Program-made: the position numbers and the translations under genes | Part shown: positions 1-64,000 of the stretch, one piece after another | How positions within the stretch are numbered: the stretch's first letter is position 1 | Layout of the letters: each line of letters starts with the position of its first letter | Source of the DNA: a virus | Taxonomy: Duplodnaviria > Heunggongvirae > Uroviricota > Caudoviricetes | Virus record (IMG/VR): IMGVR_UViG_2908567220_000002 | Span: 33,901 to 97,900 of that record | Direction: 5' to 3' (one strand) | DNA: 64,000 nucleotides | Notes under the pieces: model-generated | Told to the model about the DNA's origin: nothing | Seen by the model: the letters and a program-made list of their open reading frames with translations, nothing else | Database searches by the model: none

Positions 1-498
1 CATGGTTTCAGCCATCGCCAACCAAACATCAATGCGATTTCTACAAGTTTTCAGGCTCCAGTCAGGGTGATTCTTTTTTAACTGTTCTGCCATTTTCAGC
101 TTGCTCATTCCCAGCCCTTCATATCTTTGTCGGAGGATACAAATCAATCCCGGATGCTCTGCCAACACTTCACTAATTACCCGATCGATACATAACGCCT
201 CGGCATCAGTACAATAAGCCAGCCCGCTCTTTTGCTTGCTGTTGATCATCTCACGCAAAAACGCTTCCAGCTCAGTTTTATCAATCCCTGATTTTTTTAT
301 TCTGCGCAGAGCTTCATTGATCGCAGTTTTTGTAAGTGTTTTGGATGCCAGCAACTGATTGAACATATTTCCTGGTTTGCCACCACCTATGTACGACCAA
401 CGCCCCCACATCCGTAATTTCCCCTGGATCCAGACGGCTTCCAGCGTTTTTAGACGTAAATGCTCGCCGCTTTTGCCTGTAATTTCCGGGTATATCAT
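1..498 (-). CDS. Putative late-gene antiterminator Q-family protein (N-terminal 166 aa visible; C-terminus beyond window start)
   Basis: ATG at 498 reading MIYPEITGKSGEHLRL... with no stop before position 1; sits immediately downstream of rusA in the Q position; not similar to B's lambda-type Q. Confidence 0.5.
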   Translation of the reverse strand, partial: MIYPEITGKSGEHLRLKTLEAVWIQGKLRMWGRWSYIGGGKPGNMFNQLLASKTLTKTAINEALRRIKKSGIDKTELEAFLREMINSKQKSGLAYCTDAEALCIDRVISEVLAEHPGLICILRQRYEGLGMSKLKMAEQLKKNHPDWSLKTCRNRIDVWLAMAETM

Positions 499-516
499 AT
501 TTACGATCACTCACTC

Positions 517-867
517 TCAATTTTGTAAATCTTCACGCCCAGCCGCCCCCCCAGGAACGCGCTGACCGCGCACAATATTGATTTCATCAAACTGCTCGTC
601 GTCTATGAGAAGTCCGGCATGCGTCAGCGCATCCAGTGGTGCTTTCAGAATATTGTCCAGGTCACAACGGCGCTTATCCGGTGGCTCTGCAATAATCTTT
701 ATCGCCAGCCTTCCGGACAGGTTTAATTTCAGTCGCTGCTGGCGAACAATTAGCGCCACATCACGGCGATAACGCTCACCGGCTTTTGAAACAAAATATG
801 TGCTGCCACGACGTCGCCAGTAGGTATTCACCGTCGGCGGGTAAGGCAAAACAAACTCTATACGCAT
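517..867 (-). CDS. rusA: Holliday junction resolvase RusA
   Basis: 116 aa; MRIEFVLPYPPTVNTYWRRRG... with RRxDLDN-type motif typical of RusA; nin-region position. Confidence 0.9.
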   Translation of the reverse strand: MRIEFVLPYPPTVNTYWRRRGSTYFVSKAGERYRRDVALIVRQQRLKLNLSGRLAIKIIAEPPDKRRCDLDNILKAPLDALTHAGLLIDDEQFDEINIVRGQRVPGGAAGREDLQN

Positions 868-879
868 CAGTAACCTCTT

Positions 880-1929
880 TTACCCGAGCACGCCGGTTGC
901 AAAGGCGTGATCAAGAAAACGAAAAATTAAATCAACCTGAGAACCATGCTTTTCTTCGAACGCCAGCGGATCCGCATGAAGTTCGTTGTGATGCTCCCGG
1001 CACAGCGGTAGCGTGAAAATATCGTGAGCTTTTGTCCCCATTCCGCCCTGAGCATGACCAATCAGGTGATGGGGATCATCAGCTGGCTTACCACAGCACG
1101 AACACGGCTGTGTCTTTACCCAGCGTGTGTATTTCTCATTGACCCAACGGCGACGTTTAGGTCGTTTCATGAAAGATTCTGGAGACTCCGGATCAACAGT
1201 GATGCTGACCACCGTCTTTTTGTGAGGCGGGTTTTGTTGCTGGTAGGCGTGGCGCAGCGGCACAATATTTTTTGTGCGCTGCTTCAGTATGCTGGTGGCG
1301 CTCTGCTCTCCCGGTACGATGTCACTTTCGCGATACACCGAGTGGATTTTTTCCGCACGTAACCCCAGAGAACGACGTAATACTGCTTCCGGTAGCGCGT
1401 CCGCCACCTGATTGCAGACCGCCCACCAGGATAATTCAGCCAAAGATAATTCACGCTCCTGCGTACCGCTTATTGCGTGACCGATGACGTCAATCATCCA
1501 TGCTGACAGGTTTTGATGAGCAAGTTGCTCGAGTGATTCGGATGTCTGGTCACGCAGCTGGTTGTCGCAGTGCCAGCACAACACCATTGCGCCGGTACCA
1601 TAACGGTGAATGACGGTTTCGCTGTGATGATAATCGCCGTGTGGCCACTGGCAGGATTTAATATGGCGCAACAGCCAGTCAGACAATGCACCAGCACCAC
1701 CAGCAGCACGAATCACCCGTGCGTTACTGAAAAACGGCAGCAATGTTTTGTCTTCCACCAGCGGCTGGCGAGCGGCGGGAACAACCCCGGACGGCAGATT
1801 ACGCATGCTTTTCGGTTCCGGCTCCACCAGTACCCGGGTATTGTGGAATACCGGCATGGATTCACGGCCCGGCTTAACGATCACCAGCCCGAGTTCCGGT
1901 ACCAGAACAGGTCGAAGTAATACCCGCAC
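880..1929 (-). CDS. DUF968-family protein (YdfU-like) with C-terminal HNH-like Cys/His motif
   Basis: 349 aa; CSCCGKPADDPHHLIGH...CREHHNELH near C-terminus; conserved nin-region gene of Qin-like prophages. Confidence 0.8.
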   Translation of the reverse strand: MRVLLRPVLVPELGLVIVKPGRESMPVFHNTRVLVEPEPKSMRNLPSGVVPAARQPLVEDKTLLPFFSNARVIRAAGGAGALSDWLLRHIKSCQWPHGDYHHSETVIHRYGTGAMVLCWHCDNQLRDQTSESLEQLAHQNLSAWMIDVIGHAISGTQERELSLAELSWWAVCNQVADALPEAVLRRSLGLRAEKIHSVYRESDIVPGEQSATSILKQRTKNIVPLRHAYQQQNPPHKKTVVSITVDPESPESFMKRPKRRRWVNEKYTRWVKTQPCSCCGKPADDPHHLIGHAQGGMGTKAHDIFTLPLCREHHNELHADPLAFEEKHGSQVDLIFRFLDHAFATGVLG

Positions 1930-1930
1930 G

Positions 1931-2203
1931 TTACCTCCAGATGCGTTGCTGGAATGTGCGGGACGGACGCGGTGGGCGTTCGGAGTAAGGAAGCCTGACG
2001 GAGATTATCCAGTGACGATAATCGAGGCTGAGGGCTTTCTTAATCTCGTATCCGTGTCTGCGGTAGCACTGAATTAGCCACTCGACCTGTTCTTCAGTAC
2101 ATGGTGGGTGTTGGTACCAGTCGGTTTTAAATGCGTGTGAACGCCGCCCATGCCGGATGGCAAGGTCGGTATCAGAATTGTGAAATTTGGTTTTGTGCGC
2201 CAT
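1931..2203 (-). CDS. Hypothetical protein (position of rem in Qin-type prophages)
   Basis: 90-aa ORF between DUF968 gene and hok; near-identical paralog at 49521..49799. Confidence 0.55.
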   Translation of the reverse strand: MAHKTKFHNSDTDLAIRHGRRSHAFKTDWYQHPPCTEEQVEWLIQCYRRHGYEIKKALSLDYRHWIISVRLPYSERPPRPSRTFQQRIWR

Positions 2204-2274
2204 CTGTTTTCTCTGCTGGCGCAGCAGGTGTCAGGTGTTCAGGCTGACGTGCGAATTGTAAACCAGAATGCCAG

Positions 2275-2302
2275 GAAAAAACAAAACCCGCCGAAGCGGG
2301 TT
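2275..2302 (-). terminator. Intrinsic terminator downstream of hok
   Basis: Stem AACCCGC / GCGGGTT with CGAA loop, followed on the minus strand by a T-run. Confidence 0.55.
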
Positions 2303-2370
2303 AAGTGCGGGTGCGTTGAGGATGCCTGACTCATCAGAGGTGGCGAGGGATTTCTCCCTCGCCTGGTCTC

Positions 2371-2526
2371 TTACTCCTCAGGTTCGTAAGCTGTGAAGAC
2401 AGCGACCTCCGTCTGGCCGGTTCGGATTCGTACCTCGCAGAGGTCTTTCCTCGTTACCAGTGCCGTCATTATGACGGTTAAACAGATGACGATCAGGGCG
2501 ATTAACATCGCCTTTTGCTGCTTCAT
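2371..2526 (-). CDS. hok: Hok/Gef family type I toxin
   Basis: 51 aa MKQQKAMLIALIVICLTVIMTALVTRKDLCEVRIRTGQTEVAVFTAYEPEE; tracked ORF is extended in-frame upstream. Confidence 0.9.
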   Translation of the reverse strand: MKQQKAMLIALIVICLTVIMTALVTRKDLCEVRIRTGQTEVAVFTAYEPEE

Positions 2527-2936
2527 AGCCTGCTTCTCCTTGCCTTTCGGCACGTAAGAGGCTAACCTAGATTTGCCGTTCATAGATTGAGCCTCAGATT
2601 AATGTATAAGCGTCTTGCAGGACGCATAATGTTAACTGGGGCTTTTCTCTATCTGCCTTTGGTGTTCATGCTTGAGGCAGATAGCCTCAAGCACCCGCAG
2701 CAATTTTACTTAACTCCCCTTTTCCCACAAATCGTTTTTATCCCTACTGGTAATGTTCTCCCGATGTGGGATTCCCACATTGGAACGAATTCAATCAGTT
2801 AAAGACTCATCAGAATCTCACCTTTCTAAGTGCCCACAGGTGAGGCATTGCAATAAAAATAGCAAACGTGTATAAAAGGAGGTAATGCATGTTTTTCCAG
2901 TCTTATCAATCCATTACTGAGAGTTAAGGGGGCGCC

Positions 2937-3731
2937 GTGGATCGGTGCGGTAATTATTTACTTAAAGATGGTCGCAGTTTAGGACAAGGGAGTTTTGGCG
3001 AAGTATTTAAGGTTGATGTCTATAACTTAACCCAGACCCACATGACCACATATGCTCGCAAATACTTTTCACCTTGCCCGGACTTTGACAAGACCGCTAT
3101 AAAAGAGTTGACTGATTTAAGACAGCGTTTTTTAGTTGAGATCAAAACACAATGCACTCTCAATAGAATAAACTATGATTCAATAGCGCCAATAGTTTTA
3201 TTTAATACAAATGGTGATAAACCTTATTTTGTTATGGAATTGGCAGAGTGTAACTTATATGAAGCCATCCGCAATGGTATGAATTACGCGGAGAGGAAGT
3301 CTGCTGTTACTCAGATTTTAAAAGGAATTATCACCATACATGAAAACAACTATATACATCGTGATTTAAAACCAGGAAACATACTTTATTATGCCGATGG
3401 AAAGTATAAAATATCTGATTTTGGTCTAGTAAAAGACAGAGATACCTTACGGGCCGAAATCAAAACAAAATTTAAGCCTAATCACATGGGCACAGATGGA
3501 TATCGAGCGCCCGAAATACATGATAGCGGTCTTTTTTCTTTTCAAAGCGACATATTTGCAGCAGGTAAAATTATCACTGATATATATCCCACAGAAAGAA
3601 GTGAAAAATTAAAAAGATTGATTGCAAAATGTTGCGCACATTGGCCTGAAGAACGATATCAAAGCACACGGGAGTTACTGGAAGATTTTTTAAAAGTGAC
3701 GGGGGAGGTAAATCATGAAGAACATAATTGA
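2937..3731 (+). CDS. Hanks-type Ser/Thr protein kinase
   Basis: 264 aa; G-loop GQGSFGEV, catalytic loop HRDLKPGN, DFG, GTDGYRAPE; AT-rich; candidate promoter TTGCAA-17-TATAAA upstream. Confidence 0.9.
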   Translation: MDRCGNYLLKDGRSLGQGSFGEVFKVDVYNLTQTHMTTYARKYFSPCPDFDKTAIKELTDLRQRFLVEIKTQCTLNRINYDSIAPIVLFNTNGDKPYFVMELAECNLYEAIRNGMNYAERKSAVTQILKGIITIHENNYIHRDLKPGNILYYADGKYKISDFGLVKDRDTLRAEIKTKFKPNHMGTDGYRAPEIHDSGLFSFQSDIFAAGKIITDIYPTERSEKLKRLIAKCCAHWPEERYQSTRELLEDFLKVTGEVNHEEHN

Positions 3732-4431
3732 AATGGCATGTTTTAGCCTAAAACAACCCCAAAAAAAAGAAAATGAAGACTTTTATTTACCGCCATCTTT
3801 TGATAGCGATTTTAACATTGTCTTTGCAGTAGCTGATGGGGTTGGTTCCTCTGAACATTCAATGCTTGCATCTCATGCAGCCATTCGTGGCATTAGACAC
3901 ACGCTAGGCACTTCCTTTTTCTCAATTGAAAGTGCATTTCATTCAGCTAAAAAAGAAATTGACAATTTAGATATTAGCACTGCCACAACCTTAACAATTG
4001 TTCAGATCAAAAAAAATGAAGTGTTAATTGGTCATTCCGGTGATTGCCGAGTATACTTCAATAAAAACAACAAACTAAATCAGTTAACCACTGATCAAAC
4101 GAGATATCAAGAACTCCTTGATTCTGGTGAACATAAATTACGTAATTTAAGAAATCATAAAGAACGGCTATCTTCAGTCCTAACGAATGCTTTATCAAAT
4201 ACAACGGATTTGAATTTTGAGTTAATGTCTTTTCCGATTAGCCAGCTAATTTATAATGGCTATCTTCAACTCTATGCAATGACTGATGGTGCCTATAAGC
4301 ATTGGGATGTCAGACCAAGGTTTTCTGAGAAGACAATGCTCTCACCAACAGCTTTTGCGAGTAGTTTAAGAAAAAGGATTGAGAAAAACATAATGGATGA
4401 TTACACTTTTATAGGCGTAAAAGTAACCTAA
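3715..4431 (+). CDS. PP2C (PPM) family Ser/Thr phosphatase
   Basis: 238 aa; NEDFY, VADGVGS, GHSGDCRVY, MTDGAY motifs; overlaps kinase gene by 17 nt. Confidence 0.85.
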   Translation: MKNIIEMACFSLKQPQKKENEDFYLPPSFDSDFNIVFAVADGVGSSEHSMLASHAAIRGIRHTLGTSFFSIESAFHSAKKEIDNLDISTATTLTIVQIKKNEVLIGHSGDCRVYFNKNNKLNQLTTDQTRYQELLDSGEHKLRNLRNHKERLSSVLTNALSNTTDLNFELMSFPISQLIYNGYLQLYAMTDGAYKHWDVRPRFSEKTMLSPTAFASSLRKRIEKNIMDDYTFIGVKVT

Positions 4432-4584
4432 TTTTAGATATCCAAGATATTTACTCTAATTTAACCATAGTATTCCCAACCTCTTTTTATTGGGGGTTGG
4501 GTTCATTAAAGTCACCATTTTCTATTTCTTTCCCGTTAGAGGATATATTATTTCCAGATAAAGAAAGCAACTTCTTATGCAACT

Positions 4585-4689
4585 TCATATCACGCCATGC
4601 TTCCACCGCGGTAACTCTACATAGTCCATTAACAGTTCATGCCATTCTTCAAAACTGGCGTTATATTTAGTTGAAGCAAAATCAGCCAT
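4585..4689 (-). CDS. Small protein (34 aa), hypothetical, translationally coupled to the upstream acidic ORF
   Basis: MADFASTKYNASFEEWHELLMDYVELPRWKHGVI; SD-like GAGGAAGA in the end of the preceding ORF. Confidence 0.25.
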   Translation of the reverse strand: MADFASTKYNASFEEWHELLMDYVELPRWKHGVI

Positions 4690-4690
4690 T

Positions 4691-4864
4691 TTATTCTTCC
4701 TCTTCGTCTTTTATTTCGTGATATGAGTAATTGCAGTAGTTAAAGAAAATATCTTTTGCTTCGTCATGTATTTCATCAGGCGTCGCATCATCATCCACTT
4801 CGAATTCATCCTCGAAATCTCCACCGGCTATTCCCGTTTCAATAATTATTTTGAACTTTCGCAT
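4691..4864 (-). CDS. Small acidic protein (57 aa), hypothetical
   Basis: Hand-translated: MRKFKIIIETGIAGGDFEDEFEVDDDATPDEIHDEAKDIFFNYCNYSYHEIKDEEEE; AT-rich; below ORF-track size cutoff. Confidence 0.3.
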   Translation of the reverse strand: MRKFKIIIETGIAGGDFEDEFEVDDDATPDEIHDEAKDIFFNYCNYSYHEIKDEEEE

Positions 4865-4953
4865 TTAACTACCGCCCTGCCGGACAGCCTCCTGATGTTC
4901 TGAGGGCGCCCCCCTCCGGTTAAGGATTAAATTTTTAACAGTGCTAAATTTAA

Positions 4954-5310
4954 TTATTCAGTTCTTGATTTTGTCGCCCTGCGTATCCGCGCTTTCGCGT
5001 TACGCTCAATCTGAATTAGCTTTTCTATATTTTTCCGCCTTTCCTGTTCCTCCTGGAGCAATAACCTTACATCATCTGCCAGTCTGGTTTCTCTTTTCGC
5101 CACAGAGAGCATCCAGTCAAATGGCTCCACAACTGCACCGCAGATTTTACAGCGGACCTGACGCTCTTTTTCGTCAACCCGGACAGAGGCGTGATGGCAA
5201 TATGGTCTTTCCGATGGCTCATAAAGAAAATTAACCTGATTACGAGGGTCATCCTCTTTTGCCGGAAATAAAACGATATTGCTTAACTCATCTTCTGGTT
5301 TTATTTCCAT
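4954..5310 (-). CDS. Hypothetical protein with Cys/His cluster
   Basis: Likely start MEIKPEDE (tracked ORF 4954..5391); CHH...CKIC motif then basic coiled-coil-like tail. Confidence 0.45.
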   Translation of the reverse strand: MEIKPEDELSNIVLFPAKEDDPRNQVNFLYEPSERPYCHHASVRVDEKERQVRCKICGAVVEPFDWMLSVAKRETRLADDVRLLLQEEQERRKNIEKLIQIERNAKARIRRATKSRTE

Positions 5311-6007
5311 GCTCCTCTCCTTTGATGCGAATGCCAGCGGCGCGTGGCACATTAACTTCCACGATGCGCACAGTTGGTTTGTACATCTCAATCGCTGTCA
5401 GCCAGTCAGCTCCTGTCATGCGTTTTTCCGCATCGCCATTAGTCCACTGAACCGGCACACCAATAGCCTTCATCGCGATTTCTATTTCCCCGGCAATGGC
5501 GCTTTTTCCGCAACCAGTAAAACCAGATACAACGACAAGAACTTCGCCTTTGGCTGGTTTTATTTCCCGTGCTTCCAGTTCTGCTATGCGCTTACTTCCA
5601 TCCGCGATTACTCCCTCGTAATACTCACGCTGCTCGTTGAGTTTTGATTTTGCTGCTTCAAGCTCAACGCGCAGCTTCCCTACCGTTAGCGCAATCTCCT
5701 CGTTCTCCTGGTCGCGGCGTTTTATGTATTGCTGGTTTCTTTCCCGTTCATCCAGCAGTGCCAGTACGGTAGCCGGGTTAGCCTCTGCTATAAATGCTGC
5801 GTTTGCATAAGCCTGAGCATCTGTTTCAACCAGGCAGTTAGCATGACATTCTGCAATCACGCCACCGGGTTCTCCTTTCCATTTTTGACAAACAAAAACT
5901 CCTGTTAAATTGCCGTACTGGTTAACAGATGTATGCCCTACGATGTAGCTTCCTTTAGTTGCTTTTTCTGCCTTGGCACGCAGTACCTGATAGTCAATCT
6001 TGCTCAC
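5288..6007 (-). CDS. Ead/Ea22-like family protein (coiled-coil), tentative
   Basis: 239 aa starting MSKIDYQVLRAKAEKAT...; central coiled-coil region; typical nin-region gene. Confidence 0.45.
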   Translation of the reverse strand: MSKIDYQVLRAKAEKATKGSYIVGHTSVNQYGNLTGVFVCQKWKGEPGGVIAECHANCLVETDAQAYANAAFIAEANPATVLALLDERERNQQYIKRRDQENEEIALTVGKLRVELEAAKSKLNEQREYYEGVIADGSKRIAELEAREIKPAKGEVLVVVSGFTGCGKSAIAGEIEIAMKAIGVPVQWTNGDAEKRMTGADWLTAIEMYKPTVRIVEVNVPRAAGIRIKGEEHGNKTRR

Positions 6008-6488
6008 TGGTTGCCTCCTTCACAAAAATAATCCAATGTGTTTTATCGTTCTTGCCGGTGCGCTGGCTGATGATTGGTTTCGCGTCGGTTAGTGCCAATA
6101 TCTGGCGGACAGGCACTTGCGTTTCATTCCATTTAAAAATCAGAATGCCGTGTGGCCACAACACACGAAAGGCTTCTTTAAATCCCTGCCTCAAATCATC
6201 ACGCCAGGTATCTTTATTCAGCCGCCCATATTTCTTTCCCATCCAGGCGTTATCACCAACACGCTCAAGATGCGGAGGGTCGAATACAACAACCGGAAAC
6301 GATGCGTCTGCAAATGGTAATGCACGAAAATCTGCTATCAGGTCAGGGCTAATTATCAGTCGTCGTCCATCACATAATGTGTGCTCTTCCTTTCTGATAT
6401 CGCTAAATATCGCCCGGTCGTCATTCTTATCGAACCAGAACATGCGGCTGCCACAGCACATATCAAGAATGGTTGCCGGTGCACTCAC
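5994..6488 (-). CDS. Putative small SAM-dependent methyltransferase (DPPH motif)
   Basis: 164 aa; LDMCCGS (motif I-like) and VVFDPPH (motif IV-like). Confidence 0.55.
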   Translation of the reverse strand: MSAPATILDMCCGSRMFWFDKNDDRAIFSDIRKEEHTLCDGRRLIISPDLIADFRALPFADASFPVVVFDPPHLERVGDNAWMGKKYGRLNKDTWRDDLRQGFKEAFRVLWPHGILIFKWNETQVPVRQILALTDAKPIISQRTGKNDKTHWIIFVKEATSEQD

Positions 6489-6907
6489 TGCGCTACCTCC
6501 TGAAAATTACCCTGATAAAACGACAATATGCGCTGCATAACTTCGCTCTTCCGGCACTCACAGCAAATTATATTTTGGTGCCTGTCATAACGACGTATTT
6601 CTCCGTCTGGTAATGACCAGATAAGATCCGGATCAGCCACAGATGCTTTCTTCACTTTCGCCCTCGAGAGTTTTTTGCGGGCGTTTTGCCAGTCCTTACG
6701 CGCCTGCTCAGACGGGAATAACCCGTAACCAGAGTTGTATACATCGCCGCTGGCAACCAGCTCTCTTGCGAGAACGCTCATCAGATATCTTGTCGCACCT
6801 GTCTTGACTTCCAGTTGCCGTAACGTCTCACGCCCACTCTGGCGTACGAGTTCAACAACCTGTCCTTTAATTTTTTCCCGCTCTTCTTGTGTAAAAACTT
6901 TTGCCAC
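6485..6907 (-). CDS. Hypothetical protein conserved downstream of replication genes in both prophages
   Basis: 140 aa MAKVFTQEEREKIKGQVVELVRQSGRETL...; paralog at 53896..54318. Confidence 0.6.
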   Translation of the reverse strand: MAKVFTQEEREKIKGQVVELVRQSGRETLRQLEVKTGATRYLMSVLARELVASGDVYNSGYGLFPSEQARKDWQNARKKLSRAKVKKASVADPDLIWSLPDGEIRRYDRHQNIICCECRKSEVMQRILSFYQGNFQEVAQ

Positions 6908-6947
6908 AAGCCCTCCTGAAAATTACCTCATGACCAGAAATTAACAC

Positions 6948-8024
6948 TTACCCCCTGAAGCCCGGCGGAATTTCGTTATCCGGTTCAGAAATATGATTCA
7001 CACAACGCTGGTTGTTCGTGCCGCTTACCGGGAGCAACCAGGGGTTCTCAAAATTCCGGTCCGGTCCAAAAAACGTCGTCGCTCGCTGAACAAATTCCGT
7101 TCCCGTTTTCCCGGTAGCCGCCAAGTATCTTGCGTAACGCCTCACGCCATCCAGCATGGCCTCTGGTGGCACCCCCTCGCGTAATCTGGCCTTCCAGGCA
7201 CTGAAAGCGGATTTCTTCGGGTTTGCCCCAGCACGCAACGGGTACTCCCGCCAGACCTGTTCGAACACATCCGGATAATCCACTCGTCCCACAGACTGCC
7301 CGGTGTTTTCCGGGACTACCCGATCGGCTTCCCGCTGAATGGCGGAATCGGCTTCGGGCTGCTGCAGTTGGTGTGATTGCTCCGGCCTTGCGGTCATCAC
7401 CTGCTGCACAGCGCCCGAATCGGCTTTCAGCGCATACGCTGAATCGGCTTCCGGTGTCGTGCCTGCTAGCTGACCAAGATTGACGGTCTGAACATCCCCT
7501 GCCTGGTTCGTGGCGTTTTTTACGCCATGGACCATAGTGTTTTGATCTTCTTGATCTGTATCTTTATCTGTATCTTTATCTGTCGTGACTCGTCGTGACA
7601 TGTGCGTGACATTTCGTGACGCGCCGTGACAATCGCCATTTTGTTCCCGCTTTCTTTCCCTCTCTCGCTGCGCCCTCTTGCGCTCTGCCGGAGATTTTGC
7701 GGTTTGCGAAATATTGCCGTTGTCCTCTTTAAGCACCTGGCGTTTTTCCCATCCAGTGATTAAATCACCATCAAGTACCCGCCCCTGCATCGTCTGCAAA
7801 ATTGAATCAATTACCTCTTCTGTCACGTCGAGCGCACTTGCCAAATCTTCTGTCGTGACATCAATGTGACCTCGCGTGACATTTCGTGACGCGCTCACCA
7901 GGAGGTGGATATACACTGCCATCACTGTTGCAATTGGCTGCCCTGACACCCTGGCAATTGTTCGCCACTTAGGGTCATTTGGCATGTCATGCCATAATCT
8001 GAGCCAGGCGTTAGCCATACTCAC
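6948..8024 (-). CDS. Replication initiator (O-like), with internal origin iterons
   Basis: 358 aa; position after cro/YdaT; internal DNA iterons encode TDKDTDKDTD; C-terminal 20 aa shared with B's replication protein. Confidence 0.7.
   Translation of the reverse strand: MSMANAWLRLWHDMPNDPKWRTIARVSGQPIATVMAVYIHLLVSASRNVTRGHIDVTTEDLASALDVTEEVIDSILQTMQGRVLDGDLITGWEKRQVLKEDNGNISQTAKSPAERKRAQRERERKREQNGDCHGASRNVTHMSRRVTTDKDTDKDTDQEDQNTMVHGVKNATNQAGDVQTVNLGQLAGTTPEADSAYALKADSGAVQQVMTARPEQSHQLQQPEADSAIQREADRVVPENTGQSVGRVDYPDVFEQVWREYPLRAGANPKKSAFSAWKARLREGVPPEAMLDGVRRYARYLAATGKTGTEFVQRATTFFGPDRNFENPWLLPVSGTNNQRCVNHISEPDNEIPPGFRG
7545..7630. repeat. Putative replication origin iterons inside the O-like gene
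   Basis: Tandem TATCTTTATCTG repeats, then CGTGAC repeated about every 10 nt; second cluster at 7843-7886. Confidence 0.6.
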
Positions 8025-8089
8025 CTCTTCTGATACCGAATCTTTTTACTCACGAGTTGCCGGAAGCGATTCGATATGGCTATTGTCAG

Positions 8090-8515
8090 TCAATGTACTG
8101 CCACAGCATTTCCTGCCGGGCCACCACGGTTCATCTGATTGAAACCGGCGATTGCCACTGCGACAAAATCATCAGCGTCTCTCACCAGTCGCTCCCGCGT
8201 CTCCACCAGCTCCCGAAAATAAGCTGAACTGTGGCTGCGCATTCGGGCCACCAGCAGAGGTGGCATTGCTTTTTCGATAGCTGGTAACAACGCCTGAATT
8301 TTTTTAACCGCATCAGGGGTGTCTTTCTCCACCCAGCGGAAAATTTTCTGAGTATTGCGAGCCAGGGCTTCCGGATGGCTGTCGTCATACAGTTCCGGGA
8401 ACGTCATTCCCAGCTCGAAATACGCTTTGGTAATTTTCGCAGCCGGTACTTTTTCGCCGTCCGGATGCGCCCAGGCATTCATCGCCATGCGGATGTGTTC
8501 ATGCTTGATTTTCAT
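8090..8515 (-). CDS. YdaT-like protein (CII position)
   Basis: 141 aa MKIKHEHIRMAMNAWAHPDGEK...; paralog at 56864..57289. Confidence 0.65.
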   Translation of the reverse strand: MKIKHEHIRMAMNAWAHPDGEKVPAAKITKAYFELGMTFPELYDDSHPEALARNTQKIFRWVEKDTPDAVKKIQALLPAIEKAMPPLLVARMRSHSSAYFRELVETRERLVRDADDFVAVAIAGFNQMNRGGPAGNAVAVH

Positions 8516-8766
8516 GAATCAACTCCCATCAGCTTTTTCGTAGTAGTTTTATTCCTGCCAATAGTTAAAATTGCATCGGCAGAAAATAATCCGTTTGATG
8601 CAAGAGCGATTTTTTCAGCGTAATTTGTTTCGCCGGTATATTCTGTGCGAGGCAATTTTCCGTTATCCATCCATTTATAGATTGCTCTTTGGCTGACACC
8701 ACAAACGTCGGCCACAACAGCAACGCGAACAGTTTTGATTACATCTTCAAGTGTTTTCTGGTTCAT
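8512..8766 (-). CDS. Cro-like HTH regulator
   Basis: Likely start MNQKTLEDVIKT (tracked ORF 8512..8838); divergent from repressor gene. Confidence 0.6.
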   Translation of the reverse strand: MNQKTLEDVIKTVRVAVVADVCGVSQRAIYKWMDNGKLPRTEYTGETNYAEKIALASNGLFSADAILTIGRNKTTTKKLMGVDS

Positions 8767-8845
8767 ATCACCCTCACAATGTGAACTTTGAGTACATGCT
8801 ATAACAGAACTGACAGTACATTCAAGAGCGAATATCATTGAACTT
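8767..8845. promoter_or_regulatory. Divergent promoter/operator region between cro-like and repressor genes
   Basis: Repeated AGTACAT-type half-sites (GAGTACATG, CAGTACATT); similar GTAC motifs downstream of repressor gene at ~9320-9370. Confidence 0.45.
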
Positions 8846-9265
8846 ATGGTTCATGAAGATAAAGCGCGTAAAGAGTTCGCCAGTAGGCTTGCGCTAGCCT
8901 GTGAAAACGCTGGTTATGAACAACATGGAAGGCAGGCAGAAATTGCCCGTCGAATGAAATTAACACCAAAAGCGGTTAGCAAATGGTTTAATGGCGAAAC
9001 AATTCCTCGCCGGGAGAAATTAAGGGAATTAGCAACACTAATAGGAACAACACCAACCTATCTTTTGGGAGAGGATACAGAAGAAAGTGGACAGGTACGT
9101 TTCTATCAGGAGTTAAATCCAAGACAAAAAATCATCATTGACCTTCTGGACGAGCTCCCTGACAGTGAGACAGATGAACTTTTAAAAACTCTTGAAGAGA
9201 AAAAACAGAAGTACAATGCAATTTACGAAGAGTTAGCACGAAAGAAAAAACAAAAAGCCTCTTAA
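8846..9265 (+). CDS. Prophage repressor (RacR/DicA-like HTH, no S24 peptidase domain)
   Basis: 139 aa; N-terminal HTH region; C-terminal 50 aa nearly identical to B's repressor at 57655..58074. Confidence 0.7.
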   Translation: MVHEDKARKEFASRLALACENAGYEQHGRQAEIARRMKLTPKAVSKWFNGETIPRREKLRELATLIGTTPTYLLGEDTEESGQVRFYQELNPRQKIIIDLLDELPDSETDELLKTLEEKKQKYNAIYEELARKKKQKAS

Positions 9266-9559
9266 ACCAGCATAAATCCGGTAGCGCCTTCCTCCGGGTT
9301 TGTGCTTCACTTTATCCCATCTCATTTTTTTACACACAAAATGTACTAAAAGTACTTTACAACAATGAACGCAAAGTACATTATATGCCTGCCACCCACC
9401 CCGCCCCACAGAATGCAGGGCAATACTTCGAGTTACCAGGCAGTGGTCAGGGGGTAAGTAGCCAGCCCGAGGCGTAAGAACATGACGGCAGGGTTCAACT
9501 TTAACTATGCAGCAGGTTTTTGTTCCGCTACCCCGGCGTTAAGGGGAAATGAGGTCAAC

Positions 9560-9715
9560 ATGGATACTATCGATCTTGGCAACAACGAATCTCTGGTATA
9601 CGGCGTGTTTCCCAACCAGGACGGAACGTTCACCGCGATGACGTATGCCAAAAGCAAAACGTTTAAAACCGAATCTGGCGCGCGTCGTTGGTTGGTAAGA
9701 CATTCAGGTGAATAA
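9560..9715 (+). CDS. ydfA: YdfA-like protein
   Basis: 51 aa MDTIDLGNNESLVYGVFPNQDGTFTAMTYAKSKTFKTESGARRWLVRHSGE. Confidence 0.75.
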   Translation: MDTIDLGNNESLVYGVFPNQDGTFTAMTYAKSKTFKTESGARRWLVRHSGE

Positions 9716-9716
9716 A

Positions 9717-9863
9717 ATGAACGAAACAGAATTAAAACACGTTATCGCTCTGCTTCTGGAGGATGCAAAACGCCTCCAGCAACTGGAACCAAATGCAGGC
9801 ACTGAAGCCCGCATCTGGCTGGCATTGTACGCTATTGAGTCAGGTCGTGATGATGAAGGTTAA
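9717..9863 (+). CDS. YdfB-like small protein (tentative)
   Basis: 48 aa MNETELKHVIALLLEDAKRLQQLEPNAGTEARIWLALYAIESGRDDEG; hand-translated, below track cutoff. Confidence 0.55.
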   Translation: MNETELKHVIALLLEDAKRLQQLEPNAGTEARIWLALYAIESGRDDEG

Positions 9864-10144
9864 GCATCATCTAAGTTTTTTACATAGCGCCCATTAGATT
9901 CGGTAACAAGAACACCGGGATTTTTCTTAACTTTTGAGGCCACTGATTCAGCAAGGTCAGCAACAGATTCTTTGTCTTCATTCTTGCTTGAATATATATA
10001 TTCGGCATTAGGAAGACGGTAGGTGTTCCCTAAAGAGGTTGTAATCGTTCTGGAGAATCCCTTTGCTTCCATTCGTTCATGAAGCTTATCGTAATCAGCG
10101 GAACTGGAATCGCGAAGTTCGATCCTGACTGTAAATTTTGCCAT
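9860..10144 (-). CDS. Hypothetical protein encoded antisense to the early-left operon
   Basis: Start MAKFTVRIELRD with GGAGGA SD 4 nt upstream. Confidence 0.5.
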   Translation of the reverse strand: MAKFTVRIELRDSSSADYDKLHERMEAKGFSRTITTSLGNTYRLPNAEYIYSSKNEDKESVADLAESVASKVKKNPGVLVTESNGRYVKNLDDA

Positions 10145-10159
10145 TTTATCCTCCATTTA

Positions 10160-10455
10160 GGTTCTGGGTTAGAAATGGAGACCAATACGGGGCTACGTGT
10201 GGTCGTGCGCCGGACACGGATAAGAATCCGGCACTGACAGTTTACTGAAAGGATATTTCCCTGAAAAGTCAGGGCATAACACGAAAGCGTACGGCGAAGG
10301 CCTTCACCTATGAGGCTTGTCGTTAATTTCTTCGACCGTGCGCTTCCGGTTGTGGCACTCCGCGAAATGGCGCGGCGGTAAGTATGGCGGGGTTATTCCT
10401 TCCCCCGTTGAGGACACCGGGTTGTCAGGTTGACCATACGCTTAAGTGACAACCC
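10160..10455 (+). other. Conserved non-coding element (also upstream of DicF in prophage B at 59100-59410)
   Basis: ~290 bp highly similar between prophages with small indels, no conserved ORF; inverted repeats GGGTTGTCA / TGACAACCC. Confidence 0.5.
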
Positions 10456-10504
10456 CGCCATAACTCATACTGCTATAGATATATGGGGACTAACCGGAGG
10501 AAAA

Positions 10505-10726
10505 ATGATAGTTCAATGCACAGACGGGAATAATAAGCTGCTCTGGTCATACGATACCGTCAGCCAGAAACACATAATGAATATGACTTTTATAAAGGAC
10601 GGTACTCAACAAAAAATCATTACCGCCCTTGCAAGTGCATTAACTCAGGCGACAAGCCAAATTCTGCTATCTGATAACGTTAATGGAGTATCTGATATTG
10701 GCTCGATGACCGGGAGGGAGTGCTAA
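10505..10726 (+). CDS. Small hypothetical protein (73 aa)
   Basis: GGAGG SD 5 nt before ATG; MIVQCTDGNNKLLWSYDTVSQKH...; lies in the segment that replaces DicF. Confidence 0.4.
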   Translation: MIVQCTDGNNKLLWSYDTVSQKHIMNMTFIKDGTQQKIITALASALTQATSQILLSDNVNGVSDIGSMTGREC

Positions 10727-10930
10727 TACAACATTCCAGTAACCCGAGTGGGGCACGGTAATATTGGCAGGGAATCGTTCATAGAAACCGCCGTAATAGG
10801 TAAAACGCCCGCCCCGCTTGAAAGCCTGGTAATTTGAATCATCCATTAATAAAACATTAATCTGGTGTGAACATTGAACCCTGACAAGGTCACCATCATT
10901 CATGTGTTCACGACTATGTATATGGGACAT
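10667..10930 (-). CDS. Small hypothetical protein (88 aa), convergent with and overlapping the preceding ORF by 60 nt
   Basis: AGGAG SD then ATG; MSHIHSREHMNDGDLVRVQCSHQINVLLMDDSNYQAFKRGGRFTYYGG... Confidence 0.5.
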   Translation of the reverse strand: MSHIHSREHMNDGDLVRVQCSHQINVLLMDDSNYQAFKRGGRFTYYGGFYERFPANITVPHSGYWNVVLALPPGHRANIRYSINVIR

Positions 10931-11456
10931 AAACACTCCTTTTTACTGTGGAAAGCTAAATCATATCACGGTCTATGAAGTAAAAAGTGAATTTCGTGAT
11001 GCGGTGAATGCGGCTCAGCGCACGCAGAACAGTTAAAAACACAAGTGTTATGGGTGAATCATCCGGCGTTAATTGCTAACTGGTTAACGTCACCTGGAGG
11101 CACCAGGCACCGCATCACAAAGTTCACTTAGGTGATGAAAGGTAGAGAAAATGTTGAATGTAGCTATTGAAAACCAGAACGGGTGGAATTATAGTGCACC
11201 TGCACCTCATAAAACGGGTGCCGGGCGTGGAAACCCGATGTTCACTAACGCGCATAACCGCGCTCAGGCGGTTTTTTTATGCGTAATGCACAGCCACATT
11301 CAGATTATGGTGGGACGTGCAGGGCAGCCGCAAGGCTGGCCGGGTTCGTTAGTGACCGGTATTTCCACCCCTGTACGTCTCACCACCCTTATGGTCGTGG
11401 AAAACCTTGGTGGTGAGTTAATCAAATTCACTAACGAGGCTGCTATCATGGCTACT

Positions 11457-12002
11457 ATCCCTACCCTTTCTCAACCTGACGTAACCATCGAAAATGGTCG
11501 CGCTGTCACTACGTCTGTTGCGATCGCCGAGTTCTTTGGCAAACGCCACGACAATGTTATTCAAAAAATAAAATTACTGGATTGCTCCCCTGAATTCACT
11601 GCCCTTAATTTTAAGGTGAGCGAATACACCGACTCAACCGGGCGCAAACTCCCTATGTACCAAATCACCAAAAACGGCTTCGTTTTCCTGGTGATGGGCT
11701 TCACGGGCAAAAAAGCCGCAGCTTTCAAGGAAGCCTACATCGCTGAATTCGATCGCATGGAGGCAGAGTTGTACCAGCTTAATACCACTACCACAGACAA
11801 AATAATTCCTGGTGATGGTCGCACTCTCGTTGTTCACTTCGACGAACGCGGCAATATCAAATTCACCGAAACCGTTCCTGACGGCGCTCTCGTCTGTACT
11901 CTGGATACTTTCCGCTTTTATCTGGAGAAGCAGGGGTGGACTCTTGTAAACAGGAGCGCAATTAAAAATATGACCGTCGAGCAGTTGCTGAGTATTAAAT
12001 AG
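11457..12002 (+). CDS. Rha-family phage regulatory protein (antirepressor-like)
   Basis: Start MATIPTLSQPDVTIENGRAVTTSVAIAEFFGKRHDNVIQKI matches Rha N-terminal domain; tracked ORF 11151..12002 extends upstream. Confidence 0.65.
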   Translation: MPTLSQPDVTIENGRAVTTSVAIAEFFGKRHDNVIQKIKLLDCSPEFTALNFKVSEYTDSTGRKLPMYQITKNGFVFLVMGFTGKKAAAFKEAYIAEFDRMEAELYQLNTTTTDKIIPGDGRTLVVHFDERGNIKFTETVPDGALVCTLDTFRFYLEKQGWTLVNRSAIKNMTVEQLLSIK

Positions 12003-12048
12003 TTTTCTGGAATTTTCTTAATGCGACAAATTTATTAAGGAGATAATT

Positions 12049-12270
12049 ATGATTGCTCATCACTTCGGAACTGATGATATTCCTCGTCAGTGCGTGACTC
12101 CCGGTGATTATGTTATTCATAAAGGAAGAACATATATTGCTTCGGTAAACAATATAAAAAAACACCGGCTCTATATTCGTGATTTTTCCACACAACACTG
12201 TATTAATGAAACCATGATTAAAGTCTTCCTTGATCGTGATGGTTTACCTGTAAAGGCGGAGTCGTGGTGA
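12049..12270 (+). CDS. Hypothetical protein (73 aa)
   Basis: AAGGAG SD; AT-rich; between Rha and exonuclease genes. Confidence 0.4.
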
Positions 12271-12387
12271 GCTGTAATAAAATAACTACCCCAATACGAC
12301 ATTCAGTTTAATAAATACATCAGATTCGATTCTTATATGCCAGCAATGGCAGTGACTTGTTCACCCCTAAATCTGTAATGAGGTTTA

Positions 12388-14826
12388 TTGATGAGCACGA
12401 ATAAAGAAGTGTTTGCGCTATATTGCGAAGCTAAAAATGACAAGGTCAGAAAGCGTCTCGGTATTAAAGGTGGCTTTTTCTGGATCGAAGCCAAAAAACT
12501 TTCCGTTGCAGTTTCCCGCTGTATTGCCGCTATGGACGATGCTGGCTACGACGAAGATGATTTCAAAAAAACAGTTCGCGTCCATTTGCCTGTTCTAAAT
12601 GACCTGCCACCTGAAGGCGTATTTGATACTGATTTCTGTAACCGTTACGAAAAAGGTGGAGAAGATGGCATCACAATGATGCCGGTACCGTCCAGCAACA
12701 GCGATGAAAACAGTAACGCCGCTAATACTAACGTCAACGGCGAAGACATGATTGAGATTGAGGAGAATATTCTTCTGCCGGTTTCAGGTCAGCTTCTGCC
12801 TGTTAGATGGCTGGCACAGCACGGCAGCGAAAAACCTGTCACGCATGTTTCACGGGATGAACTGCGGGCATTACATAACGCACAGGAAGAAAAACTTCCC
12901 GCCGTTACCGCTCTGGCCATCTCAAATAAAGCAGTGCAACTCGAACCGCTGGAGATTCGGGATTTGTACAAACTGGTGCGGGACACTGACAAAGTTTTTC
13001 CCGCCCCCGTAAATTCAGACCTGGGACTGATGACTTCCTTCATCGAAGCATACCTGGACGCTGACTACACCAATCGCGATCTGCTTACAAAAGAGTGGAT
13101 GAAAGGAAATCATGTTTCGCGAATCAGCCGCACACCATCCGGCGCTAACGCTGGCGGCGGTATTCTTACCGATCGCGGCGAAGGTTTTGTACACGATGAT
13201 GCATCACTGGCGCGCGACGTAGCCACTGGCGTGCTGGCCCGTTCAATGGACGTGGACATTTATAACCTTCATCCGGCACACGCTAAACGCGTCGAGGAAA
13301 TTATCGCTGAAAATAAACCGCCCTTTTCTGTTTTCTTCAGCAAATTCATCACCATGCCGGGCCACAAGGATTTCTCCCGTGCCATCGTGGTTGCCTCCGT
13401 GAAAGAATCACCAGTTGGTATAGAGGCTATGCCCCACCGTGTCACCGAATACCTGAATAAAGTGCTGACTGAAACCGATCATGCCAACCCTGATCCGGAA
13501 ATCGTGGATATTGCCTGCGGTCGCTCCTCTGCCCCGATGCCGCAGCGTGTAACTGAAAAAGAAAAACATGATGAAGAAAAACCGCAACCATCTGGCGCAA
13601 TGGCAGATGAACAGGCAACGGCTGAAACAGTGGAACCGGATGCAACTGAACATCATCCGGACACGCAGCCGGTGGATGCTCAGCCACAGGTGAATTCTGT
13701 TGATGCGAAATATCAGAAACTGCGGGCAGAACTCCATGAAGCTAGGAAAAACATTTCGCCTAAAAATCCTGTCGACGCAAACAAATTACTGGCAGCCTCT
13801 CGCGGAGAATTTGTTGAAGGGATTAGTGACCCGAATGATCCGAAATGGGTTAAGGGGCTCCAGACTCGCGAGTCTTCGAACCAGAATCAACCAGAAGTGG
13901 AACAAACCAAGCCAGAATCGGGACAAAATAGCCAGGATGCACACCAAAATGAACCAAAAACGATACATCCGGAGCCAGCAGCGCAACATGCACAGAAAAA
14001 TCCCTGTAATGTTTGTGGGGAAACTGGCGGGGGCACATGCCCTGACTGTGCCTCAGTAATGGGTGACGCAACTTACCATGAGACATTCTGCGAGGAAGAT
14101 TCAGATGAATCTCAGGAAAAAGCTCCGGAGGAGATGGAAAACCCTGAACATCCGCATCCGGAAAATACTGACAGCAATCAGCATAACAATAGCGGTGATA
14201 AAACTGACAGGACGACAAATTCCTTAATTAATATGCACGGTCATCAGAAAAGAACATCCACCAGCAGAATGTGTCACCATCTGATGATCGACCTTGAAAC
14301 AATGGGAAAAAATCCTGATTCCCCGATTATCTCAATAGGTGCAATATTTTTCGATCCGCAAACCGGAGAGATGGGACCAGAATTTAATAAAACCATCGAT
14401 CTGGAAACTGCTGGCGGAGTCATTGATCGGGACGCGATCAAGTGGTGGCTGAAGCAATCACGCGAAGCGCAATCTGCCATTCTGACCGATGAAATCCCGT
14501 TAGATGATGCACTGCTGCAATTGCGGGAATTTATCGCCGAAAACTCCGGTGAATTGTTTGTTCAGGTCTGGGGAAATGGAGCCAACTTCGACAACGTGAT
14601 TTTGCGCCGTTCATATGAACGGCAGGGTATCCCCTGCCCGTGGCGCTACTACAACGATCGCGATGTACGCACAATCATTGAACTGGGAAAATCCATAGAC
14701 TTCGATGCCAGGACGCCTATTCAATTCGAAGGCATACGCCACAATGCGCTGGATGATGCCCGTCACCAGGCGAAATACGTTTCAGCAATCTGGCAAAAAC
14801 TGATCCCGAATCAGTCTGATTTTTAA
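12388..14826 (+). CDS. Large early-left protein with C-terminal DEDDh (DnaQ-like) 3-prime-5-prime exonuclease domain; exodeoxyribonuclease VIII-like position
   Basis: 812 aa; C-terminal [25 protein letters not shown] motifs; [15 protein letters not shown] zinc-ribbon-like motif; C-terminal ~190 aa identical to B's 60109..62580. Confidence 0.7.
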
Positions 14827-14889
14827 TGTTCAACCCCAGTCGTCGCCCCCAGCTATAGTGGCGGCGACCATGATTAGCGAACGATACTC

Positions 14890-15138
14890 ATGGCAAGACT
14901 TATTCTGCTCACTGAGTGGGCAAAAGAGGAATTCAGCGATCCGGTCCCTACTCCGGGCACGTTAAGTAAATACGCTAAAGCCGGAATGATATTTCCTCTC
15001 CCCAAAAAAGTTGGAAGACACTGGCGAGTGGATCCGCGAGCTCGCTTTGTCGGAATGGTAAACAAGCCGGAGGTGATCGCCACAGATCACCCTGCTTTAA
15101 AGAGGATACTGGAAGATGGCACGCCCGCGAAAATATAA
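14890..15138 (+). CDS. xis: Excisionase-like protein
   Basis: 82 aa immediately upstream of and overlapping int; identical copy at 62644..62892. Confidence 0.65.
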   Translation: MARLILLTEWAKEEFSDPVPTPGTLSKYAKAGMIFPLPKKVGRHWRVDPRARFVGMVNKPEVIATDHPALKRILEDGTPAKI

Positions 15139-16246
15139 AACCGCTGTTCCGGGATTATCTCCGTATTTTGACAAAAGAAATAACAAAGTTTACTGGCGTT
15201 ACAGGCATCCCATCACAGGTAAAAATCATGGACTCGGCAGTATTGACCAGAAACTGGCGGAAACCATTGCAGCAGAAGCGAACAGCCGTCTTGCCAGACA
15301 ACAAATGGAGCAAATGCTCAGTCTGCAGGAGAAAATTATTAGTGATACCGGCGGCGCATCAACCGTTTCCATTTTTCTGAATAATTACAGAAAAATTCAA
15401 CAGGAAAGATATGAGAACGGAGAGATCAAACTCAGCACGCTGAAGCAAAAAGCGGCTCCTCTCAGGGTGTTTGATGAACGTTTTGGAGCCAGGCCGCTAG
15501 ATGCCATAACAGTAAAAGATGTGGTATCGGTGCTGGAAGAATACAAGGCAAAGGGACATAACAGAATGGGACAAATTTTCAGGAAGGTATTGATCGATGT
15601 TTTCCGGGAGGCTCAACAAACGGGTGATGTCCCGCCAGGCTTTAACCCGGCTGAATCGGCAAAAAAACCGCAAGTGCGGATATCAAGACAGCGACTGACT
15701 TTTGATGAGTGGATGATGATTTATAACGCAGCGGAAAAGGATGGTTACTTTTTACAGCGCGGCATGCTGCTGGCACTGATGACGGGCCAGCGTCTTTCGG
15801 ATATTTGCAAAATGCAGTTTTCGGATATCCGGGATGGTTACCTTCATGTCGAACAGCAAAAAACAGGAGCCCGGATAGCCATTCCTCTGGCTCTGCGTTG
15901 CGACAAATTAAATCTTACCCTGGGTGACGTGGTGTCATCCTGTCGTGATTACATCCTTAGTCCGTGGTTATTGCACCATCATCACGCTAAGGGGATGGGT
16001 AAGCGCGGCGGGATGGTTAAACCAGCAACGTTAACAGTCGCATTTAAAAAAGCCCGGGATTCTGTGGATTACAACTGGCGTGCTAATGGCACGCCACCCT
16101 CTTTCCATGAGCAAAGATCTTTATCAGAACGATTGTTCAGAGAACAGGGAATTGATACCAAAATTTTGCTGGGCCATTCGAATCAAAAAATGACCGATGT
16201 TTACAACGATGCACGCGGTAAGGAGTGGAAAAAACTGGTCATTTGA
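15116..16246 (+). CDS. int: Tyrosine-type phage integrase
   Basis: 376 aa; terminal gene next to att region; intact version of B's disrupted copy. Confidence 0.9.
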   Translation: MARPRKYKTAVPGLSPYFDKRNNKVYWRYRHPITGKNHGLGSIDQKLAETIAAEANSRLARQQMEQMLSLQEKIISDTGGASTVSIFLNNYRKIQQERYENGEIKLSTLKQKAAPLRVFDERFGARPLDAITVKDVVSVLEEYKAKGHNRMGQIFRKVLIDVFREAQQTGDVPPGFNPAESAKKPQVRISRQRLTFDEWMMIYNAAEKDGYFLQRGMLLALMTGQRLSDICKMQFSDIRDGYLHVEQQKTGARIAIPLALRCDKLNLTLGDVVSSCRDYILSPWLLHHHHAKGMGKRGGMVKPATLTVAFKKARDSVDYNWRANGTPPSFHEQRSLSERLFREQGIDTKILLGHSNQKMTDVYNDARGKEWKKLVI

Positions 16247-16260
16247 TGACCAGTTTTGCA
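16234..16260 (+). terminator. Hairpin overlapping int stop, followed by T-rich tract
   Basis: Perfect palindrome CTGGTCAT-TTG-ATGACCAG then TTTTGCAG; three direct TTTTGCAGA repeats at 16253-16286 may be integrase arm sites. Confidence 0.4.
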
Positions 16261-16302
16261 GAAGAGTTTTGCAGAGATTTTGCAGAGAAAATTAGAAGCG
16301 GT

Positions 16303-16419
16303 ATCCGGCAGAGAACATAAACACCCACGGATCCAGTCGTACCGCGTCTTTCACGGGGGTTCCATTAAATTTATAGCTGGCGGTTGTGTCGATATCCATG
16401 TACCACACTGGTAGGTTTC
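16303..16419 (-). other. ompW: Phage-borne ompW 3-prime end fragment marking the att region / prophage A-B junction
   Basis: Encodes ...WYMDIDTTASYKFNGTPVKDAVRLDPWVFMFSAGYRF*, matching the OmpW C-terminus as recalled; upstream sequence is not ompW. Confidence 0.6.
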
Positions 16420-17005
16420 AAAAAACACAATAACCAATTGTATTTGAAGCAAAAAAACAAGACTTTGAGATGTTTTTTTGTACCTTTTTTTATGCTTTTA
16501 ACTGTCTGATTTTATTGAAATCTTTTTTAGTTTTGCAGAAGGAATTTTTTACTTGATTGTAACTTTTTCGTTTTTTTGGGGCTAATTGACGCGCAATGCT
16601 GGGCGGGGAGCGCACAGCCAAAAAAACCGAAATTGACCGCTAATTACTGCCAATCATCATCGCTCTGATTGAGCGTAAATCATTCAGGTTATTCAGTTCT
16701 TCCTTCTGCTCTCGCTGACGTCAATAAATCCCATCATTGCGATCAACCTCATCCTTAACCATTGATGCGAGCAGTTCTTCCAGTTTCTGCGCTGACAGCT
16801 TTACCTGGTGATCTTCAGCATCTTCCCGGGCTATTGTGGTTCGCGCAGTGGCTGATTTTGCTGACATCACCACAGGGGGCAGACGGACCATTGAACCATG
16901 GCCTCCGGAACAAATAAGGGCAAAAATAACAACCACTATCGAAAGCTCACAAACTAACCGCAGCACGTTCCTGCATACGACGTGTCTGCGGCATAATCCC
17001 AATGA

Positions 17006-17275
17006 TTACTCCCTGACAGGATTTGCAGGCCACTCAATATCAGGTACAGTTGATGTATCAACACGATTCAACAATACCCGATATTTATTCCATGCCTCCA
17101 GCAACGATCTTTCTTCCTCCGTTGCGATTTCCAGATCTACAGCATCCTGCAGTGGCGCAATATACTCACTGAATTCCTGGATGTAGAACTGTGTGGTGAC
17201 GGTCTTCCAGCCATTCGGCTCCTGCTGTATCGAAGCATACCAGGCTATTTCAATATCGCTATGCTGCGGCAGCAT
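17006..17275 (-). CDS. Tail fiber assembly (Tfa)-like protein, truncated variant
   Basis: 89 aa; C-terminal ...[50 protein letters not shown] is a Tfa C-terminus; 3-prime part repeated at 18055-18195. Confidence 0.6.
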
Positions 17276-17331
17276 TTAACCCCTTGTAATTCATCGCCAT
17301 AATTGATTTAATTCACAAATAAAACTATAAC

Positions 17332-18000
17332 ATGGTGAAATCAATGAAAAAAAACACAGATGATGGGGCTAAAATTTACACACCACTTACCCTAAAGCTT
17401 TATGACTGGTGGGTTTTGGGAGTATCAAATCGGCTTGCATGGGGATGTCCTACAAAGGAACACCTTCTTCCACACTTTCTGGAACATGTAGGTAACAACC
17501 ATCTGGATATTGGTGTTGGAACTGGGTTTTACCTTACTCACGTACCTGAGAGTAGTCTGATATCTTTAATGGATTTGAACGAAGCTAGCCTGAACGCGGC
17601 ATCTACAAGGGCTGGGGAATCAAAAATTAAACATAAAATTAGCCATGATGTTTTTGAACCTTATCCCGCGGCGTTACATGGTCAATTTGATTCCATTTCC
17701 ATGTTTTACCTTCTTCACTGCCTGCCTGGAAATATATCTACAAAAAGCTGTGTAATACGCAATGCGGCGCAGGCCTTAACTGACGATGGAACTCTATACG
17801 GAGCCACAATTCTTGGCGATGGAGTTGTGCACAATAGCTTCGGTCAAAAACTGATGCGCATTTACAATCAGAAAGGCATCTTTTCAAACACAAAAGATTC
17901 CGAAGAAGGCTTAACACATATACTCTCAGAGCATTTCGAGAATGTTAAAACCAAGGTTCAAGGTACTGTAGTAATGTTTTCCGCTTCAGGGAAAAAATAG
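17332..18000 (+). CDS. Class I SAM-dependent methyltransferase, substrate unknown
   Basis: 222 aa; Rossmann SAM motif LDIGVGTGFY; AT-rich; flanked by direct repeats of Tfa 3-prime sequence. Confidence 0.8.
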   Translation: MVKSMKKNTDDGAKIYTPLTLKLYDWWVLGVSNRLAWGCPTKEHLLPHFLEHVGNNHLDIGVGTGFYLTHVPESSLISLMDLNEASLNAASTRAGESKIKHKISHDVFEPYPAALHGQFDSISMFYLLHCLPGNISTKSCVIRNAAQALTDDGTLYGATILGDGVVHNSFGQKLMRIYNQKGIFSNTKDSEEGLTHILSEHFENVKTKVQGTVVMFSASGKK

Positions 18001-18054
18001 CATCCAACCGCAGCACGTTCTTGCTTAAGACGTGCTGCGGCATAATCCCAATGA

Positions 18055-18237
18055 TTACTCCCTGACAGGATTTGCAGGCCACTCAATATCAGGTGCAGTT
18101 GATGTATCAACACGGTTCAGCAACACCCGATACTTTTTCCAGGCTTCCAGCAATGAGGTTTCTTCCTCCGTTGCGATTTCCAGCTCAACAACAGTCTGAA
18201 CGTACCGGGAACAGCCTCCTTCAGAGCTTGAAGGATA
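18055..18237 (-). pseudogene. Tfa C-terminal remnant with no start codon, directly after the stf stop
   Basis: Encodes ...[43 protein letters not shown] in frame after stf TGA; no ATG. Confidence 0.55.
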
Positions 18238-21200
18238 TCAATGTTCGCTTCCTGTTAACTGCCGGACAAGTGCAACCAGTTCGCTTACCTGATTTTCCAG
18301 AGTGCTGATCCGGGTGTCTGCTGTTGCCAGATTTTCACGTAGCGTTGTGTTTTCCTCTTCCAGCGCGGTAACGCGATCATCTGTTTCACGGGCGACCTGA
18401 ACAAGTAAACCCGTCACGGCGGCGTAGTCAACATTAAGATAGCGCGTTTCTTCGCGTAGCTCGTTGCCGTCAACGGTCGGGCCTTGCAACTCTTCACCAT
18501 AATGAGTAAACGATCCCACAGCTTCTGGTATCGCCTCCATTACTTCCTGTGCAATAACGCCAGCATAAGGCATCCCGTTTTCCCTGAGCGTGTAGGTGTA
18601 TCCGTTCATTTTACGGATTGCTTTCGTCGCGTCGCTGATAACGAGAATATCGTCTTTAAGGTCGCGGTCTGATGACTGATTCAGCGTTGTGCAATTAATA
18701 GCGCCATTTACATCAAACAACTGGCCTGCTGACGTTTTTTGCGCATAAAACAGATACGCAGCAGACGTTCCAACCTCAAAAACGTTTTGTCGAGTACTGG
18801 AACCCCACACCCTGACAGAAAACGGCAGTTCTGCATTGCCTGAGTTCTGTAAAACAAAACGATTACCAGTCCCTGATTGCTTTGTAAGGGTTAAATCAAC
18901 GGTTGAGTTAACCTCATTCTTGTTGATAGTGAGCGCCTGCGCTGTAGCCCCGTTAACAGCACCTGTTTTGAGTTGAACCGCGCCGTCATTACCATTTAAC
19001 AGTATCTCAGCTCCGCTAAAGAAATTTTTTAGCGACAGCATCTTACTTACGCCGACTGATGAACCCAACGCCCACGCGAGAGAATTACCGGTGCTATCAA
19101 ACCCACGTACAAAGCAATCCATTTTGCTATAGTCTGACGTGCTTCCAAGGACATCAATTCGCCCTCCGCCAGATTTTACCGGACTAGATGTGGTTAACGA
19201 CCTGACAGTTATATCCTGATTCCATCCGGAAACAACAACCTGACTCCACGCTGTCCAGTTTCCATTAACAACAAAGCGAACGTATATACGTTTTGTGTCG
19301 CTGTTAATCAGCGTTTGCATGTTCGCATAATCTGAATCCCTAACCTTACGAGTCGACTCTACACGGAGCAAAAAGTTACCGGTTACACCGTCAGGCTTGT
19401 TGGTGATATTTGCACCACCTCCAGAGGATGGACAACTATAGTATTTAACCGCCCCGGCATCTGACCTGATGGTCAGGTTGTTAAGATCAACCTTCTGGCC
19501 GCCAATGTTTTCAGGCTCGATGGCTCCTGCTATCCCGGCACTGAACGTAGCAGCGGCTGAAAACGCTGTCGTACCTTTGAAAGCCAGTTGACCACCAATC
19601 GTTAATCCCTTGTCGAGTTTCGCTTGCGTGATCAATTTGCTGTTTTGTTTCTGATCAGGACTCTCGCCAAAAGCCAGATCCCCATTAGTATCAATTCCAA
19701 GATACTTTTGGTTCACGTTGTCTAACTTAAACCCAATGGACACATTTTCAGAAGAACCGGAACGCGTTAAAACCAACGGCGTGTGCTGTACTCCATAGAT
19801 GCTGAGCGTAGTTGCCGATGAGTCAGTGTCGGTATTTGCAATCTCAATCGTTCTGCTTTTAATTTTATACGCTACTGTGAGATCACGGACTTCAACCCTC
19901 CCGTCGTGACGAACAACAAGATCCCCTCCTGATGTCCCCCCTGCTGTCTTTGCCCTGATGCGAACTTCGCCAAGCGAATCAGTGTTAGGACCAGCATAGA
20001 TTATGCCGCGCTCTGTGTTATCGCCAGTATAAAACCGCAAAGCGGTGACTCCACTGTCTGCCCGCAGGAAGACTGACGGTGTACCTTTTTTGATTGTCAA
20101 GTCACCGGTCATTGTATCGCCGGTTTTTTTTACCTGCGCATCGTTCGTTACGTTGCCAAGTCCAACATCCGATTTCGACGGCTTGTTTGCCGAGCCGTAT
20201 AGCTCATTGACGCTAAAAGTCCCGTTGTTAAGCCGGGCATCGGTGCCGGCATAGATCTTAATCTTCGCGGTTGAGTAGTCGATATTGATCGCTGACCACG
20301 TATCGCCGCACCGCGAGAATATACCAGAACCGTGGCTATAAATGGTCGCCGTGCTTCCGGTCGGCTTATCACCGCGCCAGAAATGACCACCTTTGTCACG
20401 CAGAGCTTTTAAGATCTCTACATCGCTCATCTTGCCGTTTGTTGATATCCCGCTACCGCCAAGACCGAAAGCGCCTGTAAGCATAGCATTAGAAAGACCC
20501 AAATCTGCTTTAGTCGGCTTGTTTAACTGGTCGTAAATCCTTACAACGGGGCTTTCAACATATCCAGAAGGCGCGGCGGTTTGCTTAACAAATCCGTCTG
20601 GAATGTATAATTCCGTGCGTGCCGTCTGCGCCAGTACCGCAACCTTTGCGCCGTTGATAAATGCGCGCTGGAAGGCCCAAACCTCAATAAAGCCATCACC
20701 TTTAACCAGGCCGTAACGCATCTGGTTGTTATCGGTCAGCCCGGTTGACCCTAAGCGGCGTATACTCAGATGACGAGAAACATTATCCGCACTAAGCAAA
20801 GAAGGCATACCGCGCGCCGAGATCTCGATAAAGTCAATGTTTCCGTAAGGGGAGCCGTAGTTACCAGCGTTAGTAACCATTAGCGTTACATGGCAATTGC
20901 CGCTTCCGGGATCGGAAAGTTTCGCGATCTTTATGTAAAAAGACTCATTACCAGTAACAACGGGCCAATCGTATTGCGTCATCGGGCTGACGAGTCCCCC
21001 GACCTTGTCGAGATATTCTTTCGCCTTGTTCTCTGACGCTTTAGCGTTGGTTTCGCTGACCTTTGCTGCTGCCTCACTATTTTTCGCGTTGGTTTCTGAT
21101 TTTTTGGCTGCTGTCGCGGAGTTTGCCGATGCAGTTTGTGAGTCTGCTGCCGCCTGTGCGCTGTTATCCGCATTCGTCTCAGACGTTTTTGCGGCCTTCG

Positions 21201-22017
21201 CGGAATTTCCTGCCGCCGTTGCCGAGGAAGCTGCACTACTGGCACTTGATGATGCGTTCGTTTCTGATGATTTCGCTGCCTCTTTTGAGGCCGCCGCATC
21301 CCGGGATGAGGTGGCAGCTTCTGACGCTTTCGTGGTCGCGGTGGATGCAGAAGTGGCTGCAGATTTTTGTGACGCTGCAGCATTCGTTTCTGACGTTTTC
21401 GCCGCACCGGCACTGGTGGCTGCCGCGCTTTTTGAAGACTCTGCGGCGGCAGCACTTTTTAATGCTTCAGTGGCCTTTGTTGATGCCGTTCCTGCGCTGG
21501 AAAAAGCCTCCTGAGCCGACGTCGCGGCCTGTCCGGCTGACGTTCTGGCTGCGCGTGCTGAGTCTGCAGCATCAGTCGCATGGGTTGCCGCCTCACGGGC
21601 TGATGTGCCGGCATCGCTGGCTGACTTCTTCGCGGCTGCCGTGTTCTGTGCCACTGCGGACGCGTTACGCGCCACCTCTGCCACCATCAGTTCAAAGCGG
21701 CGCAGTGCCTCCGGACGGGCATCATCCTCCGTCATGGCACCGAGAAAATCATTCAGCGTACCCGGTTGTGAGTCTTCATACACGGTGATGGTCCCGGCAT
21801 GCGATGGCGGGAAGCCTTCCACCAACAGAATAACGCTGTACTGACCGTACTCAACGTCCATGCTGTAACGCCCTGCTTCATCCGGATTTTCAGATGCCAC
21901 CGTGTTCACCACCACCGTGGTGCTGTTACGTTTTGCTTTCAGCTGGATTGTGCAGTTCTGTACCGGTTTACCTGCACCGTCTTTCAGTACACCTGAAATC
22001 TTTACTGCCATATTCAC
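18238..22017 (-). CDS. stf: Side tail fiber protein (Stf-like) with Ala/Ser/Thr-rich repeats and C-terminal chaperone-type domain
   Basis: 1259 aa; low-complexity KSAATSA.../SETNA... repeats; C-terminal segment resembling autoproteolytic tail-fiber chaperone domain. Confidence 0.8.
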   Translation of the reverse strand: MNMAVKISGVLKDGAGKPVQNCTIQLKAKRNSTTVVVNTVASENPDEAGRYSMDVEYGQYSVILLVEGFPPSHAGTITVYEDSQPGTLNDFLGAMTEDDARPEALRRFELMVAEVARNASAVAQNTAAAKKSASDAGTSAREAATHATDAADSARAARTSAGQAATSAQEAFSSAGTASTKATEALKSAAAAESSKSAAATSAGAAKTSETNAAASQKSAATSASTATTKASEAATSSRDAAASKEAAKSSETNASSSASSAASSATAAGNSAKAAKTSETNADNSAQAAADSQTASANSATAAKKSETNAKNSEAAAKVSETNAKASENKAKEYLDKVGGLVSPMTQYDWPVVTGNESFYIKIAKLSDPGSGNCHVTLMVTNAGNYGSPYGNIDFIEISARGMPSLLSADNVSRHLSIRRLGSTGLTDNNQMRYGLVKGDGFIEVWAFQRAFINGAKVAVLAQTARTELYIPDGFVKQTAAPSGYVESPVVRIYDQLNKPTKADLGLSNAMLTGAFGLGGSGISTNGKMSDVEILKALRDKGGHFWRGDKPTGSTATIYSHGSGIFSRCGDTWSAINIDYSTAKIKIYAGTDARLNNGTFSVNELYGSANKPSKSDVGLGNVTNDAQVKKTGDTMTGDLTIKKGTPSVFLRADSGVTALRFYTGDNTERGIIYAGPNTDSLGEVRIRAKTAGGTSGGDLVVRHDGRVEVRDLTVAYKIKSRTIEIANTDTDSSATTLSIYGVQHTPLVLTRSGSSENVSIGFKLDNVNQKYLGIDTNGDLAFGESPDQKQNSKLITQAKLDKGLTIGGQLAFKGTTAFSAAATFSAGIAGAIEPENIGGQKVDLNNLTIRSDAGAVKYYSCPSSGGGANITNKPDGVTGNFLLRVESTRKVRDSDYANMQTLINSDTKRIYVRFVVNGNWTAWSQVVVSGWNQDITVRSLTTSSPVKSGGGRIDVLGSTSDYSKMDCFVRGFDSTGNSLAWALGSSVGVSKMLSLKNFFSGAEILLNGNDGAVQLKTGAVNGATAQALTINKNEVNSTVDLTLTKQSGTGNRFVLQNSGNAELPFSVRVWGSSTRQNVFEVGTSAAYLFYAQKTSAGQLFDVNGAINCTTLNQSSDRDLKDDILVISDATKAIRKMNGYTYTLRENGMPYAGVIAQEVMEAIPEAVGSFTHYGEELQGPTVDGNELREETRYLNVDYAAVTGLLVQVARETDDRVTALEEENTTLRENLATADTRISTLENQVSELVALVRQLTGSEH

Positions 22018-22075
22018 CCCACAAAAAAGCCCGCCTGAACCGGCGGGCTGTCATAACACTGTGTTACCTGGCTAA

Positions 22076-22675
22076 TCAGAACTTATAACCAACACCCACG
22101 ATGAACCCGTCAGTGCGCCAGTCGCCACTGCCGGAGCCTTCATAAGCGACATCAACGGCCACGGATTCGGTCGGGTTAAACTGCACGCCAGCCCCCCACG
22201 CCAGAGACATGTTGCTGTGGCGACCGTCATCACTTCCGGTCAGCACATCGTGCGTTTTCCCCTTGTTGTCAGTTACGCGGAGATAATCCCCGGAGAAAGT
22301 CGACACACGGCTGTAAGCCATACCCGCCATCGCATACGCGCTGAACCATTCATTCACGCGCACAGACGGCCCCGCCATCACGCTGAACCAGCGGTTACGC
22401 ACGGAATCTTCATGCCAGCGGGTATCGCTGTAACGGGTCAGCTGGCGATTCTTGTCTCCTGCATAGCTGAATGACGTCACCAGCCCCAGCGTATCCGTAA
22501 ACTCATAACGGTATTTCACGTTAATCCCGTTCAGATTATCGCTGCCGGGAGCGTTCGTACGGGCATGAAGATACCCTGCGCTCAGTGTGGCCTGCTGCTC
22601 AGACGCCCATGCAGGCGCACCGGATACGGCCAGACAGATGGCTGCGGACAAAATGGCTGCACAAACTTTACGCAT
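22076..22675 (-). CDS. lom: Lom-like outer membrane protein (Ail/Lom family)
   Basis: 199 aa with signal peptide and beta-barrel-like pattern ending ...GFIVGVGYKF; between J and stf as in lambda. Confidence 0.85.
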   Translation of the reverse strand: MRKVCAAILSAAICLAVSGAPAWASEQQATLSAGYLHARTNAPGSDNLNGINVKYRYEFTDTLGLVTSFSYAGDKNRQLTRYSDTRWHEDSVRNRWFSVMAGPSVRVNEWFSAYAMAGMAYSRVSTFSGDYLRVTDNKGKTHDVLTGSDDGRHSNMSLAWGAGVQFNPTESVAVDVAYEGSGSGDWRTDGFIVGVGYKF

Positions 22676-22743
22676 AATTACCTCTCGCTTTTCTGCAATA
22701 AAAAAGGCGCCAGAAATGGCGCCCGCATATGGGTTATGAAAAT

Positions 22744-25700
22744 TCAGCTAATCGTGATACCTGCTGTGGATTTCTTCATCACCACAACCAGCAAATCACT
22801 GATACTGGCTGTGGGATACCAGTCATTTACCAGCCACGCTGATACCGAAAACTCCAGCGTCATGTGACCGCGACCAGCAGGCATATCAATAACACCTGTA
22901 TAAACCAGCGTATTATCCAGCGCGGTACGGTTATAAATTTCAGCACCGTTTTTCTTCACTATCAGGCGGCATGACGAATAAATATCGTTATTCTCCCGCT
23001 CATGTTTAGCGCCACGAAACGCCACCGCGGGAATAACAATCTGCCGGTCAAACGGCTGATCGTCATAAACCCTGACGGTAATGGTCCCTGATGGCCACCG
23101 CTCCGGTGCACGGGAGTCCCGGGGGAAAGCTTTGCCCACTGTTTTAACGAGATCGCCTTCAATCTGGTTCGCAGACAGTTTTCCCAGAACCCGACAGTTT
23201 TCATTTATCGTGACATTGTTGAGCGTCCCGGCGTTCGCATTCACACTGCCACTGATATCCGCATTTTTCGCCGTCAGTCGCCCGTCCGGTGTCAGGGAAA
23301 ATGCCGGTGGATTTCCACCGCTGGTAATGGTGGGGGCCGTCAGGCGTTTCAGGAACACGTCGTTCATGAATATCTGATCGCCCTGACCAACAAACATCGG
23401 TTTTGTGTTGCCATTCGCAGGATTAACCATCGCAATCCTGTCCGCCGCCAGCAGCACCTGACTCTGCATGCCGTCAGGGGTGTTCTCAATACCGGCACCA
23501 ATACCCGCGATATAAAGGCGTCCGTCCTGCATCTGCTGCAGCTTCACAGCCCACATGCTGTTCAGGTTATTATTTGTATCAACCTGAACCTTCTGTATCT
23601 GCTGAATTGCCGCACTCTGGTCTTCCAGTTTCTTATTGACGGTCTGCGTGATTTCATTGCTGACATCCGTAATGGACGTCCTGATTTCAGCCAGGTCAGG
23701 CGCAAGCTGACCGTTATCAATCTGCGTCCACAGCTCCTGAGCCAGATGGGTTTTCCCTATCTCGCCTTTGAAAAAATCCAGATAGCCGGATGCGTCATCA
23801 CTCGGCTGACCAACAGCCTCCACGAATGCCGATTTGCCAACGGTGTTCACACTGCGAACGTAAAAATAATAATTATGGCCCGGTTTGATATTGATACTGG
23901 CGGCTATCCAGTACAACGCCGTACCAAGATAGCGTGCTGTGGTTTCAACCTGCCTGATATCCGCAATCCGCTTTTCCGAGAACCAGAACTCAAACTGTAC
24001 CGTCGGATCATAAACCGCAAGATGCGGCGTGGCGGTTATCTGAAAATAGCCCGGCGTCAGCTCAATCCGCGACGGCGCTGCCGGTGCGGCAATCCGGAAC
24101 GATACCGACGCCGGATCGCCCTGCTGCCCCCACGCATTTACTGCCCGGACTGTCAGCCTGTAGTTCCCCAGAGCCAGTTGTGTGAAGCGGTAAGTGGTTT
24201 CCGTCGTCCGGGCCGTGCTGACCAGCCGCTCACTGCCGTCATCCGCTGCCACGGTCAGGCGAAGCAGGAAGCTCACGCCCTTCACCACCTTCGGCGTGTC
24301 CCAGCGGGCCAGCACCTGGTATTCCCCGCTGTCTGCGGTGACTTCTGCGGTCAGATGCTGCACTGCTGGCGGCGTGACACCATTCACCGTGCCGCTCTGG
24401 TCGCCGTCAAAGTGCGCCCCGTTATCCACGATGGCCTCTTTTTCCGGTACATGCTGCACGGCGGTGATGGCATACGTGCCGTCATCGTTCTCACGGATAC
24501 TCACGCAGCGGAACAGGCGCTGGCGCAGCGTCGGCAGCTTCAGCCCCCATACGCTGTATCCGGCAACGCCGTCAGGAACACGGCTCACTTTTACCTTCAC
24601 GCCGTCGGTGACGGACTGGACCTCCACGCCGACCGGATTGCCACTTCCGTCAACCAGGCTTATCAGCGTGGTACCGGAGGATGGCAGCGTGATTTCACGG
24701 TCGAGCGTCAGCGTCCGGGTCTGGCTGTTCACCGCCAGCACGCGCCCGCCGGTGCTGATACCGGCATAGTCATCATCGCAGATTTCAATGACATCGCCCG
24801 GTACATGGCGAAGCCCTTCAGCACCCACGCTGAAGTCCACGGTCTGCGTTTCCAGCAGCTCCGTTTTAATCAGCCACAGCCCGGCGCGGTGTGCCTGCCC
24901 CCGGCTGGTACAGCCAAAGGCATCCATCTTCGTGACGTTACGACCGTAACGGGCAATGGCCTGCGAGTCCTCCACAAGCTCTGTTGCCGTCTCCCAGCCG
25001 TTATCCGGGTCAATCCAGTTCACTTCAACGGCATTATGGCGGTCTTTCAGGGCGCTGAAGCTGTAGCGGAATGGTGCGCCATCATCCGGCATCACCACAT
25101 TACTGCGGTTATAGGTCCACACCTTATCCGATGGTCGGTCCTGCACGAACGTCAGCGTCTGCCCGTTCCATACCGGCATACAGCGCATCGCCGAGCAGAA
25201 ATCACTGAGCACATCCCACGCCTTACGTTGTGTGGTCAGGTACGCATTACAGGTGATGCGCGGCTCCGTACCGCCAAAGCCGTCCGGCACCGACTGGTCA
25301 CAATGCTGGCCGATGACATACAGCGCCCATTTGTCCACATCCGCCGCACCAAGACGTTTCCCCATGCCGTAGCGCGGATGGGTCAGCATATCCCACAGAC
25401 ACCAGGCCATGTTGTTGCTGTATGCTGGCTTAAACGTTCCGTCCCAGATACCGCTGTATTGCCGCGTCTGCGGGTTATAGTTCGACGGCACCTGCAGAAT
25501 GCGCCCGTGCAGATGATAATTACGGCTCACCTGCTGGCTGCCGAACTGCTCCGAATCCACCTGCACGCCGACCAGTGCCGTGTTCGGGTAGCACTGTTTC
25601 ACATCGATGATTTCGGTGTATGACGACCAGAGCGTTTTGTTCTGCAGCTGGTCTGTGGTGCTGTCCGGCGTCATCCTGCGCATCCGGATATTAAACGGGC

Positions 25701-26223
25701 GCGGCGGCAGGTTACCCACCACCACCGAGGCCAGATACTGCGAGGTGGTTTTGCCCTTAATGGTGATGTCTTTTTCCGTCACCCAGCCACCATTACGCTG
25801 GATCTGAACCAGCAGGCGGACTTCCGACGGATTCCTGTCCCCCTTTGAGGTGGTTTCCACCAGTGCCTGCACGCCGAAGGTAAAACGCAGTCGGTCAATG
25901 TTTGCCGACGTGATGGTCCGGGTGATCGGCGTGTCGTATTTCACTTCCGTACCCAGCACCGTCTCGGAGCCGGAGGATTCAAATCCCTCCGGCGGTGTCT
26001 GCTCCTGCTCACCGGCCCGGAACACCACCGTGACGCCGGAGATGTTGGTATTCCCCTCACTGTCCAGCACCGGCGTACTGTTCAGCAGCACGCTTTTTAA
26101 TCCATCCACCGGACCTTCAATCGGCCCTTCGCTGATGGCATCGATCACACTCAGCAACTGCGTGGACTTCAGGTTGTCCTTCGCTTCGCGCGGAGTATGC
26201 CCCTTACTGCTGCCTTTACCCAT
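22744..26223 (-). CDS. J: Host specificity protein J (central tail fiber)
   Basis: 1159 aa; strong recalled similarity to lambda gpJ. Confidence 0.95.
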
Positions 26224-26282
26224 TCGTCACGCTCCATAAACGACAAAACCGCCCGCAGGCGGTTTCACATAAACGTTTTTCA

Positions 26283-26930
26283 TCAGCGACCAATCACCAC
26301 AACCTGACCACCATCCCCTTCGTCTGCCGTGCTGATCTCCTGAGAGACCACCTGCGACCCCACGCGCATTTCACCGTACAGAACGGGCAGAACATTGCCC
26401 TGGGCAACCATGTTATCCAGTGAGGAGAAATAGGTGTTCTGTTTGCCGTTATCTGTACTTGCTGCCGTGGGCGTCCTGGCTTTCGGTGCCAGCATCTGCG
26501 CCACTCCGCCAAGGATCATACTGGCCCCCGCAGCATACATGCCCGATAAAGCCGCAGCTCCCAGCCAGCCTGCAGGGTTCCACCACGCCACTGCAATCAG
26601 CGCCGCACCCAGCACCGCCTGAAACACACCGCCACTTTTTGCTCCCGCCAGACGCGGCACGATGTGGATCACGGCACCATTTGCCAGCGGCTCATTAAGA
26701 CGGGCAGACAATTCGGTTTCACCTGCATCACGCCCGGCAATCCGTATCTGATACCAGCCCTCATTCAGTTTCTGACGAAACACCGGGAGCTGTGTGGCCA
26801 GTGCGCGGATGGCTTCAGCCCCCGTTTTCACACGAAGGTCGATGCGGCGGCCAAATCGTTGCAAATCCCCGTAAAGGCAGATGCGTGCCATTCCCGGTGA
26901 CGCCAGAGGGAGTGTGTGCGTCGCTGCCAT
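26283..26930 (-). CDS. I: Tail assembly protein I
   Basis: 215 aa MAATHTLPLASPGMARICLYGDLQRFGRRIDL...; lambda gpI-like. Confidence 0.9.
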   Translation of the reverse strand: MAATHTLPLASPGMARICLYGDLQRFGRRIDLRVKTGAEAIRALATQLPVFRQKLNEGWYQIRIAGRDAGETELSARLNEPLANGAVIHIVPRLAGAKSGGVFQAVLGAALIAVAWWNPAGWLGAAALSGMYAAGASMILGGVAQMLAPKARTPTAASTDNGKQNTYFSSLDNMVAQGNVLPVLYGEMRVGSQVVSQEISTADEGDGGQVVVIGR

Positions 26931-27571
26931 TTGTCGGTGTACCTCTCTCGTTTGCTCAGTTGTTCAGGAATATGGTGCAGCAGCTCGCCGTCACCACAGT
27001 AAATGGCGGCATGATTCGGCACCGATGAACCAAAGCAGCACAGCAGCACATCGCCCGGTTGTGCTGATGACAACGGCACCTGATACAGCCCTGTGGCCTC
27101 CAGATTATCCAGATAGAGATTCTGACCGTGACGCCACCAGTCATCCCCGCGATGAAAATCCGGCATCTCAATCCCCGCCAGATGATAAGCATCCCGGAAC
27201 AGCGTGTAACAGTCCGTCACTCCGTGCTCAAAGCGCCGCCCGGTGAGATGCGGCACACAGCGGAACTTATGAATCGTCCCCCGGCAAACCAGCCACCACG
27301 GCAAATCACTCTGCACCTGCAGCCGCCGGTCGGCCTCACTCAGCCAGGGCAGACCACCGGGGTGGCTGTGGACCAGCGCCACAATCTCACCCTGCATTTC
27401 TGCCCGCAGCCAGTCCTCCGGCGACATCCGGAAATACGCCTCCGGCTCACCGGAGATATTCACGCAGGGAAAATATCTTTCCCCTTCCGGCGTTCTCACC
27501 ACGAAGCCGCACGACTCCGCTGGCGCACATCGCCGGGCGTGCGCCAGAATCGCTGATTCTGTCTGTGTCAT
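26828..27571 (-). CDS. K: Tail assembly protein K (NlpC/P60 + JAMM-like)
   Basis: Contains HSHPGG motif; lambda gpK-like; overlaps I as in lambda. Confidence 0.9.
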   Translation of the reverse strand: MTQTESAILAHARRCAPAESCGFVVRTPEGERYFPCVNISGEPEAYFRMSPEDWLRAEMQGEIVALVHSHPGGLPWLSEADRRLQVQSDLPWWLVCRGTIHKFRCVPHLTGRRFEHGVTDCYTLFRDAYHLAGIEMPDFHRGDDWWRHGQNLYLDNLEATGLYQVPLSSAQPGDVLLCCFGSSVPNHAAIYCGDGELLHHIPEQLSKRERYTDKWQRRTHSLWRHREWHASAFTGICNDLAAASTFV

Positions 27572-27576
27572 GGGAT

Positions 27577-28275
27577 TTACTGCGAAAGTTTGTTAATGGA
27601 AAGGAAGCCGCCAAAGTTGCCGACGTTATTGCGAAACTTACAGCCGCTCAGGCATTTGCTGCATTTATCCTTCGTGATATCGGACGTCGGCTGGTCATAT
27701 TCATCCGCGACAGCCGGACCGCTATAACCGCACTCGTCACCGCGATAGGTCCAGGTGCAGGTGTTGGCCAGCATGATACGTCCCGGAAAAACAGCGCCAT
27801 CCGTTTCCGTCGGCGTGGACAGTACAAAGGAGGCACTCACCGCGCTCAGTTCGCTGCACTGCTCAATGCGCCAGCGGCTGATCACCTCCTGCTCCGGATC
27901 GGCGTAACTGTTTCCGTTGACGAAGTTCACCGCATCCAGAAAACGGGCGTAAACCTTACGCCGGACCACCGTTCCGCCGACCAGACTCTGCATATCTTCC
28001 GCCATCCCGGTGACCATACCGTACAGGTTAGAAACCGTCAGCGTGGGGCGCGTACTGGTGCCTTTGCCATTCAGTTCAAAACCGCTCCCCTGAATGGGAT
28101 ACGGCTGATACTGTCGCCCCTGCCAGGTGACCGGCTCACCTTTTTCGTTCTGCTCATTACAGAAAAAATAACGTTCTCCACCGACCTCTGTCAGGTCGAT
28201 TTCCCAGAGCACCACGCTGGCCGACTGCTCCGCACGGGTGCATTCATTCAGTGTTTCCTGCCGGATATCCTGCAT
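27577..28275 (-). CDS. L: Minor tail protein L
   Basis: 232 aa; lambda gpL-like. Confidence 0.9.
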   Translation of the reverse strand: MQDIRQETLNECTRAEQSASVVLWEIDLTEVGGERYFFCNEQNEKGEPVTWQGRQYQPYPIQGSGFELNGKGTSTRPTLTVSNLYGMVTGMAEDMQSLVGGTVVRRKVYARFLDAVNFVNGNSYADPEQEVISRWRIEQCSELSAVSASFVLSTPTETDGAVFPGRIMLANTCTWTYRGDECGYSGPAVADEYDQPTSDITKDKCSKCLSGCKFRNNVGNFGGFLSINKLSQ

Positions 28276-28604
28276 CAGTTCACCACCTGTTTAAACTCTG
28301 CGCTGAACCCAACACGCAACATACTGACCTGCGACGACCATTTTGCGCAGGTCACCTTTATCTGCCTGTAACCATAAGGCGGCGTCCACAGAAAGGCCTT
28401 CCAGCCCCCGTGCTCAGCCAGAAACGACTCCAGCGCCGTGGCCTCCTCACGGGAGACAGACAGCGTCACGCTGTACGTTTTCAGGTCAGCGTTCAGCCCG
28501 GCAGGCGCACGCTGGGAATAGCCATCACCAAAGCGCACCTCCCTGACGGAAGGAGCCGATGTCACATCCATCCCGGGTTTCACTTTCCAGCGGAAGGTTT
28601 TCAT
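28275..28604 (-). CDS. M: Minor tail protein M
   Basis: 109 aa; lambda gpM-like. Confidence 0.9.
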   Translation of the reverse strand: MKTFRWKVKPGMDVTSAPSVREVRFGDGYSQRAPAGLNADLKTYSVTLSVSREEATALESFLAEHGGWKAFLWTPPYGYRQIKVTCAKWSSQVSMLRVGFSAEFKQVVN

Positions 28605-31162
28605 CGTCCACCTCCGGAGAACAGACCACCATCGCGCATCTGTGCCTGGATTTCATCACGGGCACCCTTGCGGGCCATGTCATACACCGCCTTCATCATC
28701 TGTGGACCTGGCAGACCATTCGTACCGTCGTTCTGAATCACCACGTTGTTGTTCTGCTCAAACCTGATACCCTCTGAACGCCGCATTTGCGCCGGACTTC
28801 CGGTGCCACCGACATAACCGCCGGTGGCATAGCCGCGCATCAGCCGGTAGAGATTTCCCACGCCAATCCGGCTGGTTGCCTCCTTCGTGAAGACAAATTC
28901 ACCACGGTGAACAATCCCCGCTGGCTCATATTTGCCGCCGGTTCCCGTAAATCCTCCGGTTGCAAAATGGAGTTTCGCCGCAGCGGCCTGAATGGCTGTA
29001 CCGCCTGACGCGGATGCGCCGCCACCAACAGCCCCGCCAATAGCGCTGCCGATACTCCCGACAATCCCCACCATTGCCTGCTTAAGCAGAATTTCTGTCA
29101 TCATGGACAGCACGGAACGGGTGAAGCTGCGCCAGTTCTGTTCACTGCCGGTCAGCATCGCCGCCATATTCTGCGCAATACCATCAAAGGTCTGCGTGGC
29201 AGCACTTTTAACCTGCGACATACTGTCCGTGGCACTCTCTTCCCACTCACTCCAGCCTGACCTGAGGCCTGCCATCCAGCTCCCGCGAAGCTGGTCTTCA
29301 GCCGCCCAGGTCTTTTTCTGCTCTGACATGACGCTATTCAGCGCCAGCGGATTATCGCCATACTGTTCCTTCAGGCGCTGTTCCGTGGCGTCCCGCGCTG
29401 CCTGCCGGTCAGTCAGCCCCCGGTTTTTCGCCTCAATGGCTGCCCGTTTTGCCCGTTGCTGCTGTGCGAATTTATCCGCCTGCTGCGCCAGCGCGTTCAG
29501 GTGCTCCTGATACGTGACCTTATCGCCAAGTGCAGCCAGCTGGCGTTTGTACTCCAGCGTCTCATCTTTATGCGCCAGCAGGGATTTCTCCTGTGCGGAC
29601 AGCTGGCGACGTTGCGCCGCCTCCTCCAGTACCGCGAACTGACTTTCTGCCTTCCACAAATCCCGGCGCTGCTGGCTGATTTTCTCATTCGCTCCGGCAT
29701 GCTTCTCCAGCGTCCGGAGTTCTGCCTGAAGCGTCAGCAGGGCAGCATGAGCACTGTCTTCCTGACGATCGCCCGCAGACACCTTCACGCCGGACTGTTT
29801 CGGCTTTTTCAGCGTCGCTTCATAATCCTTTTTCGCCGCCGCCATCAGCGTGTTGTAATCCGCCTGCAGGATTTTCCCGTCTTTCAGTGCCTTGTTCAGT
29901 TCTTCCTGACGGGCGGTATATTTCTCCAGCGGCGTCTGCAGCCGTTCGTAAGCCTTCTGCGCCTCTTCGGTATATTTCAGCCGTGACGCTTCGGTATCGC
30001 TCTGCTGCTGCGCATTTTTGTCCTGTTGAGTCTGCTGCTCAGCCTTCTTTCGGGCGGCTTCAAGCGCAAGACGGGCCTTTTCACGATCATCCCAGTAACG
30101 CGCCCGCGCTTCATCGTTAACAAAATAATCATCCTTGCGCAGATTCCAGATGTCGTCTGCTTTCTTAAACGCAGCCTCTGCCTTAATCAGCATCTCCTGC
30201 GCGGTATCAGGACGACCAATATCCAGCACCGCATCCCACATGGATTTGAATGCCCGCGCAGTCCTGTCTGCCCAGGTCTCCAGCGTGCCCATGTTCTCTT
30301 TCAGGCGGCGGGTCTGGTCATCAAACCCTTTCGTTGCGGCCTCGTTCGCCGCCTGCAATGCCCCGGCTTCATCGCCGGAACGCTGCAACTGAGCAACATA
30401 CGCAATCTGCTCCGCCGTCACGTTATGGAACTGGCGTGCCATCGCCGTCAGCCCCGACGTCGGGTCTGTGGTCAGCTTCCCGAAGGCTTCAGCGACCTTG
30501 TCCACCTCCACGCCGGATGCAGAGGAGAAACGCGCCACACTCTGGCTGATGGACGCAATCTGAGCCTCACCGCTTACCCCCGCCTTAACCAGTGCGCTGA
30601 GTGACTCGCTGGTCTGGTTAAACGTCAGCCCTGCCGCCTGCCCGGCTCTGGACAGGACCAGCATACGATCTGCCGTCAGTCCCGCCTGATTGCCGGAAAG
30701 GACCAGCGTTTTATTGAAATTGGACAGGGTTGAGTCACCCTGATACCAGGCATACGCCAGCGCACCGGTCGCCACCGCCAGCGAAGTGATACCAACCATC
30801 GGCAGGGTGATCGCACCGGTAAGCCCCCTGAACATGGGGATCATCCCGCCGAAGGAGTCCTTCACCTGACCACCCTGTTGCAGCAGGATGAGCCACGGAT
30901 TCTGCCCCCCTGCAAGCTGCGTGGCCACGTCGGTGAACTGCGCAGGCAGCATACGCATGGCAGCTTTATACTGCCCGACGGAAATCCCCGCTTTCTGTGC
31001 AGCCAGCGCCTGCCGGTTCATTGACTGTTCAACGACTGCCGCTGTTTTTTTCGCATCACTTTCCGTACCGGAAAAATGACGCCTGACTCTGGCCATCTGC
31101 TCGTCAAATCTGGCCGCATCCAGACTTAAATCAACGACCAGATCGCCTACCGGTTCAGCCAT
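28601..31162 (-). CDS. H: Tail tape measure protein H
   Basis: 853 aa; lambda gpH-like. Confidence 0.95.
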   Translation of the reverse strand: MAEPVGDLVVDLSLDAARFDEQMARVRRHFSGTESDAKKTAAVVEQSMNRQALAAQKAGISVGQYKAAMRMLPAQFTDVATQLAGGQNPWLILLQQGGQVKDSFGGMIPMFRGLTGAITLPMVGITSLAVATGALAYAWYQGDSTLSNFNKTLVLSGNQAGLTADRMLVLSRAGQAAGLTFNQTSESLSALVKAGVSGEAQIASISQSVARFSSASGVEVDKVAEAFGKLTTDPTSGLTAMARQFHNVTAEQIAYVAQLQRSGDEAGALQAANEAATKGFDDQTRRLKENMGTLETWADRTARAFKSMWDAVLDIGRPDTAQEMLIKAEAAFKKADDIWNLRKDDYFVNDEARARYWDDREKARLALEAARKKAEQQTQQDKNAQQQSDTEASRLKYTEEAQKAYERLQTPLEKYTARQEELNKALKDGKILQADYNTLMAAAKKDYEATLKKPKQSGVKVSAGDRQEDSAHAALLTLQAELRTLEKHAGANEKISQQRRDLWKAESQFAVLEEAAQRRQLSAQEKSLLAHKDETLEYKRQLAALGDKVTYQEHLNALAQQADKFAQQQRAKRAAIEAKNRGLTDRQAARDATEQRLKEQYGDNPLALNSVMSEQKKTWAAEDQLRGSWMAGLRSGWSEWEESATDSMSQVKSAATQTFDGIAQNMAAMLTGSEQNWRSFTRSVLSMMTEILLKQAMVGIVGSIGSAIGGAVGGGASASGGTAIQAAAAKLHFATGGFTGTGGKYEPAGIVHRGEFVFTKEATSRIGVGNLYRLMRGYATGGYVGGTGSPAQMRRSEGIRFEQNNNVVIQNDGTNGLPGPQMMKAVYDMARKGARDEIQAQMRDGGLFSGGGR

Positions 31163-31595
31163 ACCGGACTCCTCCTGCGATCCCTTCTGATACTGTCATC
31201 AGTATTACGTCATCCTCCGTCATGCCCGCCACATCCGGGGAAGCGGGGATAACTTCATTCCCGTCCGGGTCAAAGCGGACGCCTCCGGCAAGCCCTGCCG
31301 CTTTCTGCATCAGCACATCATCTTCAGGCTCTTCGTCAGCCTCACACCGGTTCAGCAGACTGAAATCCAGCGGATGCATATCCGGATCGCTGAAAAACAG
31401 GCTGAGTACGGTGTACGTCAGCCCGGAAAAGTGCATATCCAGCAGAACATCATGAAAATAATGGGTACTGTAAAAGCGGTGCCAGTCGGCATACTCCGTG
31501 GATGACATCCCGGCAAGCATGGCGCGCCAGTCGGGTCGCCCCATCTCACGCGCCAGTTTCAGGGCAAAACTCAGCTCACCGTCGAACACTTTCCC
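31155..31595 (-). CDS. T: Tail assembly chaperone T segment, expressed as G-T fusion by -1 frameshift
   Basis: -1 frame ORF beginning at the slippery site; product reads GKVFDGELSFALKLAREM... Confidence 0.8.
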   Translation of the reverse strand, partial: GKVFDGELSFALKLAREMGRPDWRAMLAGMSSTEYADWHRFYSTHYFHDVLLDMHFSGLTYTVLSLFFSDPDMHPLDFSLLNRCEADEEPEDDVLMQKAAGLAGGVRFDPDGNEVIPASPDVAGMTEDDVILMTVSEGIAGGVRYG

Positions 31596-31993
31596 GCAGA
31601 AACAGGCTCTGCTGGCCCGGCGTCATCTGCCTGTTCAGGTGCATCATTCACAACAAACTCAGACATACCGGACAGACGCATTACCACGTTTTCAGCCTGA
31701 GCAATTGCCTCCGTGGGCCAGGTGGTAAGCACTTCCTGCTCAATCTGCGTAATGGCTTCATTCATGGACGGCAGCTTTGTCTTCTGCGGATGGCTATGCC
31801 ACAGGGACATCGCCACCAGAAACGCCCCGCCTCTGATAAGATCCTCTACAGACACCTGCAGGTTGCCGCTGGATTCAGCCTTTTTTTCCTGCTCTTTCAA
31901 CCAGGCAAGATGCTCAATACGCTGCAGGGCTGACAGTTCAGAAAGCGTGACGGTCACGCCGTTATGTTCAAATGATTCGGTTTTCAGGAACAT
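31571..31993 (-). CDS. G: Tail assembly chaperone G
   Basis: 140 aa MFLKTESFEHNGVTVTLSELSALQRIEHL...; lambda gpG-like. Confidence 0.9.
   Translation of the reverse strand: MFLKTESFEHNGVTVTLSELSALQRIEHLAWLKEQEKKAESSGNLQVSVEDLIRGGAFLVAMSLWHSHPQKTKLPSMNEAITQIEQEVLTTWPTEAIAQAENVVMRLSGMSEFVVNDAPEQADDAGPAEPVSAGKCSTVS
31589..31595 (-). other. Programmed -1 ribosomal frameshift slippery heptamer GGGAAAG (G/T)
   Basis: Minus-strand GCG GGA AAG in the G frame, six codons before the G stop, as in lambda. Confidence 0.8.
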
Positions 31994-32008
31994 CGCTGAC
32001 TCTCCGGA

Positions 32009-32749
32009 TTAACTGTCGGTGACGGTGATTCCTGCAACCACAGCAAGTTCACCATTACCGGATACAACCGGAATGTTGACCTTGCCTGCAGCAACACCTT
32101 TCACGGTGATGGTCATACCACTGACCGACACGGTGGCTTTTGTTTTATCCGCAGACACCGCACGGAAGCTCTTGTCGGTTGCGCCTTCCGGCTGGAATGC
32201 CACGGTCAGCGTGATGCTCCGCCCTTTCACCACCGAGGAGCTGGCAGGCGTAACGGTCATGCCGGTTGCCGCCGTCACCGTACTGCGATCTTCTGCCATT
32301 GACGGACGGCCCACATTGGTGACCTTCACCGTACGGGTGATCACTTCCTTCGCCGTCACCGCCTTACCGATACTGCTGACCCAGCCACGGAACACATCGA
32401 CCGTGCCGTTCGGGAAGCGGATTTTATAGGCACGGGTATCACCTTCATTAAACCACGCCAGCAGCGCCTGCTGCCCCTGCTCTCCGGGCATCCACGCCAG
32501 CGTGAAGCTGGTATCTCCGGCGGATTTCTGCCCCTGCCCGGTCGCGGTCCAGTCCGCATCTTCATCATCGAGATAACTGTCGTCATAGGACTCAGCGGTC
32601 AGTTCGCCGGGCGTCAGGTCTTTAACTTTTGCCAGACGCGACCAGTCAACGTCTGAAAGCGGGTTCGCATAAGGGTCACCGCTCCCCTTATAAACCCACA
32701 GGGTGGTCCCGGCACCTTTCACCGGCATTACAGGATTTGGTACAGGCAT
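32009..32749 (-). CDS. V: Major tail protein V
   Basis: Start [20 protein letters not shown] (tracked ORF extends to 32779); lambda gpV-like with C-terminal Ig-like region. Confidence 0.9.
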
Positions 32750-32756
32750 AGCGTCC

Positions 32757-33152
32757 TCACATTTCATAGGTAATGACATAAGTCAGATCGGCTGAACTCC
32801 ACAGGCCCGCATCATCGTCGCGCCGGTAGTCATAGCCACTGGCCACCATACTGGTGATCAAATCTGACAGTGCCGGGATATCGCTCATCACCGGATAAAT
32901 CCGGGACTCCATCCACGAATCCAGCTCTGAATCCGGCACCTGAGCAGGCAGGAAAACTTCAATATGCAGCTCCGCCTGCCAGGTATCGCTGTCCAGCTCT
33001 TCGCCCGTGTATTCAGCGCCGGTGAGATAAACGGCAATTGCCGGAAAATCTTCCTCATCAAAAACAGCGGGGCGACCATCAAAAAGCGTCGCCCCGGCGT
33101 CATGCTTCTCCAGTGCATCCAGTACGGCTGCACGGAGTTCAGTATGTTTCAT
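32757..33152 (-). CDS. U: Tail terminator protein U
   Basis: 131 aa; lambda gpU-like. Confidence 0.9.
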
Positions 33153-33727
33153 CGCTTTATTACCATTCTCAGTTGATGCTGCAGCGCATAGCCCAGCTCT
33201 TTCGGAAGACGCTCACGCCGTATCCGCTCAATATTCTGTTTAAACGCCGTGGTAAGCGGCACCGCCATCGGGATTTTCACCACATCAATGGGGTAACGGT
33301 TTTTCCCGGCCACACGCTGCATGACATGCCACCGGCCATTTTTCAGTTGCTGAATAAACGCGCCGGGAATACGACGGTTACCCACCACAAGCACGCTGCC
33401 GCCACCTTTCAGGGATGAACGCTGCCCCTTTTTACGACGCCTGCGGCGGGACAGGACAACCCGCGCATTACCCAGCCTGATTACGGGCAAATCCCCCCGG
33501 TTAACTTTGATTCTGGCCTGCGGATTTTTGACCGTGGCCCTTTTCAGCCTGGCCCTTTCCTTTACCAGTTTCCGGCGTACCTTTGTCTCACGGGCAACCT
33601 GTGACGCAGACTGCGATATCGCGGATGACGCAACGCGGTTAATGGCTATTGCGGCGGCACCAGGCACCGCCGTTTTGCTGATACGGCTGAGGTTTTCAAC
33701 GGCCTGCTCAAGACCTTTTATGGCCAT
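33149..33727 (-). CDS. Z: Tail completion protein Z
   Basis: 192 aa; lambda gpZ-like. Confidence 0.9.
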   Translation of the reverse strand: MAIKGLEQAVENLSRISKTAVPGAAAIAINRVASSAISQSASQVARETKVRRKLVKERARLKRATVKNPQARIKVNRGDLPVIRLGNARVVLSRRRRRKKGQRSSLKGGGSVLVVGNRRIPGAFIQQLKNGRWHVMQRVAGKNRYPIDVVKIPMAVPLTTAFKQNIERIRRERLPKELGYALQHQLRMVIKR

Positions 33728-33738
33728 ACATCCCCCTT

Positions 33739-34092
33739 TCAGCGGCGACGGTTAACGGCAGGCGGTACGCCCCGTCCAAGCCAGAGATGACAACTTCCGC
33801 CATCATCCGGCGAAACCCGATCTACCCAGAAATTTTCCTCACCGATGGTCAGCGTGTCTCCACGCCGCAGCTGCCGCACCTCATCAGTCCGGACAAACAG
33901 GGACGGGCTGGAGCCTTCAACGCGCACGCCCTGTCCGGCATAGCTGATATTTTCAGGGTCATCAAAAACACCACGTATCACAGCACCGGACTGCTCACCG
34001 GATGTCATGGTGGCTGACGTTCCCATGTACCCGCGTATCGTTTCATCAGCGCGAGCAATGGCAGCATCGAACAGGTTATCGAAATCAGCCAC
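33739..34092 (-). CDS. FII: Head-tail joining protein FII
   Basis: 117 aa; lambda gpFII-like. Confidence 0.9.
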   Translation of the reverse strand: MADFDNLFDAAIARADETIRGYMGTSATMTSGEQSGAVIRGVFDDPENISYAGQGVRVEGSSPSLFVRTDEVRQLRRGDTLTIGEENFWVDRVSPDDGGSCHLWLGRGVPPAVNRRR

Positions 34093-34103
34093 AGCGCCTC
34101 CCG

Positions 34104-34502
34104 TTATTGCATTCTGGCCAGGCCACGTTCTGTCATTTCGGCTGCCACACCGGCAGAGACACGAAACGCCGTTCCCGGCAGCACAAATGCCACAGGTTTA
34201 TCCCGCGTGGCGTGAAGTGCATCAGTATGCAGCGTCACCAGTGCCACGACCGTGACCAGTTCAGCCGTATCCTGAATCACGGTATCCGGCTGCGCTGATA
34301 CCACCTCATTTTCATGCCCGGTCAGCACATTTTCCCGGCTGAGAGGGGTGTCCTGACCGGCAGTTTCATCCGTGTCATCAAGCTCTTCTTCCAGCTCTGC
34401 CACACGAAGCGCCAGTTCTTCTTTCGTTCCCGTCAAACTGACATCGCGGTTCAGTTGCTCACCCAGCTCCTGAAGACGGGCAATCAGTTCATCTTTCGTC
34501 AT
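34104..34502 (-). CDS. FI: DNA packaging protein FI
   Basis: Start MTKDELIARLQELGEQLNRDVSLTGTKEELALRVAEL (tracked ORF extends to 34541); lambda gpFI-like. Confidence 0.9.
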   Translation of the reverse strand: MTKDELIARLQELGEQLNRDVSLTGTKEELALRVAELEEELDDTDETAGQDTPLSRENVLTGHENEVVSAQPDTVIQDTAELVTVVALVTLHTDALHATRDKPVAFVLPGTAFRVSAGVAAEMTERGLARMQ

Positions 34503-34543
34503 GAACTCCTCCACAGAGAGAAAATGGCCCCGAAGGGCCATGA

Positions 34544-35569
34544 TTACGCCAGTTGTACAGACACGAACTCATCAGGATCAGCCAGCAGCATCAGCGGTGC
34601 TGACTGAATCATGGTGAACTCACGCGCCGGATCGCCGGTGGTCACCCAGTTTTTCGGGTAACGGGCAGAGGCGTTAATGCCTTCGCGCTGTGCGTCCGCA
34701 TCCTGAATGCAGCCATAGGTGCGCAGACCGCGTGCCTGAGTGTTCCCCAGCACCATCGTGTTGTCCGGCAGGAAGTTCTTTTTGACGCCGTTTTCCACGT
34801 ACTGTCCGGAATACACGACGATGGCCACATCGCCATACATCCCCTTGTAGGACACCGCTTTGCCCAGGTCTTTCACCGCTGTCTCCAGCTCGGAATGAGA
34901 GCCGCGACGAGTATCCAGCTTCTCCTTGACGGCTTTGAAGGAACGGAACAGCGCCCAGCCTTTCGGATCAAACACGATGATATTCACCACTCCGCTGGCG
35001 TTCAGCGCGTAGGCTTCGATATCGTCGGTCGGGTCATACGTGGACTTGTCACGCTTGCTCCACTCCGTGCTGCCGGACTGCGTGATGTTGTTGGCCGCAC
35101 TGCGGCCCATATCCACCTCAACCGGATCGAAGGCTTCACCGGTCATGGTGTATTTGCCCTTAAGCACGGCAGAAACTGCCTGCATCTCTTCCACCTGGGC
35201 AATGGCCAGCTCTTCGTCACGCATGTTCTGCATGATGATGCGACGGCGACGGTAAGCCGGGTCCGCCAGATTCTGCGGATCTTCATCCGGCAGGCGACGC
35301 AGGGTCATCTGCGGATTCACTTCATGCTTGGGTTTGACATATCCCGGCGTAAATTCAGAGGTGGAGCCGCCACGGGAGCGGATAACCTCACCGGAAACAA
35401 TCGGCGAAACGTACAGCGCCATGTTTACCAGTCCCGGAATTTGTGAGAGATAGACTTTTTCCGTGGTGAAGGGATAGCTCTCACGGAAAAAGAGACGCAG
35501 AAACAGCGGATCAAACTTAAATTTCTGCTCATTTGCCGCCAGCAGCTGGGCGGTTGTGTACATCGACAT
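34544..35569 (-). CDS. E: Major capsid protein E
   Basis: Start MSMYTTAQLLAANEQKFKFD; 341 aa; lambda gpE-like. Confidence 0.95.
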   Translation of the reverse strand: MSMYTTAQLLAANEQKFKFDPLFLRLFFRESYPFTTEKVYLSQIPGLVNMALYVSPIVSGEVIRSRGGSTSEFTPGYVKPKHEVNPQMTLRRLPDEDPQNLADPAYRRRRIIMQNMRDEELAIAQVEEMQAVSAVLKGKYTMTGEAFDPVEVDMGRSAANNITQSGSTEWSKRDKSTYDPTDDIEAYALNASGVVNIIVFDPKGWALFRSFKAVKEKLDTRRGSHSELETAVKDLGKAVSYKGMYGDVAIVVYSGQYVENGVKKNFLPDNTMVLGNTQARGLRTYGCIQDADAQREGINASARYPKNWVTTGDPAREFTMIQSAPLMLLADPDEFVSVQLA

Positions 35570-35624
35570 AAAAAAATCCCGTAAAAAAAGCCGCACAGGC
35601 GGCCTTTAGTGATGAAGGGTCAGG

Positions 35625-35957
35625 TTAAACGATGCTGATTGCCGTTCCGGCAAACGCGGTCCGTTTTTTCGTCTCATCGCTGGCAGCCTTCGGCCAGAGC
35701 ACATCCTCATAACGGAACGTGCCGGACTTGTAGAACGTCAGCGTGGTGCTGGTCTGGTCAGCAGCAACAGCAAGAATGCCGACAGCAGCACCGTCGGTGG
35801 TGCCATCCCACGCAACCAGCTTACGGGTGGAGGTGTCCAGCATCAGCGGGGTCATTGCAGGCGCTTTCGCACTCAATCCGCCTGGCGCGGTTGCGGTATG
35901 AGCCGGGTCACTGTTGCCCAGCGGCTGGTAATGGGTAAAGGTTTCTTTGCTCGTCAT
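35625..35957 (-). CDS. D: Capsid decoration protein D
   Basis: Start [27 protein letters not shown]; 110 aa; lambda gpD-like. Confidence 0.95.
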
Positions 35958-35966
35958 AAACATCCC

Positions 35967-37266
35967 TTACACTGGTGTGTTCAGCAAATCGTTAACGGCA
36001 TCAGATGCCGGGTTACCTGCAGCCAGCGGTGCCGGTGCCCCCTGCATCAGACGATCCAGCGCAGTGTCACTGCGCGCCTGTGCACTCTGTGGTGCTGCGG
36101 CCAGAATGCGGCGGGCCGTTTCCACGGTCATACCGGGGGTTTCTGCCAGCACGCGGGCCTGTTCTTCGCGTCCGTGAGCCTCCTCACAGTTGAGGATCCC
36201 CATAATGCGGCTGTTTTCTGCCGCAACCGCTGCGGTGATCTGCGCGTTCACGTCCGGCTGCGCCGCGCTGGCGTTCTCGCCCTCCGTCGCTGGCACCACG
36301 TCAGTAACGTCAGCCTGCGAAGCAGTGGCTGAAACAGTTGTTGATTGAGTCTCTTTGGTCATTCGCCCTCCTGAGAGACGGGATTTACGTGCATCCAGTG
36401 CATCACGCATGACGGTGATCGCATCGGTACTGTTAACAAGTTCATCAGCCAGTCCGGCATCAATGGCCTCCTGACCGCTGTACACTGCAGCCTCGGTATC
36501 CAGCACAGCCTGCACGGACAGGCCGGTATATGCCGACACCTTCTGTGCAAACATCCGGCGGGTTGCATCCATCCGGGACTGCAGTGTTTCCCGGACATCA
36601 TCCGGTAGATGGCTGTAGGGGTTGCCATCCACCTTATGGCTGCCGCTGTAAATCAGCGTGATTTCCACGCCCTGTTTCTCCAGCGCAGCACCGTAATTAC
36701 TGTGAGCCATCATGACGCCGATGGAGCCTGTCCGGGCGGTCTGCGTGACCAGACGCCGGGAGGCGGCGCTGGCAAGCAGCTGACCTGCACTGCAGTTCAT
36801 GTCGTTGGCCAGCGCCCATACCGGTTTTATGTCTCGCACACGGGCGATGATGTCAGCACAGTCAAATGCTCCCGCCACCATCCCGCCCGGTGTGTCCATA
36901 TCCAGCAGAATGCCGTCCACCATCGGGTCGCTGGCAGCCTGTTGCAGACGGGCGATAATGCCGTTGTAACCGGTCATCCCCGAATACGGCTGCAGCGCCC
37001 GCGTCCGGCTGACCAGCGTGCCGGAAACCGGCAGCACGGCGATGCCGTTCATGACCTGATAACTGCGGGCCTGTCGTGGTCCGTCATCATCACCGGATAA
37101 CGCCAGCGTCGCGGGTGCCTCTCCGGCAGTCAGGCTGTCGCCGGACACCGCATCCGTCAGGCGACTGATCCCAAGCTGGCCTGCAAGCGCACAAAAGAAA
37201 ACCCGCGCATAGGCGGGTTCAAGCATCAGCGGCTCATTAAAAGCCATGCTGGCAATATGCGGGAGA

Positions 37267-37286
<20 letters not shown>
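35967..37286 (-). CDS. C: Head maturation protease C (Nu3 scaffold expected as in-frame internal start)
   Basis: Likely GTG start giving (M)TAELRNLPHIASMAFNEPLML; 439 aa; tracked ORF extends to 37421. Confidence 0.85.
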
Positions 37287-40967
<3,681 letters not shown>

Positions 40968-40993
<26 letters not shown>

Positions 40994-41513
40994 TCAGCAA
41001 CCCCGGTATCAGTTCATCCAGCGCGGCTGCTTTGTTCATGGCTTTGATGATATCCCGTTTCAGGAAATCAACATGTCGGTTTTCCAGTTCCGGAAAACGC
41101 CGCTGTACCGAGAGAGGGATCCCGTCAAGAATACTGGCAATTTCACCTGCGATCCGTGACAGCACGAAAGTACAGAATGCGGTTTCCACCACCTCTGCGG
41201 AGTCTCTGGCATTCTTCAGCTCCTGTGCGTCGGCCTGCGCACGCGTAAGTCGATGGCGTTCGTACTCAATAGTCCCAGGCTGGAGATCTGCCTCACTGGC
41301 AGCCCTGTAATCCACAACCTCTTTACGGAGTTTTTCATTTTCGATATCAGCTTCCCTCTGCGCATACCACTGAATTGCCATGGCGGTATCAAATACAGAT
41401 TCAACGCCCTTACCACCTCCGGAGACGCAAGGGAGTCCCTGAGACTGCCAGCGTTCAATCGTTCGCGGATCCACGTTGAAAATTTCGGCAAGTTTCTTTT
41501 TATTAACCTTCAT
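40968..41513 (-). CDS. Nu1: Terminase small subunit Nu1
   Basis: 181 aa; lambda Nu1-like (…[40 protein letters not shown]…). Confidence 0.9.
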
Positions 41514-41689
41514 GAAACAGTCTCACAATAAATACAGGGGCCGACATGAAAGTGCCCGAAAATGACTTTTTTAGGCGTTTTCATGTCGGACCTTTTACGG
41601 ATTCGATATTAGAAAAAACAAATAGTTATGTTCGAGAAGTACCGACATGATTTTCCCCGGAAAATTTTCATAAATAGCGAAAACCCGCG

Positions 41690-41701
41690 AGGTCGCCGCC
41701 C
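41690..41701 (-). other. cos: cos site: 12-nt cohesive end sequence GGGCGGCGACCT (cosN)
   Basis: Minus-strand GGGGCGGCGACCTCGCGGGTTTTCGCTATTTATGAAAATTTTCC matches the lambda left end. Confidence 0.85.
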
Positions 41702-41924
41702 CGTAACCTGTCGGATCGCCGGAAAGGACCCGCCAACGACTTTCGCGTGCAGGCATTAAAAATTTTGCAGTTCCATGCCTAGTTGAAACCTCGATTTCTA
41801 TAACATCCAATTTTGTAAATTTAGATATAGCTCAACTTTTCCCAATGTTTTCAAGTGTATAAAAACAATTGGCGTTACGCCATAACACTATACTTAGGAT
41901 AAGTAAAGATTTTAAGGAGTTTTA

Positions 41925-42992
41925 ATGAGTCAACATCAATATTACCCACAGCTGAAATGGAAGCCTGCTGAATATGAATCTCTGATGCTTTTAGATCAAA
42001 CTACGCTCTCTGGTTTTACTCCGATCATTACCATTCCAGACATAGACTGGGATTATGAAAACGAATGCTACAAGAAGAGTTTGAGTTCTTACTTATCTGA
42101 CTTCGGTATTAACCTTGCGGCATCCTGGAAAGCCAATCGTCCTGTTTTGCTGGATGTTAAATATTTAGATAAACATGGTTCGAGCCGCCATCATCCTCTA
42201 GATATGTGTATCCAAGATGCTAGAGTAAATGGTAAGGAAATTATCCCTGTTGTCTCTCCCGCATATTCAACAAACTATATACATGCTGTTCAACGCAACT
42301 TAATCAATGGGCTCGCTATATCTATCACCCCCCAGACATGGCACCAATTCACAAGTCTGGTTAACCACTTAAATATTCATCCTAGTTTAATTGATGTAAT
42401 CATTGATTTTGGAGATATTCAAAACGCAACTGATAGTTTAAAACAACAAGCATTAAGCATGGTCAACACATTATCAGGCCAAGCTCCGTGGAGAAACTTG
42501 ATTTTATCTTCAACCGCATACCCTGCATCACAGGCAGGGATACCGCAACATCAAGTTCATCATATTCCGCGCCATGAATACGATCTTTGGATGTATGTAG
42601 TACAGAATTTTAGCAATGGAAGAACGCCAAGTTTTAGTGATTATCCCACCGCTAGCTCTACCATTACGAGCGTAGACCCACGCTTCATGTCTCAGTATGT
42701 CTCAGTGAGATATTCGAACGATACCTCATGGATCTTTGTAAAAGGTACCGCAGTTAAAGGAAATGGATGGGGCCAAACTAAAAACTTATGTACTACCCTT
42801 GTTAGTTCGCCAGAGTATCAAGTCTTTGGCTCCAAATTTAGTTGGGGGGATGATTACATTTACCAAAGATCATTAGGCGCTAACAAATCTGGCGGCTCTA
42901 AAGAATGGCGTAAAGTTGCACATACGCACCATATTACGTTAGTCGTGAGACAGCTTTATTGGTTGGCGCAGACTCAGCCTGCCAAGCCTTAA
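41925..42992 (+). CDS. Hypothetical 355-aa protein, AT-rich cargo gene between lysis cassette and cos
   Basis: AAGGAG SD; no motif I can assign; possibly beta-protein/sce7725-like by size (unverified recollection). Confidence 0.6.
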   Translation: MSQHQYYPQLKWKPAEYESLMLLDQTTLSGFTPIITIPDIDWDYENECYKKSLSSYLSDFGINLAASWKANRPVLLDVKYLDKHGSSRHHPLDMCIQDARVNGKEIIPVVSPAYSTNYIHAVQRNLINGLAISITPQTWHQFTSLVNHLNIHPSLIDVIIDFGDIQNATDSLKQQALSMVNTLSGQAPWRNLILSSTAYPASQAGIPQHQVHHIPRHEYDLWMYVVQNFSNGRTPSFSDYPTASSTITSVDPRFMSQYVSVRYSNDTSWIFVKGTAVKGNGWGQTKNLCTTLVSSPEYQVFGSKFSWGDDYIYQRSLGANKSGGSKEWRKVAHTHHITLVVRQLYWLAQTQPAKP

Positions 42993-43554
42993 CTTTCCAG
43001 CCTACGCGTTTCTTTAAGGCTGTTCTGACTTCAAGCCTGAGATTCGCTATTGGAATATTTTCCGCAATAATATTCCATAACTCAAATCGGGGCTTGCTTT
43101 TGATTCCTTTGGAATAGCCCCATCGTTCAAGTACGTCGATACATTCATCTTTCCAAAGCAATTGAGCGAGCATCAATGAGTTATGGTTTCGATTAAGCTT
43201 TTCTCCACGCATGTGCTTTATAAGAATGGCGCCTTTTGGCCCAACAGAAACCGTTTTAACGCCCCACCAACCTGGGATTAACTTTAATGCTCCCTCAAGA
43301 TGTTTCTCAGCTACGACAAGAGTAACCTTGTCCATTACAGAAGAATAATGCTTGATTTGAAGAGGCAAACGCTCCAAAGAGTCATATTCACTTTTGAGCT
43401 CGTACCCGTGTATAACACCATTTATTACAGCAATGTCTGCTCTACTGGCGCCAAGGGATATGGAAAATTCATCGACCACAAGGCAGTCAGGATCTAAATG
43501 CGATTCTTTCAAAAGCTTATGATGCACCGCGAACCTAACATCTTGATCTTTCAT
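42934..43554 (-). CDS. Hypothetical 206-aa protein with possible PD-(D/E)xK nuclease-like motif; convergent with and overlapping the 355-aa gene by 59 nt
   Basis: AAGGAG SD; ...VVDEF...DIAVINGVIHGYELKS... pattern (D...ExK); AT-rich. Confidence 0.6.
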   Translation of the reverse strand: MKDQDVRFAVHHKLLKESHLDPDCLVVDEFSISLGASRADIAVINGVIHGYELKSEYDSLERLPLQIKHYSSVMDKVTLVVAEKHLEGALKLIPGWWGVKTVSVGPKGAILIKHMRGEKLNRNHNSLMLAQLLWKDECIDVLERWGYSKGIKSKPRFELWNIIAENIPIANLRLEVRTALKKRVGWKVKAWQAESAPTNKAVSRLT

Positions 43555-43902
43555 GACTTCTCCTTACTCCCTCCGTTACTGAATTATAGCGCACTGCATT
43601 TTACTGCATTTGAGAGATTTGACCACTTCAATCACAAAATGCTTATCTGCAGCAACAAGATTCATAGCCATACGACTATGGTGATTACCTTTTGTCTGGA
43701 AAACTGACCATTCCACGAAGATCAGATAGGTCTATAGAATCTTGGTTTGTCATAGCGTTCGCCTTACTTTGAGATGAACCTTTGCTGCATAGGAGATCAG
43801 CCCGTCAAGGCTCACCAGCACTAACTGACTACTCAAAGGCTCATTCCAAAGGGTTTGGTTCGACGTGGTTGAGTGCGCTGCGGTGCGCGGTGAAATACCT
43901 GT

Positions 43903-43934
43903 ACAAAAATGCCCCGCATCTGCGAGGCATTTTC
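43903..43934 (-). terminator. Putative terminator downstream of Rz (end of lysis operon)
   Basis: Imperfect hairpin AAAATGCCTCGC / GCGGGGCATTTT followed by T-rich tract on minus strand. Confidence 0.45.
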
Positions 43935-43970
43935 CTGAAAGTCACTTGTTAAATTTCAGTGAAATTAAAA

Positions 43971-44423
43971 TTATTTTAAGCACTGCGTCCTGATGTACTC
44001 CTGCAAGTAGTTAACCTGCGCGGTTATCTTGTCGATTCCACTTCGGAGACGGTAATAATTGAGTTCAGCATCTGCTGTAAGTCCTGGGCTTTCTCCATTG
44101 CCCATGCCGCTGGCTCCGGTCGTTGACTTTGCACAGGTGGCGGCGACTTGCAGGCGCTTACGCCCAACAGAAACATCAGCACGTAGACTTTCGATAGTCG
44201 CGTTAGCATCAGCAAGCTCCTTTGTGTATCTGGCGTCGAGTTCTGCTACATCACGTTGACGCTTCTGCATGTCAGCGATGATGTACGTGGCTTTATCGCG
44301 CTGTTCTTTATAGGTAATGGCATTATCACGGTAATGATTAACAGCCCATGACAGGCAGACGATGATGCAGATAACCAGAGCATAAATAATCGCGGCGACT
44401 CTGCTCACTGATCTATCCCCCAA
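43971..44423 (-). CDS. Rz: Spanin inner-membrane subunit Rz
   Basis: 150 aa; ...[25 protein letters not shown]... matches lambda Rz. Confidence 0.85.
44024..44215 (-). CDS. Rz1: Spanin outer-membrane lipoprotein Rz1, embedded in Rz in the +1 frame
   Basis: 63 aa with lipobox-like VSAC and proline-rich KSPPPVQ. Confidence 0.7.
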
Positions 44424-44938
44424 CAGGCTAATGCGCTTTCCTGGTCACGACGAATAACCTGTCCATAGCAGTTATTTGAACGTATGCGGCAATCGCGCCC
44501 ACCATCTTTTATCCACCAGCGAATCGCCTCGCATGCACCTTTACGATCACCGGCATTCAGCCGCTTATAAAACGTCGACGGGAAACACTTACCGGGGCCA
44601 ATGTTATAGGGACAGAATGACGCTATACCCGCTTTTTGTGGTTCGGTCAGTGGTACTTTAATATTGCGCTCCACCCATGCCAGCGCCTTATCACGCTCAA
44701 TGGCGTTGACCTGGTCGCATTTTTCCTTCGACAGTTTCATACCGGGAAAAACGGGTTTTCCATCCACCATCGTGGCACCCCGACAGATGGTCCAGATGCC
44801 GGACCCATCGCGGTATGCCGTTGTGTGGTTACCTTCTTTTTCATCCAGAAACTGGTCGAGAATATCAGGCGCGGGCGCACCGACGGCAATCAGTGCCAGA
44901 ACGGCAGCCGACAGGCCGTATCTGATTTTTGCGTTCAT
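44405..44938 (-). CDS. R: SAR endolysin (lysozyme, T4-type glycosidase fold)
   Basis: 177 aa; N-terminal hydrophobic SAR-like [19 protein letters not shown]...RD...WT catalytic pattern. Confidence 0.8.
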
Positions 44939-45001
44939 GGATATTTATCAGGATTTATCGGTTTCTGCCCACGGACAGGTTTATCTGTTCCGGTCAGTGA
45001 C

Positions 45002-45352
45002 TTAAGGTTGTGATTCCGGAGGAGTCTTCAGAGAACCAGTAATTCTTCCCGGTAGCTTTCCTTTGTAGGTTATCCATACATTCTGCGCCTCTAAAATTAC
45101 GGGGCGCTTTTCCGGCGACTGCTCATCCCCTTCACATAACCCGGCAGCAACATCCAGGAAGACCTGTCTGATGCTCATTCTGGCTGCTGCCTCATAAAAC
45201 TCCAGCGCGGCACCTTCAACACGGTCCAGCGAGATGTCCAGGTCAAAAATTTCACCGTCAAAGCGTTTTTTGTCCCGTAACGCTAAAGTTACCGTAACTT
45301 TATTCTCAAAATTGCGGATCCCTTTCACAATCAGTTCATAGTTTTGAGTCAT
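45002..45352 (-). CDS. Hypothetical protein inserted between holin and endolysin genes
   Basis: 116-aa ORF MTQNYELIVKGIRNFENK...; no recognisable motif. Confidence 0.5.
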   Translation of the reverse strand: MTQNYELIVKGIRNFENKVTVTLALRDKKRFDGEIFDLDISLDRVEGAALEFYEAAARMSIRQVFLDVAAGLCEGDEQSPEKRPVILEAQNVWITYKGKLPGRITGSLKTPPESQP

Positions 45353-45356
45353 TGAA

Positions 45357-45572
45357 TTACTCTCCCCGTGCCGCCTTACGCTTGTCTTCTTTAATCTTGA
45401 AATAAAGGTTTGTCAGATACGTCAGCAAGCCAAATACCAGACTACCCAGCACACCTATTGCCGCCCACTGTGAGGGCGTGACTTTATCGAGCAACTGTAA
45501 AAACCAGTACCCGGCACTACCTGCTGAGGTGCCATAGGCGACACCCGTTGTTAACTTATCCATGGATTTCAT
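45357..45572 (-). CDS. S: Pinholin (phage 21 S-type) with dual start motif
   Basis: [31 protein letters not shown]...; tracked ORF extends to 45635. Confidence 0.85.
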
Positions 45573-45639
45573 AACCCCACCTCGCAGATGCGGGTGCTGT
45601 GTAATGGAAATAAAAAGGCCACCTGACGTGGCCACCAGA

Positions 45640-46692
45640 TTATTTCCCCACCAGCTCGTTTATCTCTTTCACTGTCTGGTTAAACCGCTCTGACTCAAGC
45701 TCAACACCTAAGGCCCGACGCCCCAACGCCATTGCTGCTTTTATTGTGGAACCGGATCCCATAAAAAAATCAGCAACCAGATCACCTGGTCGACTACTGG
45801 CATTGATTATTTGCCTGAGCATATCCGCCGGTTTCTCACACGGATGTTTCCCCGGGTAGAACTGAACGGGTTTATGCATCCAGACATCGGTATAAGGCAC
45901 GGAGACTGATACGGAGAAATAGCGCCGGAGAGATTTAAACTCATCCAGCAATTCAGAATATTTACGATTCAGTGAATCATAAGATGCCACCAGCTGGTGG
46001 TGTGGTTGTTCCAGTTGTTGTTCCTGAAACTTCTCTGCCGCTATACGGGAAAACAGTGCCTGTAACTTCCGATAGTCAGCCTCATTCGGCAACTGCCACT
46101 GACTGGCACCAAACCAGTGGGAAACCATATTTTTCTTACCTGTGGCTTCGGCAATTTGTTTTGCCGTTATACCCAGTTCGGCACGAGCATCCCTGAAATA
46201 CGATATCAGCGGTGCCATTATGTGCTGTTTGAGTTCCCTTTCTTTTGCTGCATAGCCGTCACTTTTGCCGCGATATGGCCCCTGGTAATGTTCAGCAAAC
46301 AGAACGCGCTCTGTGGCAGGAAAATATGCGCGCAGACTTTCTTTATTACACCCATTCCAACGTCCGGACGGCTTCGCCCAGATGATATGGTTAAGCACGT
46401 TGAAACGTTCACGCATCATGATCTCAATATCAGATGCCAGGCGATGCCCACAGAACAGGTAAAGGCTTCCGGCAGGTTTTAACACCCGCCAGAACTGGGC
46501 CAGACAGTGGTCCAGCCACTTAAGGTAATCATCGTCGCCCTTCCACTGGTTATCCCAGCCCTCAGGCTTCACTTTAAAGTACGGCGGGTCCGTGACTATC
46601 AGGTCAACAGAATTTTCGGGTAACGACCGGATAAATTCCAGGCAGTCGGCGTTGATTAACTCACAACTGGATATTTTTACAGTATTAAGCAT
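45640..46692 (-). CDS. DNA methyltransferase (N6-adenine/N4-cytosine type, beta-class motif order)
   Basis: 350 aa; DPPY ([11 protein letters not shown]) near N-terminus and FxGxG-like FFMGSGST near C-terminus; between Q and holin. Confidence 0.85.
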
Positions 46693-46831
46693 GGATCATT
46701 AAGCCTGTCTCTGATAGGCTCATTCTGCTTTTGCGCAAAGCAGTGGGCCTGAGGTTTGCTTGTGAACCCAACGCATGAGCAGATGGCTGGTGAGTGCCCC
46801 TAACACCCACCAGCCGCCCATTTACCACAAA

Positions 46832-46857
46832 TAAAAAAAGCCTTCACTGCGGAAGGC
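46832..46857 (-). terminator. Intrinsic terminator overlapping stop of the small ORF
   Basis: Stem GCCTTC / GAAGGC then T7 run on minus strand. Confidence 0.6.
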
Positions 46858-47041
46858 GTCTGTAACAACCGAACTGATAGTCTGCCAGACCCGCCATAAC
46901 CAGCTGGGTCAGTATTAACTGGCAGCGTTCGCGTGAAAGGTAAGTATTCTGCGCAATCTCCCCGACTGTCGCCGGGTCGGTAACGCTTAATTCATTAAAC
47001 ACCACTCTGGCGGTTTCTGTCATATCCTGCTGTTTTAGCAT
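46844..47041 (-). CDS. Small hypothetical protein (65 aa), possibly winged-helix
   Basis: Start MLKQQDMTETARVVFNELSV with AAGGGA SD; tracked ORF 46844..47128. Confidence 0.4.
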   Translation of the reverse strand: MLKQQDMTETARVVFNELSVTDPATVGEIAQNTYLSRERCQLILTQLVMAGLADYQFGCYRRLPQ

Positions 47042-47161
47042 GTCTTTTTCCCTTTTCCGGTTAACGTGACACACCAATAACTCTTGTCGAAAAAGCCAGC
47101 AAGCTGAAAGACAGGTATTCACCGCCACCAGCGCGTTTACTGTACTGACGCGATTTCAGTC

Positions 47162-47186
47162 ATAAAAAACCCGCCAGGCGGCGGGG
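47162..47186 (-). terminator. tR-prime-like intrinsic terminator downstream of the late promoter
   Basis: Perfect stem CCCGCC / GGCGGG, loop GCCT, then TTTTTTATG on minus strand. Confidence 0.65.
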
Positions 47187-47227
47187 TGTAAAAAATCCTC
47201 TAACGTCAGGCATAAAACGCCCATCGT

Positions 47228-47264
47228 TAGAGCAAATTTACCACAGATTCGGGAAAAATCAACA
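47228..47264 (-). promoter_or_regulatory. pR-prime-like late promoter with candidate pause/qut region
   Basis: Minus strand TTGATT-(16/17)-TAAATT followed by ...AACGATGGGC..., resembling lambda pR-prime. Confidence 0.55.
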
Positions 47265-47267
47265 ACA

Positions 47268-48089
47268 CTATCGCGTTACCCTCTTTAACTGCCGCTCCGC
47301 CCATGCCTCTTCAATGTCAAACCGAACCACCAACGTATCGTAAAAGCGTTTCACTGATTTTTTCCACGTATCAAGCGTGATAGCACTCGTCACTTTGCGT
47401 ATGGCATTAAATGCCTCCGTTGATGGTAGTCTTTCACAGCCACGACCATCACAACGCTGGCAGTCTCTGATAACAGGCATACCACGTTTTACCGACTCTT
47501 CACGATGAATGGCGACACCACGCCCACGGCAATCCTTACAGGCGGTGGAAACCTCACCCTTTCCGCCACACTCCGGACAGGCAACTTTTACCACCTCCCT
47601 GACTTTTTTCCATTCTTCCCAGTAAGACGGATACACACCTTTCGTACACTTTGCCCATACCGGCGGCTTACCATCCGGATACTGGACCTTGTTTGTAAAA
47701 ACTATGCTTTCAATAAATTTTTCCCCATAGCAACAAGGGCACTGCTTTTTACTCGCTGCGCTGCGGGCATAATCCTCAAAAGCGTACGAAGCCATAATGC
47801 GCATCACTACCGGTTTTATTTCTGCCGGAAGTTTTCTCAACGCCGCCACACGATCGCACCGACTGAGTGCATAATCTGCCAGTAATTCTGTTGCCCGCGC
47901 CCTGTCATTCATACTGATGCCCATTTTCCCAAGGAACGCAGAAAACCCCATCTCAGCCCGATTCTGTGTCATGCCCTGCGCGGCCATCACATCAGTGATA
48001 CTCAGCGCATCTTTCGACGTTGAGGCCGATGCATCAGTCAGGCCGGGGGATTTTGGGGAGTAGTATTTCGGTAAATCTTCCAGTTTCAT
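47268..48089 (-). CDS. Q: Antiterminator Q (lambda Q family)
   Basis: 273 aa; ...SPKSPGLTD...TDVMAAQGM...; Cys-rich zinc-binding region; overlaps rusA by 4 nt. Confidence 0.85.
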   Translation of the reverse strand: MKLEDLPKYYSPKSPGLTDASASTSKDALSITDVMAAQGMTQNRAEMGFSAFLGKMGISMNDRARATELLADYALSRCDRVAALRKLPAEIKPVVMRIMASYAFEDYARSAASKKQCPCCYGEKFIESIVFTNKVQYPDGKPPVWAKCTKGVYPSYWEEWKKVREVVKVACPECGGKGEVSTACKDCRGRGVAIHREESVKRGMPVIRDCQRCDGRGCERLPSTEAFNAIRKVTSAITLDTWKKSVKRFYDTLVVRFDIEEAWAERQLKRVTR

Positions 48090-48460
48090 TTTTTGACCTG
48101 CTCTTCATGCATTATGGGGTAAATCTTCACCCCCAGACGTCCACCAGATACTGGCTGACCACGAACGATATTGATTTCATCAAACTGCTCATCGTCCATT
48201 AACACTCCCGCATGCGTCAGCGCATCCAGCGGTGCTTTCAGGATATTGTCCAGGTCGCGACGACGCTTATCCGGTGGCTCTGCAATCACCTTTATCGCCA
48301 GCCTTCCGGACAGGCTTAATTTCAGCCGCTGCTGGCGAACAATAAGCGCCACTGCCCGGCGATAACGCTCCCCGGCTTTTGATACAAAATATGTGCTGCC
48401 ACGGCGTCGCCAGTAAGTGTTCACCGTCGGCGGGTAAGGTAAAACCAAATCTATGAGCAT
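48086..48460 (-). CDS. rusA: Holliday junction resolvase RusA
   Basis: 124 aa; paralog of 517..867. Confidence 0.9.
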   Translation of the reverse strand: MLIDLVLPYPPTVNTYWRRRGSTYFVSKAGERYRRAVALIVRQQRLKLSLSGRLAIKVIAEPPDKRRRDLDNILKAPLDALTHAGVLMDDEQFDEINIVRGQPVSGGRLGVKIYPIMHEEQVKK

Positions 48461-48472
48461 CAGTCACCTCTT

Positions 48473-49519
48473 TTACCCAAGCACGCCAGTTGCAAAGGCG
48501 TGATCAAGAAAACGAAAAATTAAATCAACCTGAGAACCATGCTTTTCTTCGAACGCCAGAGGATCCGCATGAAGCTCGTTGTGATGCTCCCGACACAGCG
48601 GTAGCGTGAAAATATCGTGAGATTTTGTCCCCATTCCGCCCTGACCATGACCAATCAGGTGATGGGGATCGTCGGCTGGCTTACCACAACACGCACACGG
48701 CTGTGTCTTCACCCAGCGTGTGTATTTCTCGTTAACCCAGCGGCGACGTTTAGGTCGTTTCATGAAAGATTCCGGAGACTCAGGATCAACGGCAATGCTG
48801 ACCACCGTCTCTTCCTGTGGCGGGTTTTGCTGGTGGGCGTGAGGCAGCGGCGCAAGATTTTTTGTGCGCTGCTTCAGTATGCTGGTGGCGGTCTGCTCTC
48901 CCGGTACGATGTCGCTTTCACGGTACATTGAGCGGATTTTTTCCGCACGCAACCCCAGCGAACGACGTAATACCGCTTCCGGTAGCGCGTCCGCCACCTG
49001 ATTGCGGACCGCCCACCAGGATAATTCAGCCAGAGATAATTCACGCTCCTGCGTACCGCTTATTGCGTGACCGATGACGTCAATCATCCATGCTGACAGG
49101 TTTTGATGAGCAAGTTGCTCGAGTGATTCGGATGTCTGGTCACGCAGCTGGTTGTCGCAGTGCCAGCACAACACCATTGCGCCGGTACCATAACGGTGAA
49201 TAACGGTTTCGCTGTGATGATAATCGCCGTGTGGCCACTGGCAGGATTTAATATTGCGCAACAGCCAGTCAGACAATGCACCAGCACCACCAGCAGCACG
49301 AATTACCCGTGCGTTACTGAAAAACGGCAGCAATGTTTTGTCTTCCACCAGCGGCTGGCGAACGGCAGGAACGACCCCGGACGGCAGATTACGCATGCTT
49401 TTCGGTTCCGGCTCCACCAGTACCCGGGTATTGTGGAATACCGGCATGGATTCACGGCCCGGCTTAACGATCACCAGCCCGAGTTCCGGTACCAGAACAG
49501 GTCGAAGTAATACCCGCAC
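48473..49519 (-). CDS. DUF968-family protein (YdfU-like) with HNH-like motif
   Basis: 348 aa; paralog of 880..1929. Confidence 0.8.
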   Translation of the reverse strand: MRVLLRPVLVPELGLVIVKPGRESMPVFHNTRVLVEPEPKSMRNLPSGVVPAVRQPLVEDKTLLPFFSNARVIRAAGGAGALSDWLLRNIKSCQWPHGDYHHSETVIHRYGTGAMVLCWHCDNQLRDQTSESLEQLAHQNLSAWMIDVIGHAISGTQERELSLAELSWWAVRNQVADALPEAVLRRSLGLRAEKIRSMYRESDIVPGEQTATSILKQRTKNLAPLPHAHQQNPPQEETVVSIAVDPESPESFMKRPKRRRWVNEKYTRWVKTQPCACCGKPADDPHHLIGHGQGGMGTKSHDIFTLPLCREHHNELHADPLAFEEKHGSQVDLIFRFLDHAFATGVLG

Positions 49520-49520
49520 G

Positions 49521-49799
49521 TTACCTCCAGATGCGTTGCTGGAATGTGCGGGACGGACGCGGTGGGCGTTCGGAGTAAGGAAGCCTGACGGAGATTATCC
49601 AGTGACGATAATCGAGGCTGAGGGCTTTCTTAATCTCGTATCCGTGTCTGCGGTAGCACTGAATTAGCCACTCGGCCTGTTCTTCAGTGCATGGGGGATG
49701 CTGGAACCAGTCAGATTTGAAAGTGCGGGAACGCCGCCCGTGCCTGCTGGCAAAGACGGCAGAATCATCAGAATTGTGTAATTTGGTATCGTGCGCCAT
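49521..49799 (-). CDS. Hypothetical protein (rem position)
   Basis: 92 aa; paralog of 1931..2203. Confidence 0.55.
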   Translation of the reverse strand: MAHDTKLHNSDDSAVFASRHGRRSRTFKSDWFQHPPCTEEQAEWLIQCYRRHGYEIKKALSLDYRHWIISVRLPYSERPPRPSRTFQQRIWR

Positions 49800-49858
49800 C
49801 GGTTGTCTCTGCTGGCGCAGCAGGTGCCAGTTGTTCAGGCTGGCTCACGTATTATAAC

Positions 49859-50032
49859 TTATTCCCGAACTACCTTGAAACCGAGTCTTTCCAAGTATTC
49901 AATGAATGCCTCAACAGATAACACTACATGATCATCAGGAATTAACGCTGTGTAGGTAATACCCCCATTCTCAACGCGCACAGCATAGAGGCCATCTTCA
50001 CTAAAAATTTCACGTAATTCTTCGATTTTCAT
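49859..50032 (-). CDS. Small hypothetical protein (57 aa), part of inserted cassette
   Basis: Start MKIEELREIF with GGAAGGA SD; tracked ORF 49859..50080. Confidence 0.4.
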   Translation of the reverse strand: MKIEELREIFSEDGLYAVRVENGGITYTALIPDDHVVLSVEAFIEYLERLGFKVVRE

Positions 50033-50156
50033 CAACAGAATCCTTCCAGATAAATAGCACTCCCCCTGTTCGGGGTCCATCCCTCTTCTCCCTGCGCGCT
50101 ACTTAAGTATTTTTGATTCTATTCTGGCACCGTCCAAAACTTCAAACACGTTGAAA

Positions 50157-50184
50157 ATAAAAACAAAAAACCCGCCGAAGCGGG
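50157..50184 (-). terminator. Intrinsic terminator after the XRE-M78 gene (duplicate of the hok terminator sequence)
   Basis: CCCGC-CGAA-GCGGG hairpin then T-run on minus strand; same hairpin as at 52001-52021. Confidence 0.6.
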
Positions 50185-50189
50185 TATAC

Positions 50190-51296
50190 TCAAACAATCT
50201 GGAAAATATTTCTTGGATTTGTAATAGGTCTGTTGATGGAGAACAACTCACGAATTAAATCTTGGCTCAAGCCAGTTTTCATAAGAATTCTTAGCCAGGT
50301 TGCATCATCCAGCATTTCAATCGCCTCGGCCAGCATGCCGGGTTCTTCAGGGCGCAAAAGTTCATCACCAGGTTCAACTCTCGTATACCCTCTGGAATTA
50401 AGATGCATATAGCCAGTTCTTGCCTGTTCCTGGGTCAATAAGCCTAATGCGCTGGCTCGATAAATACACATTTTAAGGCTGATTTTCCATCTAAGTTTAA
50501 ATTCAACCAGAGCATTCCAGTCGAATTGCTTACCTCGTATTCGTGGAAATTCTTTAATGAAAGATAACCTGGGAACTAATAAGGCGCTCGAAAAGTGATC
50601 GGCTTGTGATTCCGTAAGTTTATCACCTGTCGTTATGCCCTCATGCATTACTAAATGCCCTAATTCATGACCTAAATCAGAGCGAAATCTACATATGCTT
50701 TTTTTAACATTGTTCCTGATGATAACAGGCCTGTTATTGTGAACAGTAAAAGCATCAACACGATCATCGACTCCCGTAACATGCGCAACGATTACCCCTA
50801 AACTCTCCGCCAATTTAACCATTGATGATATAGGGCCAAGACCTAAATTCCAGGCACGGCGACAATCTTCTGCCACTCGCTCAATATCATTCGGAGTAAG
50901 TAATTCAGCCCCTGGGTGCTCCGGTATGTTAACGTCAGGAAATTCGATTTCACCTTCAACAGCAGAAATTATAATATTAAGAATCTCAGCCCTGGCCAAT
51001 ACACTATTAGTCAGCGTTTGAGTCCTGGACTTCTTACTCCGAAAATGGCAGACATCACTTTCCAGAGCGTATTTTCGTTCAGTAAAAAGAAAACTGGACT
51101 TAATCATAAGCGCTGAAGATATTAACTCAAGACATTGCTCCGATGGCCTGCACCCCTTCTCCAGTTTGCTAACGAATTGCTTTGTCTTGCCAATTTTTTC
51201 GGCTAACTCTTCACAAGAAAGCCCAACAGCCATTCTCGCTAGTTTGAGCTTATCACCCCGATACTCAGTGAAGTTATTCACCTGATGTTCCATCAC
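50190..51296 (-). CDS. XRE-family HTH fused to ImmA/IrrE-type (M78) zinc metallopeptidase domain
   Basis: 368 aa; N-terminal HTH (KLKLARMAVGLSCEELAEKIGKTKQFVSKLE); HEXXH motif HELGHLVMHE. Confidence 0.8.
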   Translation of the reverse strand: MMEHQVNNFTEYRGDKLKLARMAVGLSCEELAEKIGKTKQFVSKLEKGCRPSEQCLELISSALMIKSSFLFTERKYALESDVCHFRSKKSRTQTLTNSVLARAEILNIIISAVEGEIEFPDVNIPEHPGAELLTPNDIERVAEDCRRAWNLGLGPISSMVKLAESLGVIVAHVTGVDDRVDAFTVHNNRPVIIRNNVKKSICRFRSDLGHELGHLVMHEGITTGDKLTESQADHFSSALLVPRLSFIKEFPRIRGKQFDWNALVEFKLRWKISLKMCIYRASALGLLTQEQARTGYMHLNSRGYTRVEPGDELLRPEEPGMLAEAIEMLDDATWLRILMKTGLSQDLIRELFSINRPITNPRNIFQIV

Positions 51297-51924
51297 TGCT
51301 CACATCCAAATCTTTATCCTTCGTACGCCGACGAAGAGGCACCTTATTAATCTCCGCTTCGTCAGGGAGTGTGTTATAATCAAGAGGCATAAGCGGCATC
51401 GATGCTGTAGATTGATGAGAAACTATACTAATCTGAGCACCATAAGTATTAAATCCAACAAGAGCTACCTCCCAACGAGGCAGTGTGGACTCTAATTCAC
51501 CATCGCCCTCTTCGGATAAAAAAGGCTCAGCTATGACTCGCCATGTAATATCTTGCTCAGCCTCAACATCACCAAACAATGAGAGCTGCTCATACTCTAC
51601 TTTATTTCGACGCAGACGATGTTTCTTTTTGGGGTTATTAATGCAATCTTTGGTAAATTGTAGCGGAACTTTATTTAAAGCAACTACATAGTCCAACCCC
51701 TTGGAAATCATCTCAAGGCCAGGAATTGCATCTTCATTTTGAATAAGATGATTTCTGACCCAATCATAAGCCCTTACACCTTCAGACCAGTTGCTGTCTA
51801 ATGCGTGCTTATGATAGTACAGCTGCTCAAGTACGTTAGCGATCTCCGCCAACAAGTGGCGAACATAGTTTTCAGCAAGATAAGGTTGAAATTCCCAACA
51901 AGGAGCTAACTGATTTTCATTCAT
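51274..51924 (-). CDS. Hypothetical 216-aa protein, upstream partner of the XRE-M78 gene (23-nt overlap)
   Basis: MNENQLAPCWEFQPYLAENYVRHLL...; no recognisable motif; candidate TTGACA promoter upstream at ~51983-51988. Confidence 0.55.
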   Translation of the reverse strand: MNENQLAPCWEFQPYLAENYVRHLLAEIANVLEQLYYHKHALDSNWSEGVRAYDWVRNHLIQNEDAIPGLEMISKGLDYVVALNKVPLQFTKDCINNPKKKHRLRRNKVEYEQLSLFGDVEAEQDITWRVIAEPFLSEEGDGELESTLPRWEVALVGFNTYGAQISIVSHQSTASMPLMPLDYNTLPDEAEINKVPLRRRTKDKDLDVSSDGTSGE

Positions 51925-52000
51925 TTCAAGTTTCGCTTTTTTTAGAATTCGTAAACCACATATTTTCGCATTTTTCTATTTTTGTCAACCAGACTAATGC

Positions 52001-52021
52001 AAAAACCCGCCGAAGCGGGTT
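52001..52021 (-). terminator. Intrinsic terminator downstream of hok (prophage B copy)
   Basis: CCCGC-CGAA-GCGGG hairpin with T-run on minus strand. Confidence 0.55.
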
Positions 52022-52089
52022 AAGTGCGGGTGCGTTGAGGATGCCTGGCACATCAGAGGTGGCGGGAGATTACTCCCCCGCCGGGTCTC

Positions 52090-52245
52090 TTACTCCTCAG
52101 GTTCGTAAGCTGTGAAGACAGCGACCTCCGTCTGCCCGGTTCGGATTCGTACCTCGCAGAGGTCTTTCCTCGTTACCAGTGCCGTCACTATGACGGTTAA
52201 ACAGATGACGATCAGGGCGATTAGCATCGCCTTTTGCTGCTTCAT
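52090..52245 (-). CDS. hok: Hok/Gef family type I toxin
   Basis: 51 aa MKQQKAMLIALIVICLTVIVTALVTRKDLCEVRIRTGQTEVAVFTAYEPEE. Confidence 0.9.
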   Translation of the reverse strand: MKQQKAMLIALIVICLTVIVTALVTRKDLCEVRIRTGQTEVAVFTAYEPEE

Positions 52246-52456
52246 AGCCTGCTTCTCCTTGCCTTTCGGCACGTAAGAGGCTAACCTACGTGTGTAGAGC
52301 ATAGATATGGCCTCAGATTAATGTTAAGCGTCTTGCCGGACGCGTAATGTTAACTGGGGCTTTTCTCTATCTGCCTTTTGGTGTTCATGCCTGAGACAGA
52401 TAGCCTCAAGCACCCGCTGCAATTCTACTTAACTCTCCTTTTCCCGCAAACCGTTT

Positions 52457-52540
52457 TTATCCCCAGCGGCAAATCGAATACACCACCAGCGCCACCGCCA
52501 TCGCAATTCCTACCGTTGTTAATGCTTCAGGCCAGGTCAT
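52457..52540 (-). CDS. 27-aa hydrophobic peptide, translationally coupled (ATGA overlap) to the upstream gene; speculative
   Basis: Hand-translated [27 protein letters not shown]; absent from prophage A, whose cargo island begins exactly here. Confidence 0.25.
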
Positions 52541-52881
52541 CGTAAAATATCCTCCACGCTTATCAGTCCGTTCCGCTCCAGATAACTCATCGCCTTATCC
52601 GGTAATTTGCAGTCTGGCTTCGCTTTCCTCAGTTGCCAGGTTAACTGCTTTACCAGCATGGTTAACTCATCGACCAGACGCTGATATCCCACTGGTTTGT
52701 ATTCATGCAATTTACCGGCTGGCTCTGCTGCCAGCGATACCAGTGCGATTTCCAGAACAGCAATATCCATCTTATATGTGCGGATGATGTCATGGTCGAT
52801 TGTGCCCGGTATGCACAGTCTCTGTGCTTCAATAGTCTCCTCTGCGTGAGCTATTAACTGCTCTCTGGTAAAAGTCGTCAT
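52537..52881 (-). CDS. Hypothetical nin-region protein (114 aa)
   Basis: [22 protein letters not shown]...; paralogous N-terminus to the 55-aa ORF just upstream. Confidence 0.5.
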
Positions 52882-53045
52882 GCCGTAGCCCCTTCTTGAT
52901 ATTTTTCAAACCAGAACACAACCGGCTCTGCTTCCAGTGATGCCAGCGCAATCCGTGCCAGTTCCATTTGTTCACCACGGGTAAGCCCGTTTTCAAGCGG
53001 GTTTTTAATGAACAATTCAATACGTTCTTTGGTAATAGTGGTCAT
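52878..53045 (-). CDS. Small hypothetical protein (55 aa), paralog of the N-terminal part of the downstream gene
   Basis: Hand-translated [59 protein letters not shown] overlap with next gene. Confidence 0.4.
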
Positions 53046-53055
53046 GTGTTACTCC

Positions 53056-53319
53056 TTAACCCGCAGTGCTTTCAACTGATGAGGGGAACAAAATCTTTTC
53101 ATCAAACCCTGCATTCATATCATGAACAGCAACACACCAATCCATCGACGAACGATTATCAAGAGCCTCCATGATTTCATCCATGCGGCGTAGGTCATAC
53201 AGGTAAATGCTTTTATCGCCAATGGTGTAAAAGCCAATTTTTTTCGGTGATGGACAGCGATCAAGAACTTCCTGTAATTCGTTCAACCATGCCCGTTCTT
53301 TTTTTGTCAAAGTTGCCAT
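53056..53319 (-). CDS. Hypothetical nin-region protein
   Basis: Likely start MATLTKKERAWLNELQEVLDRC; tracked ORF 53056..53409. Confidence 0.45.
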   Translation of the reverse strand: MATLTKKERAWLNELQEVLDRCPSPKKIGFYTIGDKSIYLYDLRRMDEIMEALDNRSSMDWCVAVHDMNAGFDEKILFPSSVESTAG

Positions 53320-53320
53320 A

Positions 53321-53539
53321 TCAGTTTTCCTTATACGGATTAATTTTATTGTGCAGTGTGTTGAACGACGCCCATACAACGTCGGTATACAATTCAGTAA
53401 CTGGCTCAATTATTTTCCCGATTGCCCAGACAAAAATTAGAGGGGATATCGGTATCATCAATACGATAAACAGAATGAGAAACAAAAATTCTGTCGCTCT
53501 ACTTTTTTGCGGATATTCTTTTCTGAATAATGTAGTCAT
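53321..53539 (-). CDS. Small membrane protein (one predicted TM segment)
   Basis: 72 aa with hydrophobic FLFLILFIVLMIPISPLIFVWAIG. Confidence 0.45.
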   Translation of the reverse strand: MTTLFRKEYPQKSRATEFLFLILFIVLMIPISPLIFVWAIGKIIEPVTELYTDVVWASFNTLHNKINPYKEN

Positions 53540-53571
53540 TTCTTACCGCCCTTTCGGGCGGCCTCCCGACA

Positions 53572-53784
53572 TTAATCGTTGTGGTAACTCATGGCTTCAT
53601 TTGCAGCATCAACCGGATCAACTTCCCACCAGCAATAATTTGGTGCGTTTCCTTCAGGTGTCCACGGTTCTAATTCATTTTTTGCCACATTCTCGTCGCC
53701 AGTAATTTTAAAAATCTGTTCAGAGAATTTTTTCACCCACTCGTTATATTTTTCAGTGTTAATAATTTTCTGTGTATTTGACAT
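53572..53784 (-). CDS. Hypothetical protein (70 aa)
   Basis: ORF track only; MSNTQKIINTEKYNEWVKKF... Confidence 0.4.
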   Translation of the reverse strand: MSNTQKIINTEKYNEWVKKFSEQIFKITGDENVAKNELEPWTPEGNAPNYCWWEVDPVDAANEAMSYHND

Positions 53785-53895
53785 AGATATACCTCCAGTT
53801 AAGGATTAAATTTTATTTACAGTGCTGAACTTAATTATTCAGATTTGGATTATGCTTTCTCTTTCTCTTCACGAAGTTCCGATTGTTAATTTGGC

Positions 53896-54318
53896 TCACA
53901 ACAGCACCTTCTGAAAATTCCCCTGATAGAAAGCCAGTACACGCTGCATAGCTTCACTCTTCCGGCACTCGAGACAGATTATGTTCAGACGCCTGTCGTA
54001 GCGGCGTATTTCGCCATCTGGTAATGACCAGATAAGGTCCGGATCAACCGCAGATGGTTTCTTCAGCTTTGCCCTTGAGAGTATTTTGCGTGCATTTTGC
54101 CAGTCTTTACGAGCCTGTTCAGACGGGAATAACCCGTAACCAGAGTTGTATACATCACCACTGGCAACCAGCTCTCTGGCCAGAAGGCTCATCAGATATC
54201 TTGTTGCCCCAGTTTTAGTTTCCAGTTGTCGTAACGTCTCGCGCCCACTCTGGCGTACGAGTTCAACAACCTGCCCTTTAATTTTTTCCCGCTCTTCTTG
54301 TGTAAATACTTTTGCCAT
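53896..54318 (-). CDS. Hypothetical protein conserved downstream of replication genes
   Basis: Start MAKVFTQEEREKIKGQ; paralog of 6485..6907. Confidence 0.6.
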   Translation of the reverse strand: MAKVFTQEEREKIKGQVVELVRQSGRETLRQLETKTGATRYLMSLLARELVASGDVYNSGYGLFPSEQARKDWQNARKILSRAKLKKPSAVDPDLIWSLPDGEIRRYDRRLNIICLECRKSEAMQRVLAFYQGNFQKVLL

Positions 54319-54333
54319 AAGCGCCTCCGGCAA

Positions 54334-55104
54334 TCACTTTTCCGATACAACACGGCGGGAAGAATCAGTAATCTGTCGAACAATATCCCGGTGCTTGTTC
54401 AGCTCCCGCAGCGCGGCGCAGACTCGCTCCCACTTCTGAACATCACTTTTCGCCCTGCGCAGCGCCAGGTTTGCCCTGCGAAGGGACGGAAAAATCAGCT
54501 CATCTGCTTGCGTTTCGGTAAACGATGGCAACGGCTGCACAATGTCCGCCACAGTTTCTGTTTTAATTTCTTCCTGTGTTGCGGCTTCCCGGACTGGTAA
54601 CGCAGCACCTGCTGGCTGAGGAAAGGCCTTACCATCACTTTCCGTTACCAGCGCGGCTTTCGGCTCTGCTGGTAAATTATCGCCCGGCATGCAGTAACGA
54701 AATTTACCGTTCTGATTAACGCGTGCCAGCCGCCCCGTTGCGGTTACCACCGCCAGCGTGGAAGCAACCTTGCGAGTACTGACACCGAACTTACCCGCCA
54801 GTTCCTCACACGTTTTAGCCCCATCCTGACCGATAAACTCAATCATCATGTCTGCGGTAACTTTTTGTTCGACCTCCCCGGTCAGCATATCCTGTGCTTC
54901 AGATTTTACTGGCCGCTCTTCGGTTACCCGGGATTCACCTTCGCCAGCCAGAAACCAGGTGTGACCAGTTTTATCAACGACGCCTTTTCTTTTGAGTTCC
55001 CACAGCTCGTTGACAGCCTCTTCACGACTGATTCCAAGGCGAGCTGCCACCACATGTGAAGAGGCTTTTTTCAGTGCTTTCAGTGCGTCAGATACGGTTT
55101 CCAT
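54334..55104 (-). CDS. Hypothetical protein with N-terminal HTH-like region (replication-associated position)
   Basis: 256 aa METVSDALKALKKASSHVVAARLGISREEA...; no counterpart in prophage A. Confidence 0.5.
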   Translation of the reverse strand: METVSDALKALKKASSHVVAARLGISREEAVNELWELKRKGVVDKTGHTWFLAGEGESRVTEERPVKSEAQDMLTGEVEQKVTADMMIEFIGQDGAKTCEELAGKFGVSTRKVASTLAVVTATGRLARVNQNGKFRYCMPGDNLPAEPKAALVTESDGKAFPQPAGAALPVREAATQEEIKTETVADIVQPLPSFTETQADELIFPSLRRANLALRRAKSDVQKWERVCAALRELNKHRDIVRQITDSSRRVVSEK

Positions 55105-55125
55105 TAAAATTTCCTCCGGACAAAA

Positions 55126-55872
55126 TTACTTCACAACCCTCATATTGCTGACATTTGGACGCCAGCTATCCCAGTTAAACGTCACCCATCGACCACCGTT
55201 CATGGTCATGCGGTCCATAATCCTCTCACCAAGAAGCGTACTCATTGCGGCATGATTCAGGTTTGTTAACATCCCGACACTGCACAGTGATGCTGTCCGG
55301 CGATCAATTATCTGGTGCAATACCACCTGCTCGTTTTTCGTCTCCCGCTGAACGCCTATTTCATCCAGGACCAGCAAATCAACCCCGCAAAGCTCCTGTA
55401 AAAATTTTTCCCCGGATTTGCCGTTGTCGTAGCTGTCATGCAACACGCTCATGACGTCAGACACGGTGACGATAATCACGCTGCGCCCCTTCACCATCAG
55501 CCGGTTGCCCATCGCCGCTGCAAGGTGATTTTTCCCGGTGCCGGTTTTACCGCTGAACACAAAATTCGTGCACCCGGTCATCAGTTCGTCAGCTATGGAT
55601 TTGGCCTGGCTCAGCGCGTATTTTTGCCCGTCGTTCTGCACCTGATAATTTGCAAACGAGCATTTGCTGTGCAGAGGCTGGATGCCCGAACGATTCAGGA
55701 TTTTTTCCACCCGCAACTGGCGATTCTGGCGGTTAATCTCCTCGCTGCGTTTTCGTCCTTCAGCAAGTTGCCATTCCCGCCACTCCTCCACCGTCCGGTA
55801 CGGTGGAACCGACCCCTGTGGTGCAAGTCTGCGAATACGTTCAAGAACCCCAACTGCCGCAATGTTTTTCAT
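55126..55872 (-). CDS. DnaC-like helicase loader (IstB-like AAA+ ATPase)
   Basis: 248 aa; Walker A GKTGTGKNHLAAA, Walker B DLLVLDEIG; directly after replication initiator. Confidence 0.85.
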   Translation of the reverse strand: MKNIAAVGVLERIRRLAPQGSVPPYRTVEEWREWQLAEGRKRSEEINRQNRQLRVEKILNRSGIQPLHSKCSFANYQVQNDGQKYALSQAKSIADELMTGCTNFVFSGKTGTGKNHLAAAMGNRLMVKGRSVIIVTVSDVMSVLHDSYDNGKSGEKFLQELCGVDLLVLDEIGVQRETKNEQVVLHQIIDRRTASLCSVGMLTNLNHAAMSTLLGERIMDRMTMNGGRWVTFNWDSWRPNVSNMRVVK

Positions 55873-55878
55873 GACACG

Positions 55879-56856
55879 TCACCCCCTGAATCCCGGCGGT
55901 ATTTCAGTGTCCGGTTCAGAAATGTGATTCACGCAACGCTGCGCAGGCGAACGCCCCAGGCGGATAACCAGTTCATCCCATTTTTCCCGGAGTTTTGCCG
56001 GACTCATGATGTTTTTTACCCAGAACGAATCCCGCTGGAGACGCCCAAACATTTCACAAATTTGTCTGTGAGTTCTGCCATCCAGCATCCGCATTGTGCG
56101 AACGTCATTGGCCCATGCTGTCCAGTTGGGTTCTTTCGGTCTAGTGATCTCGCCATCATAGCTGGCCGCCTGCTCGTAAAGACTCACGATTCGTCCCCAG
56201 ATCCACTGTGCGCACACCAAATCTTCCTGACTTCCCCACTGGCGTTTTTTCGCACTGAACACAACCGCGTCAGGGTGTCGGGTTAAAAAATCCTGTTCAG
56301 CCGTCTGCGGGTCCGGTTGCGAAGCGTCCGGACAAGAAGATCTTTTATCTGACGGATCAGGTTTTAATACTGACGGATCGGGGTCAATCATCGCCCCCCT
56401 AATCGGCAGTTTTTTATCAACAGTTGATCCATCAAAATTTGACGGGTCAACCGTTGAGGGGTCAATATTTGACGGGTCAACTGTTAACGGGTCATTTTTT
56501 GCCGGGCTAATTTTTCTTTTCGGTTTATATGACTCACGCGCCGCCGCCGCAGCTGCTTCGAGTTTTTCCACATTAAGCCGATAGATATTGCTTACATTAC
56601 GCCCACCGACCTTACGCTCTTCCTTCGTCAGCCAGCCCTCTTTCGCCAGTTCTGCAATAGCCGATTTCACTGTGGATTCACTTCTTGCACCGATCTGACG
56701 CCGGATAGTTTCAATGGCAGGCCATGACACGCCCTCGTCATTGCTGTAGTCTGCAAGACGGGCCATAACCGCCACCCTGGATAAGATCATGCCGGTGAAG
56801 GCGCACCCTTCCCAGACAAGACCATGAAGCTTGCTGCTCATAAAACCCCCGAACAC
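55879..56856 (-). CDS. Replication initiator (O-like, HTH) with internal origin iterons
   Basis: 325 aa; iterons encode DPSNIDPSTVDPSNFDGSTVD; C-terminal 20 aa shared with A's replication protein. Confidence 0.7.
   Translation of the reverse strand: MFGGFMSSKLHGLVWEGCAFTGMILSRVAVMARLADYSNDEGVSWPAIETIRRQIGARSESTVKSAIAELAKEGWLTKEERKVGGRNVSNIYRLNVEKLEAAAAAARESYKPKRKISPAKNDPLTVDPSNIDPSTVDPSNFDGSTVDKKLPIRGAMIDPDPSVLKPDPSDKRSSCPDASQPDPQTAEQDFLTRHPDAVVFSAKKRQWGSQEDLVCAQWIWGRIVSLYEQAASYDGEITRPKEPNWTAWANDVRTMRMLDGRTHRQICEMFGRLQRDSFWVKNIMSPAKLREKWDELVIRLGRSPAQRCVNHISEPDTEIPPGFRG
56350..56500. repeat. Putative replication origin iterons inside the O-like gene
   Basis: Repeated GACGGGTCAA / GGGGTCAA / GACGGATC units. 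Confidence 0.6.
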
Positions 56857-56863
56857 CGTGCTT

Positions 56864-57289
56864 TTAGTGCATCACCACAGCATTCCCTGCCGGGCCGCCG
56901 CGATTCATCTGGTCATACAAAACAACCGCTGACGCAACAAAATCATCGACATCCTTCACCAGCCGATCCCTCCGTTCGACGATCTCACGGTAATATTCAG
57001 AACTGTGGCTGCGCATACGGGCCACCAGCAAAGGCGGCATCGCCTTTTCGATCGCCGGTAACAGAGCCTGCATTTTTTCAACAGCATCAGGGGTGTCTTT
57101 CTCTACCCAGCGGAAAATTTTCTGGGTATTGCGAGCCAGGGCTTCCGGATGGCTGTCGTCATACAGTTCTGGGAACGTCATACCCAACTCAAAATAAGCC
57201 TGGGTTATTCCAGCTGCTGGAACTTTTTCGCCATCAGGACGCGCCCAGGCATTCATCGCCATGCGGATGTGTTCATGCTTGATTTTCAT
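56864..57289 (-). CDS. YdaT-like protein (CII position)
   Basis: 141 aa MKIKHEHIRMAMNAWARPDGEK...; paralog of 8090..8515. Confidence 0.65.
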   Translation of the reverse strand: MKIKHEHIRMAMNAWARPDGEKVPAAGITQAYFELGMTFPELYDDSHPEALARNTQKIFRWVEKDTPDAVEKMQALLPAIEKAMPPLLVARMRSHSSEYYREIVERRDRLVKDVDDFVASAVVLYDQMNRGGPAGNAVVMH

Positions 57290-57554
57290 GAATCAAGCTC
57301 CTAGAAAGTGGTTGTGTTAACGTTTTGGTATCTTCCAGCTCGGGCCAAATATTCATCCAATCAAAAGGCCTTAGTTGCTGACGTGTAACTTCACCATTAC
57401 TGGCTCGCTCAATAAGGACACATAACGATGCCCCTAACACTTGACCTTTACTCAATGCCTTTCTTAGATAACCGATGCTGGTACCACACTCGCATGCAAA
57501 CATACGCTGTTCATCTGACGAAAGAGAATTGAGAAATATTCTTAATTCTTCCAT
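57273..57554 (-). CDS. YdaS/Cro-like HTH regulator
   Basis: 93 aa; ...GEVTRQQLRPFDW... resembles YdaS-type Cro; divergent from repressor gene. Confidence 0.6.
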   Translation of the reverse strand: MEELRIFLNSLSSDEQRMFACECGTSIGYLRKALSKGQVLGASLCVLIERASNGEVTRQQLRPFDWMNIWPELEDTKTLTQPLSRSLIHENQA

Positions 57555-57654
57555 AGCTACTCCTTAGTAAACACAGCAAAGAATACCCACAGGTAAACAA
57601 AAGTCAATACCCACAGGTTGTTTACCTTGCGGTAATCGCATCTATTATTTACCT
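57555..57654. promoter_or_regulatory. Divergent promoter/operator region (OR-like)
   Basis: Two direct AATACCCACAGGT repeats; related palindrome TACCCATGGGTA occurs twice at ~58110-58160. Confidence 0.5.
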
Positions 57655-58074
57655 ATGGACAAATATGAATTTAGACGACAGCAACTCATCAAAATTCGTG
57701 ATGAGAAATGCGATGGTAAAGCGGTTAACGTGGCCAGAAAGATCGGGCGCGAGCCTTCTTATGTATCAAGAATGTTGTACCCAGAGGGGAAAAAGGGAAA
57801 AAAACGGATCGCTGATGATATGGTGGAGATTATCGAAGAGTCCTTTGGGTTACCCCGGGGATGGATGGATGGTATCGTTTCATCATCAACGAACACAGCC
57901 TCCAGTTATGAAACAAGGGTTCTAACGCCACGACAACGTATTTTTTTAGATCTCTTAGACGAACTGCCAGAAAGTGAAGCGGATAAATTATTAAAAACTC
58001 TTGAAGAGAAAAAACAGTATTACAATATGATCTACGAAGAAATCCGTAAAAAGAAAGCACAAAACGCATCATAG
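57655..58074 (+). CDS. Prophage repressor (RacR/DicA-like HTH, no S24 peptidase domain)
   Basis: 139 aa; N-terminal region differs from A's repressor, C-terminal ~50 aa nearly identical. Confidence 0.7.
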   Translation: MDKYEFRRQQLIKIRDEKCDGKAVNVARKIGREPSYVSRMLYPEGKKGKKRIADDMVEIIEESFGLPRGWMDGIVSSSTNTASSYETRVLTPRQRIFLDLLDELPESEADKLLKTLEEKKQYYNMIYEEIRKKKAQNAS

Positions 58075-58339
58075 CTCACCAAACAACTAGTCACCAGTTA
58101 AGACACCGCAAAAATTTACCCATGGGTATTTACTTTTTAAATACCTATGGGTATCCTTCTTTTCATACCAACCCACCCCGCCCCACAGAATGCAGGGCAA
58201 TACTTCGAGTTACCAGGCAGTGGTCAGGGGTTAAGTAGCCAGCCCGAGGCGTAAGAACATGACGGCAGGGTTCAACTTTAATAACTATGCAGCAGGTTTT
58301 TGTTCCGCTACCCCGGCGTTAAGGGGAAATGAGGTCAGC

Positions 58340-58492
58340 ATGGATACTATCGATCTTGGCAACAGCGAATCTCTGGTATGTGGCGTGTTCCCCAACCAGG
58401 ACGGTACGTTCACCGCGATGACGTATACCAGAAGCAAAACGTTTAAAACTGAAGCTGGCGCGCGTCGCTGGTTAACCAGAAACACTGACTGA
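58340..58492 (+). CDS. ydfA: YdfA-like protein
   Basis: 50 aa MDTIDLGNSESLVCGVFPNQDGTFTAMTYTRSKTFKTEAGARRWLTRNTD. Confidence 0.75.
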   Translation: MDTIDLGNSESLVCGVFPNQDGTFTAMTYTRSKTFKTEAGARRWLTRNTD

Positions 58493-58503
58493 TGAGGTTG
58501 ACG

Positions 58504-58824
58504 ATGGAATTTAAAGATTTACCAGTACCATTCCAGGAAATGGCATCGAATGTGGTTCGCTCTCAACTGGCGACTCTTGACCTGAGTACCGTAGAAAAAG
58601 AAACCATCGACAATATATCCGGTAACGTACGCCGAGCCTTTATCGGGCTGTACGAAGAGAAGCAGCTCTCTGATAACCAGGATTTACATGAAAAATACTT
58701 CCTGGATCTAATGGACATCATTGATAAGGGGTTTGGCTTGTTAATGAAAAAGAAAGGGATTCGAATAGAACCCCTTGAAAATTACTTTGCAACAAAAAGC
58801 ATTAATTCTTTTGATTCAAAATAA
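58504..58824 (+). CDS. Hypothetical protein (106 aa)
   Basis: Start MEFKDLPVPFQEMASNVV with GAGG SD; replaces the YdfB-like gene of prophage A. Confidence 0.45.
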   Translation: MEFKDLPVPFQEMASNVVRSQLATLDLSTVEKETIDNISGNVRRAFIGLYEEKQLSDNQDLHEKYFLDLMDIIDKGFGLLMKKKGIRIEPLENYFATKSINSFDSK

Positions 58825-59077
58825 GAGAATTAATTACAGACTTAACATGCTCTTTCTCATGATTGAAGCTCTCATGATTGAAAGTGCCGGGTTGAAGCGA
58901 GTCGATATAATCAACAAGACTCTGTCGTACGACTTCATTTTTATCCATAACAGATGCAAGAAATGAAATTGCTAAAAGAGTTATATCACTACGCGCCGCA
59001 GCATGTTGCAATGCTTTATCAAAATTATTAATCTGGCGTATCAGGGAGTTAATGATTTCATCATTTTCAGTCGACAT
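58802..59077 (-). CDS. Hypothetical protein (91 aa) antisense to the early-left operon, convergent with the preceding gene
   Basis: Start MSTENDEIINSLIRQINNFD with AGGAGGG SD; tracked ORF 58802..59290. Confidence 0.45.
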   Translation of the reverse strand: MSTENDEIINSLIRQINNFDKALQHAAARSDITLLAISFLASVMDKNEVVRQSLVDYIDSLQPGTFNHESFNHEKEHVKSVINSLILNQKN

Positions 59078-59411
59078 TTCACCCTCCTGAGGGTTGGTGA
59101 TTAAGGAGTTCTCCACGGGTGAGGTGGAGTGCGTGCGCCGGACACGGGTGAGCATCCGGCACTGACAGTTTACTGAAAGGATATTTCCCTGAAAAGTCAG
59201 ACCATAACGCGAAAGCGCACGGCGAGGTAGCTGGTTCATAGATAGCCTGTCGTTAAATTTTCGTCGACCGTGCGCTTCCGGTTGTGGCAATCCGCGAAAT
59301 GGCGCGGCGGTAAGTATGGCGGGGTTATTCCTTCCCCCGTTGAGGACACCGGGTTGTCAGGTTGACCATACGCTTAAGTGACAACCCCGCTGCAACGCCC
59401 TCTGTTATCAA

Positions 59412-59468
59412 TTTTCTGGTGACGTTTGGCGGTATCAGTTTTACTCCGTGACTGCTCTGCCGCCCTTT
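59412..59468 (+). ncRNA. dicF: DicF small RNA
   Basis: TTTCTGGTGACGTTTGGCGGTATCAGTTTTACTCCGTGACTGCTCTGCCGCCCTTTTT matches DicF as recalled, including terminator hairpin and U-tail. Confidence 0.8.
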
Positions 59469-59639
59469 TTAAAGTGAATTTTGTAATGTGGTGAATGCGG
59501 CTGAGCGCACGCGGAACAGTTAAAACCAAAAACAGTGTTATGGGTGGATTCTCTGTATCCGGCGTTAATTGTTAACTGGTTAACGTCACCTGGAGGCACC
59601 AGGCACCGCATCACAAAATTCATTGTTGAGGACGCGATA

Positions 59640-59828
59640 ATGGAAACGTTATTACCAAACGTTAATACGTCTGAAGGTTGTTTTGAAATTGGTGTCAATA
59701 TCAGTAACCCTGTATTTACTGAAGATGCCATTAACAAGAGAAAACACGAACGGGAGCTATTAAATAAAATATGCATTCTTTCAATGCTGGCCCGTTTACG
59801 TCCGATACAAAAAGGATGCTGGCAATGA
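59640..59828 (+). CDS. dicB: Cell division inhibitor DicB
   Basis: 62 aa METLLPNVNTSEGCFEIGVNISNPVFTEDAINKRKHERELLNKICILSMLARLRPIQKGCWQ. Confidence 0.85.
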   Translation: METLLPNVNTSEGCFEIGVNISNPVFTEDAINKRKHERELLNKICILSMLARLRPIQKGCWQ

Positions 59829-60016
59829 ATACAGCATTTGCACTTGTTCTGACAGTTTTTCTTGTTTCCGGAGAGCCAGTTGATATTGCAGTCAGTGTTC
59901 ACAGGACAATGCAGGAGTGTGTGACTGCAGCAACCGAACAGAAAATTCCCGGTAACTGTTACCCGGTCGATAAAGTTATTCACCAGGATAATAACGAAAT
60001 CCCGGCAGGTCTTTAA
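59825..60016 (+). CDS. ydfD: YdfD-like protein
   Basis: 63 aa MNTAFALVLTVFLVSGEPVDIAVSVHRTMQECVTAATEQKIPGNCYPVDKVIHQDNNEIPAGL; overlaps dicB stop. Confidence 0.8.
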   Translation: MNTAFALVLTVFLVSGEPVDIAVSVHRTMQECVTAATEQKIPGNCYPVDKVIHQDNNEIPAGL

Positions 60017-60108
60017 AACAGTTCCGTAATAAATATCCGGTTTCATTCTTATATGCCAGCAATGGCAGGGATTTGTTCACCCTTAAATCTGTAATGAGGT
60101 AAAACAAA

Positions 60109-64000: not shown

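Follow-up and report, generated by a model that had tools for sequence, protein, structure and literature searches.

A self-contained and horizontally mobile cassette of a Hanks-type Ser/Thr kinase and a PP2C phosphatase, which is accessory cargo of temperate phages and satellites, lies beside the hok/sok locus of prophage A in the window (the whole stretch of 64,000 nucleotides that was analysed). By analogy with characterised systems, the chances are about even that the cassette acts as a phosphorylation-based anti-phage switch, in which the phosphatase would hold a toxic kinase in check until infection by a competing phage shifts the balance. The features of the locus, in coordinates of the window, are as follows:

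2371..2696, minus strand: hok toxin gene with sok antisense RNA (type I toxin-antitoxin), HOK_GEF match at 4.4e-23; left anchor of the slot
2746..4912, no strand: variable cargo slot of prophage A, AT-rich and without homology to prophage B
2761..2783, no strand: 10-bp hairpin at the left junction (fold -23.3 kcal/mol, z -4.4)
~2843..4445, plus strand: mobile kinase-phosphatase cassette proper, the stretch common to the lambdoid copies and the P4-satellite copy
2848..2876, plus strand: candidate sigma-70 promoter, TTGCAA (2848-2853), 17-nt spacer, TATAAA (2871-2876)
2889..2927, plus strand: 12-codon upstream ORF, MFFQSYQSITES and a stop that overlaps the kinase Shine-Dalgarno sequence
2937..3731, plus strand: minimal Hanks-type Ser/Thr kinase, 264 aa, GTG start; Pkinase match, no accessory domain
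3715..4431, plus strand: PP2C/PPM Ser/Thr phosphatase, 238 aa, single domain, ATG start; PP2C_2 match
4475..4501, no strand: GC-rich 10-bp hairpin between the convergent PP2C gene and minus-strand phage genes (-17.4 kcal/mol, z -3.2 on the plus strand)
4691..4864, minus strand: DUF7167 small acidic protein, 57 aa (PF23768 7e-15; phrog_1997 7.5e-31)

The slot is positioned between the hok/sok locus and the nin-region genes of prophage A. When the window was aligned with itself (blastn), the homology between prophages A and B stopped at 2744 (equivalent to 52463) and restarted at 4913 (equivalent to 53792). The first-pass annotation had described here a ~2.2-kb insertion diverging from prophage B at ~2746; the break is where it was placed, but prophage B holds at the equivalent position (52464-53791) ~1.3 kb of other small minus-strand ORFs, so the site is a replaceable cargo slot and not a simple insertion. 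Nor does the kinase-phosphatase unit take up the whole ~2.2 kb. Two close copies were used for comparison: L008, 92% identical to the window in DNA and located in the same hok slot, and L009, 80% identical and located in the psu-int slot of a P4-like satellite. In the alignment with L009 the similarity begins near 2843 and stops just past the PP2C stop codon; since only ~2843-4445 is common to the satellite copy, the island comprises a cassette of ~1.6 kb (upstream regulatory block, kinase and PP2C) and ~0.47 kb of phage backbone on the minus strand, i.e., a hairpin, a small ORF and DUF7167. The latter, missing from the P4 copy, is phage backbone cargo of the variable slot and lies outside the kinase-phosphatase cassette.

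The GC content is 0.32-0.40 over ~2850-4950 vs ~0.5 in the flanks, and the neighbouring ORFs with a family assignment (RusA, DUF968, hok, DUF7167, Zn-ribbon protein, methyltransferase, DUF977) are all on the minus strand; the higher AT content of the cassette and its plus-strand, antiparallel orientation, both noted at first reading, were thus borne out. The Rfam scan returned sok (110 bits, 2521-2696) and a sub-threshold isrK-like match, none of them inside the cassette. The region has the properties of accessory ('moron') or hotspot cargo: it is swapped in prophage B, is low in GC, travels with its upstream block and is found in at least five distinct slots.

The kinase protein, identical to RefSeq WP_000373318.1 and to the L001 protein, matches Pkinase PF00069 with 110.3 bits (cut-off 31.7; 1.4e-31) and phrog_2361 at 2.6e-51, while the phosphatase, identical to RefSeq WP_000789359.1, matches PP2C_2 PF13672 with 41.5 bits (cut-off 24; 1.4e-10). 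As all motifs quoted in the first-pass annotation are also present, its description of a complete Hanks-type kinase and a PP2C in one operon is upheld. The motifs GxGxFGEV, ARK, HRDLK, DFG and RAPE are conserved across the kinase family, and G18, G21, K42, E68, H141-R142-D143, N148, D161-F162-G163, E193 and R240 were invariant among the 28 kinases compared. The protein therefore has the Gly-rich loop, beta3 Lys, alphaC Glu, HRD, DFG, APE and subdomain XI Arg of the Hanks-type superfamily, with a catalytic loop, HRDLKPGN, of the Ser/Thr type. Its AlphaFold model (pLDDT 88.2, pTM 0.87) is a complete bilobal kinase fold with low confidence confined to the activation loop (171-178) and the C-terminal tail, and it gave Foldseek TM values of 0.67-0.75 to many solved kinases. 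With an intact catalytic site and a complete modelled fold, the kinase looks active.

In the phosphatase, the motifs NED, ADGVGS, GDCR, DGAY and DDY are conserved across the family, and the metal-site residues D22, D41-G42, G109-D110, D191-G192 and D228-D229 were invariant among the 34 phosphatases compared; a domain match above threshold and the metal-binding Asp of motifs I, II, VIII and XI place the protein in the PPM/PP2C family. The model (pLDDT 93.7) gave TM 0.77 to Mycobacterium tuberculosis PstP (1txo) and 0.76 to tPphA, both of which were also recovered by the sequence search with E about 3e-5. Sequence and model agree in predicting an intact catalytic site within a complete fold. A kinase-phosphatase fusion as a Rosetta-stone argument was considered and rejected: although the PP2C matches only positions 273-517 of the 565-position phrog_5650 profile, kinase fusions were present in 0/100 PP2C relatives.

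The kinase gene is preceded by the Shine-Dalgarno sequence AAGGGGG at 2926-2932, four nt 5' of the GTG, as first read. The candidate promoter, TTGCAA-17-TATAAA, stood in part: the sequence is present, and the hexamers and 17-nt spacing are retained in L008 and L009 (TTGCGC-17-TATAAA), but it misses the consensus-scan rule and promoter-like sites are no more frequent in the region than in shuffled sequence (5 found vs 7.6 expected). The one argument for it is the conservation of hexamers and spacing in the 92% and 80% identical copies. In the operon-wide scan no canonical promoter or terminator was found, with counts not above the shuffled expectation, and no structured 5' leader was recognised at 2876-2960, which folds no better than shuffles (z +0.45). 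The upstream ORF has counterparts in L008 (MFCQSYQSIT and stop) and L009 ((V/M)FSQSYHAIT and stop). Its own Shine-Dalgarno sequence (AAGGAGG, 2876-2882) overlaps the -10 hexamer and would therefore lie upstream of the transcript start implied by the promoter; as a real coding element this ORF is doubtful.

The stem of the left-junction hairpin (2761..2783) is preserved in L008 via paired substitutions; it has no T-run and is thus not a canonical terminator. The hairpin at 4475..4501, kept in L008 with a better stem and likewise not a canonical T-run terminator, probably marks a transcript end or an insulator. The P4 copy has instead its own hairpin followed by a T-run.

The 17-nt overlap of the kinase and PP2C ORFs (2937-3731 and 3715-4431), already reported at first reading, was confirmed, and through it the PP2C is predicted to be translationally coupled to the kinase. 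The kinase precedes the phosphatase in all compared loci (14/14; 13/13 curated) with a spacing of -17 to +10 nt, and in 79 of the 80 best IMG/VR loci the PP2C lies directly 3' of the kinase (spacing -13 to +57 nt in 76); relatives of the kinase are encoded on 387 viral stretches of IMG/VR. The identities of the two proteins co-vary (r = 0.90 over 91 pairs from 14 loci), and in 14 homologues the kinase starts with GTG in 10 and the PP2C with ATG in 13. No conserved third gene was found beside the pair across the compared locus contexts, and among assorted neighbours scanned with PADLOC there were only weak matches and a SIR2 candidate (PDC-S25) lying outside the P4 element. Across these loci, kinase and phosphatase are always adjacent and have diverged together, and the pair is a sharply bounded gammaproteobacterial family of a bare kinase followed by a bare PP2C.

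A tight antagonistic pair that is always inherited together might also serve selfish addiction, in which a stable toxic kinase and a labile phosphatase would stabilise the carrier element, like hok/sok, and have no immune role. The cassette adjoins hok/sok in the window and TacAT in Enterobacter, and the prophage kinase-kinase-phosphatase module KKP acts as a toxin-antitoxin system (PMC11341870). However, the toxin-first order and the lack of an autoregulatory DNA-binding antitoxin are unlike type II toxin-antitoxin systems; moreover, many toxin-antitoxin systems double as abortive infection, so addiction overlaps with the anti-phage reading and does not exclude it. Addiction without an immune role is regarded as very unlikely.

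The cassette is present in 35 of the 5426 complete E. coli genomes (0.65%), always on the chromosome and in mobile elements, whereas the hok flank matches 4779 genomes. It is naturally carried by prophages of Shiga-toxin-producing and enterotoxigenic E. coli strains (O103, O145, O121, O45, O157, pig ETEC). One cassette with its upstream block was found in both the lambdoid hok slot and the P4 psu-int slot. Relatives separate the lysis from the terminase genes in phage Flotzy, Providencia and Xenorhabdus, and Q from the lysis genes in phiES15; others lie at the end of a filamentous prophage of Vibrio vulnificus, belong to an integrase+Mob element or adjoin integrases. The neighbours recorded over 46 viral loci are lysozyme, Rz, terminase, CI repressor, N, Q, Hok, Psu and integrase, the upstream neighbour being on the same strand as the cassette in 41. 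Some copies, from Acinetobacter and Aeromonas, have ordinary surroundings on the chromosome, where neither a mobile element nor defence genes are visible; the Enterobacter copy adjoins TacAT. Taken over these loci, the sequence record has the cassette moving among unrelated cargo slots together with its own upstream region.

Since the cassette is mostly co-oriented with late and lysis genes in viral contigs, it could be expressed in lytic growth and serve the phage itself; the kinase would then take over the cell or disarm host defences, like the T7 kinase, and the phosphatase would limit collateral toxicity or reset the targets. The placement of the pair between lysis, Q or terminase genes suits such a role, and pervasive phosphorylation by the T7 kinase is reported in a preprint to disarm defences (bioRxiv 10.1101/2024.12.20.629319). 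Yet in the window early and late transcription run antisense to the cassette, relatives are kept where no phage lytic programme exists, and no virulent phage was found among the full-length tblastn matches, the loci examined being temperate elements, satellites and chromosomes only. A stoichiometrically coupled antagonist would also be an odd design for a takeover kinase, and a benefit to the phage in lytic growth is considered decidedly unlikely.

The same distribution bears on the view that the pair regulates the prophage or its host, i.e., that it reversibly phosphorylates host regulators (e.g., H-NS family nucleoid proteins), thereby acting on prophage silencing and induction or on a lysogenic-conversion trait, with defence, if any, being secondary. 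The cassette is AT-rich, and AT-rich DNA is the class silenced by H-NS. Several viral copies adjoin the CI repressor, N or Cro immunity region, a relative lies at the Vibrio vulnificus filamentous prophage end, and KKP sets Pf virion production through the H-NS-like MvaU (PMC11341870). On the other hand, the cassette persists without a prophage to regulate (P4 satellite hotspot, integrase+Mob element, chromosomal sites), its occurrence on many unrelated phage backbones argues against phage-specific regulation, and no DNA-binding or FHA/CSD targeting domain was found in the cassette (Pfam, kinase model). We rate a primarily regulatory role as rather unlikely.

The anti-phage reading gains contextual support because the 80%-identical copy fills the P4 psu-int hotspot, which is a reservoir of anti-phage systems (Rousset et al. 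2022, PMC9122126), and because relatives occupy several accessory-gene slots of temperate phages. Further support was seen in KKP, as a precedent for defence by a prophage kinase/PP2C module, and in the kinase-domain matches to the defence-kinase models MAD6, PD-T4-6 and Stk2. Counted against it were the Acinetobacter and Aeromonas copies, the promoter, which has no statistical support, and the PP2C, which has no PADLOC match. By analogy with KKP, Stk2 and PknB/PstP-type pairs, a mechanism may be proposed. In the lysogen, transcription of the cassette would start at its own promoter and run antisense to the early operon of the phage, with the weak GTG start of the kinase and the coupled ATG start of the PP2C favouring an excess of phosphatase, which would hold the kinase and its substrates dephosphorylated. 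Upon infection by a competing phage the balance would tip, either because a phage protein inhibits or titrates the phosphatase or because the kinase is activated directly; as the cassette has no sensor domain, this trigger is conjectural. The kinase might then autophosphorylate its conserved activation loop (KT(K/R)F...G(T/S)DGYRAPE) and phosphorylate many host or phage proteins, and the resulting cell arrest or block of phage replication, i.e., abortive infection or exclusion, would benefit the lysogen population and the resident prophage.

A bolder version of the anti-phage reading is tentatively put forward, at somewhat less than even confidence: the cassette may be a hitherto unrecognised immune system made of two proteins and widespread among Gammaproteobacteria and their temperate phages, a minimal form of phosphorylation-based immunity that evolved independently of KKP. 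The bare PP2C would be a guarded sensor, and phage proteins that bind or inhibit it would release a promiscuous kinase and abort the infection. The PP2C-SnRK2 control in plant abscisic-acid signalling follows the same logic. Should the pair act as an immune or toxin-antitoxin-like switch, no smaller phosphorylation-based system of this kind would be known (~1.6 kb, two single-domain enzymes, no sensor domain), and it would offer a clean model for how a kinase/phosphatase balance senses infection. Being native to prophages of pathogenic E. coli, it could affect susceptibility to phage, superinfection and the dynamics of prophages in these pathogens. No PADLOC model matches the cassette PP2C, so PADLOC v2 lacks this family as a system, and the kinase matches span the generic kinase domain only; current defence annotation either overlooks the family or would tag the kinase alone as PD-T4-6-like.

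Among known systems, 933W Stk and Stk2 had been cited in the first-pass annotation as kinases that mediate phage exclusion; both proved to be only distant kinase-domain relatives. Work by Depardieu et al. in 2016 is said to show that Stk2 of Staphylococcus epidermidis, a Hanks-type kinase, confers abortive infection. The PADLOC Stk2 model matches the cassette kinase domain at 2.6e-25, limited to positions 162-360 of 500, and membership was rejected; Stk2 is a larger stand-alone protein of a Gram-positive host, without a dedicated cassette phosphatase. 933W Stk, credited with HK97 exclusion (Friedman et al. 2011, cited in PMC9122126) and proposed as an abortive-infection effector, is likewise a eukaryote-like kinase and non-essential cargo of a lambdoid prophage. 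It differs, however, in length (348 aa), in having HFD where the cassette kinase has HRD, in lacking a phosphatase partner and in its locus, the immunity region downstream of cI. Orthology was rejected: the proteins are 27% identical across 197 aligned positions, all in the C-lobe, and 933W Stk is absent from the tblastn matches at E <= 1e-3.

The best E. coli defence-model match of the cassette kinase is PD-T4-6 (1.2e-32, PADLOC), a Ser/Thr kinase whose action against T4 has been validated (Vassallo et al. 2022, PMC9519451). PD-T4-6 is a one-gene system, encoded by a CDS of 1311 nt (436 aa), with a kinase domain at ~9-284 and a C-terminal extension (Table S2, PMC9519451); it has no PP2C partner, whereas the cassette kinase has 264 aa and an obligate PP2C partner and covers only 16-202 of 327 model positions; membership was not accepted. 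The mad6 match (1e-37) is also confined to the kinase domain, with 54-246 of 659 positions covered; since NF047741 scores 70.6 bits where 460 are required, MAD6 (MADS) was rejected.

Housekeeping pairs such as PknB/PstP and Stk1/Stp1 belong to the same two enzyme superfamilies, with the PP2C reversing phosphorylation of the activation loop and of substrates, and of the solved structures those of PstP, tPphA and Stp1 most resemble the cassette PP2C. Housekeeping kinases sit in the membrane, bear PASTA or other sensor domains and are encoded in the core genome, whereas the cassette pair is soluble, minimal in domains, rare and carried on mobile elements. That the pair is a widespread housekeeping Stk/Stp, which the first-pass annotation had set as its own refutation, is ruled out by its presence in 35/5426 E. 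coli genomes, the mobile-element context, the lack of extra domains and scores below the Stk1(PASTA) and Stp1 cut-offs (NF033483 88.9 vs 450; NF033484 68 vs 230).

The closest characterised analogue of the cassette is KKP, a toxin-antitoxin and defence module of two kinases, PfkA and PfkB, and the PP2C PfpC, carried by Pseudomonas Pf prophages and by P2-, P4- and Mu-like elements (Guo et al. 2024, PMC11341870). Its defence is triggered when a phage protein inhibits the phosphatase, and it controls Pf virion production by phosphorylating the H-NS-like silencer MvaU (PMC11341870). The pairing had been thought uncharacterised in a lambdoid prophage; this holds for the two-gene family, on which no paper was found in a literature search (RefSeq accessions; two-gene kinase/PP2C defence or toxin-antitoxin system), but as a concept a kinase-phosphatase pairing in a prophage is not new, since KKP has already been characterised. 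A table of P2 hotspots already lists a two-gene Pkinase+PP2C locus as a candidate. Membership of KKP was rejected for the cassette. A KKP cluster consists of three genes of 900-1300 bp in the order P-K-K, and its kinases, PfkA-like with a cold-shock domain and PfkB-like with an FHA domain, are both needed for toxicity (PMC11341870); the cassette has a single bare kinase of 264 aa and then a bare PP2C of 238 aa, with no second kinase in the island or related loci, only kinase-domain Pfam matches and no extra domain in the model. In BLASTP the cassette kinase shares with the kinases of an E. coli KKP 29% over 139 aa and 22% over 234 aa, in the cores only, and the PP2C 31% over 42 aa (E 0.025). 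Both are nevertheless prophage- or satellite-borne accessory cargo in the same kinds of hotspot, including E. coli P4 psu-int and filamentous prophages, both join Hanks-type kinase activity to a PP2C antagonist in one operon, and KKP supplies the working model in which a phosphatase holds toxic kinase activity in check.

The kinase-phosphatase cassette beside hok in prophage A consists of two complete plus-strand reading frames that overlap by 17 nt, as the first-pass annotation had described:

2937-3731, plus strand: kinase ORF, GTG start, 264 aa
3715-4431, plus strand: phosphatase ORF, ATG start, 238 aa

Their identification as a Hanks-type kinase and a PP2C phosphatase is correct at the level of annotation, as judged from Pfam, conserved motifs and models. 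The kinase scores 110.3 bits against Pkinase (cut-off 31.7) and the phosphatase 41.5 bits against PP2C_2 (cut-off 24), and identical proteins are found in RefSeq (WP_000373318.1 and WP_000789359.1, respectively). The Gly-rich loop, K42, E68, H141-R142-D143, N148, D161-F162-G163, E193 and R240 are invariant across 28 aligned kinases of the family, i.e., the gammaproteobacterial relatives of the pair, and HRDLKPGN is a Ser/Thr-type catalytic loop; the AlphaFold model (pLDDT 88.2) is that of a complete bilobal kinase with no additional domain and with uncertainty confined to the activation loop and the C-terminal tail. The PP2C metal-site residues D22, D41-G42, G109-D110, D191-G192 and D228-D229 are likewise invariant in 34 phosphatases. 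The phosphatase model (pLDDT 93.7) gives TM scores of 0.71-0.77 to M. tuberculosis PstP, tPphA, MsPP and Stp1, and a sequence search also retrieves PstP and tPphA. Since the catalytic residues are invariant and the models complete, both proteins look catalytically competent.

The pair stands apart from its surroundings, with GC of 0.32-0.40 over about 2850-4950 vs about 0.5 in the flanks, and it is antiparallel to all neighbours having a family assignment (RusA, DUF968, hok, DUF7167, Zn-ribbon protein, SAM methyltransferase, DUF977, replication genes and a Cro-like gene), which occupy the minus strand; both features had been noticed at first reading. The start signals proposed upstream of the kinase are the following:

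2848-2853 (TTGCAA) and 2871-2876 (TATAAA), plus strand: candidate promoter with a 17-nt spacer, read from the sequence
2926-2932, plus strand: kinase Shine-Dalgarno sequence AAGGGGG, four nt before GTG

All these elements are present at the claimed spacing. The promoter part of the claim fared less well, as a consensus scan makes no call at 2848-2876 and promoter-like sites in the region are in no excess over shuffled sequence (5 vs 7.6 expected). The only support for the candidate promoter is evolutionary conservation, TTGC(A/G)(A/C), the 17-nt spacer and TATAAA being retained in the 92% and 80% identical copies of the cassette. A 12-codon candidate ORF was also noted in 2876-2927 (plus strand; ATG at 2889), encoding MFFQSYQSITES, preceded by a strong AAGGAGG and conserved as a peptide in the same copies; its stop overlaps the kinase Shine-Dalgarno sequence. 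Its own Shine-Dalgarno sequence shares nucleotides with the candidate -10 hexamer, and at most one of these two, promoter or ribosome-binding site, can be functional.

The extent of the island was defined by comparing the window with itself, including the paralogous hok region of prophage B. Homology of the two prophages ends at 2744 (= 52463) and restarts at 4913 (= 53792). The relevant features are:

2521-2696, minus strand: sok (Rfam)
4475-4501: hairpin in the backbone cargo
4691-4864, minus strand: DUF7167 (phrog_1997)
52464-53791, minus strand: four or five small ORFs (114, 55, 117, 72 and 70 aa) in the prophage B slot next to that prophage's hok copy

The position of sok places the entire hok/sok locus within the part common to both prophages. 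A ~2.2-kb insertion beginning at ~2746 had first been proposed; prophage B, however, is not empty at the equivalent site, where small ORFs with no relation to the cassette take up about 1.3 kb of the minus strand, which means that the slot turns over. The cassette occupies a cargo slot with exchangeable content and does not mark a single insertion. Moreover, the island is composite. Alignment with the 80% identical copy starts near 2843 and stops just beyond the PP2C stop, at about 4445, which delimits a mobile unit of about 1.6 kb (upstream block, kinase and phosphatase); the other about 0.47 kb is minus-strand lambdoid backbone cargo, i.e., the hairpin, a short ORF and DUF7167. The left junction of the slot coincides exactly with a second, strong hairpin of 10 bp (2761-2783, z -4.4); no T-run follows it, and its stem is retained by paired substitutions in the 92% identical E. 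coli copy. Two further observations concern the flanks. Immediately downstream of hok, before the DUF968/RusA/Q genes, there is a weak isrK-like sRNA match (2281-2362, minus strand; 27.8 bits vs a gathering score of 50, E 0.0027). A 145-aa protein (4954-5391, minus strand; phrog_1621, 1.4e-55) weakly matches a TFIIB-type zinc ribbon, and its gene carries a frameshift in the RefSeq genome closest to this one.

The family is a bounded set of obligate kinase-PP2C pairs. The kinases retrieved by protein searching are about 255-265 aa long (E 1e-165 to 1e-34) and come from Escherichia, Xenorhabdus, Photorhabdus, Enterobacter, Dickeya, Providencia, Pantoea, Kosakonia, Vibrio, Photobacterium, Aeromonas and Acinetobacter; a gap separates them from the next matches, which are generic, longer kinases at 1e-19. 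Searching with the PP2C gives a corresponding group of 100 proteins, of which nearly all have 238-263 aa and none is a kinase-PP2C fusion. The PP2C gene directly follows the kinase gene in every genomic context looked at, and no conserved third gene adjoins the pair across the contexts compared. Over 14 loci the spacing is -17 to +10 nt, the identities of the two proteins co-vary (r = 0.90, 91 pairs), and the kinase starts with GTG in 10 and the phosphatase with ATG in 13. IMG/VR contains 387 stretches encoding a relative; in the best 80 of these loci the PP2C follows the kinase in 79, within -13 to +57 nt in 76. The PP2C aligns only to positions 273-517 of the 565-position profile phrog_5650, which hints that the profile was perhaps built from longer or fused proteins.

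The cassette is present in 35 of 5426 complete E. coli genomes, always chromosomal, vs 4779 genomes matched by the hok flank. Twenty-nine copies are 99.7% identical (Shiga-toxin-producing O103, O145, O121, O45 and O157 strains and pig ETEC), four about 92% and two about 80%. This distribution, the mobile-element slots and scores far under the Stk1/Stp1 equivalog cut-offs exclude a widespread housekeeping Stk/Stp, the alternative considered in the first-pass annotation. The slots occupied are:

E. coli, copies at 99.7% and 92% identity: lambdoid slot with hokD on one side and DUF7167/Ea22/DUF977 on the other
E. coli, copy at 80% identity: P4-like satellite, psu to integrase interval
Cronobacter phage phiES15: Q to lysis genes interval
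Escherichia phage Flotzy and Providencia and Xenorhabdus prophages: lysis genes to small terminase interval
Vibrio vulnificus: end of a filamentous (Zot/Rep_trans) prophage
Vibrio: element with integrase and Mob_Pre
Pantoea: adjoining an integrase
Enterobacter: adjoining a TacAT toxin-antitoxin pair
Acinetobacter and Aeromonas: plain chromosomal neighbourhoods

It was by the psu-int locus that Rousset et al. defined their P4 hotspot, which harbours anti-phage systems (PMC9122126). When the two ORFs closest to the pair on either side were scanned with Pfam in 46 viral loci, the upstream matches were to lysozyme (11), Rz (6), CI-type repressor domains (7 and 6), N (3), Cro/YdaS (3), Q (3), Hok (2) and Psu (1), and the downstream ones to lysozyme (5), small (5) and large (4) terminases, integrase (3) and holins (3). 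The cassette behaves as an accessory ("moron") unit hopping among variable slots of temperate elements. Its co-orientation with late genes in 41 of the 46 loci speaks for a module of lytic-cycle takeover or counter-defence, a reading that we nevertheless regard as rather improbable. Two loci deserve separate mention. In Vibrio vulnificus (L019, 1-9965) the filamentous prophage carries Zot, Rep_trans and DUF1293, and the location parallels that of KKP, the three-gene kinase-kinase-phosphatase module, in Pseudomonas Pf prophages, the proteins being only distantly related. In E. coli Z1323PEC0011 (L009, 8558-13721) genes for a SIR2-family protein (PADLOC candidate PDC-S25, 4e-77) and an ankyrin-repeat protein lie just past the frameshifted integrase of the cassette-bearing satellite, which suggests a defence island at its attachment site.

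Comparison of these loci shows that a catalytically intact kinase and its antagonist are co-inherited, translationally coupled and moving as a unit among cargo slots of temperate elements, including a validated defence hotspot. The functional reading given at first pass is plausible, and we put the chance that the cassette is a defence or exclusion module at about even. In such a module the phosphatase would keep the kinase and its targets dephosphorylated. A competing phage might shift this balance by inhibiting or titrating PP2C, as in KKP, or else, as with Stk2 and 933W Stk, by direct activation of the kinase; the released kinase would autoactivate on its conserved activation loop and broadly phosphorylate host or phage proteins, so that infection is aborted. 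That the kinase begins at a weak GTG and the coupled phosphatase at ATG would fit an excess of antagonist by design. In prophage A, transcription from pR to Q runs antisense to the cassette, an orientation that may fit expression in the lysogen and interference upon induction. That the pair instead regulates lysogeny or host physiology seems unlikely, and pure addiction is quite improbable.

KKP is the closest characterised system. It is composed of the PP2C PfpC, the FHA-domain kinase PfkB and the cold-shock-domain kinase PfkA, and acts on Pf lysogeny via MvaU (PMC11341870). The cassette is not KKP, as it has a single kinase where KKP has two, lacks CSD and FHA domains and has a reversed gene order; its similarity to an E. 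coli KKP (Rousset table) is only remote, at 29% identity over 139 aa and 22% over 234 aa for the kinases and 31% over 42 aa (E 0.025) for the PP2C. Neither of the kinases first brought in for comparison is equivalent: 933W Stk shares 27% identity over the C-lobe only, has HFD in place of HRD and lies downstream of cI with no phosphatase neighbour, and Stk2, like MAD6, matches in models only over the kinase core. The same holds for PD-T4-6, a single kinase of 436 aa. PADLOC v2 does not include the family as a system, and searching the literature for the accessions and for the concept turned up no study of it. Novelty is nonetheless below what the first-pass annotation supposed, which was aware of no characterised pairing of this kind in a lambdoid prophage, because the concept dates from KKP in 2024 and pairs of this type already appear in hotspot catalogues, including an untested two-gene "Pkinase + PP2C_2" locus in the P2-hotspot table of Rousset et al. 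(PMC9122126). Beside these systems the cassette represents a two-gene family, apparently uncharacterised so far, that by the alignments and searches is distinct in sequence and architecture and widespread in temperate phages.

Follow-up and report, generated by a model that had tools for sequence, protein, structure and literature searches.

How is lysogeny specified, and how might it end, when the repressor lacks an autocleavage domain? The window, the whole 64-kb stretch of DNA analysed here, raises this question twice: it contains two neighbouring E. coli prophages, A and B, each with a short repressor of lysogeny that belongs to the known DicA/Gifsy kind. The design is not new, as the DicA/Gifsy-type switch is common and largely understood. 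The anatomy of the two loci, their homologies, operator sets, domain architecture and prevalence can be read directly, and the best explanation is that A and B are probably a pair of lambdoid immunity switches, hetero-immune and of the DicA/Gifsy (GtgR) type.

Two immunity modules with shared borders

Both 139-aa proteins lie within classic lambdoid immunity modules comprising a YdaT/CII-like protein, Cro, OR, repressor and OL/PL (Table 1). Each occupies the cI position, divergent from cro, and the flanking operators overlap PR/PRM and PL. The elements described in an earlier sequence-only reading are all present, at or near where it had placed them. YdaT has been assigned the role of a CII analogue (PMC8630535).

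The two modules (8527-9393 and 57302-58170) are unrelated at the DNA level except for a stretch of 81% identity that encodes part of the repressor's C-terminal domain, and are bordered by a common ydaT (84%) and a common leader (95%). The leader downstream of both repressor genes is indeed shared, as had been claimed: 9394-9693 matches 58171-58473 at 95% identity, the match beginning no more than ~5 bp from the predicted PL starts. A search of the whole window against Rfam returned no match in the control regions or leader, and folding of the leader gave no stable structure, scoring worse than shuffled sequences (z +2.35); for these reasons no RNA element is proposed there. The two prophages are adjacent and co-oriented, with several segments 84-95% identical between them.

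Table 1. Features of immunity modules A and B and of the candidate antirepressor genes (window coordinates)
Feature	Position	Strand	Basis or remark
A YdaT-like protein (functional CII analogue), 141 aa	8090..8515	-	Pfam YdaT_toxin 1.1e-09
A Cro, 84 aa from ATG 8766	8512..8766	-	933W Cro match, phrog_35, GAGGG
A OR, three 15-bp operators	8782..8853	.	motif enrichment, alignment to 933W oR1-3/pR/pM, promoter scan
A OR1 TGAACTTTGAGTACA	8782-8796		predicted operator
A OR2 AGAACTGACAGTACA	8806-8820		predicted operator
A OR3 TGAACTTATGGTTCA	8839-8853		predicted operator; overlaps repressor ATG
A PR	8825-8798	-	predicted; promoter scan
A PRM	8810-8838	+	predicted; promoter scan; leaderless mRNA
Repressor A, 139 aa	8846..9265	+	N-terminal HTH aa 1-73, linker, C-terminal helical hairpin aa 90-139 (nt 9113-9262)
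A OL/PL	9342..9384	+	predicted PL -35 at 9356, -10 at 9379-9384
A OL operator TGTACTAAAAGTACT	9342-9356		predicted
A OL operator TGAACGCAAAGTACA	9366-9380		predicted
A early-left leader and ydfA (DUF1391; ATG 9560)	9394..9715	+	95% identical to 58171-58473
A candidate antirepressor module	11202..12002	+	isrK, orf45, C4-like RNA, Rha-family protein
isrK RNA (A)	11202-11278	+	Rfam 65.9 bits (gathering score 50)
orf45 (A), exactly 45 aa	11279-11416	+	follows isrK
C4-like antisense RNA (A)	11303-11390		Rfam C4 80.3 bits
A Rha-family protein	11448-12002	+	Pfam Phage_pRha 4.8e-31; C-terminal ~70 aa resemble Rem
B Rem-like candidate, 57 aa (73 aa if start 50080)	49859..50032	-	phrog_340 1.4e-17
B YdaT-like protein (CII analogue)	56864..57289	-	84% DNA identity with A copy
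B Cro (YdaS-like), 93 aa	57273..57554	-	YdaS_toxin 9.2e-06; mEp043 Cro 73% identical
B OR	57584..57648	.	motif search, promoter scan, mEp043 OR alignment
B OR operator TACCCACAGGTA	57584-57595		predicted
B OR operator TACCCACAGGTT	57608-57619		predicted; one mismatch to TACC-N4-GGTA
B OR operator TACCTTGCGGTA	57623-57634		predicted
B PR	57607-57580	-	predicted
B PRM	57621-57648	+	predicted; leaderless, ATG 57655
Repressor B, 139 aa	57655..58074	+	divergent HTH aa 1-72, linker 73-90, hairpin 92-138 (nt 57922-58071)
B OL/PL	58117..58159	+	motif matches
B OL operator TACCCATGGGTA	58117-58128		predicted
B OL operator TACCTATGGGTA	58142-58153		predicted
B PL, likely	-35 TTTACT 58131-58136, -10 TATCCT 58154-58159		by eye; under promoter-scan threshold
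B leader and ydfA, then DicF/DicB operon	58171..58492	+	matches A copy

Separate operator sets for the two repressors

The operator-like repeats had been reported to differ between A and B, and they do: each set is highly enriched and sits beside its own repressor gene. The A motif TG[AT]ACT-N3-AGT[AT]CA, allowing at most one mismatch, gave six matches against 0.53 expected, and five of the six (8782, 8806, 8839, 9342 and 9366) fall within the two control regions. These operators follow the pattern xG[A/T]ACT-N3-AGT[A/T]Cx, and the OL pair is spaced by 24 bp, as are OR1 and OR2. In phage 933W, operator recognition requires G-(A/T)-A-C at positions 2-5, with repressor residues K42 and K46 essential (PMC3317979); all ten A half-sites obey this rule. 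The DNA of A OR is 61% identical to that of 933W OR, the annotated oR1-3, pR and pM aligning position by position, so that the A operators have the positions and spacing seen in 933W.

For B, exact TACC-N4-GGTA occurs four times in the 64 kb against 0.96 expected, and all four sites (57584, 57623, 58117 and 58142) flank the repressor gene. Here the relative is mEp043, whose OR is 64% identical in DNA sequence and likewise contains TACC-N4-GGTA sites; its operators TACCtgtaGGTA, TACCcataGGTT and TACCggcaGGTA align with B OR, and a further pair in its OL, TACCtataGGTA and TACCtgtaGGTA, adjoins its annotated PL.

The Cro proteins differ as well. A Cro matches phrog_35 (6.8e-14) and shares 47% identity with 933W Cro across 68 aa; its start is most likely ATG 8766, giving 84 aa, rather than 8838. 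A GAGGG ribosome-binding site precedes ATG 8766, the annotation of phage vB_EcoS-673R7 has the 84-aa form, and the alternative 108-aa reading frame from 8838 would span the whole of OR.

DNA-binding halves related to cleavable cI repressors

The two repressors are 39% identical over 119 aa, mostly at the C-terminus (BLASTP). Across the last 50 aa the identity is 72% (36/50), and the corresponding DNA is 81% identical over 83 bp. The division into differing N-terminal halves and a common C-terminal ~50 aa therefore stands, but "nearly identical", as the latter had been called, overstates a match of 72%.

Repressor A contains an HTH_3 domain (Pfam, 1.8e-09); repressor B has no Pfam match, and neither protein matches an S24/peptidase family. 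Alignments to the cI proteins of the two relatives agree: that of A to 933W cI ends at residue 73 and that of B to mEp043 cI at residue 86, in both cases ahead of the S24 part, bearing out the earlier statement that neither repressor has an S24 domain. Within the aligned regions, the N-terminal domain of A is 51% identical to 933W cI, with K42 and K46 conserved, and B is 65% identical to mEp043 cI over aa 1-86; B also matches phrog_5736 at 6.4e-70. Compared with LexA-like cI proteins, then, A and B have the homologous N-terminal domain and matching operators and lack the C-terminal S24 Ser/Lys peptidase. With 139 aa, an N-terminal HTH and no S24 domain, both repressors agree with the DicA/GtgR type, whose members are small (about 135-150 aa). 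The kinship of the N-terminal halves, Cro and OR to the cleavable-cI phages 933W and mEp043 had been missed in the sequence-only reading.

As the DNA-binding domains, Cro proteins and operator sets all differ between A and B, hetero-immunity, which had been proposed earlier, is a sound inference from sequence. In the mechanism we propose, the 139-aa repressor of each switch would be made from a leaderless PRM transcript and would probably bind as a dimer to the three OR and two OL operators, which have two-fold symmetry. Bound repressor would shut PR, and with it Cro, YdaT and replication, as well as PL, which serves ydfA and the operon behind it, with the N-terminal HTH setting an imm933W-like specificity in A and an imm-mEp043-like specificity in B.

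A helical hairpin in place of the S24 peptidase

The place of the S24 peptidase is taken by a ~50-aa helical hairpin. Both repressors had been called RacR/DicA-style, and for the shared domain the DicA part is right and the RacR part wrong. The NCBIfam DicA model NF007257 matches A over residues 29-137 and B over residues 86-136; its scores (56.8 and 24.5 bits) are below the curated cut-off of 101, making A and B DicA-family relatives rather than orthologues. A C-terminal-domain profile, derived from A, B and fragments of the DicA type, gives 101 bits with A, 114 with B and 92 with full-length DicA, and only weakly (18.7 bits) with GtgR of Gifsy-2. RacR scores 0.2 bits, its likeness being limited to a 33-aa HTH stretch shared with repressor A (E 0.001).

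The domain, also covered by phrog_5736, was found by exhaustive HMM search in 169 protein clusters (50% identity) spread across Enterobacterales, always at the C-terminus of proteins of 115-185 aa; a word-indexed protein search gave fragments only. It is carried by at least two unrelated N-terminal types (superclusters of 93 and 31). This breadth bears on whether the shared end could merely reflect recent recombination or gene conversion between co-resident prophages, or whether the reading frames could be truncated cI pseudogenes. The adjacency, common orientation and 84-95% identical segments of the two prophages would allow such an origin. Against it, the C-terminal-domain DNA is 81% identical where neighbouring shared segments reach 95%, the domain is conserved in the 169 clusters, and the modules occur alone, A in 1049 and B in 824 E. 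coli genomes, and also in plaque-forming phages. We regard this origin as highly improbable.

A fold search of the domain had been suggested. AlphaFold2 modelling of repressor B (30-sequence alignment, pLDDT 91) predicts a five-helix HTH followed by helices at 92-103 and 106-138 (pLDDT >95), that is, a helical hairpin, and sequence searches of the PDB returned no solved relative of it. Foldseek matches cover the HTH domain only. The structural reading uses this alignment-based model, the single-sequence model of A being poor (pLDDT 53). Hydrophobic positions of the hairpin are conserved.

Most likely, the hairpin supplies dimerisation, and it is also most likely the docking surface for a Rem-family antirepressor; these roles are not mutually exclusive. 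One possibility would be that it is a dimerisation module only, replacing S24, in which case the antirepressor would bind the HTH and the shared tail would say nothing about cross-talk. The palindromic operators need a dimer, the source families of the N-terminal domains dimerise through the missing S24 domain, hydrophobic positions are conserved, and the genomic linkage to Rem/Rha is loose. However, two hetero-immune repressors with different operators respond to GfoA and GfhA (PMC3121763), and in the few loci available the type of Rem follows the C-terminal rather than the N-terminal domain. In Photorhabdus, moreover, both N-terminal types bear an identical C-terminal domain, which suggests constraint beyond simple dimerisation. 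A role in dimerisation alone is thus conceivable, if somewhat doubtful, and a predicted hairpin does not by itself reveal which surface an antirepressor would use.

Candidate antirepressors and the route to induction

As the repressors are without the peptidase, RecA should be unable to trigger their self-cleavage. Consistent with this, phage Tritos, whose CI repressor is 100% identical to repressor A, forms plaques, yet neither ciprofloxacin nor trimethoprim induced it (PMC9928086). Inactivation of the DicA/Gifsy family by antirepressors has been shown experimentally (PMC3121763, PMC10448788). Gifsy repressors are dimers that remain uncleaved; small antirepressors free the DNA of them, and a single antirepressor can target a pair of hetero-immune repressors (PMC3121763). 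With Rem, repression by DicA is relieved 165-fold (PMC10448788), and AnrP expression raises lytic-operon transcripts in Gifsy-1 (PMC4825925). Induction of A and B would, in the proposed mechanism, need titration by an antirepressor, the candidates being the 57-aa Rem-like protein of B and, in A, a Rha protein with a Rem-like C-terminal end, gated by the isrK and C4 RNAs.

The Rha gene of A is present, as reported, with its start at 11448 and not at 11457. The order isrK-orf45-Rha reproduces the layout of the Gifsy-1 isrK-orf45-anrP module. The C-terminal end of Rha matches phrog_340 at 5e-6, more weakly than the B protein does, and also phrog_2379, 'anti-repressor'. Because its C-terminal 70 aa match phrog_340 and it holds an AnrP-like place behind isrK and a 45-aa reading frame, Rha is, on sequence grounds, a plausible antirepressor of A; Rha proteins may instead be DNA-binding regulators.

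The Rem-like gene of B, which had been overlooked, has its own promoter-like site and is flanked by the RosmerTA terminator on one side and the ydfU-side genes on the other, a position like that of rem in Qin. Over its first 26 aa the protein shares 73-76% identity with Rem, and K-12 Rem itself belongs to phrog_340 (4.4e-21). The C-terminal end of A Rha and the B protein are mutual closest relatives (37% identical over 35 aa), a closeness that parallels that of the two repressor C-terminal domains (72%). An HTH-ImmA/IrrE protein upstream of the B gene was considered as an induction sensor and rejected, PADLOC assigning it, with its neighbour, to a RosmerTA defence pair, which is followed by a terminator ahead of the Rem-like gene.

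The pairing of C-terminal-domain and Rem types rests on four loci. In Serratia, a Rem-like protein of the type in B is found with a C-terminal domain of the 'TLEEKK' type that is joined to a different N-terminal domain, and in Citrobacter and Qin a K-12-type Rem accompanies a DicA-type C-terminal domain. A scan of IMG/VR yielded A-type loci only and hence no broad test of co-variation; within the fetched flanks, a Rha/Rem homologue was detectable near the A-type repressor in 5 of 80 contigs. Tritos has no Rem/Rha homologue at the Qin position, TRITO_42 having been rejected as not Rem-like, and neither Rem nor Rha homologues were detected at the Photorhabdus and Xenorhabdus loci. That the C-terminal domain mediates dimerisation, that the repressors are bound by an antirepressor, and which antirepressor would act on which repressor are all inferred.

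Exact and relaxed searches found no LexA box before any small ORF, and none near 50032-50140 or near 11100-11200; the only good LexA-like box, at 46665, has four mismatches and falls within the beginning of a methyltransferase gene. No LexA-controlled antirepressor gene of the Gifsy gfoA/gftA type was found.

An alternative induction route would be a stochastic flip of the Cro/repressor switch. Taken further, there may be no dedicated antirepressor, the competition between repressor and Cro flipping stochastically or on physical cues and the Rha/Rem-like genes serving otherwise. In keeping with this, ~1% of cells turn dicBp on spontaneously, and its response to urea and heat depends on neither Rem nor RecA (PMC10448788); production of Tritos is spontaneous and not a response to SOS induction, and most A-type loci are without a nearby Rem or Rha homologue. 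Yet expressed Rem strongly derepresses dicBp, a phrog_340 module is kept in both prophages, and the lytic-operon transcripts of Gifsy-1 rise with AnrP, which makes a switch free of antirepressors unlikely.

Relation to known switches

The DicA/DicC/Rem system of Qin shares with A and B a short HTH repressor with the C-terminal motif LxxxxxxLLxLFxxLPxSE...NxxxEEL, a divergent Cro-like gene, a PL-like promoter after the repressor that drives ydfA (plus dicF-dicB in B), and a Rem-family gene between hokD and ydfU. Unlike DicA, the N-terminal domain is 27% identical for A and shows no detectable likeness for B, the C-terminal domains being 23-33% identical. Cro is 933W-like (A) or YdaS/mEp043-like (B) rather than DicC, the Rem-like protein of B is close to Rem over the first 26 aa only, and A has no free-standing Rem.

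GfoR, GtgR and GfhR of Gifsy-1/-2/-3 (Lemire et al. 2011, PMC3121763) are of similar length, about 136-139 aa, and are non-cleaved and hetero-immune, as A and B probably are too; their antirepressors are GfoA, GftA and GfhA, and hetero-immune repressors are sensitive to one antirepressor (PMC3121763). GtgR has a weak version of the C-terminal motif, in a sequence comparison that covered GtgR alone of the three. Unlike in Gifsy, A and B yielded neither a LexA box nor a dinI-linked small gene, and the putative GftA reading frame belongs to a different PHROG (4847) from the Rem-like proteins.

In 933W and mEp043, with their LexA-like S24 cI, the N-terminal domains, Cro, OR layout and operator consensus are homologous to those described here, and the number of sites in A, three in OR and two in OL, is that of 933W. 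In contrast, A and B have the 50-aa hairpin instead of the S24 autocleavage/oligomerisation domain, and a Qin/Rac-like downstream operon without an N gene. The PaaR2/YdaS/YdaT module of CP-933P (PMC8630535) resembles both in layout: its repressor gene is leaderless, a Cro analogue is present, YdaT serves as CII analogue, and there are OR and OL operator sets. Unlike CP-933P, A and B have no paaA2-parE2 toxin-antitoxin genes behind the repressor. SinR/SinI of Bacillus subtilis is an architectural analogue only, an HTH joined to a C-terminal two-helix oligomerisation module targeted by a small antagonist. It is among the Foldseek matches (1B0N), with a superposition poor overall (rmsd about 11 Å), a lead rather than evidence of membership.

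Significance and prevalence

These results name two very common, generically annotated regulators of E. coli prophages, the A-type module occurring in 19% and the B-type in 15% of complete genomes. They indicate that lambdoid phages can exchange the parts that set immunity specificity (the N-terminal domain with Cro and the operators) separately from those that set the mode of induction, be it S24 self-cleavage or a hairpin with an antirepressor.

A more far-reaching reading, tentative and as a whole rather unlikely, joins these elements: A and B would be non-cleavable repressors with 933W/mEp043 specificity, A conferring immunity against, or repression of, Stx2 phages, and the hairpin would be the handle for co-firing. 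If so, the A-type module, found in ~19% of E. coli genomes, could make its hosts immune to 933W-type Stx2 phages in an SOS-proof manner, or could instead repress these phages in trans and dampen toxin production. Should the 933W-like specificity of A hold, common commensal prophages could affect both superinfection by and induction of Shiga-toxin phages. Similarly, if the C-terminal domain is an antirepressor handle, one Rem-family antirepressor may fire both tandem prophages together through the hairpin, which would explain joint induction of hetero-immune prophages. In E. coli NZ_CP062910, prophage B lies at ompW, without the tandem arrangement of the window.

Chimeric repressors with a common C-terminal domain

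A sequence-only reading had described the repressors of A and B, the two prophages in the window, as chimeric, with different DNA-binding halves, a nearly identical C-terminal ~50 aa and no autocleavage (S24) domain. The observation is real, and its interpretation is supported in part. The A/B alignment begins near residue 28 of A and 21 of B (39% identity), and the DNA-binding halves before it differ. The main seat of identity is the last 50 residues (36/50, 72%); this domain is common to both repressors, but "nearly identical" was too strong. Pfam finds HTH_3 in the A repressor, no match in the B repressor, and a peptidase domain in neither, in line with the missing S24 domain. "Chimeric" is apt, as a cI-type DNA-binding module is fused to a different C-terminal module. 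Annotation calls both merely "helix-turn-helix transcriptional regulator" or "transcriptional regulator".

The NCBIfam DicA model spans the C-terminal domain in both repressors, below its curated cut-off, and phrog_5736 covers both proteins. When a profile of the domain was searched against 1.84 billion cluster representatives (E <= 1e-3), 169 clusters carried it, almost all at the extreme C-terminus of 115-185-aa proteins. BLAST of the N-terminal regions from 126 full-length members gave two unrelated superclusters: one of 93 members (XRE/HTH_3 type, with A and DicA) and one of 31 (B type). Among species-representative genomes, the domain occurs in Escherichia, Shigella, Citrobacter, Serratia, Xenorhabdus, Photorhabdus and Arsenophonus. 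Different Photorhabdus prophages combine an identical 50-aa domain with one or the other N-terminal type, and so illustrate this shuffling more cleanly. Together, the superclusters and the Photorhabdus pair indicate that the pattern in the window, one C-terminal domain on unrelated N-terminal halves, is recurrent. With the same profile, Gifsy-2 GtgR shows a weak motif (18.7 bits) and RacR none, so the earlier description of the repressors as RacR-style does not fit this domain.

Neither a Pfam family nor a solved structure was found for the domain. In an AlphaFold2 model of the B repressor (pLDDT 91, 30-sequence alignment), the HTH domain (residues 1-72) and a less confident linker (73-90) precede helices 92-103 and 106-138, which are joined by an invariant LPxSE turn. 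Foldseek matches to solved structures were confined to the HTH domain; the best is 5D50, a Rep-Ant complex of a Salmonella phage, and SinR, also among them, is an architectural analogue. Gifsy repressors have been likened to the cI N-terminal domain only (Lemire et al., PMC3121763), and the hairpin as a discrete, widely shuffled domain was not found stated in the literature examined.

Immunity modules related to 933W and mEp043

A tblastn search of phage genomes found relatives of both N-terminal halves in full-length, S24-bearing cI proteins. Identity to cI of the Stx phage 933W (235 aa) is 51% for A residues 1-73; for B residues 1-86, identity to cI of phage mEp043 (228 aa) is 65%, and these two HTH regions are almost identical. 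For A/933W and B/mEp043, respectively, identity is 47% and 73% between the Cro proteins and 61% and 64% between the OR (right operator) DNAs.

The operators of A and B also differ, as had been proposed, and each set lies beside its own repressor gene. With at most one mismatch, TG[AT]ACT-N3-AGT[AT]CA occurs six times in the window (0.53 expected), five of them in the A control regions. For TACC-N4-GGTA, the 64 kb contain four exact matches against 0.96 expected, each of them adjoining the B repressor gene, as does a fifth site with one mismatch. The annotated 933W operators (oR1 CGTACTTTCAGTACG, oR2 TGAACTGAAAGTTTT, oR3 CGTACTCATGGTTCA) share position and spacing with the three A OR sites, and OR3 lies over the repressor start codon in both. 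In published work, 933W cI recognises symmetric 15-bp sites in which positions 2-5 read G-(A/T)-A-C, has five natural sites and depends on K42 and K46 (PMC3317979). The A repressor likewise has five sites, with G-(A/T)-A-C in 10/10 half-sites, and both lysines are conserved in it. In mEp043, TACC-N4-GGTA sites lie in OR and beside its annotated PL.

The operator assignments are thus predicted from comparison and one experimentally characterised relative. By these resemblances, the DNA-binding half, Cro and operators of A appear to belong to the imm933W family and their B counterparts to the imm-mEp043 family, a membership not found stated in the literature examined. The most interesting consequence is a predicted operator specificity common with a Stx phage repressor. 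Like A, which carries a Ser/Thr kinase gene (Table), 933W has an stk kinase gene ~0.9 kb downstream of cI.

Promoter-like hexamers overlap the predicted operators in both prophages. These put the PRM start at or beside the repressor ATG, so the repressor mRNA is predicted to be leaderless, like those of lambda cI and PaaR2. The B OL (left operator) pair forms an inverted repeat (16-bp stem, then a T-rich run) 43 nt past the repressor stop codon, and may also be a terminator of the PRM transcript, ahead of the toxic dicB operon.

Prophage layout

The early regions of A and B, both lambdoid and in the same orientation, lie within the window. In both, the minus strand carries replication genes, a YdaT-like gene and the Cro gene, and the plus strand a divergent 139-aa repressor gene, then a promoter region into ydfA (DUF1391). 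In a blastn self-comparison of the window, the 867-869 bp between ydaT and the leader are unrelated in A and B, one 83-bp island excepted, a mosaic of the kind classically seen where immunity regions are exchanged. The leader had rightly been called common to both; two gene starts had been placed slightly off (Table).

Features of the two prophages (A / B where paired)
Feature	Prophage	Coordinates	Strand	Match or identity
hok/sok locus	A / B	2371-2696 / 52090-52415		
Ser/Thr kinase gene overlapping PP2C-type phosphatase gene	A	2937-4431	plus	kinase: PD-T4-6/mad6-like, 1e-37
ydaT	A / B	8101-8526 / 56875-57301		84%
Cro gene start, corrected	A	8766		
OR sites	A	8782, 8806, 8839		
Repressor gene	A / B	8846-9265 / 57655-58074	plus	
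83-bp island, 3' end of repressor genes	A / B	9149-9231 / 57958-58040		81%
OL sites	A	9342, 9366		
OL inverted repeat and T-rich run	B	58117-58163		
Leader and ydfA	A / B	9394-9693 / 58171-58473		95%
Diverged left operon	A	9860-12002		
Weak GhoS-like ORF	A	9860-10156	minus	
DUF1883 ORF	A	10667-10936	minus	
Ash match	A	11151-11447		PF10554, 1.7e-17
Rha-family gene (start corrected)	A	11448-12002		C-terminal ~70 residues: phrog_340 (5e-6), "anti-repressor" PHROG
Left operon, Qin-like: DicF RNA, DicB, YdfD	B	59414-60013		
Exonuclease C-terminal end, xis, integrase	A / B	13774-16246 / 61528-64000		95%
Integrase gene	A	15116-16246		
DNA methyltransferase gene		45640-46692	minus	
LexA-box-like sequence		46665-46684		4 mismatches
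Rem-like ORF, 57 aa	B	49859-50032	minus	phrog_340, 1.4e-17
RmrA, HTH-M78 peptidase	B	50190-51296	minus	6e-105
RmrT	B	51274-51924	minus	4.6e-25

The B tail genes start ~2 kb past the A integrase gene, and the integrase type is common to both. This spacing and the 95% identical exonuclease-xis-integrase segments suggest two hetero-immune phages with the same integrase, integrated in tandem. Past the common ydfA leader the left operons diverge: where B has DicF/DicB/YdfD, A has the GhoS-like and DUF1883 ORFs and an isrK/C4/orf45/Rha module. Each prophage has a hok/sok toxin-antisense locus (sok matches of 110 and 117 bits; HokD 98-100% identical to K-12).

Proposed dimerisation and antirepression

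Palindromic operators need a dimer, and the S24 dimerisation domain of the parent families is missing, making the C-terminal hairpin the obvious replacement; it would stand in for the lost domain in a repressor dimer. This agrees with Gifsy repressors, which are dimers by gel filtration. They are uncleaved; small antirepressors release them from DNA, and GfoA and GfhA act on two hetero-immune repressors (PMC3121763). Induction of A and B would likewise proceed via an antirepressor. Such a system, a DicA/Gifsy non-cleavable repressor with an antirepressor, is already known. The dicBp promoter can also flip spontaneously without Rem, which relieves DicA repression 165-fold (PMC10448788).

The B Rem-like ORF occupies the place of rem in the K-12 prophage Qin. 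K-12 Rem is 73-76% identical to the first 26 residues of the B protein and itself matches phrog_340 (4.4e-21). No free-standing Rem-like gene was found in A; the C-terminal ~70 residues of its Rha protein are 37% identical to the B Rem-like protein. Upstream of the Rha gene lie isrK RNA, a 45-aa ORF and a C4-like RNA, the layout of Gifsy-1 isrK-orf45-anrP, where AnrP expression gives more lytic-operon transcripts (PMC4825925). The Pfam Ash match falls on part of a long ORF overlapping the isrK and C4 RNA genes, and may represent translated RNA genes, not a real protein.

In Qin and Citrobacter, K-12-type Rem was found together with a DicA-type C-terminal domain. In prophage B and in Serratia, a Rem-like protein of the B kind was found with a "TLEEKK"-type domain, the Serratia N-terminal domain being of another type than that of B. 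The Rem-like domains of A and B are mutually closest, as are their C-terminal domains. This small co-variation, over four loci, fits a C-terminal domain acting as antirepressor docking site and raises the possibility that the tandem prophages are cross-induced. Linkage of Rha/Rem to A-type repressors is loose (5/80 IMG/VR contigs). No LexA box was found before the B Rem-like ORF or the A Rha module; the best LexA-box-like sequence of the window, AACTGGATATTTTTACAGTA, lies inside a DNA methyltransferase gene, at its first codons.

Phage Tritos, prevalence and defence genes

Tritos, a phage of E. coli LF82, has a repressor 100% identical to that of A. Its lysogen expresses the repressor gene and releases phage spontaneously, MG1655 serves as a plaquing host, and ciprofloxacin and trimethoprim did not raise phage production (PMC9928086). 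This non-induction is what would be expected of a RecA-uncleavable repressor in a prophage without an SOS-linked antirepressor. In Tritos, no Rem-like gene was found at the Qin position. Of 5426 complete E. coli genomes, 1049 carry the A module and 824 the B module, each nearly always as a single copy.

The B nin region carries a RosmerTA-like anti-phage defence pair, separated by a terminator from the Rem-like gene. Tritos lysogens express the same pair at high levels (PMC9928086). In A, the overlapping kinase and PP2C phosphatase genes probably form a defence or exclusion pair.

Follow-up and report, generated by a model that had tools for sequence, protein, structure and literature searches.

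The window, the whole 64,000-nt stretch of viral DNA analysed here, contains two prophages, A and B, each with a dicBF-type early operon. In prophage B, a slot between two conserved flanks is occupied by the small RNA DicF, which is followed by DicB (59640-59828; PF05358, 124.9 bits) and YdfD/DUF1482 (59825-60016). In prophage A, the corresponding flanks enclose a cassette with two small protein genes, one that encodes a DUF1883 protein and another that we call the partner, which are convergent and share a stretch at the 3' ends (Table 1).

Table 1. Features of the DicF slot in prophages A and B, in window positions
Feature	Position	Strand	Details
Left flank, non-coding leader of the dicBF-type operon	10204..10458	+	90.8% identity with B 59132-59390
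Inserted cassette, 525 bp	10459..10983	.	In place of the 80-bp DicF segment of B, 59391-59470
Partner ribosome-binding site GGAGG	10496..10500	+	Read off the sequence
Partner gene (73 aa), same direction as the operon	10505..10726	+	ATG 10505, TAA 10724-10726
60-nt overlap of the two 3' ends	10667..10726	.	ORF coordinates
DUF1883 gene (87 aa), opposite in direction to the operon	10667..10930	-	ATG 10930-10928, TAG 10669-10667
DUF1883 ribosome-binding site AGGAG	10936..10940	-	Read off the sequence
Candidate DUF1883 promoter, extended -10-like TGATATGAT	10960..10968	-	Consensus match, prediction
Right flank (in B: downstream of DicF)	10984..11126	+	86.8% identity with B 59471-59622
DicF sRNA, prophage B	59414..59465	+	Rfam RF00039, 76.7 bits vs gathering score 48, E = 3.6e-15, full model 1-52

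A sequence-only reading of this DNA had placed a canonical DicF ahead of dicB and ydfD in prophage B, and the Rfam and Pfam matches agree with it after correction of the DicF ends. It had also described flanks that are kept in both prophages, with DicF missing from A and an AT-richer segment of about 500 bp in its place. The alignment of the early-left regions of A and B bears out this exchange between common flanks with small changes to the coordinates, and the measured GC content of the cassette is 41.5%, below the 54.5% of the left flank and the 50.2% of the whole window. The homology between A and B in the left flank stops at ...ACAACCCCGC, and between the flanks the cassette showed no similarity to prophage B in the alignment. 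A search of the window with the DicF covariance model identified the B locus as the sole match and none in prophage A, and the cassette has neither sequence nor Rfam similarity to DicF. The Rha-family gene that had been reported at the dicB position is an Ash+Rha-family ORF (11151-12002). The operon of prophage A also contains a Kil-like septation inhibitor (phrog_294), and other hosts of the cassette carry dicB. An inverted repeat at the 3' end of the left flank was considered as a leader hairpin and dropped, since its stability did not exceed that of shuffled sequence (z = -1.2).

DicF is a 53-nt, Hfq-dependent sRNA that is processed from the operon transcript. [quoted passage not shown] The cassette is similar to DicF of the Qin-type prophages in that it is located in the same operon, in the same slot and between the same flanks. 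However, DicF is an sRNA, while the 525-bp cassette encodes two proteins and carries one of their genes in inverted orientation.

The DUF1883 protein and its partner

The product of the minus-strand ORF had been counted as 88 aa, which is the number of codons including the stop, and a Pfam search for a small beta-rich domain of unknown function had been proposed. The protein matches DUF1883 (PF08980) with 86.7 bits against a cutoff of 26, and residues 3-87 align to positions 3-87 of the 89 in the model. Its AF2 model (pLDDT 91.5) is a beta-sandwich, and its profile matches PDB 2b1y (E = 2.8e-9), the structural-genomics protein Atu1913, which belongs to the same Pfam family and has the same fold. 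The gene evolves with a dN/dS of 0.03, and the encoded protein is basic in Pseudomonadota.

The diverged allele L004 retains the candidate promoter element upstream of the DUF1883 gene in the form TGGTATTAT, and Serratia in the form TGGTATCTT. The pattern TGnTAnnnT is located roughly 38-41 nt before the DUF1883 start codon in 24 of the 38 unique upstream regions (63%), compared to 8% in shuffled sequences, and in none of the 51 regions upstream of the partner. Another large group of regions upstream of DUF1883 is without this pattern and contains a different conserved element, GAGGGATGGCTGATTACCTCT, instead. These motif counts suggest that the DUF1883 gene may have its own promoter and that the partner may be without one.

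The partner contains a conserved core (residues 1-52, nt 10505-10660), a predicted helix that extends to residue 59 (nt 10681), and a tail of residues 60-73 that is unconstrained and disordered in the AF2 model. The model (pLDDT 78.6) consists of three strands and a long helix, with no structural analogue in the PDB. The protein matches phrog_21096 (E = 1.9e-15), while searches of Pfam and NCBIfam and a tblastn search of the 73-aa protein against GenBank phages gave no match. The family was recovered only through the DNA adjoining DUF1883 genes. A similarity in the tail (NVNGVSDIG...) was kept out of the HMM and discounted, as it only mirrors, in antisense, the C-terminus of DUF1883, which is conserved. 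The HMM of the core nevertheless identified partners beside DUF1883 in loci outside its training set (L015, 9e-11; L017, 1e-8), and no other match with E < 1 was found among 6,124 six-frame segments. An exhaustive HMM search collected 260 clusters at 50% identity, and cluster look-ups of the AT-rich homologs gave metagenomic sequences.

One may ask whether the plus-strand ORF is translated at all, or whether only DUF1883 functions as a protein and the opposite strand acts as RNA, as a 3' UTR or antisense regulator. The ORF is left unannotated by PGAP and by most gene callers, and a set of 5.8 billion proteins contains only 26 clusters of it (90% identity), which would fit such a role. However, changes are in excess at third positions in several independent pairs, and the dN/dS outside the overlap was 0.32, 0.32, 0.21, 0.14 and 0.26 in five pair comparisons. 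The start codon and the ribosome-binding site are also conserved, the AF2 model of the core is confident, the family is broad in the exhaustive search, and conservation of the protein is detectable across phyla in which the DNA cannot be aligned. An RNA-only role is thus very improbable. The partner evolves faster than DUF1883, and 14 of 15 loci encode a partner with an acidic core. Both ORFs are genuine conserved genes, and the partner represents a real protein family that is absent from Pfam and NCBIfam. Of the outcomes that would have spoken against the sequence-only reading, ORFs restricted to this DNA and a segment of non-coding degenerate sequence are contradicted, the first by the presence of the pair in the diverged allele and across phyla, which also makes a chance arrangement untenable, and the second by the purifying selection on each gene.

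Some partner homologs of 59-69 aa carry the NCBI label "Rrf2 family". The window partner and the homologs P0068 and P0071 have no Pfam or NCBIfam match, and the AF2 fold has no winged-helix structural neighbours, and we therefore rejected both the label and an Rrf2 winged helix. Longer "fusion" members of the family contain no informative domains and are probably read-through or extended ORFs.

A conserved junction in a mobile module

The two convergent ORFs and their 60-nt overlap were described correctly from the sequence. Between two E. coli alleles, the overlap contains 10 substitutions, all of which are synonymous for DUF1883 and nine of which are non-synonymous for the partner. Among the loci, the overlap measures anything between 8 and 240 nt. 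The distance from the end of the partner core to the DUF1883 stop codon, by contrast, stays within -4 to +7 nt in 30 copies of the locus and within 3-9 nt in 77 viral loci. This geometry is common to Pseudomonadota, Acidobacteriota, Bacteroidota, Armatimonadota and Bdellovibrionota. With the end of the core at -4 to +9 nt from the DUF1883 stop, there is no room for a spacer or a terminator, and no intrinsic terminator was found after either gene, also with lenient criteria. Given the overlap of the ORFs and the negative terminator search, overlapping transcripts are expected.

Of the 80 DUF1883 loci sampled on viral contigs, 77 carry the partner, as do 16 of 26 bacterial loci; in the other 10 bacterial loci, DUF1883 is found without it, and in a Klebsiella phage the partner is truncated. 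When the sampling instead started from partner families, DUF1883 was convergent in all five examined, and the partner never occurred without it. The surroundings are also oriented in a consistent manner: in prophages, the partner follows the direction of the flanking operon and DUF1883 nearly always opposes it. Of 18 distinct flank families on the partner side, 17 share the strand of the partner, and of 20 on the DUF1883 side, 17 run antisense to DUF1883. The partner often starts 13-46 nt past the upstream gene. On an Aeromonas plasmid, an 81-aa gene follows DUF1883 in tandem. This gene was rejected as a relative of the partner (hhalign 0.3%), and it does not recur among the partner-less loci.

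The pair could in principle consist of two functionally unrelated small genes that travel together, with their tight packing a result of genome compaction in phages and with no coupling between them. The compactness of phage genomes, the unconstrained and disordered tail of the partner in the overlap, and the ability of DUF1883 to stand alone are consistent with this explanation. However, the junction is held within the same few nucleotides in five phyla, including contexts that are neither phage-derived nor compact, and the partner-first sampling identified no partner on its own. Recombination over such evolutionary distances would separate unrelated neighbours, which argues against mere co-travel, and we consider this explanation improbable.

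To place the cassette in E. coli, we surveyed 5,426 complete genomes, of which 3,882 contain both flanks. In a spread sample of 60 rows, essentially all two-flank matches had a spacing of 425-441 nt, which is the size of the DicF state, and only E24377A had a cassette-sized spacing of 868 nt. The full cassette is present in eight of the 5,426 genomes, and the DicF state in about 3,880. A diverged allele with 85.7% nucleotide identity, in which the 60-nt overlap is kept, was found in two metagenomic/SRA contigs of E. coli prophages. The DicF slot had been described as a variable cassette site. The survey of flank spacing identified two states, DicF and the cassette, and not a multi-cassette hotspot, and this description is therefore supported only in part.

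Outside this slot, the module is found in further prophage locations, which brings the total to at least six insertion sites: the DicF slot, tape measure/minor tail, gpM/gpL, Q/holin, lysis/terminase, and the gtr moron region. Non-phage copies are located beside transposases or XRE genes, and the module is also found beside integrases and on plasmids. Two lineages that are unrelated to each other have an XRE gene immediately upstream of DUF1883, and in one context the partner is located downstream of a CI-like repressor gene, in a rex-like position. The segment is a horizontally mobile, moron-type module, as follows from its deviant GC content, its presence in eight versus about 3,880 E. coli genomes, and its many insertion sites.

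Phage morons include bor and lom of lambda, HK97 gp15, cor of phi80 and N15, and rexAB of lambda; most consist of one gene that has a terminator of its own. The module resembles them as an accessory unit between conserved phage genes that is missing in close relatives, with a deviant GC content and a predicted promoter-like element, and also by its classical positions after the tape measure gene, at Q/holin, at lysis/terminase, next to cI and in the gtr region. It differs from them as a gene pair with an obligate convergent overlap, after which no terminator was found.

Functional readings of the pair

The convergent overlap had been compared to antisense-regulated toxin-antitoxin layouts, and the pair could accordingly be an addiction module under antisense-overlap control, in which a toxic product would be countered by the other one, acting as a protein and/or through the overlapping antisense RNA, and which would stabilise a mobile element or abort infection. 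In type I systems such as txpA/RatA and bsrG/SR4 of B. subtilis, convergent units overlap at their 3' ends on prophages or other mobile elements; the RNA from one strand is non-coding, and a small hydrophobic peptide serves as the toxin. The layout of the pair resembles these systems. Its mobile setting, beside transposases and integrases and on plasmids, the XRE genes upstream of DUF1883, and a partner that is small, acidic and faster-evolving than DUF1883 also count in favour of the reading. However, hydrophobic peptides are encoded on neither strand; each gene product is a conserved, soluble protein under purifying selection. The pair also differs from type II systems, as the genes are convergent rather than bicistronic and the partner contains no HTH, RHH or AbrB fold. 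Neither protein matched a toxin-antitoxin family in Pfam, PADLOC-DB v2, which covers anti-phage defence systems, contained no model for either of them (E-values up to 0.1) or for their neighbours, and no Rfam antitoxin was found in 10459-10983. Furthermore, the occurrence of DUF1883 alone in 10 of 26 bacterial loci, or with a truncated partner, argues against a constitutively toxic protein that needs an antidote. The toxin-antitoxin reading is thus not supported as stated, and we regard it as decidedly unlikely.

Another comparison is with C. difficile, in which MrpB, an 87-aa DUF1883 protein, is the only studied member of the family (Mehra et al., PLoS Pathog 2025, PMC12694794). MrpA and MrpB (CDR20291_1689/1690) together cause elongated cells and asymmetric septa, for which both proteins are needed; MrpA binds MinD, and a pull-down of MrpB brings down MrpA, MinD and MinC (PMC12694794). 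The two genes are arranged in tandem and are co-transcribed, as indicated by the cloning primers and a spanning transcript (PMC12694794). Using MrpA and MrpB sequences rebuilt from S8 Table (PMC12694794), we found that MrpB and the window DUF1883 protein share 36% identity over 87/87 aa (E = 3e-20; hhalign 99.1%). The partner was rejected as a relative of MrpA (hhalign 0.2%, 11 aligned columns).

Both systems place a DUF1883 protein beside a small protein without known domains, and DUF1883 and its partner might similarly be a cooperative effector on the division machinery (Min/FtsZ), a protein substitute for the ftsZ-targeting DicF. The full-length homology to MrpB, the division phenotype and Min binding in C. 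difficile, and the exact placement of the cassette in the DicF slot, in an operon with a Kil-like inhibitor or, in other cassette hosts, with dicB, all point in this direction. However, the protein that binds MinD is MrpA, to which the partner is not detectably related, and mrpAB is in tandem and co-transcribed, whereas the window pair is convergent with a 60-nt overlap. The mrpAB genes are moreover chromosomal and restricted to C. difficile, while the module is mobile and occurs in several phyla. Most phages carry it in tail, lysis and moron regions rather than among division inhibitors, and its DicF position may therefore be incidental. A division effector of this type is possible, although we think it rather unlikely. 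A bolder reading, which we find doubtful, is that the pair would be a widespread two-protein switch of a type not recognised before, in which the obligate convergent overlap without a spacer would make expression mutually exclusive at the level of the RNA, so that in prophages the pair would read whether the surrounding operon is repressed or induced, control an MrpB-like effector on the division or envelope machinery of the host, and take over the job of DicF in prophage A.

We tentatively favour the reading that a two-gene moron module displaced DicF, and that the partner counters DUF1883 both by antisense or convergent transcription and by protein binding, with a probability of about 0.45. 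The cassette would have entered by recombination within the conserved flanks of the dicBF-type early operon. As long as the operon is under repression, like that of dicBp by DicA, DUF1883 would be the only one of the two proteins to be made, and it would act in the cytoplasm by binding a target of the host or of the phage. Once the operon fires, the partner would be produced by operon transcription and its strong ribosome-binding site, and the transcript bound for the downstream genes would cross DUF1883 in antisense. As the genes are tail to tail without a spacer, each transcript would run into the other gene before ending, and convergent transcription together with antisense pairing would turn off DUF1883 synthesis. 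The partner protein would in addition bind the existing DUF1883 protein and modulate it, most likely by neutralising it. The probable role would be an accessory function in the lysogenic state or a function in conflict, as is usual at such moron positions.

The analysis establishes the genes, their families, the conserved geometry, the mobility and the orientation of the pair, while the promoter, the antisense coupling, the protein interaction with the direction of its effect, and the biological role are inferred. An antisense coupling of the two genes is reasonable to expect from their geometry. A pairing of the proteins is plausible, given the acidic partner core, the basic DUF1883 protein and the precedent of the MrpB-MrpA pull-down. 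However, MrpAB, the sole experimental precedent, is cooperative with both proteins needed, and thus counts against antagonism. A partner gene downstream of a CI-like repressor would be expressed in lysogens, at odds with a simple scheme that restricts the partner to lytic growth, and the non-phage copies beside transposases or XRE genes would need another trigger.

The expected transcription of the phage operon has a parallel in the excludons, which were reportedly introduced by Sesto and colleagues in 2013 for Listeria and are said to have been defined from transcriptomes of divergent chromosomal loci. In an excludon, one long transcript is both an mRNA and an antisense RNA to an opposed neighbour, so that either one or the other is expressed, and the phage operon transcript would act in this manner across DUF1883. 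The window pair differs in that it is convergent and forms a mobile module of 0.5 kb.

These results add a real and largely unannotated small-protein family, which carries an unsupported "Rrf2" label in some genomes, and indicate that many DUF1883 genes are one half of a fixed two-gene unit, found at classical moron positions in many temperate phages. A convergent junction that is held within a few nucleotides over five phyla is unusual, and the pair offers a clean natural test of the convergent 3' overlap as a selected regulatory device. In E. coli, the module replaces a well-studied sRNA of division and metabolism, and the homology of its DUF1883 protein to MrpB leads to a testable hypothesis on what the prophage may gain from the exchange.

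The DicF slot of the two prophages

An Rfam scan of the whole window detected a single copy of DicF, which is located in prophage B, and none in prophage A. When both halves of the window were compared with each other, the sequences on either side of this site could be aligned between the prophages, and the segment between the flanks measures 525 bp in A versus 80 bp in B, the latter being the DicF segment. The 525-bp cassette is AT-richer, with a GC content of 41.5% versus 54.5% in the left flank, and contains two ORFs that share 60 nt, one coding for a DUF1883 protein and the other for a small protein here called the partner. The Rfam scan and the flank alignment thus bear out the sequence-only reading that DicF has been replaced in A by two convergent, overlapping small genes, although its boundaries were off by a few bases. 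Downstream of the slot, prophage B contains DicB followed by YdfD/DUF1482, and prophage A contains an Ash+Rha ORF.

Coordinates of the DicF slot, the module and other features in the window
Feature	Position	Strand	Remarks
Left flank, A and B	10204-10458 and 59132-59390		90.8% identity
Right flank, A and B	10984-11126 and 59471-59622		86.8% identity
Cassette (A)	10459-10983		525 bp
Partner ribosome-binding sequence	10496-10500	+	GGAGG, upstream of the 73-aa ORF
Partner ORF	10505-10726	+	ATG to TAA, 73 aa
DUF1883 ORF	10930-10667	-	ATG to TAG, 87 aa
DUF1883 ribosome-binding sequence	10940-10936	-	AGGAG, upstream of the 87-aa ORF
Candidate promoter element TGATATGAT	10968-10960	-	Kept in the diverged E. 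coli allele and Serratia
DicF (B)	59414-59465		76.7 bits (Rfam)
Inverted gene (A)	9860-10156	-	98 aa
Inverted ORF (B)	about 58802-59077	-	Unrelated to the 98-aa gene
Ash+Rha ORF (A)	11151-12002		283 aa
isrK	11202-11278		65.9 bits (Rfam)
C4 antisense RNA	11303-11390		80.3 bits (Rfam)
sok antitoxin RNA, one per prophage	2521-2696 and 52240-52415	-	hok/sok-type; 110 and 117 bits
Long blocks common to A and B	13774-16246 vs 61528-64000; 525-2246 vs 48119-49842		93-95% identity

When the two flanks were joined and used as a query, both were found in 3,882 of 5,426 E. coli genomes. Practically all matches in a spread sample had the DicF-sized spacing and only E24377A had the spacing of the cassette, which is present in full in eight complete E. 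coli genomes. The site is a DicF site with a rare replacement, which afterwards diverged into two alleles. Of the variable cassette site suggested earlier, the replacement is real but rare, and the flank-spacing survey did not demonstrate a multi-cassette hotspot. DicA is the known repressor of the dicBF operon, and RNase III and RNase E are known to process DicF.

The operon has a second variable, inverted slot just 5' of the conserved DicF leader. The 98-aa product in prophage A is YmfI-family-like (E = 1.5e-13, below cutoff) and has a weak match to GhoS (E = 8e-4, also below cutoff), and its place in prophage B is taken by an inverted ORF that is unrelated to it. The long blocks common to both prophages include the C-terminus of a RecE-like exonuclease and beyond, and provide ample homology for recombination between A and B. 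Within the 5' third of the Ash+Rha ORF, isrK and C4 coincide with the Pfam Phage_ASH match (residues 14-109). The arrangement looks like the P1 immI-type c4/ant layout, which suggests that Rha/Ant may actually begin inside the ORF and that part of the Ash "domain" may represent translated RNA genes.

Two small-protein families with a fixed junction

The 87-aa protein is a clear match to Pfam family PF08980 (DUF1883; 86.7 bits) and has many relatives at 50-95% identity throughout the Enterobacterales. PGAP labels the gene DUF1883 in all eight cassette-bearing complete E. coli genomes. In a comparison with the diverged E. coli allele (L004/L005), which is 85.7% identical to the window cassette at the nucleotide level, third positions take 23 of the 29 substitutions in this gene and the dN/dS ratio is 0.03. 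The AlphaFold model is a confident beta-sandwich (pLDDT 91.5), the structural neighbours of which are generic sandwiches, none of them significant. Atu1913 (PDB 2b1y), the sole solved relative, has no assigned function.

The 73-aa partner has no match in Pfam, NCBIfam or PADLOC, and matches PHROG 21096, which is of unknown function. A word-indexed search of 5.8 billion proteins yielded just three clusters, one of which (75% identical) comes from contigs with the same convergent 60-nt DUF1883 overlap, followed by dicB. The family was recovered by a tblastn search of the 73-aa protein against 28 DUF1883 loci fetched from diverse genomes, which located the partner on the opposite strand, directly 3' of DUF1883, in Erwinia, Serratia, Atlantibacter, a Klebsiella phage, a Pseudomonas phage and two Acidobacteriota MAGs. 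The core motif consists of an N-terminal strand, an invariant Trp and a DGTQQxIIxALxxALxQAxGQ helix, and was also identified by ORF extraction in Bacteroidota, Bdellovibrionota and Armatimonadota. Similarity in the tail only mirrors, in antisense, the conserved C-terminus of DUF1883, and the HMM was therefore built from the core alone. It detected the partner at two loci outside its training set (9e-11 and 1e-8), and none of the others in a set of 6,124 six-frame segments scored below E = 1. When 1.84 billion representatives were searched exhaustively with a profile, 260 partner clusters were recovered, 110 of them at E <= 1e-10; the clusters are mostly of 56-95 aa. The partner thus represents a real family of small proteins that is conserved and for the most part unannotated. 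NCBI labels P0068, P0070, P0071, P0072 and P0074 (59-69 aa; Enterobacter, Gibbsiella, Klebsiella and Citrobacter) as "Rrf2 family transcriptional regulator", which neither HMMs nor predicted folds support and which is probably a propagated misannotation.

Five ortholog comparisons of the partner outside the overlap gave dN/dS ratios of 0.32, 0.32, 0.21, 0.14 and 0.26, and third-position changes were in excess. Within the overlap, the E. coli alleles differ by 10 substitutions, every one of them synonymous in DUF1883 and 9 of them non-synonymous in the partner. The dN/dS ratios and the homologs in several phyla show both ORFs to be conserved genes rather than degenerate non-coding DNA; a non-translated partner is extremely improbable.

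The junction distance was taken from the end of the conserved partner core to the stop codon of DUF1883, at its outer edge. It ranged from -4 to +7 nt, with a median of 0, across 30 copies of the locus drawn from genomes, phages and metagenomes, and was 3-9 nt in 77 IMG/VR viral loci. The partner stop lies 8-240 nt inside DUF1883, so that overlaps of different length go with a constant zero-spacer junction. Neither gene is followed by a terminator-like structure. The partner was present at 77 of 80 viral and 16 of 26 bacterial DUF1883 loci, and DUF1883 was convergent in every partner-first family examined. DUF1883 can occur alone, and the partner was never seen without it among the loci sampled. 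The two genes are a unit of fixed geometry, and that they merely travel together is highly improbable. The convergent overlap had been likened to toxin/antitoxin layouts; this reading fails defining tests of such systems, and an addiction module is an improbable account of the pair.

In the Klebsiella phage ST13-OXA48phi12.5 (L002, 4250-4438, minus strand), a premature stop leaves an annotated partner ORF of 37 aa beside an intact DUF1883, which is thus tolerated without a full-length partner. In two unrelated lineages, L040/L041 (Pyrinomonadaceae; 6419-6751) and L044/L045 (5458-5778), an XRE/HTH_3 gene lies directly 5' of DUF1883 on the same strand, giving a three-gene version in which XRE-DUF1883 is convergent with the partner.

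Genomic contexts and orientation

The module is mobile. It occupies the DicF slot in E. coli Qin/Rac-like prophages (the window, L001 and L004), and is also found after the tape-measure gene or between gpM- and gpL-like tail genes, between Q and holin in Serratia, between lysis genes and terminase in Enterobacter and Pseudomonas phages, between gtr-type glycosyltransferase morons, downstream of a CI-like repressor, beside transposases, integrases or an XRE gene in non-phage islands, and on a few plasmids. By insertion, composition and position, it fits a phage moron. As to the promoter and terminator of a moron, it shows a promoter-like element on the DUF1883 side only and no terminator-like structure.

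Orientation was counted in 80 viral loci clustered by their flanking proteins. In 17 of 18 distinct families, the flank gene on the partner side shared the strand of the partner, and in 17 of 20 the one on the DUF1883 side was antisense to DUF1883. This identifies DUF1883 as an inverted gene in co-directional phage operons; the partner is oriented with the operon and often starts just 13-46 nt past the gene before it. Of the unique upstream regions of DUF1883, 63% contain an extended -10-like TGnTAnnnT about 39 nt 5' of the start, compared to 8% in shuffles, and this motif was never found in the upstream regions of the partner. A second class of DUF1883 upstream regions (L007-L009, L034-L036 and many IMG/VR loci) contains, in place of this motif, the conserved element GAGGGATGGCTGATTACCTCT about 20-60 nt 5' of the gene and after a GC-rich hairpin, which may be an alternative regulatory element.

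Possible action of the pair

Given the established course of lambdoid late transcription, the gene order in the tail operons implies that the late genes downstream can only be reached by antisense transcription across DUF1883. We propose that DUF1883 would be expressed independently as long as the operon around it is silent, and that transcription of the operon would produce the partner and shut off DUF1883 through convergent transcription and antisense pairing across the terminator-less junction. The acidic partner may in addition bind and modulate the DUF1883 sandwich. As a whole, we consider this mechanism to have slightly less than an even chance of being right (about 0.45). A simple "lysogen versus lytic" logic cannot account for everything, as the CI-adjacent and non-phage contexts show.

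A full-text literature search yielded only one functional study of DUF1883, on the MrpA/MrpB pair of C. difficile (Mehra et al., PLoS Pathog 2025, PMC12694794). MrpA has 81 aa and no domain, while MrpB is a DUF1883 protein of 87 aa; elongated, asymmetrically dividing cells require both, MrpA binds MinD, and MrpB pulls down MrpA (PMC12694794). Using sequences rebuilt from S8 Table of that study, the DUF1883 protein of the window was found to be a full-length homolog of MrpB (36% identity, E = 3e-20, hhalign 99.1%). However, the partner family is unrelated to MrpA (hhalign 0.2%), and mrpAB is a tandem pair whereas the pair in the window is convergent. The main alternative to the proposed shut-off mechanism, that the two proteins act cooperatively on cell division like MrpAB and that the cassette is a functional stand-in for DicF, draws on the MrpB homology and the location in the DicF slot, but agrees poorly with the unrelated partner and with the usual residence of the module in late-gene regions, and we regard it as unlikely. 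An addiction module, mere co-travelling and a non-translated partner are each less likely than either of these two explanations.

On the 7.4-kb plasmid pA of Aeromonas dhakensis (L126, 6759-7310, minus strand), a co-directional 81-aa gene follows 3 nt after DUF1883, and its product is related neither to the partner nor to MrpA. The plasmid also encodes a RES-family NAD+ phosphorylase toxin.

The small neighbour recruited by DUF1883 proteins thus seems to differ between lineages, and the convergent partner is the widespread one.

Follow-up and report, generated by a model that had tools for sequence, protein, structure and literature searches.

Two tandem lambda-like prophages each encode a RecE-type scaffold joined to a DexA-like DEDDh exonuclease domain

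The window (the whole 64-kb stretch of DNA analysed) holds two tandem lambda-like prophages, each with one large exonuclease gene, A in the first and B in the second. The products very probably consist of the non-catalytic scaffold of the RecE family followed by a compact DexA-like DEDDh 3'-5' exonuclease domain that replaces the PD-(D/E)XK 5'-3' nuclease of RecE, with homologous recombination giving rise to the variants wherever a junction is conserved, in the leader, in the linker and at a Chi site on the border between the domains. On sequence grounds, A and B are RecE scaffolds whose catalytic domain has been exchanged, not a separate family. This catalytic-domain swap, missed by an earlier sequence-only reading of the same DNA, is the more informative of the two exchanges in these genes, the swap of N-terminal regions being secondary. 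The scaffold is made up of a variable N-terminal module, a conserved core of ~100 residues and a linker, acidic and Q-rich, that contains the four-cysteine motif.

Gene models and neighbouring genes

Gene A (12391..14826, + strand) encodes an 811-residue chimera of RecE scaffold and DEDDh exonuclease, with PF06630 at residues 55-187 and PF16473 at residues 629-801. Open reading frames of 812 (A) and 823 (B) residues had been described; both exist and B is 823 residues long, but A is 811 when begun at ATG 12391, which lies 7 nt past a GAGG, instead of at TTG 12388 as in the ORF list. Database copies of A are likewise 811 residues long. Gene B (60109..62580, + strand) has the other N-terminal module followed by the scaffold core, linker and DEDDh domain; PF16473 covers residues 641-813, positions 271-603 of the RecE profile fall on residues 246-626, and the protein matches PHROG 2082 end to end.

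The order kil, exonuclease gene, xis, int bears out the placement of the exonuclease gene at the recE position. A 63-bp gap separates the stop codon of A from the xis and int genes of prophage 1 (14890..16246, + strand; xis 14890-15138, PHROG 629 excisionase; int 15116-16246, PHROG 7244/1 integrase), and the corresponding pair in prophage 2 (62644..64000, + strand) directly follows gene B. The prophage 2 int has an in-frame stop at 63056-63058, its sole difference from prophage 1 in this tract. The arrangement of gene A, xis and int also adjoins ompW in other genomes.

RecE identity of the scaffold

In A, residues 1-613 cover positions 1-602 of NCBIfam NF007259, the equivalog profile for RecE (E 6e-290). 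Aligned with K-12 RecE, A is 58% identical overall, and the alignment breaks down past the linker. Neither protein reaches the equivalog cut-off of 1269 bits (A 964 bits, positions 1-602 of 877; B 283 bits, positions 271-603). The domain search that the sequence-only reading had recommended returned PF16473 in both proteins and Exonuc_VIII (PF06630) in A (96.5 bits against a cut-off of 25) but not in B, while the PD-(D/E)XK nuclease domain PF12684/DUF3799 had no Pfam match in A or B. The reading's family distinct from RecE is contradicted by these matches, since the first ~600 residues of A are RecE and B shares the ~100-residue RecE core at profile level (E 2.5e-6). The shared linker that it noticed is RecE's own, four cysteines included, and the linker of A is also found in K-12 RecE.

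The resemblance to RecE (exonuclease VIII) of the Rac prophage thus lies in the operon position and in the N-terminal ~600 residues of A, including PF06630, with the scaffold core, linker motif and four-cysteine motif shared by both A and B. They differ from it in carrying a DEDDh domain (predicted 3'-5') where RecE has PD-(D/E)XK/DUF3799 (5'-3'), and in having no recT, lar or rcbA downstream. The fold of A and B predicts a polarity opposite to that of RecE, a 5'-3' double-strand DNA exonuclease.

The natural twin P0243, a true RecE with a PD-(D/E)XK domain and recT next door, has an N-terminus 97% identical to that of A. The near-isogenic locus L171 shares the HTH-Rha-KilR backbone and the 97%-identical N-terminus, and continues downstream with PD-(D/E)XK, RecT, Lar, DUF1187, xisR and intR; from about 14206 on, the window is no longer homologous to it. 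The segment exchanged in this twin, the closest natural one, comprises the PD-(D/E)XK domain together with recT, lar and rcbA. Across 61 diverse representatives the scaffold carries PD-(D/E)XK in 15, DEDDh in 10, a fused RecT domain in two and no recognised catalytic domain in about 34. A homologue search with the 171-residue linker returned only fragments of <300 residues, and the matches listed by two later searches were all close relatives.

Segmental comparison of A and B

The RecE-type N-terminal region of A (residues 1-461, 12391..13773, + strand) aligns throughout with K-12 RecE. B begins instead with a specific module (residues 1-240, 60109..60828, + strand) belonging to PHROG 5943, a family of unknown function. 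No similarity of this module to A or RecE was detected by BLASTP, hhalign or segment identity (19% against residues 1-240 of A, equal to background), and a PDB sequence search with the B N-terminus gave nothing even at E 1. The view that the N-terminal ~470 residues are unrelated holds for residues 1-240 but fails for a core of ~100 residues: A266-362 (13186..13476, + strand), common to all scaffold variants, aligns with B242-338 (60832..61122, + strand) with an hhalign probability of 88.7% and E 2.5e-6 (BLASTP E 0.005). Confident hhalign columns between the A-type and B-type N-region alignments are confined to this stretch, and on the NCBIfam RecE profile, as on PHROG 26058, the two cores fall on one and the same stretch. 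N-terminal homology, which at the structural level the sequence-only reading had named as an observation that would refute it, is present in part, at the level of sequence profiles. AlphaFold models of the N-terminal regions have a mean pLDDT of 47 (B 1-480) and 33 (A 1-470), their input alignments consisting of 85-99% identical homologues only, values too low for judging N-terminal homology by structure.

The linker of A (13774..14253, + strand) combines the shared motif, whose quoted 25 letters lie at A465-489, with Q/E/N-rich spacers, the four-cysteine motif CxxCGxxGGGxCPDC (Cys539/542/550/553, DNA 14005-14049) and MGDATYxETF. Its counterpart in B (61528..62007, + strand), placed by BLASTP and by DNA alignment with A, is 59% identical in protein (A462-621 and B474-633) and about 75% identical in DNA. 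BLASTP gives A and B 81% identity across their final 350 residues, rising to 100% in the C-terminal 190 residues, so that the shared middle segment and identical C-terminal domain were correctly recognised from the letters. The DEDDh domain of A (residues 622-811, 14254..14826, + strand; PF16473 E 4e-66) is identical in DNA to that of B (62008..62580, + strand), and the identity runs on: 14254-16246 equals 62008-64000 except for one base, 15302 against 63056. The proteins are modular, as had been proposed, with an N-terminal module that differs between a conserved leader and the linker, and such a difference between conserved flanks would, as expected, fit replacement by recombination.

The DEDDh exonuclease domain

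PF16473 scores 222.4 bits in A and 222.9 bits in B against a gathering cut-off of 27, with the full profile length covered, in agreement with the assignment of a DnaQ-like DEDDh domain and not RecE's PD-(D/E)XK fold. The catalytic residues of A (D634, E636, D734, H784, D789) correspond to D7, E9, D119, H186 and D191 of T4 DexA, the DexA residue list being that of PMC12153337; MAFFT placed motif III two columns off, and the H-x4-D register was set by eye. These residues are kept in 67 of the 74 DEDDh-type proteins from viral loci. T4 DexA (8KEL/8KEN, E 1e-6) is the only solved relative found by sequence, and Rv2179c was not detected even at E 10 in the search against solved structures.

All five DEDDh catalytic residues thus align with T4 DexA (exonuclease A), of the PF16473 Rv2179c-like / DexA group. 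The A/B domain is nevertheless compact, lacking several DexA loops, and forms the C-terminal domain of a ~800-residue temperate-phage protein, whereas DexA is a ~200-residue stand-alone enzyme of a lytic phage. Of the two DexA residues that recognise 5hmC, W152 corresponds to Tyr754 of A and D169 to Phe771, flanked by D770 and D772, in a part of the alignment that is weak; DexA D90, the Asp that forms the tetramer, corresponds to D706, invariant in a four-sequence alignment. Stand-alone DexA/PF16473 homologues are widespread in phages (751 phage records). The E. coli protein EcD, of the HREX type (Kang et al., NAR 2025, PMC12153337), is likewise a compact DexA homologue with conserved catalytic residues. 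It differs in standing alone and in having lost the D90 equivalent, the loss by which EcD is defined, while A keeps D706, has Tyr at DexA W152 and, like B, is fused to the RecE scaffold within a repressed early operon.

Leader and expression

Both genes are preceded by a conserved leader, a 5' UTR with a GAGG ribosome-binding site, at 12309..12384 (A, + strand) and 60027..60100 (B, + strand); the two are 88% identical over 76 bp, somewhat more than the ~60 bp first noticed. Among IMG/VR loci this leader precedes DEDDh-type genes of both N-terminal types and does not precede RecE genes with PD-(D/E)XK. As a structured RNA it found no support (no Rfam match at E 1, fold z-score -1.13), no promoter consensus was found in it, and its one terminator-like hairpin is within shuffle expectation. 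We take this stretch to be a conserved UTR and a junction for recombination. The place of the exonuclease gene at the far end of the pL early-left operon, past kil, makes it probable that it is expressed when a prophage is induced or a phage infects, not in a lysogen. At the same position in Rac, recET is silent until sbcA mutations arise.

Annealase exclusion

No RecT/Bet/Erf-like gene had been seen between the exonuclease genes and xis, and the searches agree. No annealase was detected in either prophage by PHROGs (all early-left ORFs) or Pfam (all other early-region ORFs), tblastn of both prophages with two types of RecT and with lambda Bet gave no match, and Erf was also not found. An annealase nearby, which would have told against the sequence-only reading, is thus absent from both prophages by these searches. 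A PF14350 'Beta_protein' match at 41925-42992 was considered and set aside as a member of the P4-beta / PD-Lambda-2_C family, not lambda Bet. Lambda Gam was found in neither prophage by tblastn, PHROGs or Pfam, and no Pfam or PHROG match suggested Abc2, GamL or MuGam. Among 160 viral loci, which are not phylogenetically independent, an annealase is adjacent in 77 of the 77 evaluable RecE-type loci and in none of the 80 DEDDh-type loci. The DEDDh fusion occurs on two N-terminal module types and beside differing integrases.

Chi sites

The window contains 20 Chi sites against 2.18 +/- 1.51 expected, and none of 100 shuffles reached 20. Sixteen of the 20 are on the - strand, the orientation active for RecBCD entering from the virion right end, with cos placed by the terminase genes (39071-41513). 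In prophage 2 all Chi sites fall within 44.5-62 kb, and none occurs across 26 kb of structural genes. One Chi lies at the linker/DEDDh junction of A (14258..14265, - strand; GCTGGTGG on that strand), 4 bp inside the start of the tract identical between the prophages, and a Chi scan places another at the junction of B (62012..62019, - strand). The junction Chi, which K-12 recE lacks, has the same offset in 79 of the 80 DEDDh-type loci. Outside the gene, Chi density in the 160 viral loci is 0.29 per kb in DEDDh loci and 0.041 per kb in RecE loci, a difference of ~7-fold. This association with a Chi-rich backbone could also reflect plain linkage within one phage lineage.

Zheng, Casjens et al. 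(Genome Res 2025, PMC12315714) describe phages that lack both an annealase and a RecBCD inhibitor as Chi-rich, the sites being oriented and gathered toward the right end, and growth of such lambdoid 'no Rec module, high Chi' phages is enhanced by RecBCD according to the same paper. The present prophages correspond to that description as given there: no strand-annealing protein or RecBCD inhibitor was found, and many oriented, right-end-clustered Chi sites are present. With no annealase, no Gam and many correctly oriented Chi sites, these phages would fall into the class that recombines through host RecBCD-RecA. The paper also notes that lambdoid phages have genes for DnaQ-like 3'-5' nucleases close to int, genes that its authors do not accept as part of the Rec module, and describes RecE-like proteins without a nuclease domain ('RecE-2') in lambdoid early-left operons. 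These reported features are all seen here. The fusion of a DnaQ-type domain to the RecE scaffold, the annealase exclusion, the Chi-rich association and the junction Chi do not appear in the main text as available to us.

Distribution

The gene is intact (>800 codons, conserved catalytic residues) in 4,063 of 5,426 complete E. coli genomes (75%), with up to 7 copies per genome, this maximum being reached in O157:H7. An exact 41-mer of gene A has no match among the GTDB species representatives. The exact A protein is encoded on 23 public contigs, CP024978.1 among them, and relatives of gene B form >7,000 clusters at 90% identity, one with 23,183 members. Some database copies are frameshifted (for example PPompW_EH2246), and many are named '3'-5' exoribonuclease' by PGAP. 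Because the gene is common in E. coli and already annotated, and DnaQ-type genes near int were noted in 2025 (PMC12315714), the novelty is modest.

Discussion

The best reading overall, which we favour at somewhat less than even confidence, is that A and B are DNA 3'-5' exonucleases on a RecE scaffold, made on induction and serving phages that depend on host RecBCD-Chi-RecA. A working mechanism can be put forward tentatively. The nuclease would be guided by its scaffold to those DNA ends, or to that partner, which RecE addresses, and the DEDDh domain would remove 3'-ended single strands from the DNA. In phages that recombine through host RecBCD-RecA, trimming of 3' tails would blunt the ends so that RecBCD could load or reload, and phage DNA ends would be fed into the Chi pathway instead of the single-strand-annealing pathway. 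In E. coli, 3' tails block reloading of the helicase onto double-strand ends, and 3'-5' single-strand exonucleases relieve the block (PMC5592934).

Other roles fit parts of these data. As PMC12315714 remarks, the usual effect of 3'-5' exonucleases is to reduce homologous recombination, since they destroy the 3' tail that invades. This tells against the working mechanism and is in keeping with a nuclease opposing recombination or signalling, one that removes 3' tails and so restrains RecA filaments, SOS or illegitimate recombination; such a role would be odd, however, in phages that have accumulated Chi to promote recombination. An RNA substrate is conceivable, given that Pfam names the family for an RNase, and both the Rv2179c-like exoribonuclease family and the PGAP names would suit an Rv2179c/RNase AS-like enzyme trimming host or phage RNA in lytic growth. 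In sequence, though, no solved RNase is as near to the domain as the DNase DexA, and the fusion favours a DNA-end substrate, since the scaffold is that of a recombination nuclease working on DNA ends. We consider this pair of alternatives unlikely. We judge improbable to a like degree an HREX-type defence or superinfection exclusion, in which the DexA-like domain would degrade modified (5hmC-type) DNA of T-even-like phages and protect the lysogen. EcD cut T4 DNA in vitro and, carried on a plasmid, protected cells from T4 (PMC12153337), the A/B domain belongs to the same compact DexA-like group with all catalytic residues present, and further genes of a defence-like kind (Rosmer, a kinase and a PD-Lambda-2_C-like gene) are present in both prophages. 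The role reported for this stand-alone E. coli DexA homologue is in defence and not in recombination, a point against the favoured reading. Yet the location in the pL operon after kil, behind a leader lacking a promoter consensus, indicates a gene probably silent in lysogens; Tyr754 and the retained D706 depart from DexA W152 and from EcD, respectively; the PADLOC match is a weak, generic Cas-associated DEDDh hit (E 1e-4); and defence leaves the 600-residue RecE scaffold unexplained.

The sequence-only reading had pictured a stand-alone equivalent of RecE acting in RecET-like recombination, with an unrecognised annealase or none. RecE's operon position and scaffold suit this picture, but digestion with the opposite polarity would produce 5' tails, and strand invasion by RecA or by known annealases does not proceed from such tails. 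The searches above detected no annealase family in either prophage or in any of the 80 related DEDDh-type loci; we regard this picture as quite improbable. Least credible is that the gene has no function and is a by-product of mosaic recombination travelling with the xis-int module. The prophage 2 int is already a pseudogene and frameshifted copies exist, as such a by-product might show, but long ORFs with conserved catalytic residues persist in most complete E. coli genomes, in up to 7 copies per genome, and the fusion recurs on two N-terminal modules beside different integrases.

A broader proposal, which we consider rather doubtful, is that the RecE scaffold serves to deliver DNA-end enzymes in general and that its DEDDh version would be the missing phage component of the RecBCD-Chi strategy, trimming 3' tails so that Chi-rich, annealase-less lambdoid phages load host RecBCD. 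If true, phage recombination modules would gain a new functional type, which might also provide a tool for altering the outcome of recombineering, for which RecET is a workhorse, and the junction Chi would mark a site of module exchange between phages.

The junction of the ~600-residue non-catalytic part of RecE with a nuclease of opposite polarity, with a RecT domain or with nothing suggests an autonomous targeting role, and the scaffold variants are natural 'domain-swap mutants' with which the scaffold can be studied. The gene is among the commonest of E. coli prophage genes, and the annealase exclusion and Chi-rich association tie it to the recently recognised RecBCD-dependent class of lambdoid phages, giving a concrete, testable idea of what these phages add to their own recombination.

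Exonucleases A and B of the tandem prophages

The early region of a lambdoid prophage (prophage 1, 1-16246) is followed in tandem by a complete prophage 2 (~16.3-64 kb), which carries a tail fibre gene (18241-22017), a portal gene and then the large terminase (39071-40993), the small terminase (40971-41513), lysis, Q and replication genes on the - strand, and repressor, exonuclease, xis and int on the + strand. Both prophages occupy the ompW site (16247-18238). At this site in CP024978.1 (L168, a compared locus) int is followed by a fragment of OmpW, 38 residues long, and by a gene for tail-fibre assembly, and in other genomes the same prophage stands alone, adjoining an intact ompW. The int of prophage 2 has an in-frame stop (63056-63058) that arises from a single base differing from prophage 1 int (compare 15302), and excision of prophage 2 may rely on the prophage 1 integrase.

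Gene A of prophage 1 (12391-14826, + strand) begins at an ATG 7 nt after GAGG, three bases downstream of the TTG start in the ORF list, and its database copies have 811 aa; gene B of prophage 2 (60109-62580, + strand) encodes 823 aa. In both cases xis starts 63 bp past the stop codon. Between the two proteins, identity is at background over residues 1-240 (19%), 59% in the linker (A462-621 vs B474-633) and 100% over the last 190 residues. The 76-bp leaders ahead of the genes are 88% identical, the DNA at 13774-14253 is ~75% identical to its counterpart at B, and 14254-16246 equals 62008-64000 bar one base, a 1,993-bp tract spanning the DEDDh domain, xis and int. The sequence-only reading had described this mosaic pair, an observation borne out here together with every motif it quoted.

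The C-termini of A and B give full-length matches to PF16473 (Rv2179c-like DEDDh exonuclease; 222 bits vs a Pfam cut-off of 27). All five catalytic residues (D634, E636, D734, H784 and D789) are intact, and they are conserved in 67 of 74 proteins. The only solved relative found by sequence is T4 DexA, a 3'-5' DNA exonuclease (8KEL/8KEN, E 1e-6), and the RNase Rv2179c gives no sequence match even at E 10. The DEDDh domain may act on DNA 3' ends.

A RecE scaffold with exchangeable modules

The N-terminal three quarters of A is RecE. Residues 1-613 match positions 1-602 of the NCBI RecE equivalog profile (E 6e-290) and align throughout with K-12 RecE at 58% identity overall, while B matches profile positions 271-603. 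The middle segment with a four-cysteine motif that had been noted as shared is indeed present, but it is RecE's own linker, a kinship previously overlooked. Profile-profile alignment of 71 A/RecE-type against 36 B-type N-regions (probability 88.7%, E 2.5e-6) has confident columns solely at A266-362/B242-338. The N-terminal halves, earlier taken as unrelated, thus share a homologous core, and as far as sequence tells the description holds for their first ~240 residues; AlphaFold models of the N-regions (pLDDT 47 and 33) are too poor for structural comparison. Together the RecE profile matches and the A/B alignment point to a four-part architecture comprising a variable N-module of ~240 aa, a conserved core of ~100 aa, the four-cysteine linker and the catalytic domain.

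The scaffold family is narrow, with only 143 representatives (50% identity clusters) recovered by an exhaustive HMMER search of 1.84 billion proteins with A241-600. Among 61 long, diverse representatives scanned against Pfam, PF06630 occurs in 37, the PD-(D/E)XK domain PF12684 in 15, the DEDDh domain in 10 and a fused RecT domain in 2, and ~34 have no recognised catalytic domain. In one viral locus (L083:6001-9728) a nuclease-less RecE scaffold of 661 aa lies directly upstream of lambda-type gam-bet-exo. The RecE scaffold has therefore been joined to several different recombination functions. In viral loci the RecE/A-type N-module is paired with PD-(D/E)XK, DEDDh or nothing, and DEDDh is the sole partner seen for the B-type N-module in loci sampled by similarity to B's C-terminal half.

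A near-twin of the prophage 1 locus carries the RecE arrangement. Its protein P0243 has an N-terminus 97% identical to that of A, within the same HTH-DUF1391-Rha-KilR backbone, and ends in PF12684, after which come RecT, Lar, DUF1187, xisR and intR; the locus occupies the Rac site adjoining ttcA. DNA homology to the window extends from the immunity region up to ~14206, ending just ahead of the catalytic domain, so the exchanged block is PD-(D/E)XK, recT, lar, rcbA, xisR and intR against DEDDh and the ompW-type xis and int. The 76-bp leader accompanies 49/49 B-type and 14/18 A-type DEDDh genes and only 2/48 PD-(D/E)XK genes. Since the leader is common to DEDDh genes of both N-types, the N-module in this lineage is flanked by two conserved stretches, a pattern that cassette exchange by homologous recombination would leave.

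No annealase gene at the DEDDh loci surveyed

Neither prophage yielded a RecT, Redβ, Erf or Rad52-type protein, or a Gam, in PHROGs searches of every early-left ORF, in Pfam searches of all other early-region ORFs in both prophages, or in tblastn searches whose queries were K-12 RecT, a second type of RecT and the lambda proteins Bet, Exo and Gam, in agreement with the earlier reading, in which no annealase partner was seen. This relation was surveyed in IMG/VR loci taken in two groups of 80, one closest to RecE and the other closest to the DEDDh half. An adjacent annealase is encoded in 77/80 RecE loci (57 RecT, 19 of the second RecT type, Pfam-confirmed, and one lambda Bet); the remaining 3 lie on contigs that end inside the gene. 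The count for DEDDh loci is 0/80 (Fisher's test p 9e-47, for loci that are not independent).

Chi-rich backbones and a Chi at the fusion point

Chi (GCTGGTGG) occurs 20 times in the window, at sites spanning 1291-62019, against 2.18 +/- 1.51 expected, a ~9-fold excess; 0/100 shuffles reached 20. Sixteen of the 20 lie on the - strand, the orientation active for RecBCD entering the virion right end, taking cos at ~41.5-41.9 kb. All those of prophage 2 fall within 44.5-62 kb, on the virion map's right arm, and the 26 kb of structural genes have none. With the gene itself left out, DEDDh loci have 0.29 Chi per kb and RecE loci 0.041 (Mann-Whitney p 7e-23), with 3/80 and 61/80 loci, respectively, lacking Chi. 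The window prophages belong to the class that Zheng, Casjens, Smith and colleagues call 'no Rec module, high Chi'. In their study, phage LLS has 23 Chi, of which 20 are in the active orientation and cluster towards the right end, and RecBCD enhances its growth (PMC12315714).

One - strand Chi falls on T-S-T-S codons at the linker/DEDDh border of each gene (14258-14265 in A, 62012-62019 in B). It keeps the same offset in 79/80 DEDDh loci, and K-12 recE lacks it; at the window's Chi density the chance of a Chi within ±10 bp of a given point is ~0.6%. The tract identical between the prophages begins 4 bp before this Chi and runs in the direction in which Chi-activated RecBCD makes the invasive strand. 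The tract looks like recent Chi-stimulated gene conversion between the prophages, and the site is plausibly a hot junction for module exchange.

Other cargo and RNAs

Between cos and the lysis genes (41925-43554) lies a + strand PF14350 'Beta_protein' gene (41925-42992; PADLOC PD-Lambda-2_C, 'beta'), adjoined by a - strand 'cll'-like gene. It was considered as an annealase and rejected, being of the P4-beta/PD-Lambda-2_C family and not lambda Bet; its name invites confusion with lambda Beta, to which the protein has no relation. The pair looks like moron or defence cargo. Prophage 2 also has a - strand Rosmer-type defence pair (50190-51924; RmrA, an HTH and M78 peptidase protein, E 6e-105; RmrT, E 5e-25). 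In prophage 1 a + strand Ser/Thr protein kinase gene (2937-4431; PADLOC PD-T4-6/Stk2/mad6-like, E 1e-37) is overlapped by a PP2C-type phosphatase gene, possibly a pair for kinase-based defence or regulation. Above gathering score, Rfam detects hok/sok (2521-2696 and 52240-52415), isrK and C4 antisense RNA (11202-11390) at the start of a Rha/ASH-family gene (11151-12002), and DicF (59414-59465) just upstream of gene B's operon segment.

Discussion

The gene itself is not new, since it is annotated everywhere, under the names 'exonuclease', '3'-5' exoribonuclease' or 'exodeoxyribonuclease VIII', two PHROGs (2082 and 20376) are devoted to it, and a 2025 study states that lambdoid phages can carry genes for DnaQ-like nucleases and for RecE-like proteins that lack a nuclease domain (PMC12315714). 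Precomputed Pfam hits on B-type proteins (P0121-P0240) list the newer families PF27430 and PF27432. In the literature searched we did not find the gene read as a RecE scaffold whose catalytic domain has the opposite polarity, a near-isogenic RecE/RecT twin, the all-or-none annealase relation, a tie to Chi-rich backbones or a conserved Chi at the fusion point.

Several other roles could be proposed. A defence nuclease of the HREX type is suggested by the stand-alone E. coli DexA homologue EcD, which protected against T4 (PMC12153337), but D90 is retained (D706), the W152 position is Tyr754, the gene is probably silent in lysogens, and the RecE scaffold would be left without explanation. Another candidate is a nuclease that acts against recombination or on RNA; an RNase is what the names of the Pfam family and of the PGAP products imply, but the domain is nearer DexA by sequence. 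A RecE-like recombinase with a hidden partner, an extension of the sequence-only reading, has in its favour the operon position and scaffold shared with RecE, yet the predicted polarity is wrong and searches of both prophages (PHROGs, Pfam, tblastn) found no partner gene. A functionless passenger is contradicted by the intact copies that 4,063 of 5,426 complete E. coli genomes carry, each with up to 7.

We favour instead a role in processing phage DNA ends. The architecture, intact catalytic residues, annealase exclusion and Chi-rich context are established; the rest of the mechanism we infer. Against it, 3'-5' exonucleases usually depress recombination, Zheng et al. do not place int-proximal DnaQ genes among Rec-module members (PMC12315714), and the tie to Chi-rich backbones could be simple linkage inside one lineage. 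In the proposed mechanism, induction would switch on synthesis of the A or B protein, whose scaffold would carry the nuclease to whichever DNA ends or partner RecE addresses, and 3' single strands would then be trimmed by the DEDDh domain. RecBCD of E. coli requires flush ends, and a 3' tail prevents it from reloading until 3'-5' exonucleases have taken the tail off (PMC5592934). Such trimming would therefore direct phage ends towards recombination by RecBCD, Chi and RecA, the route these phages rely on.
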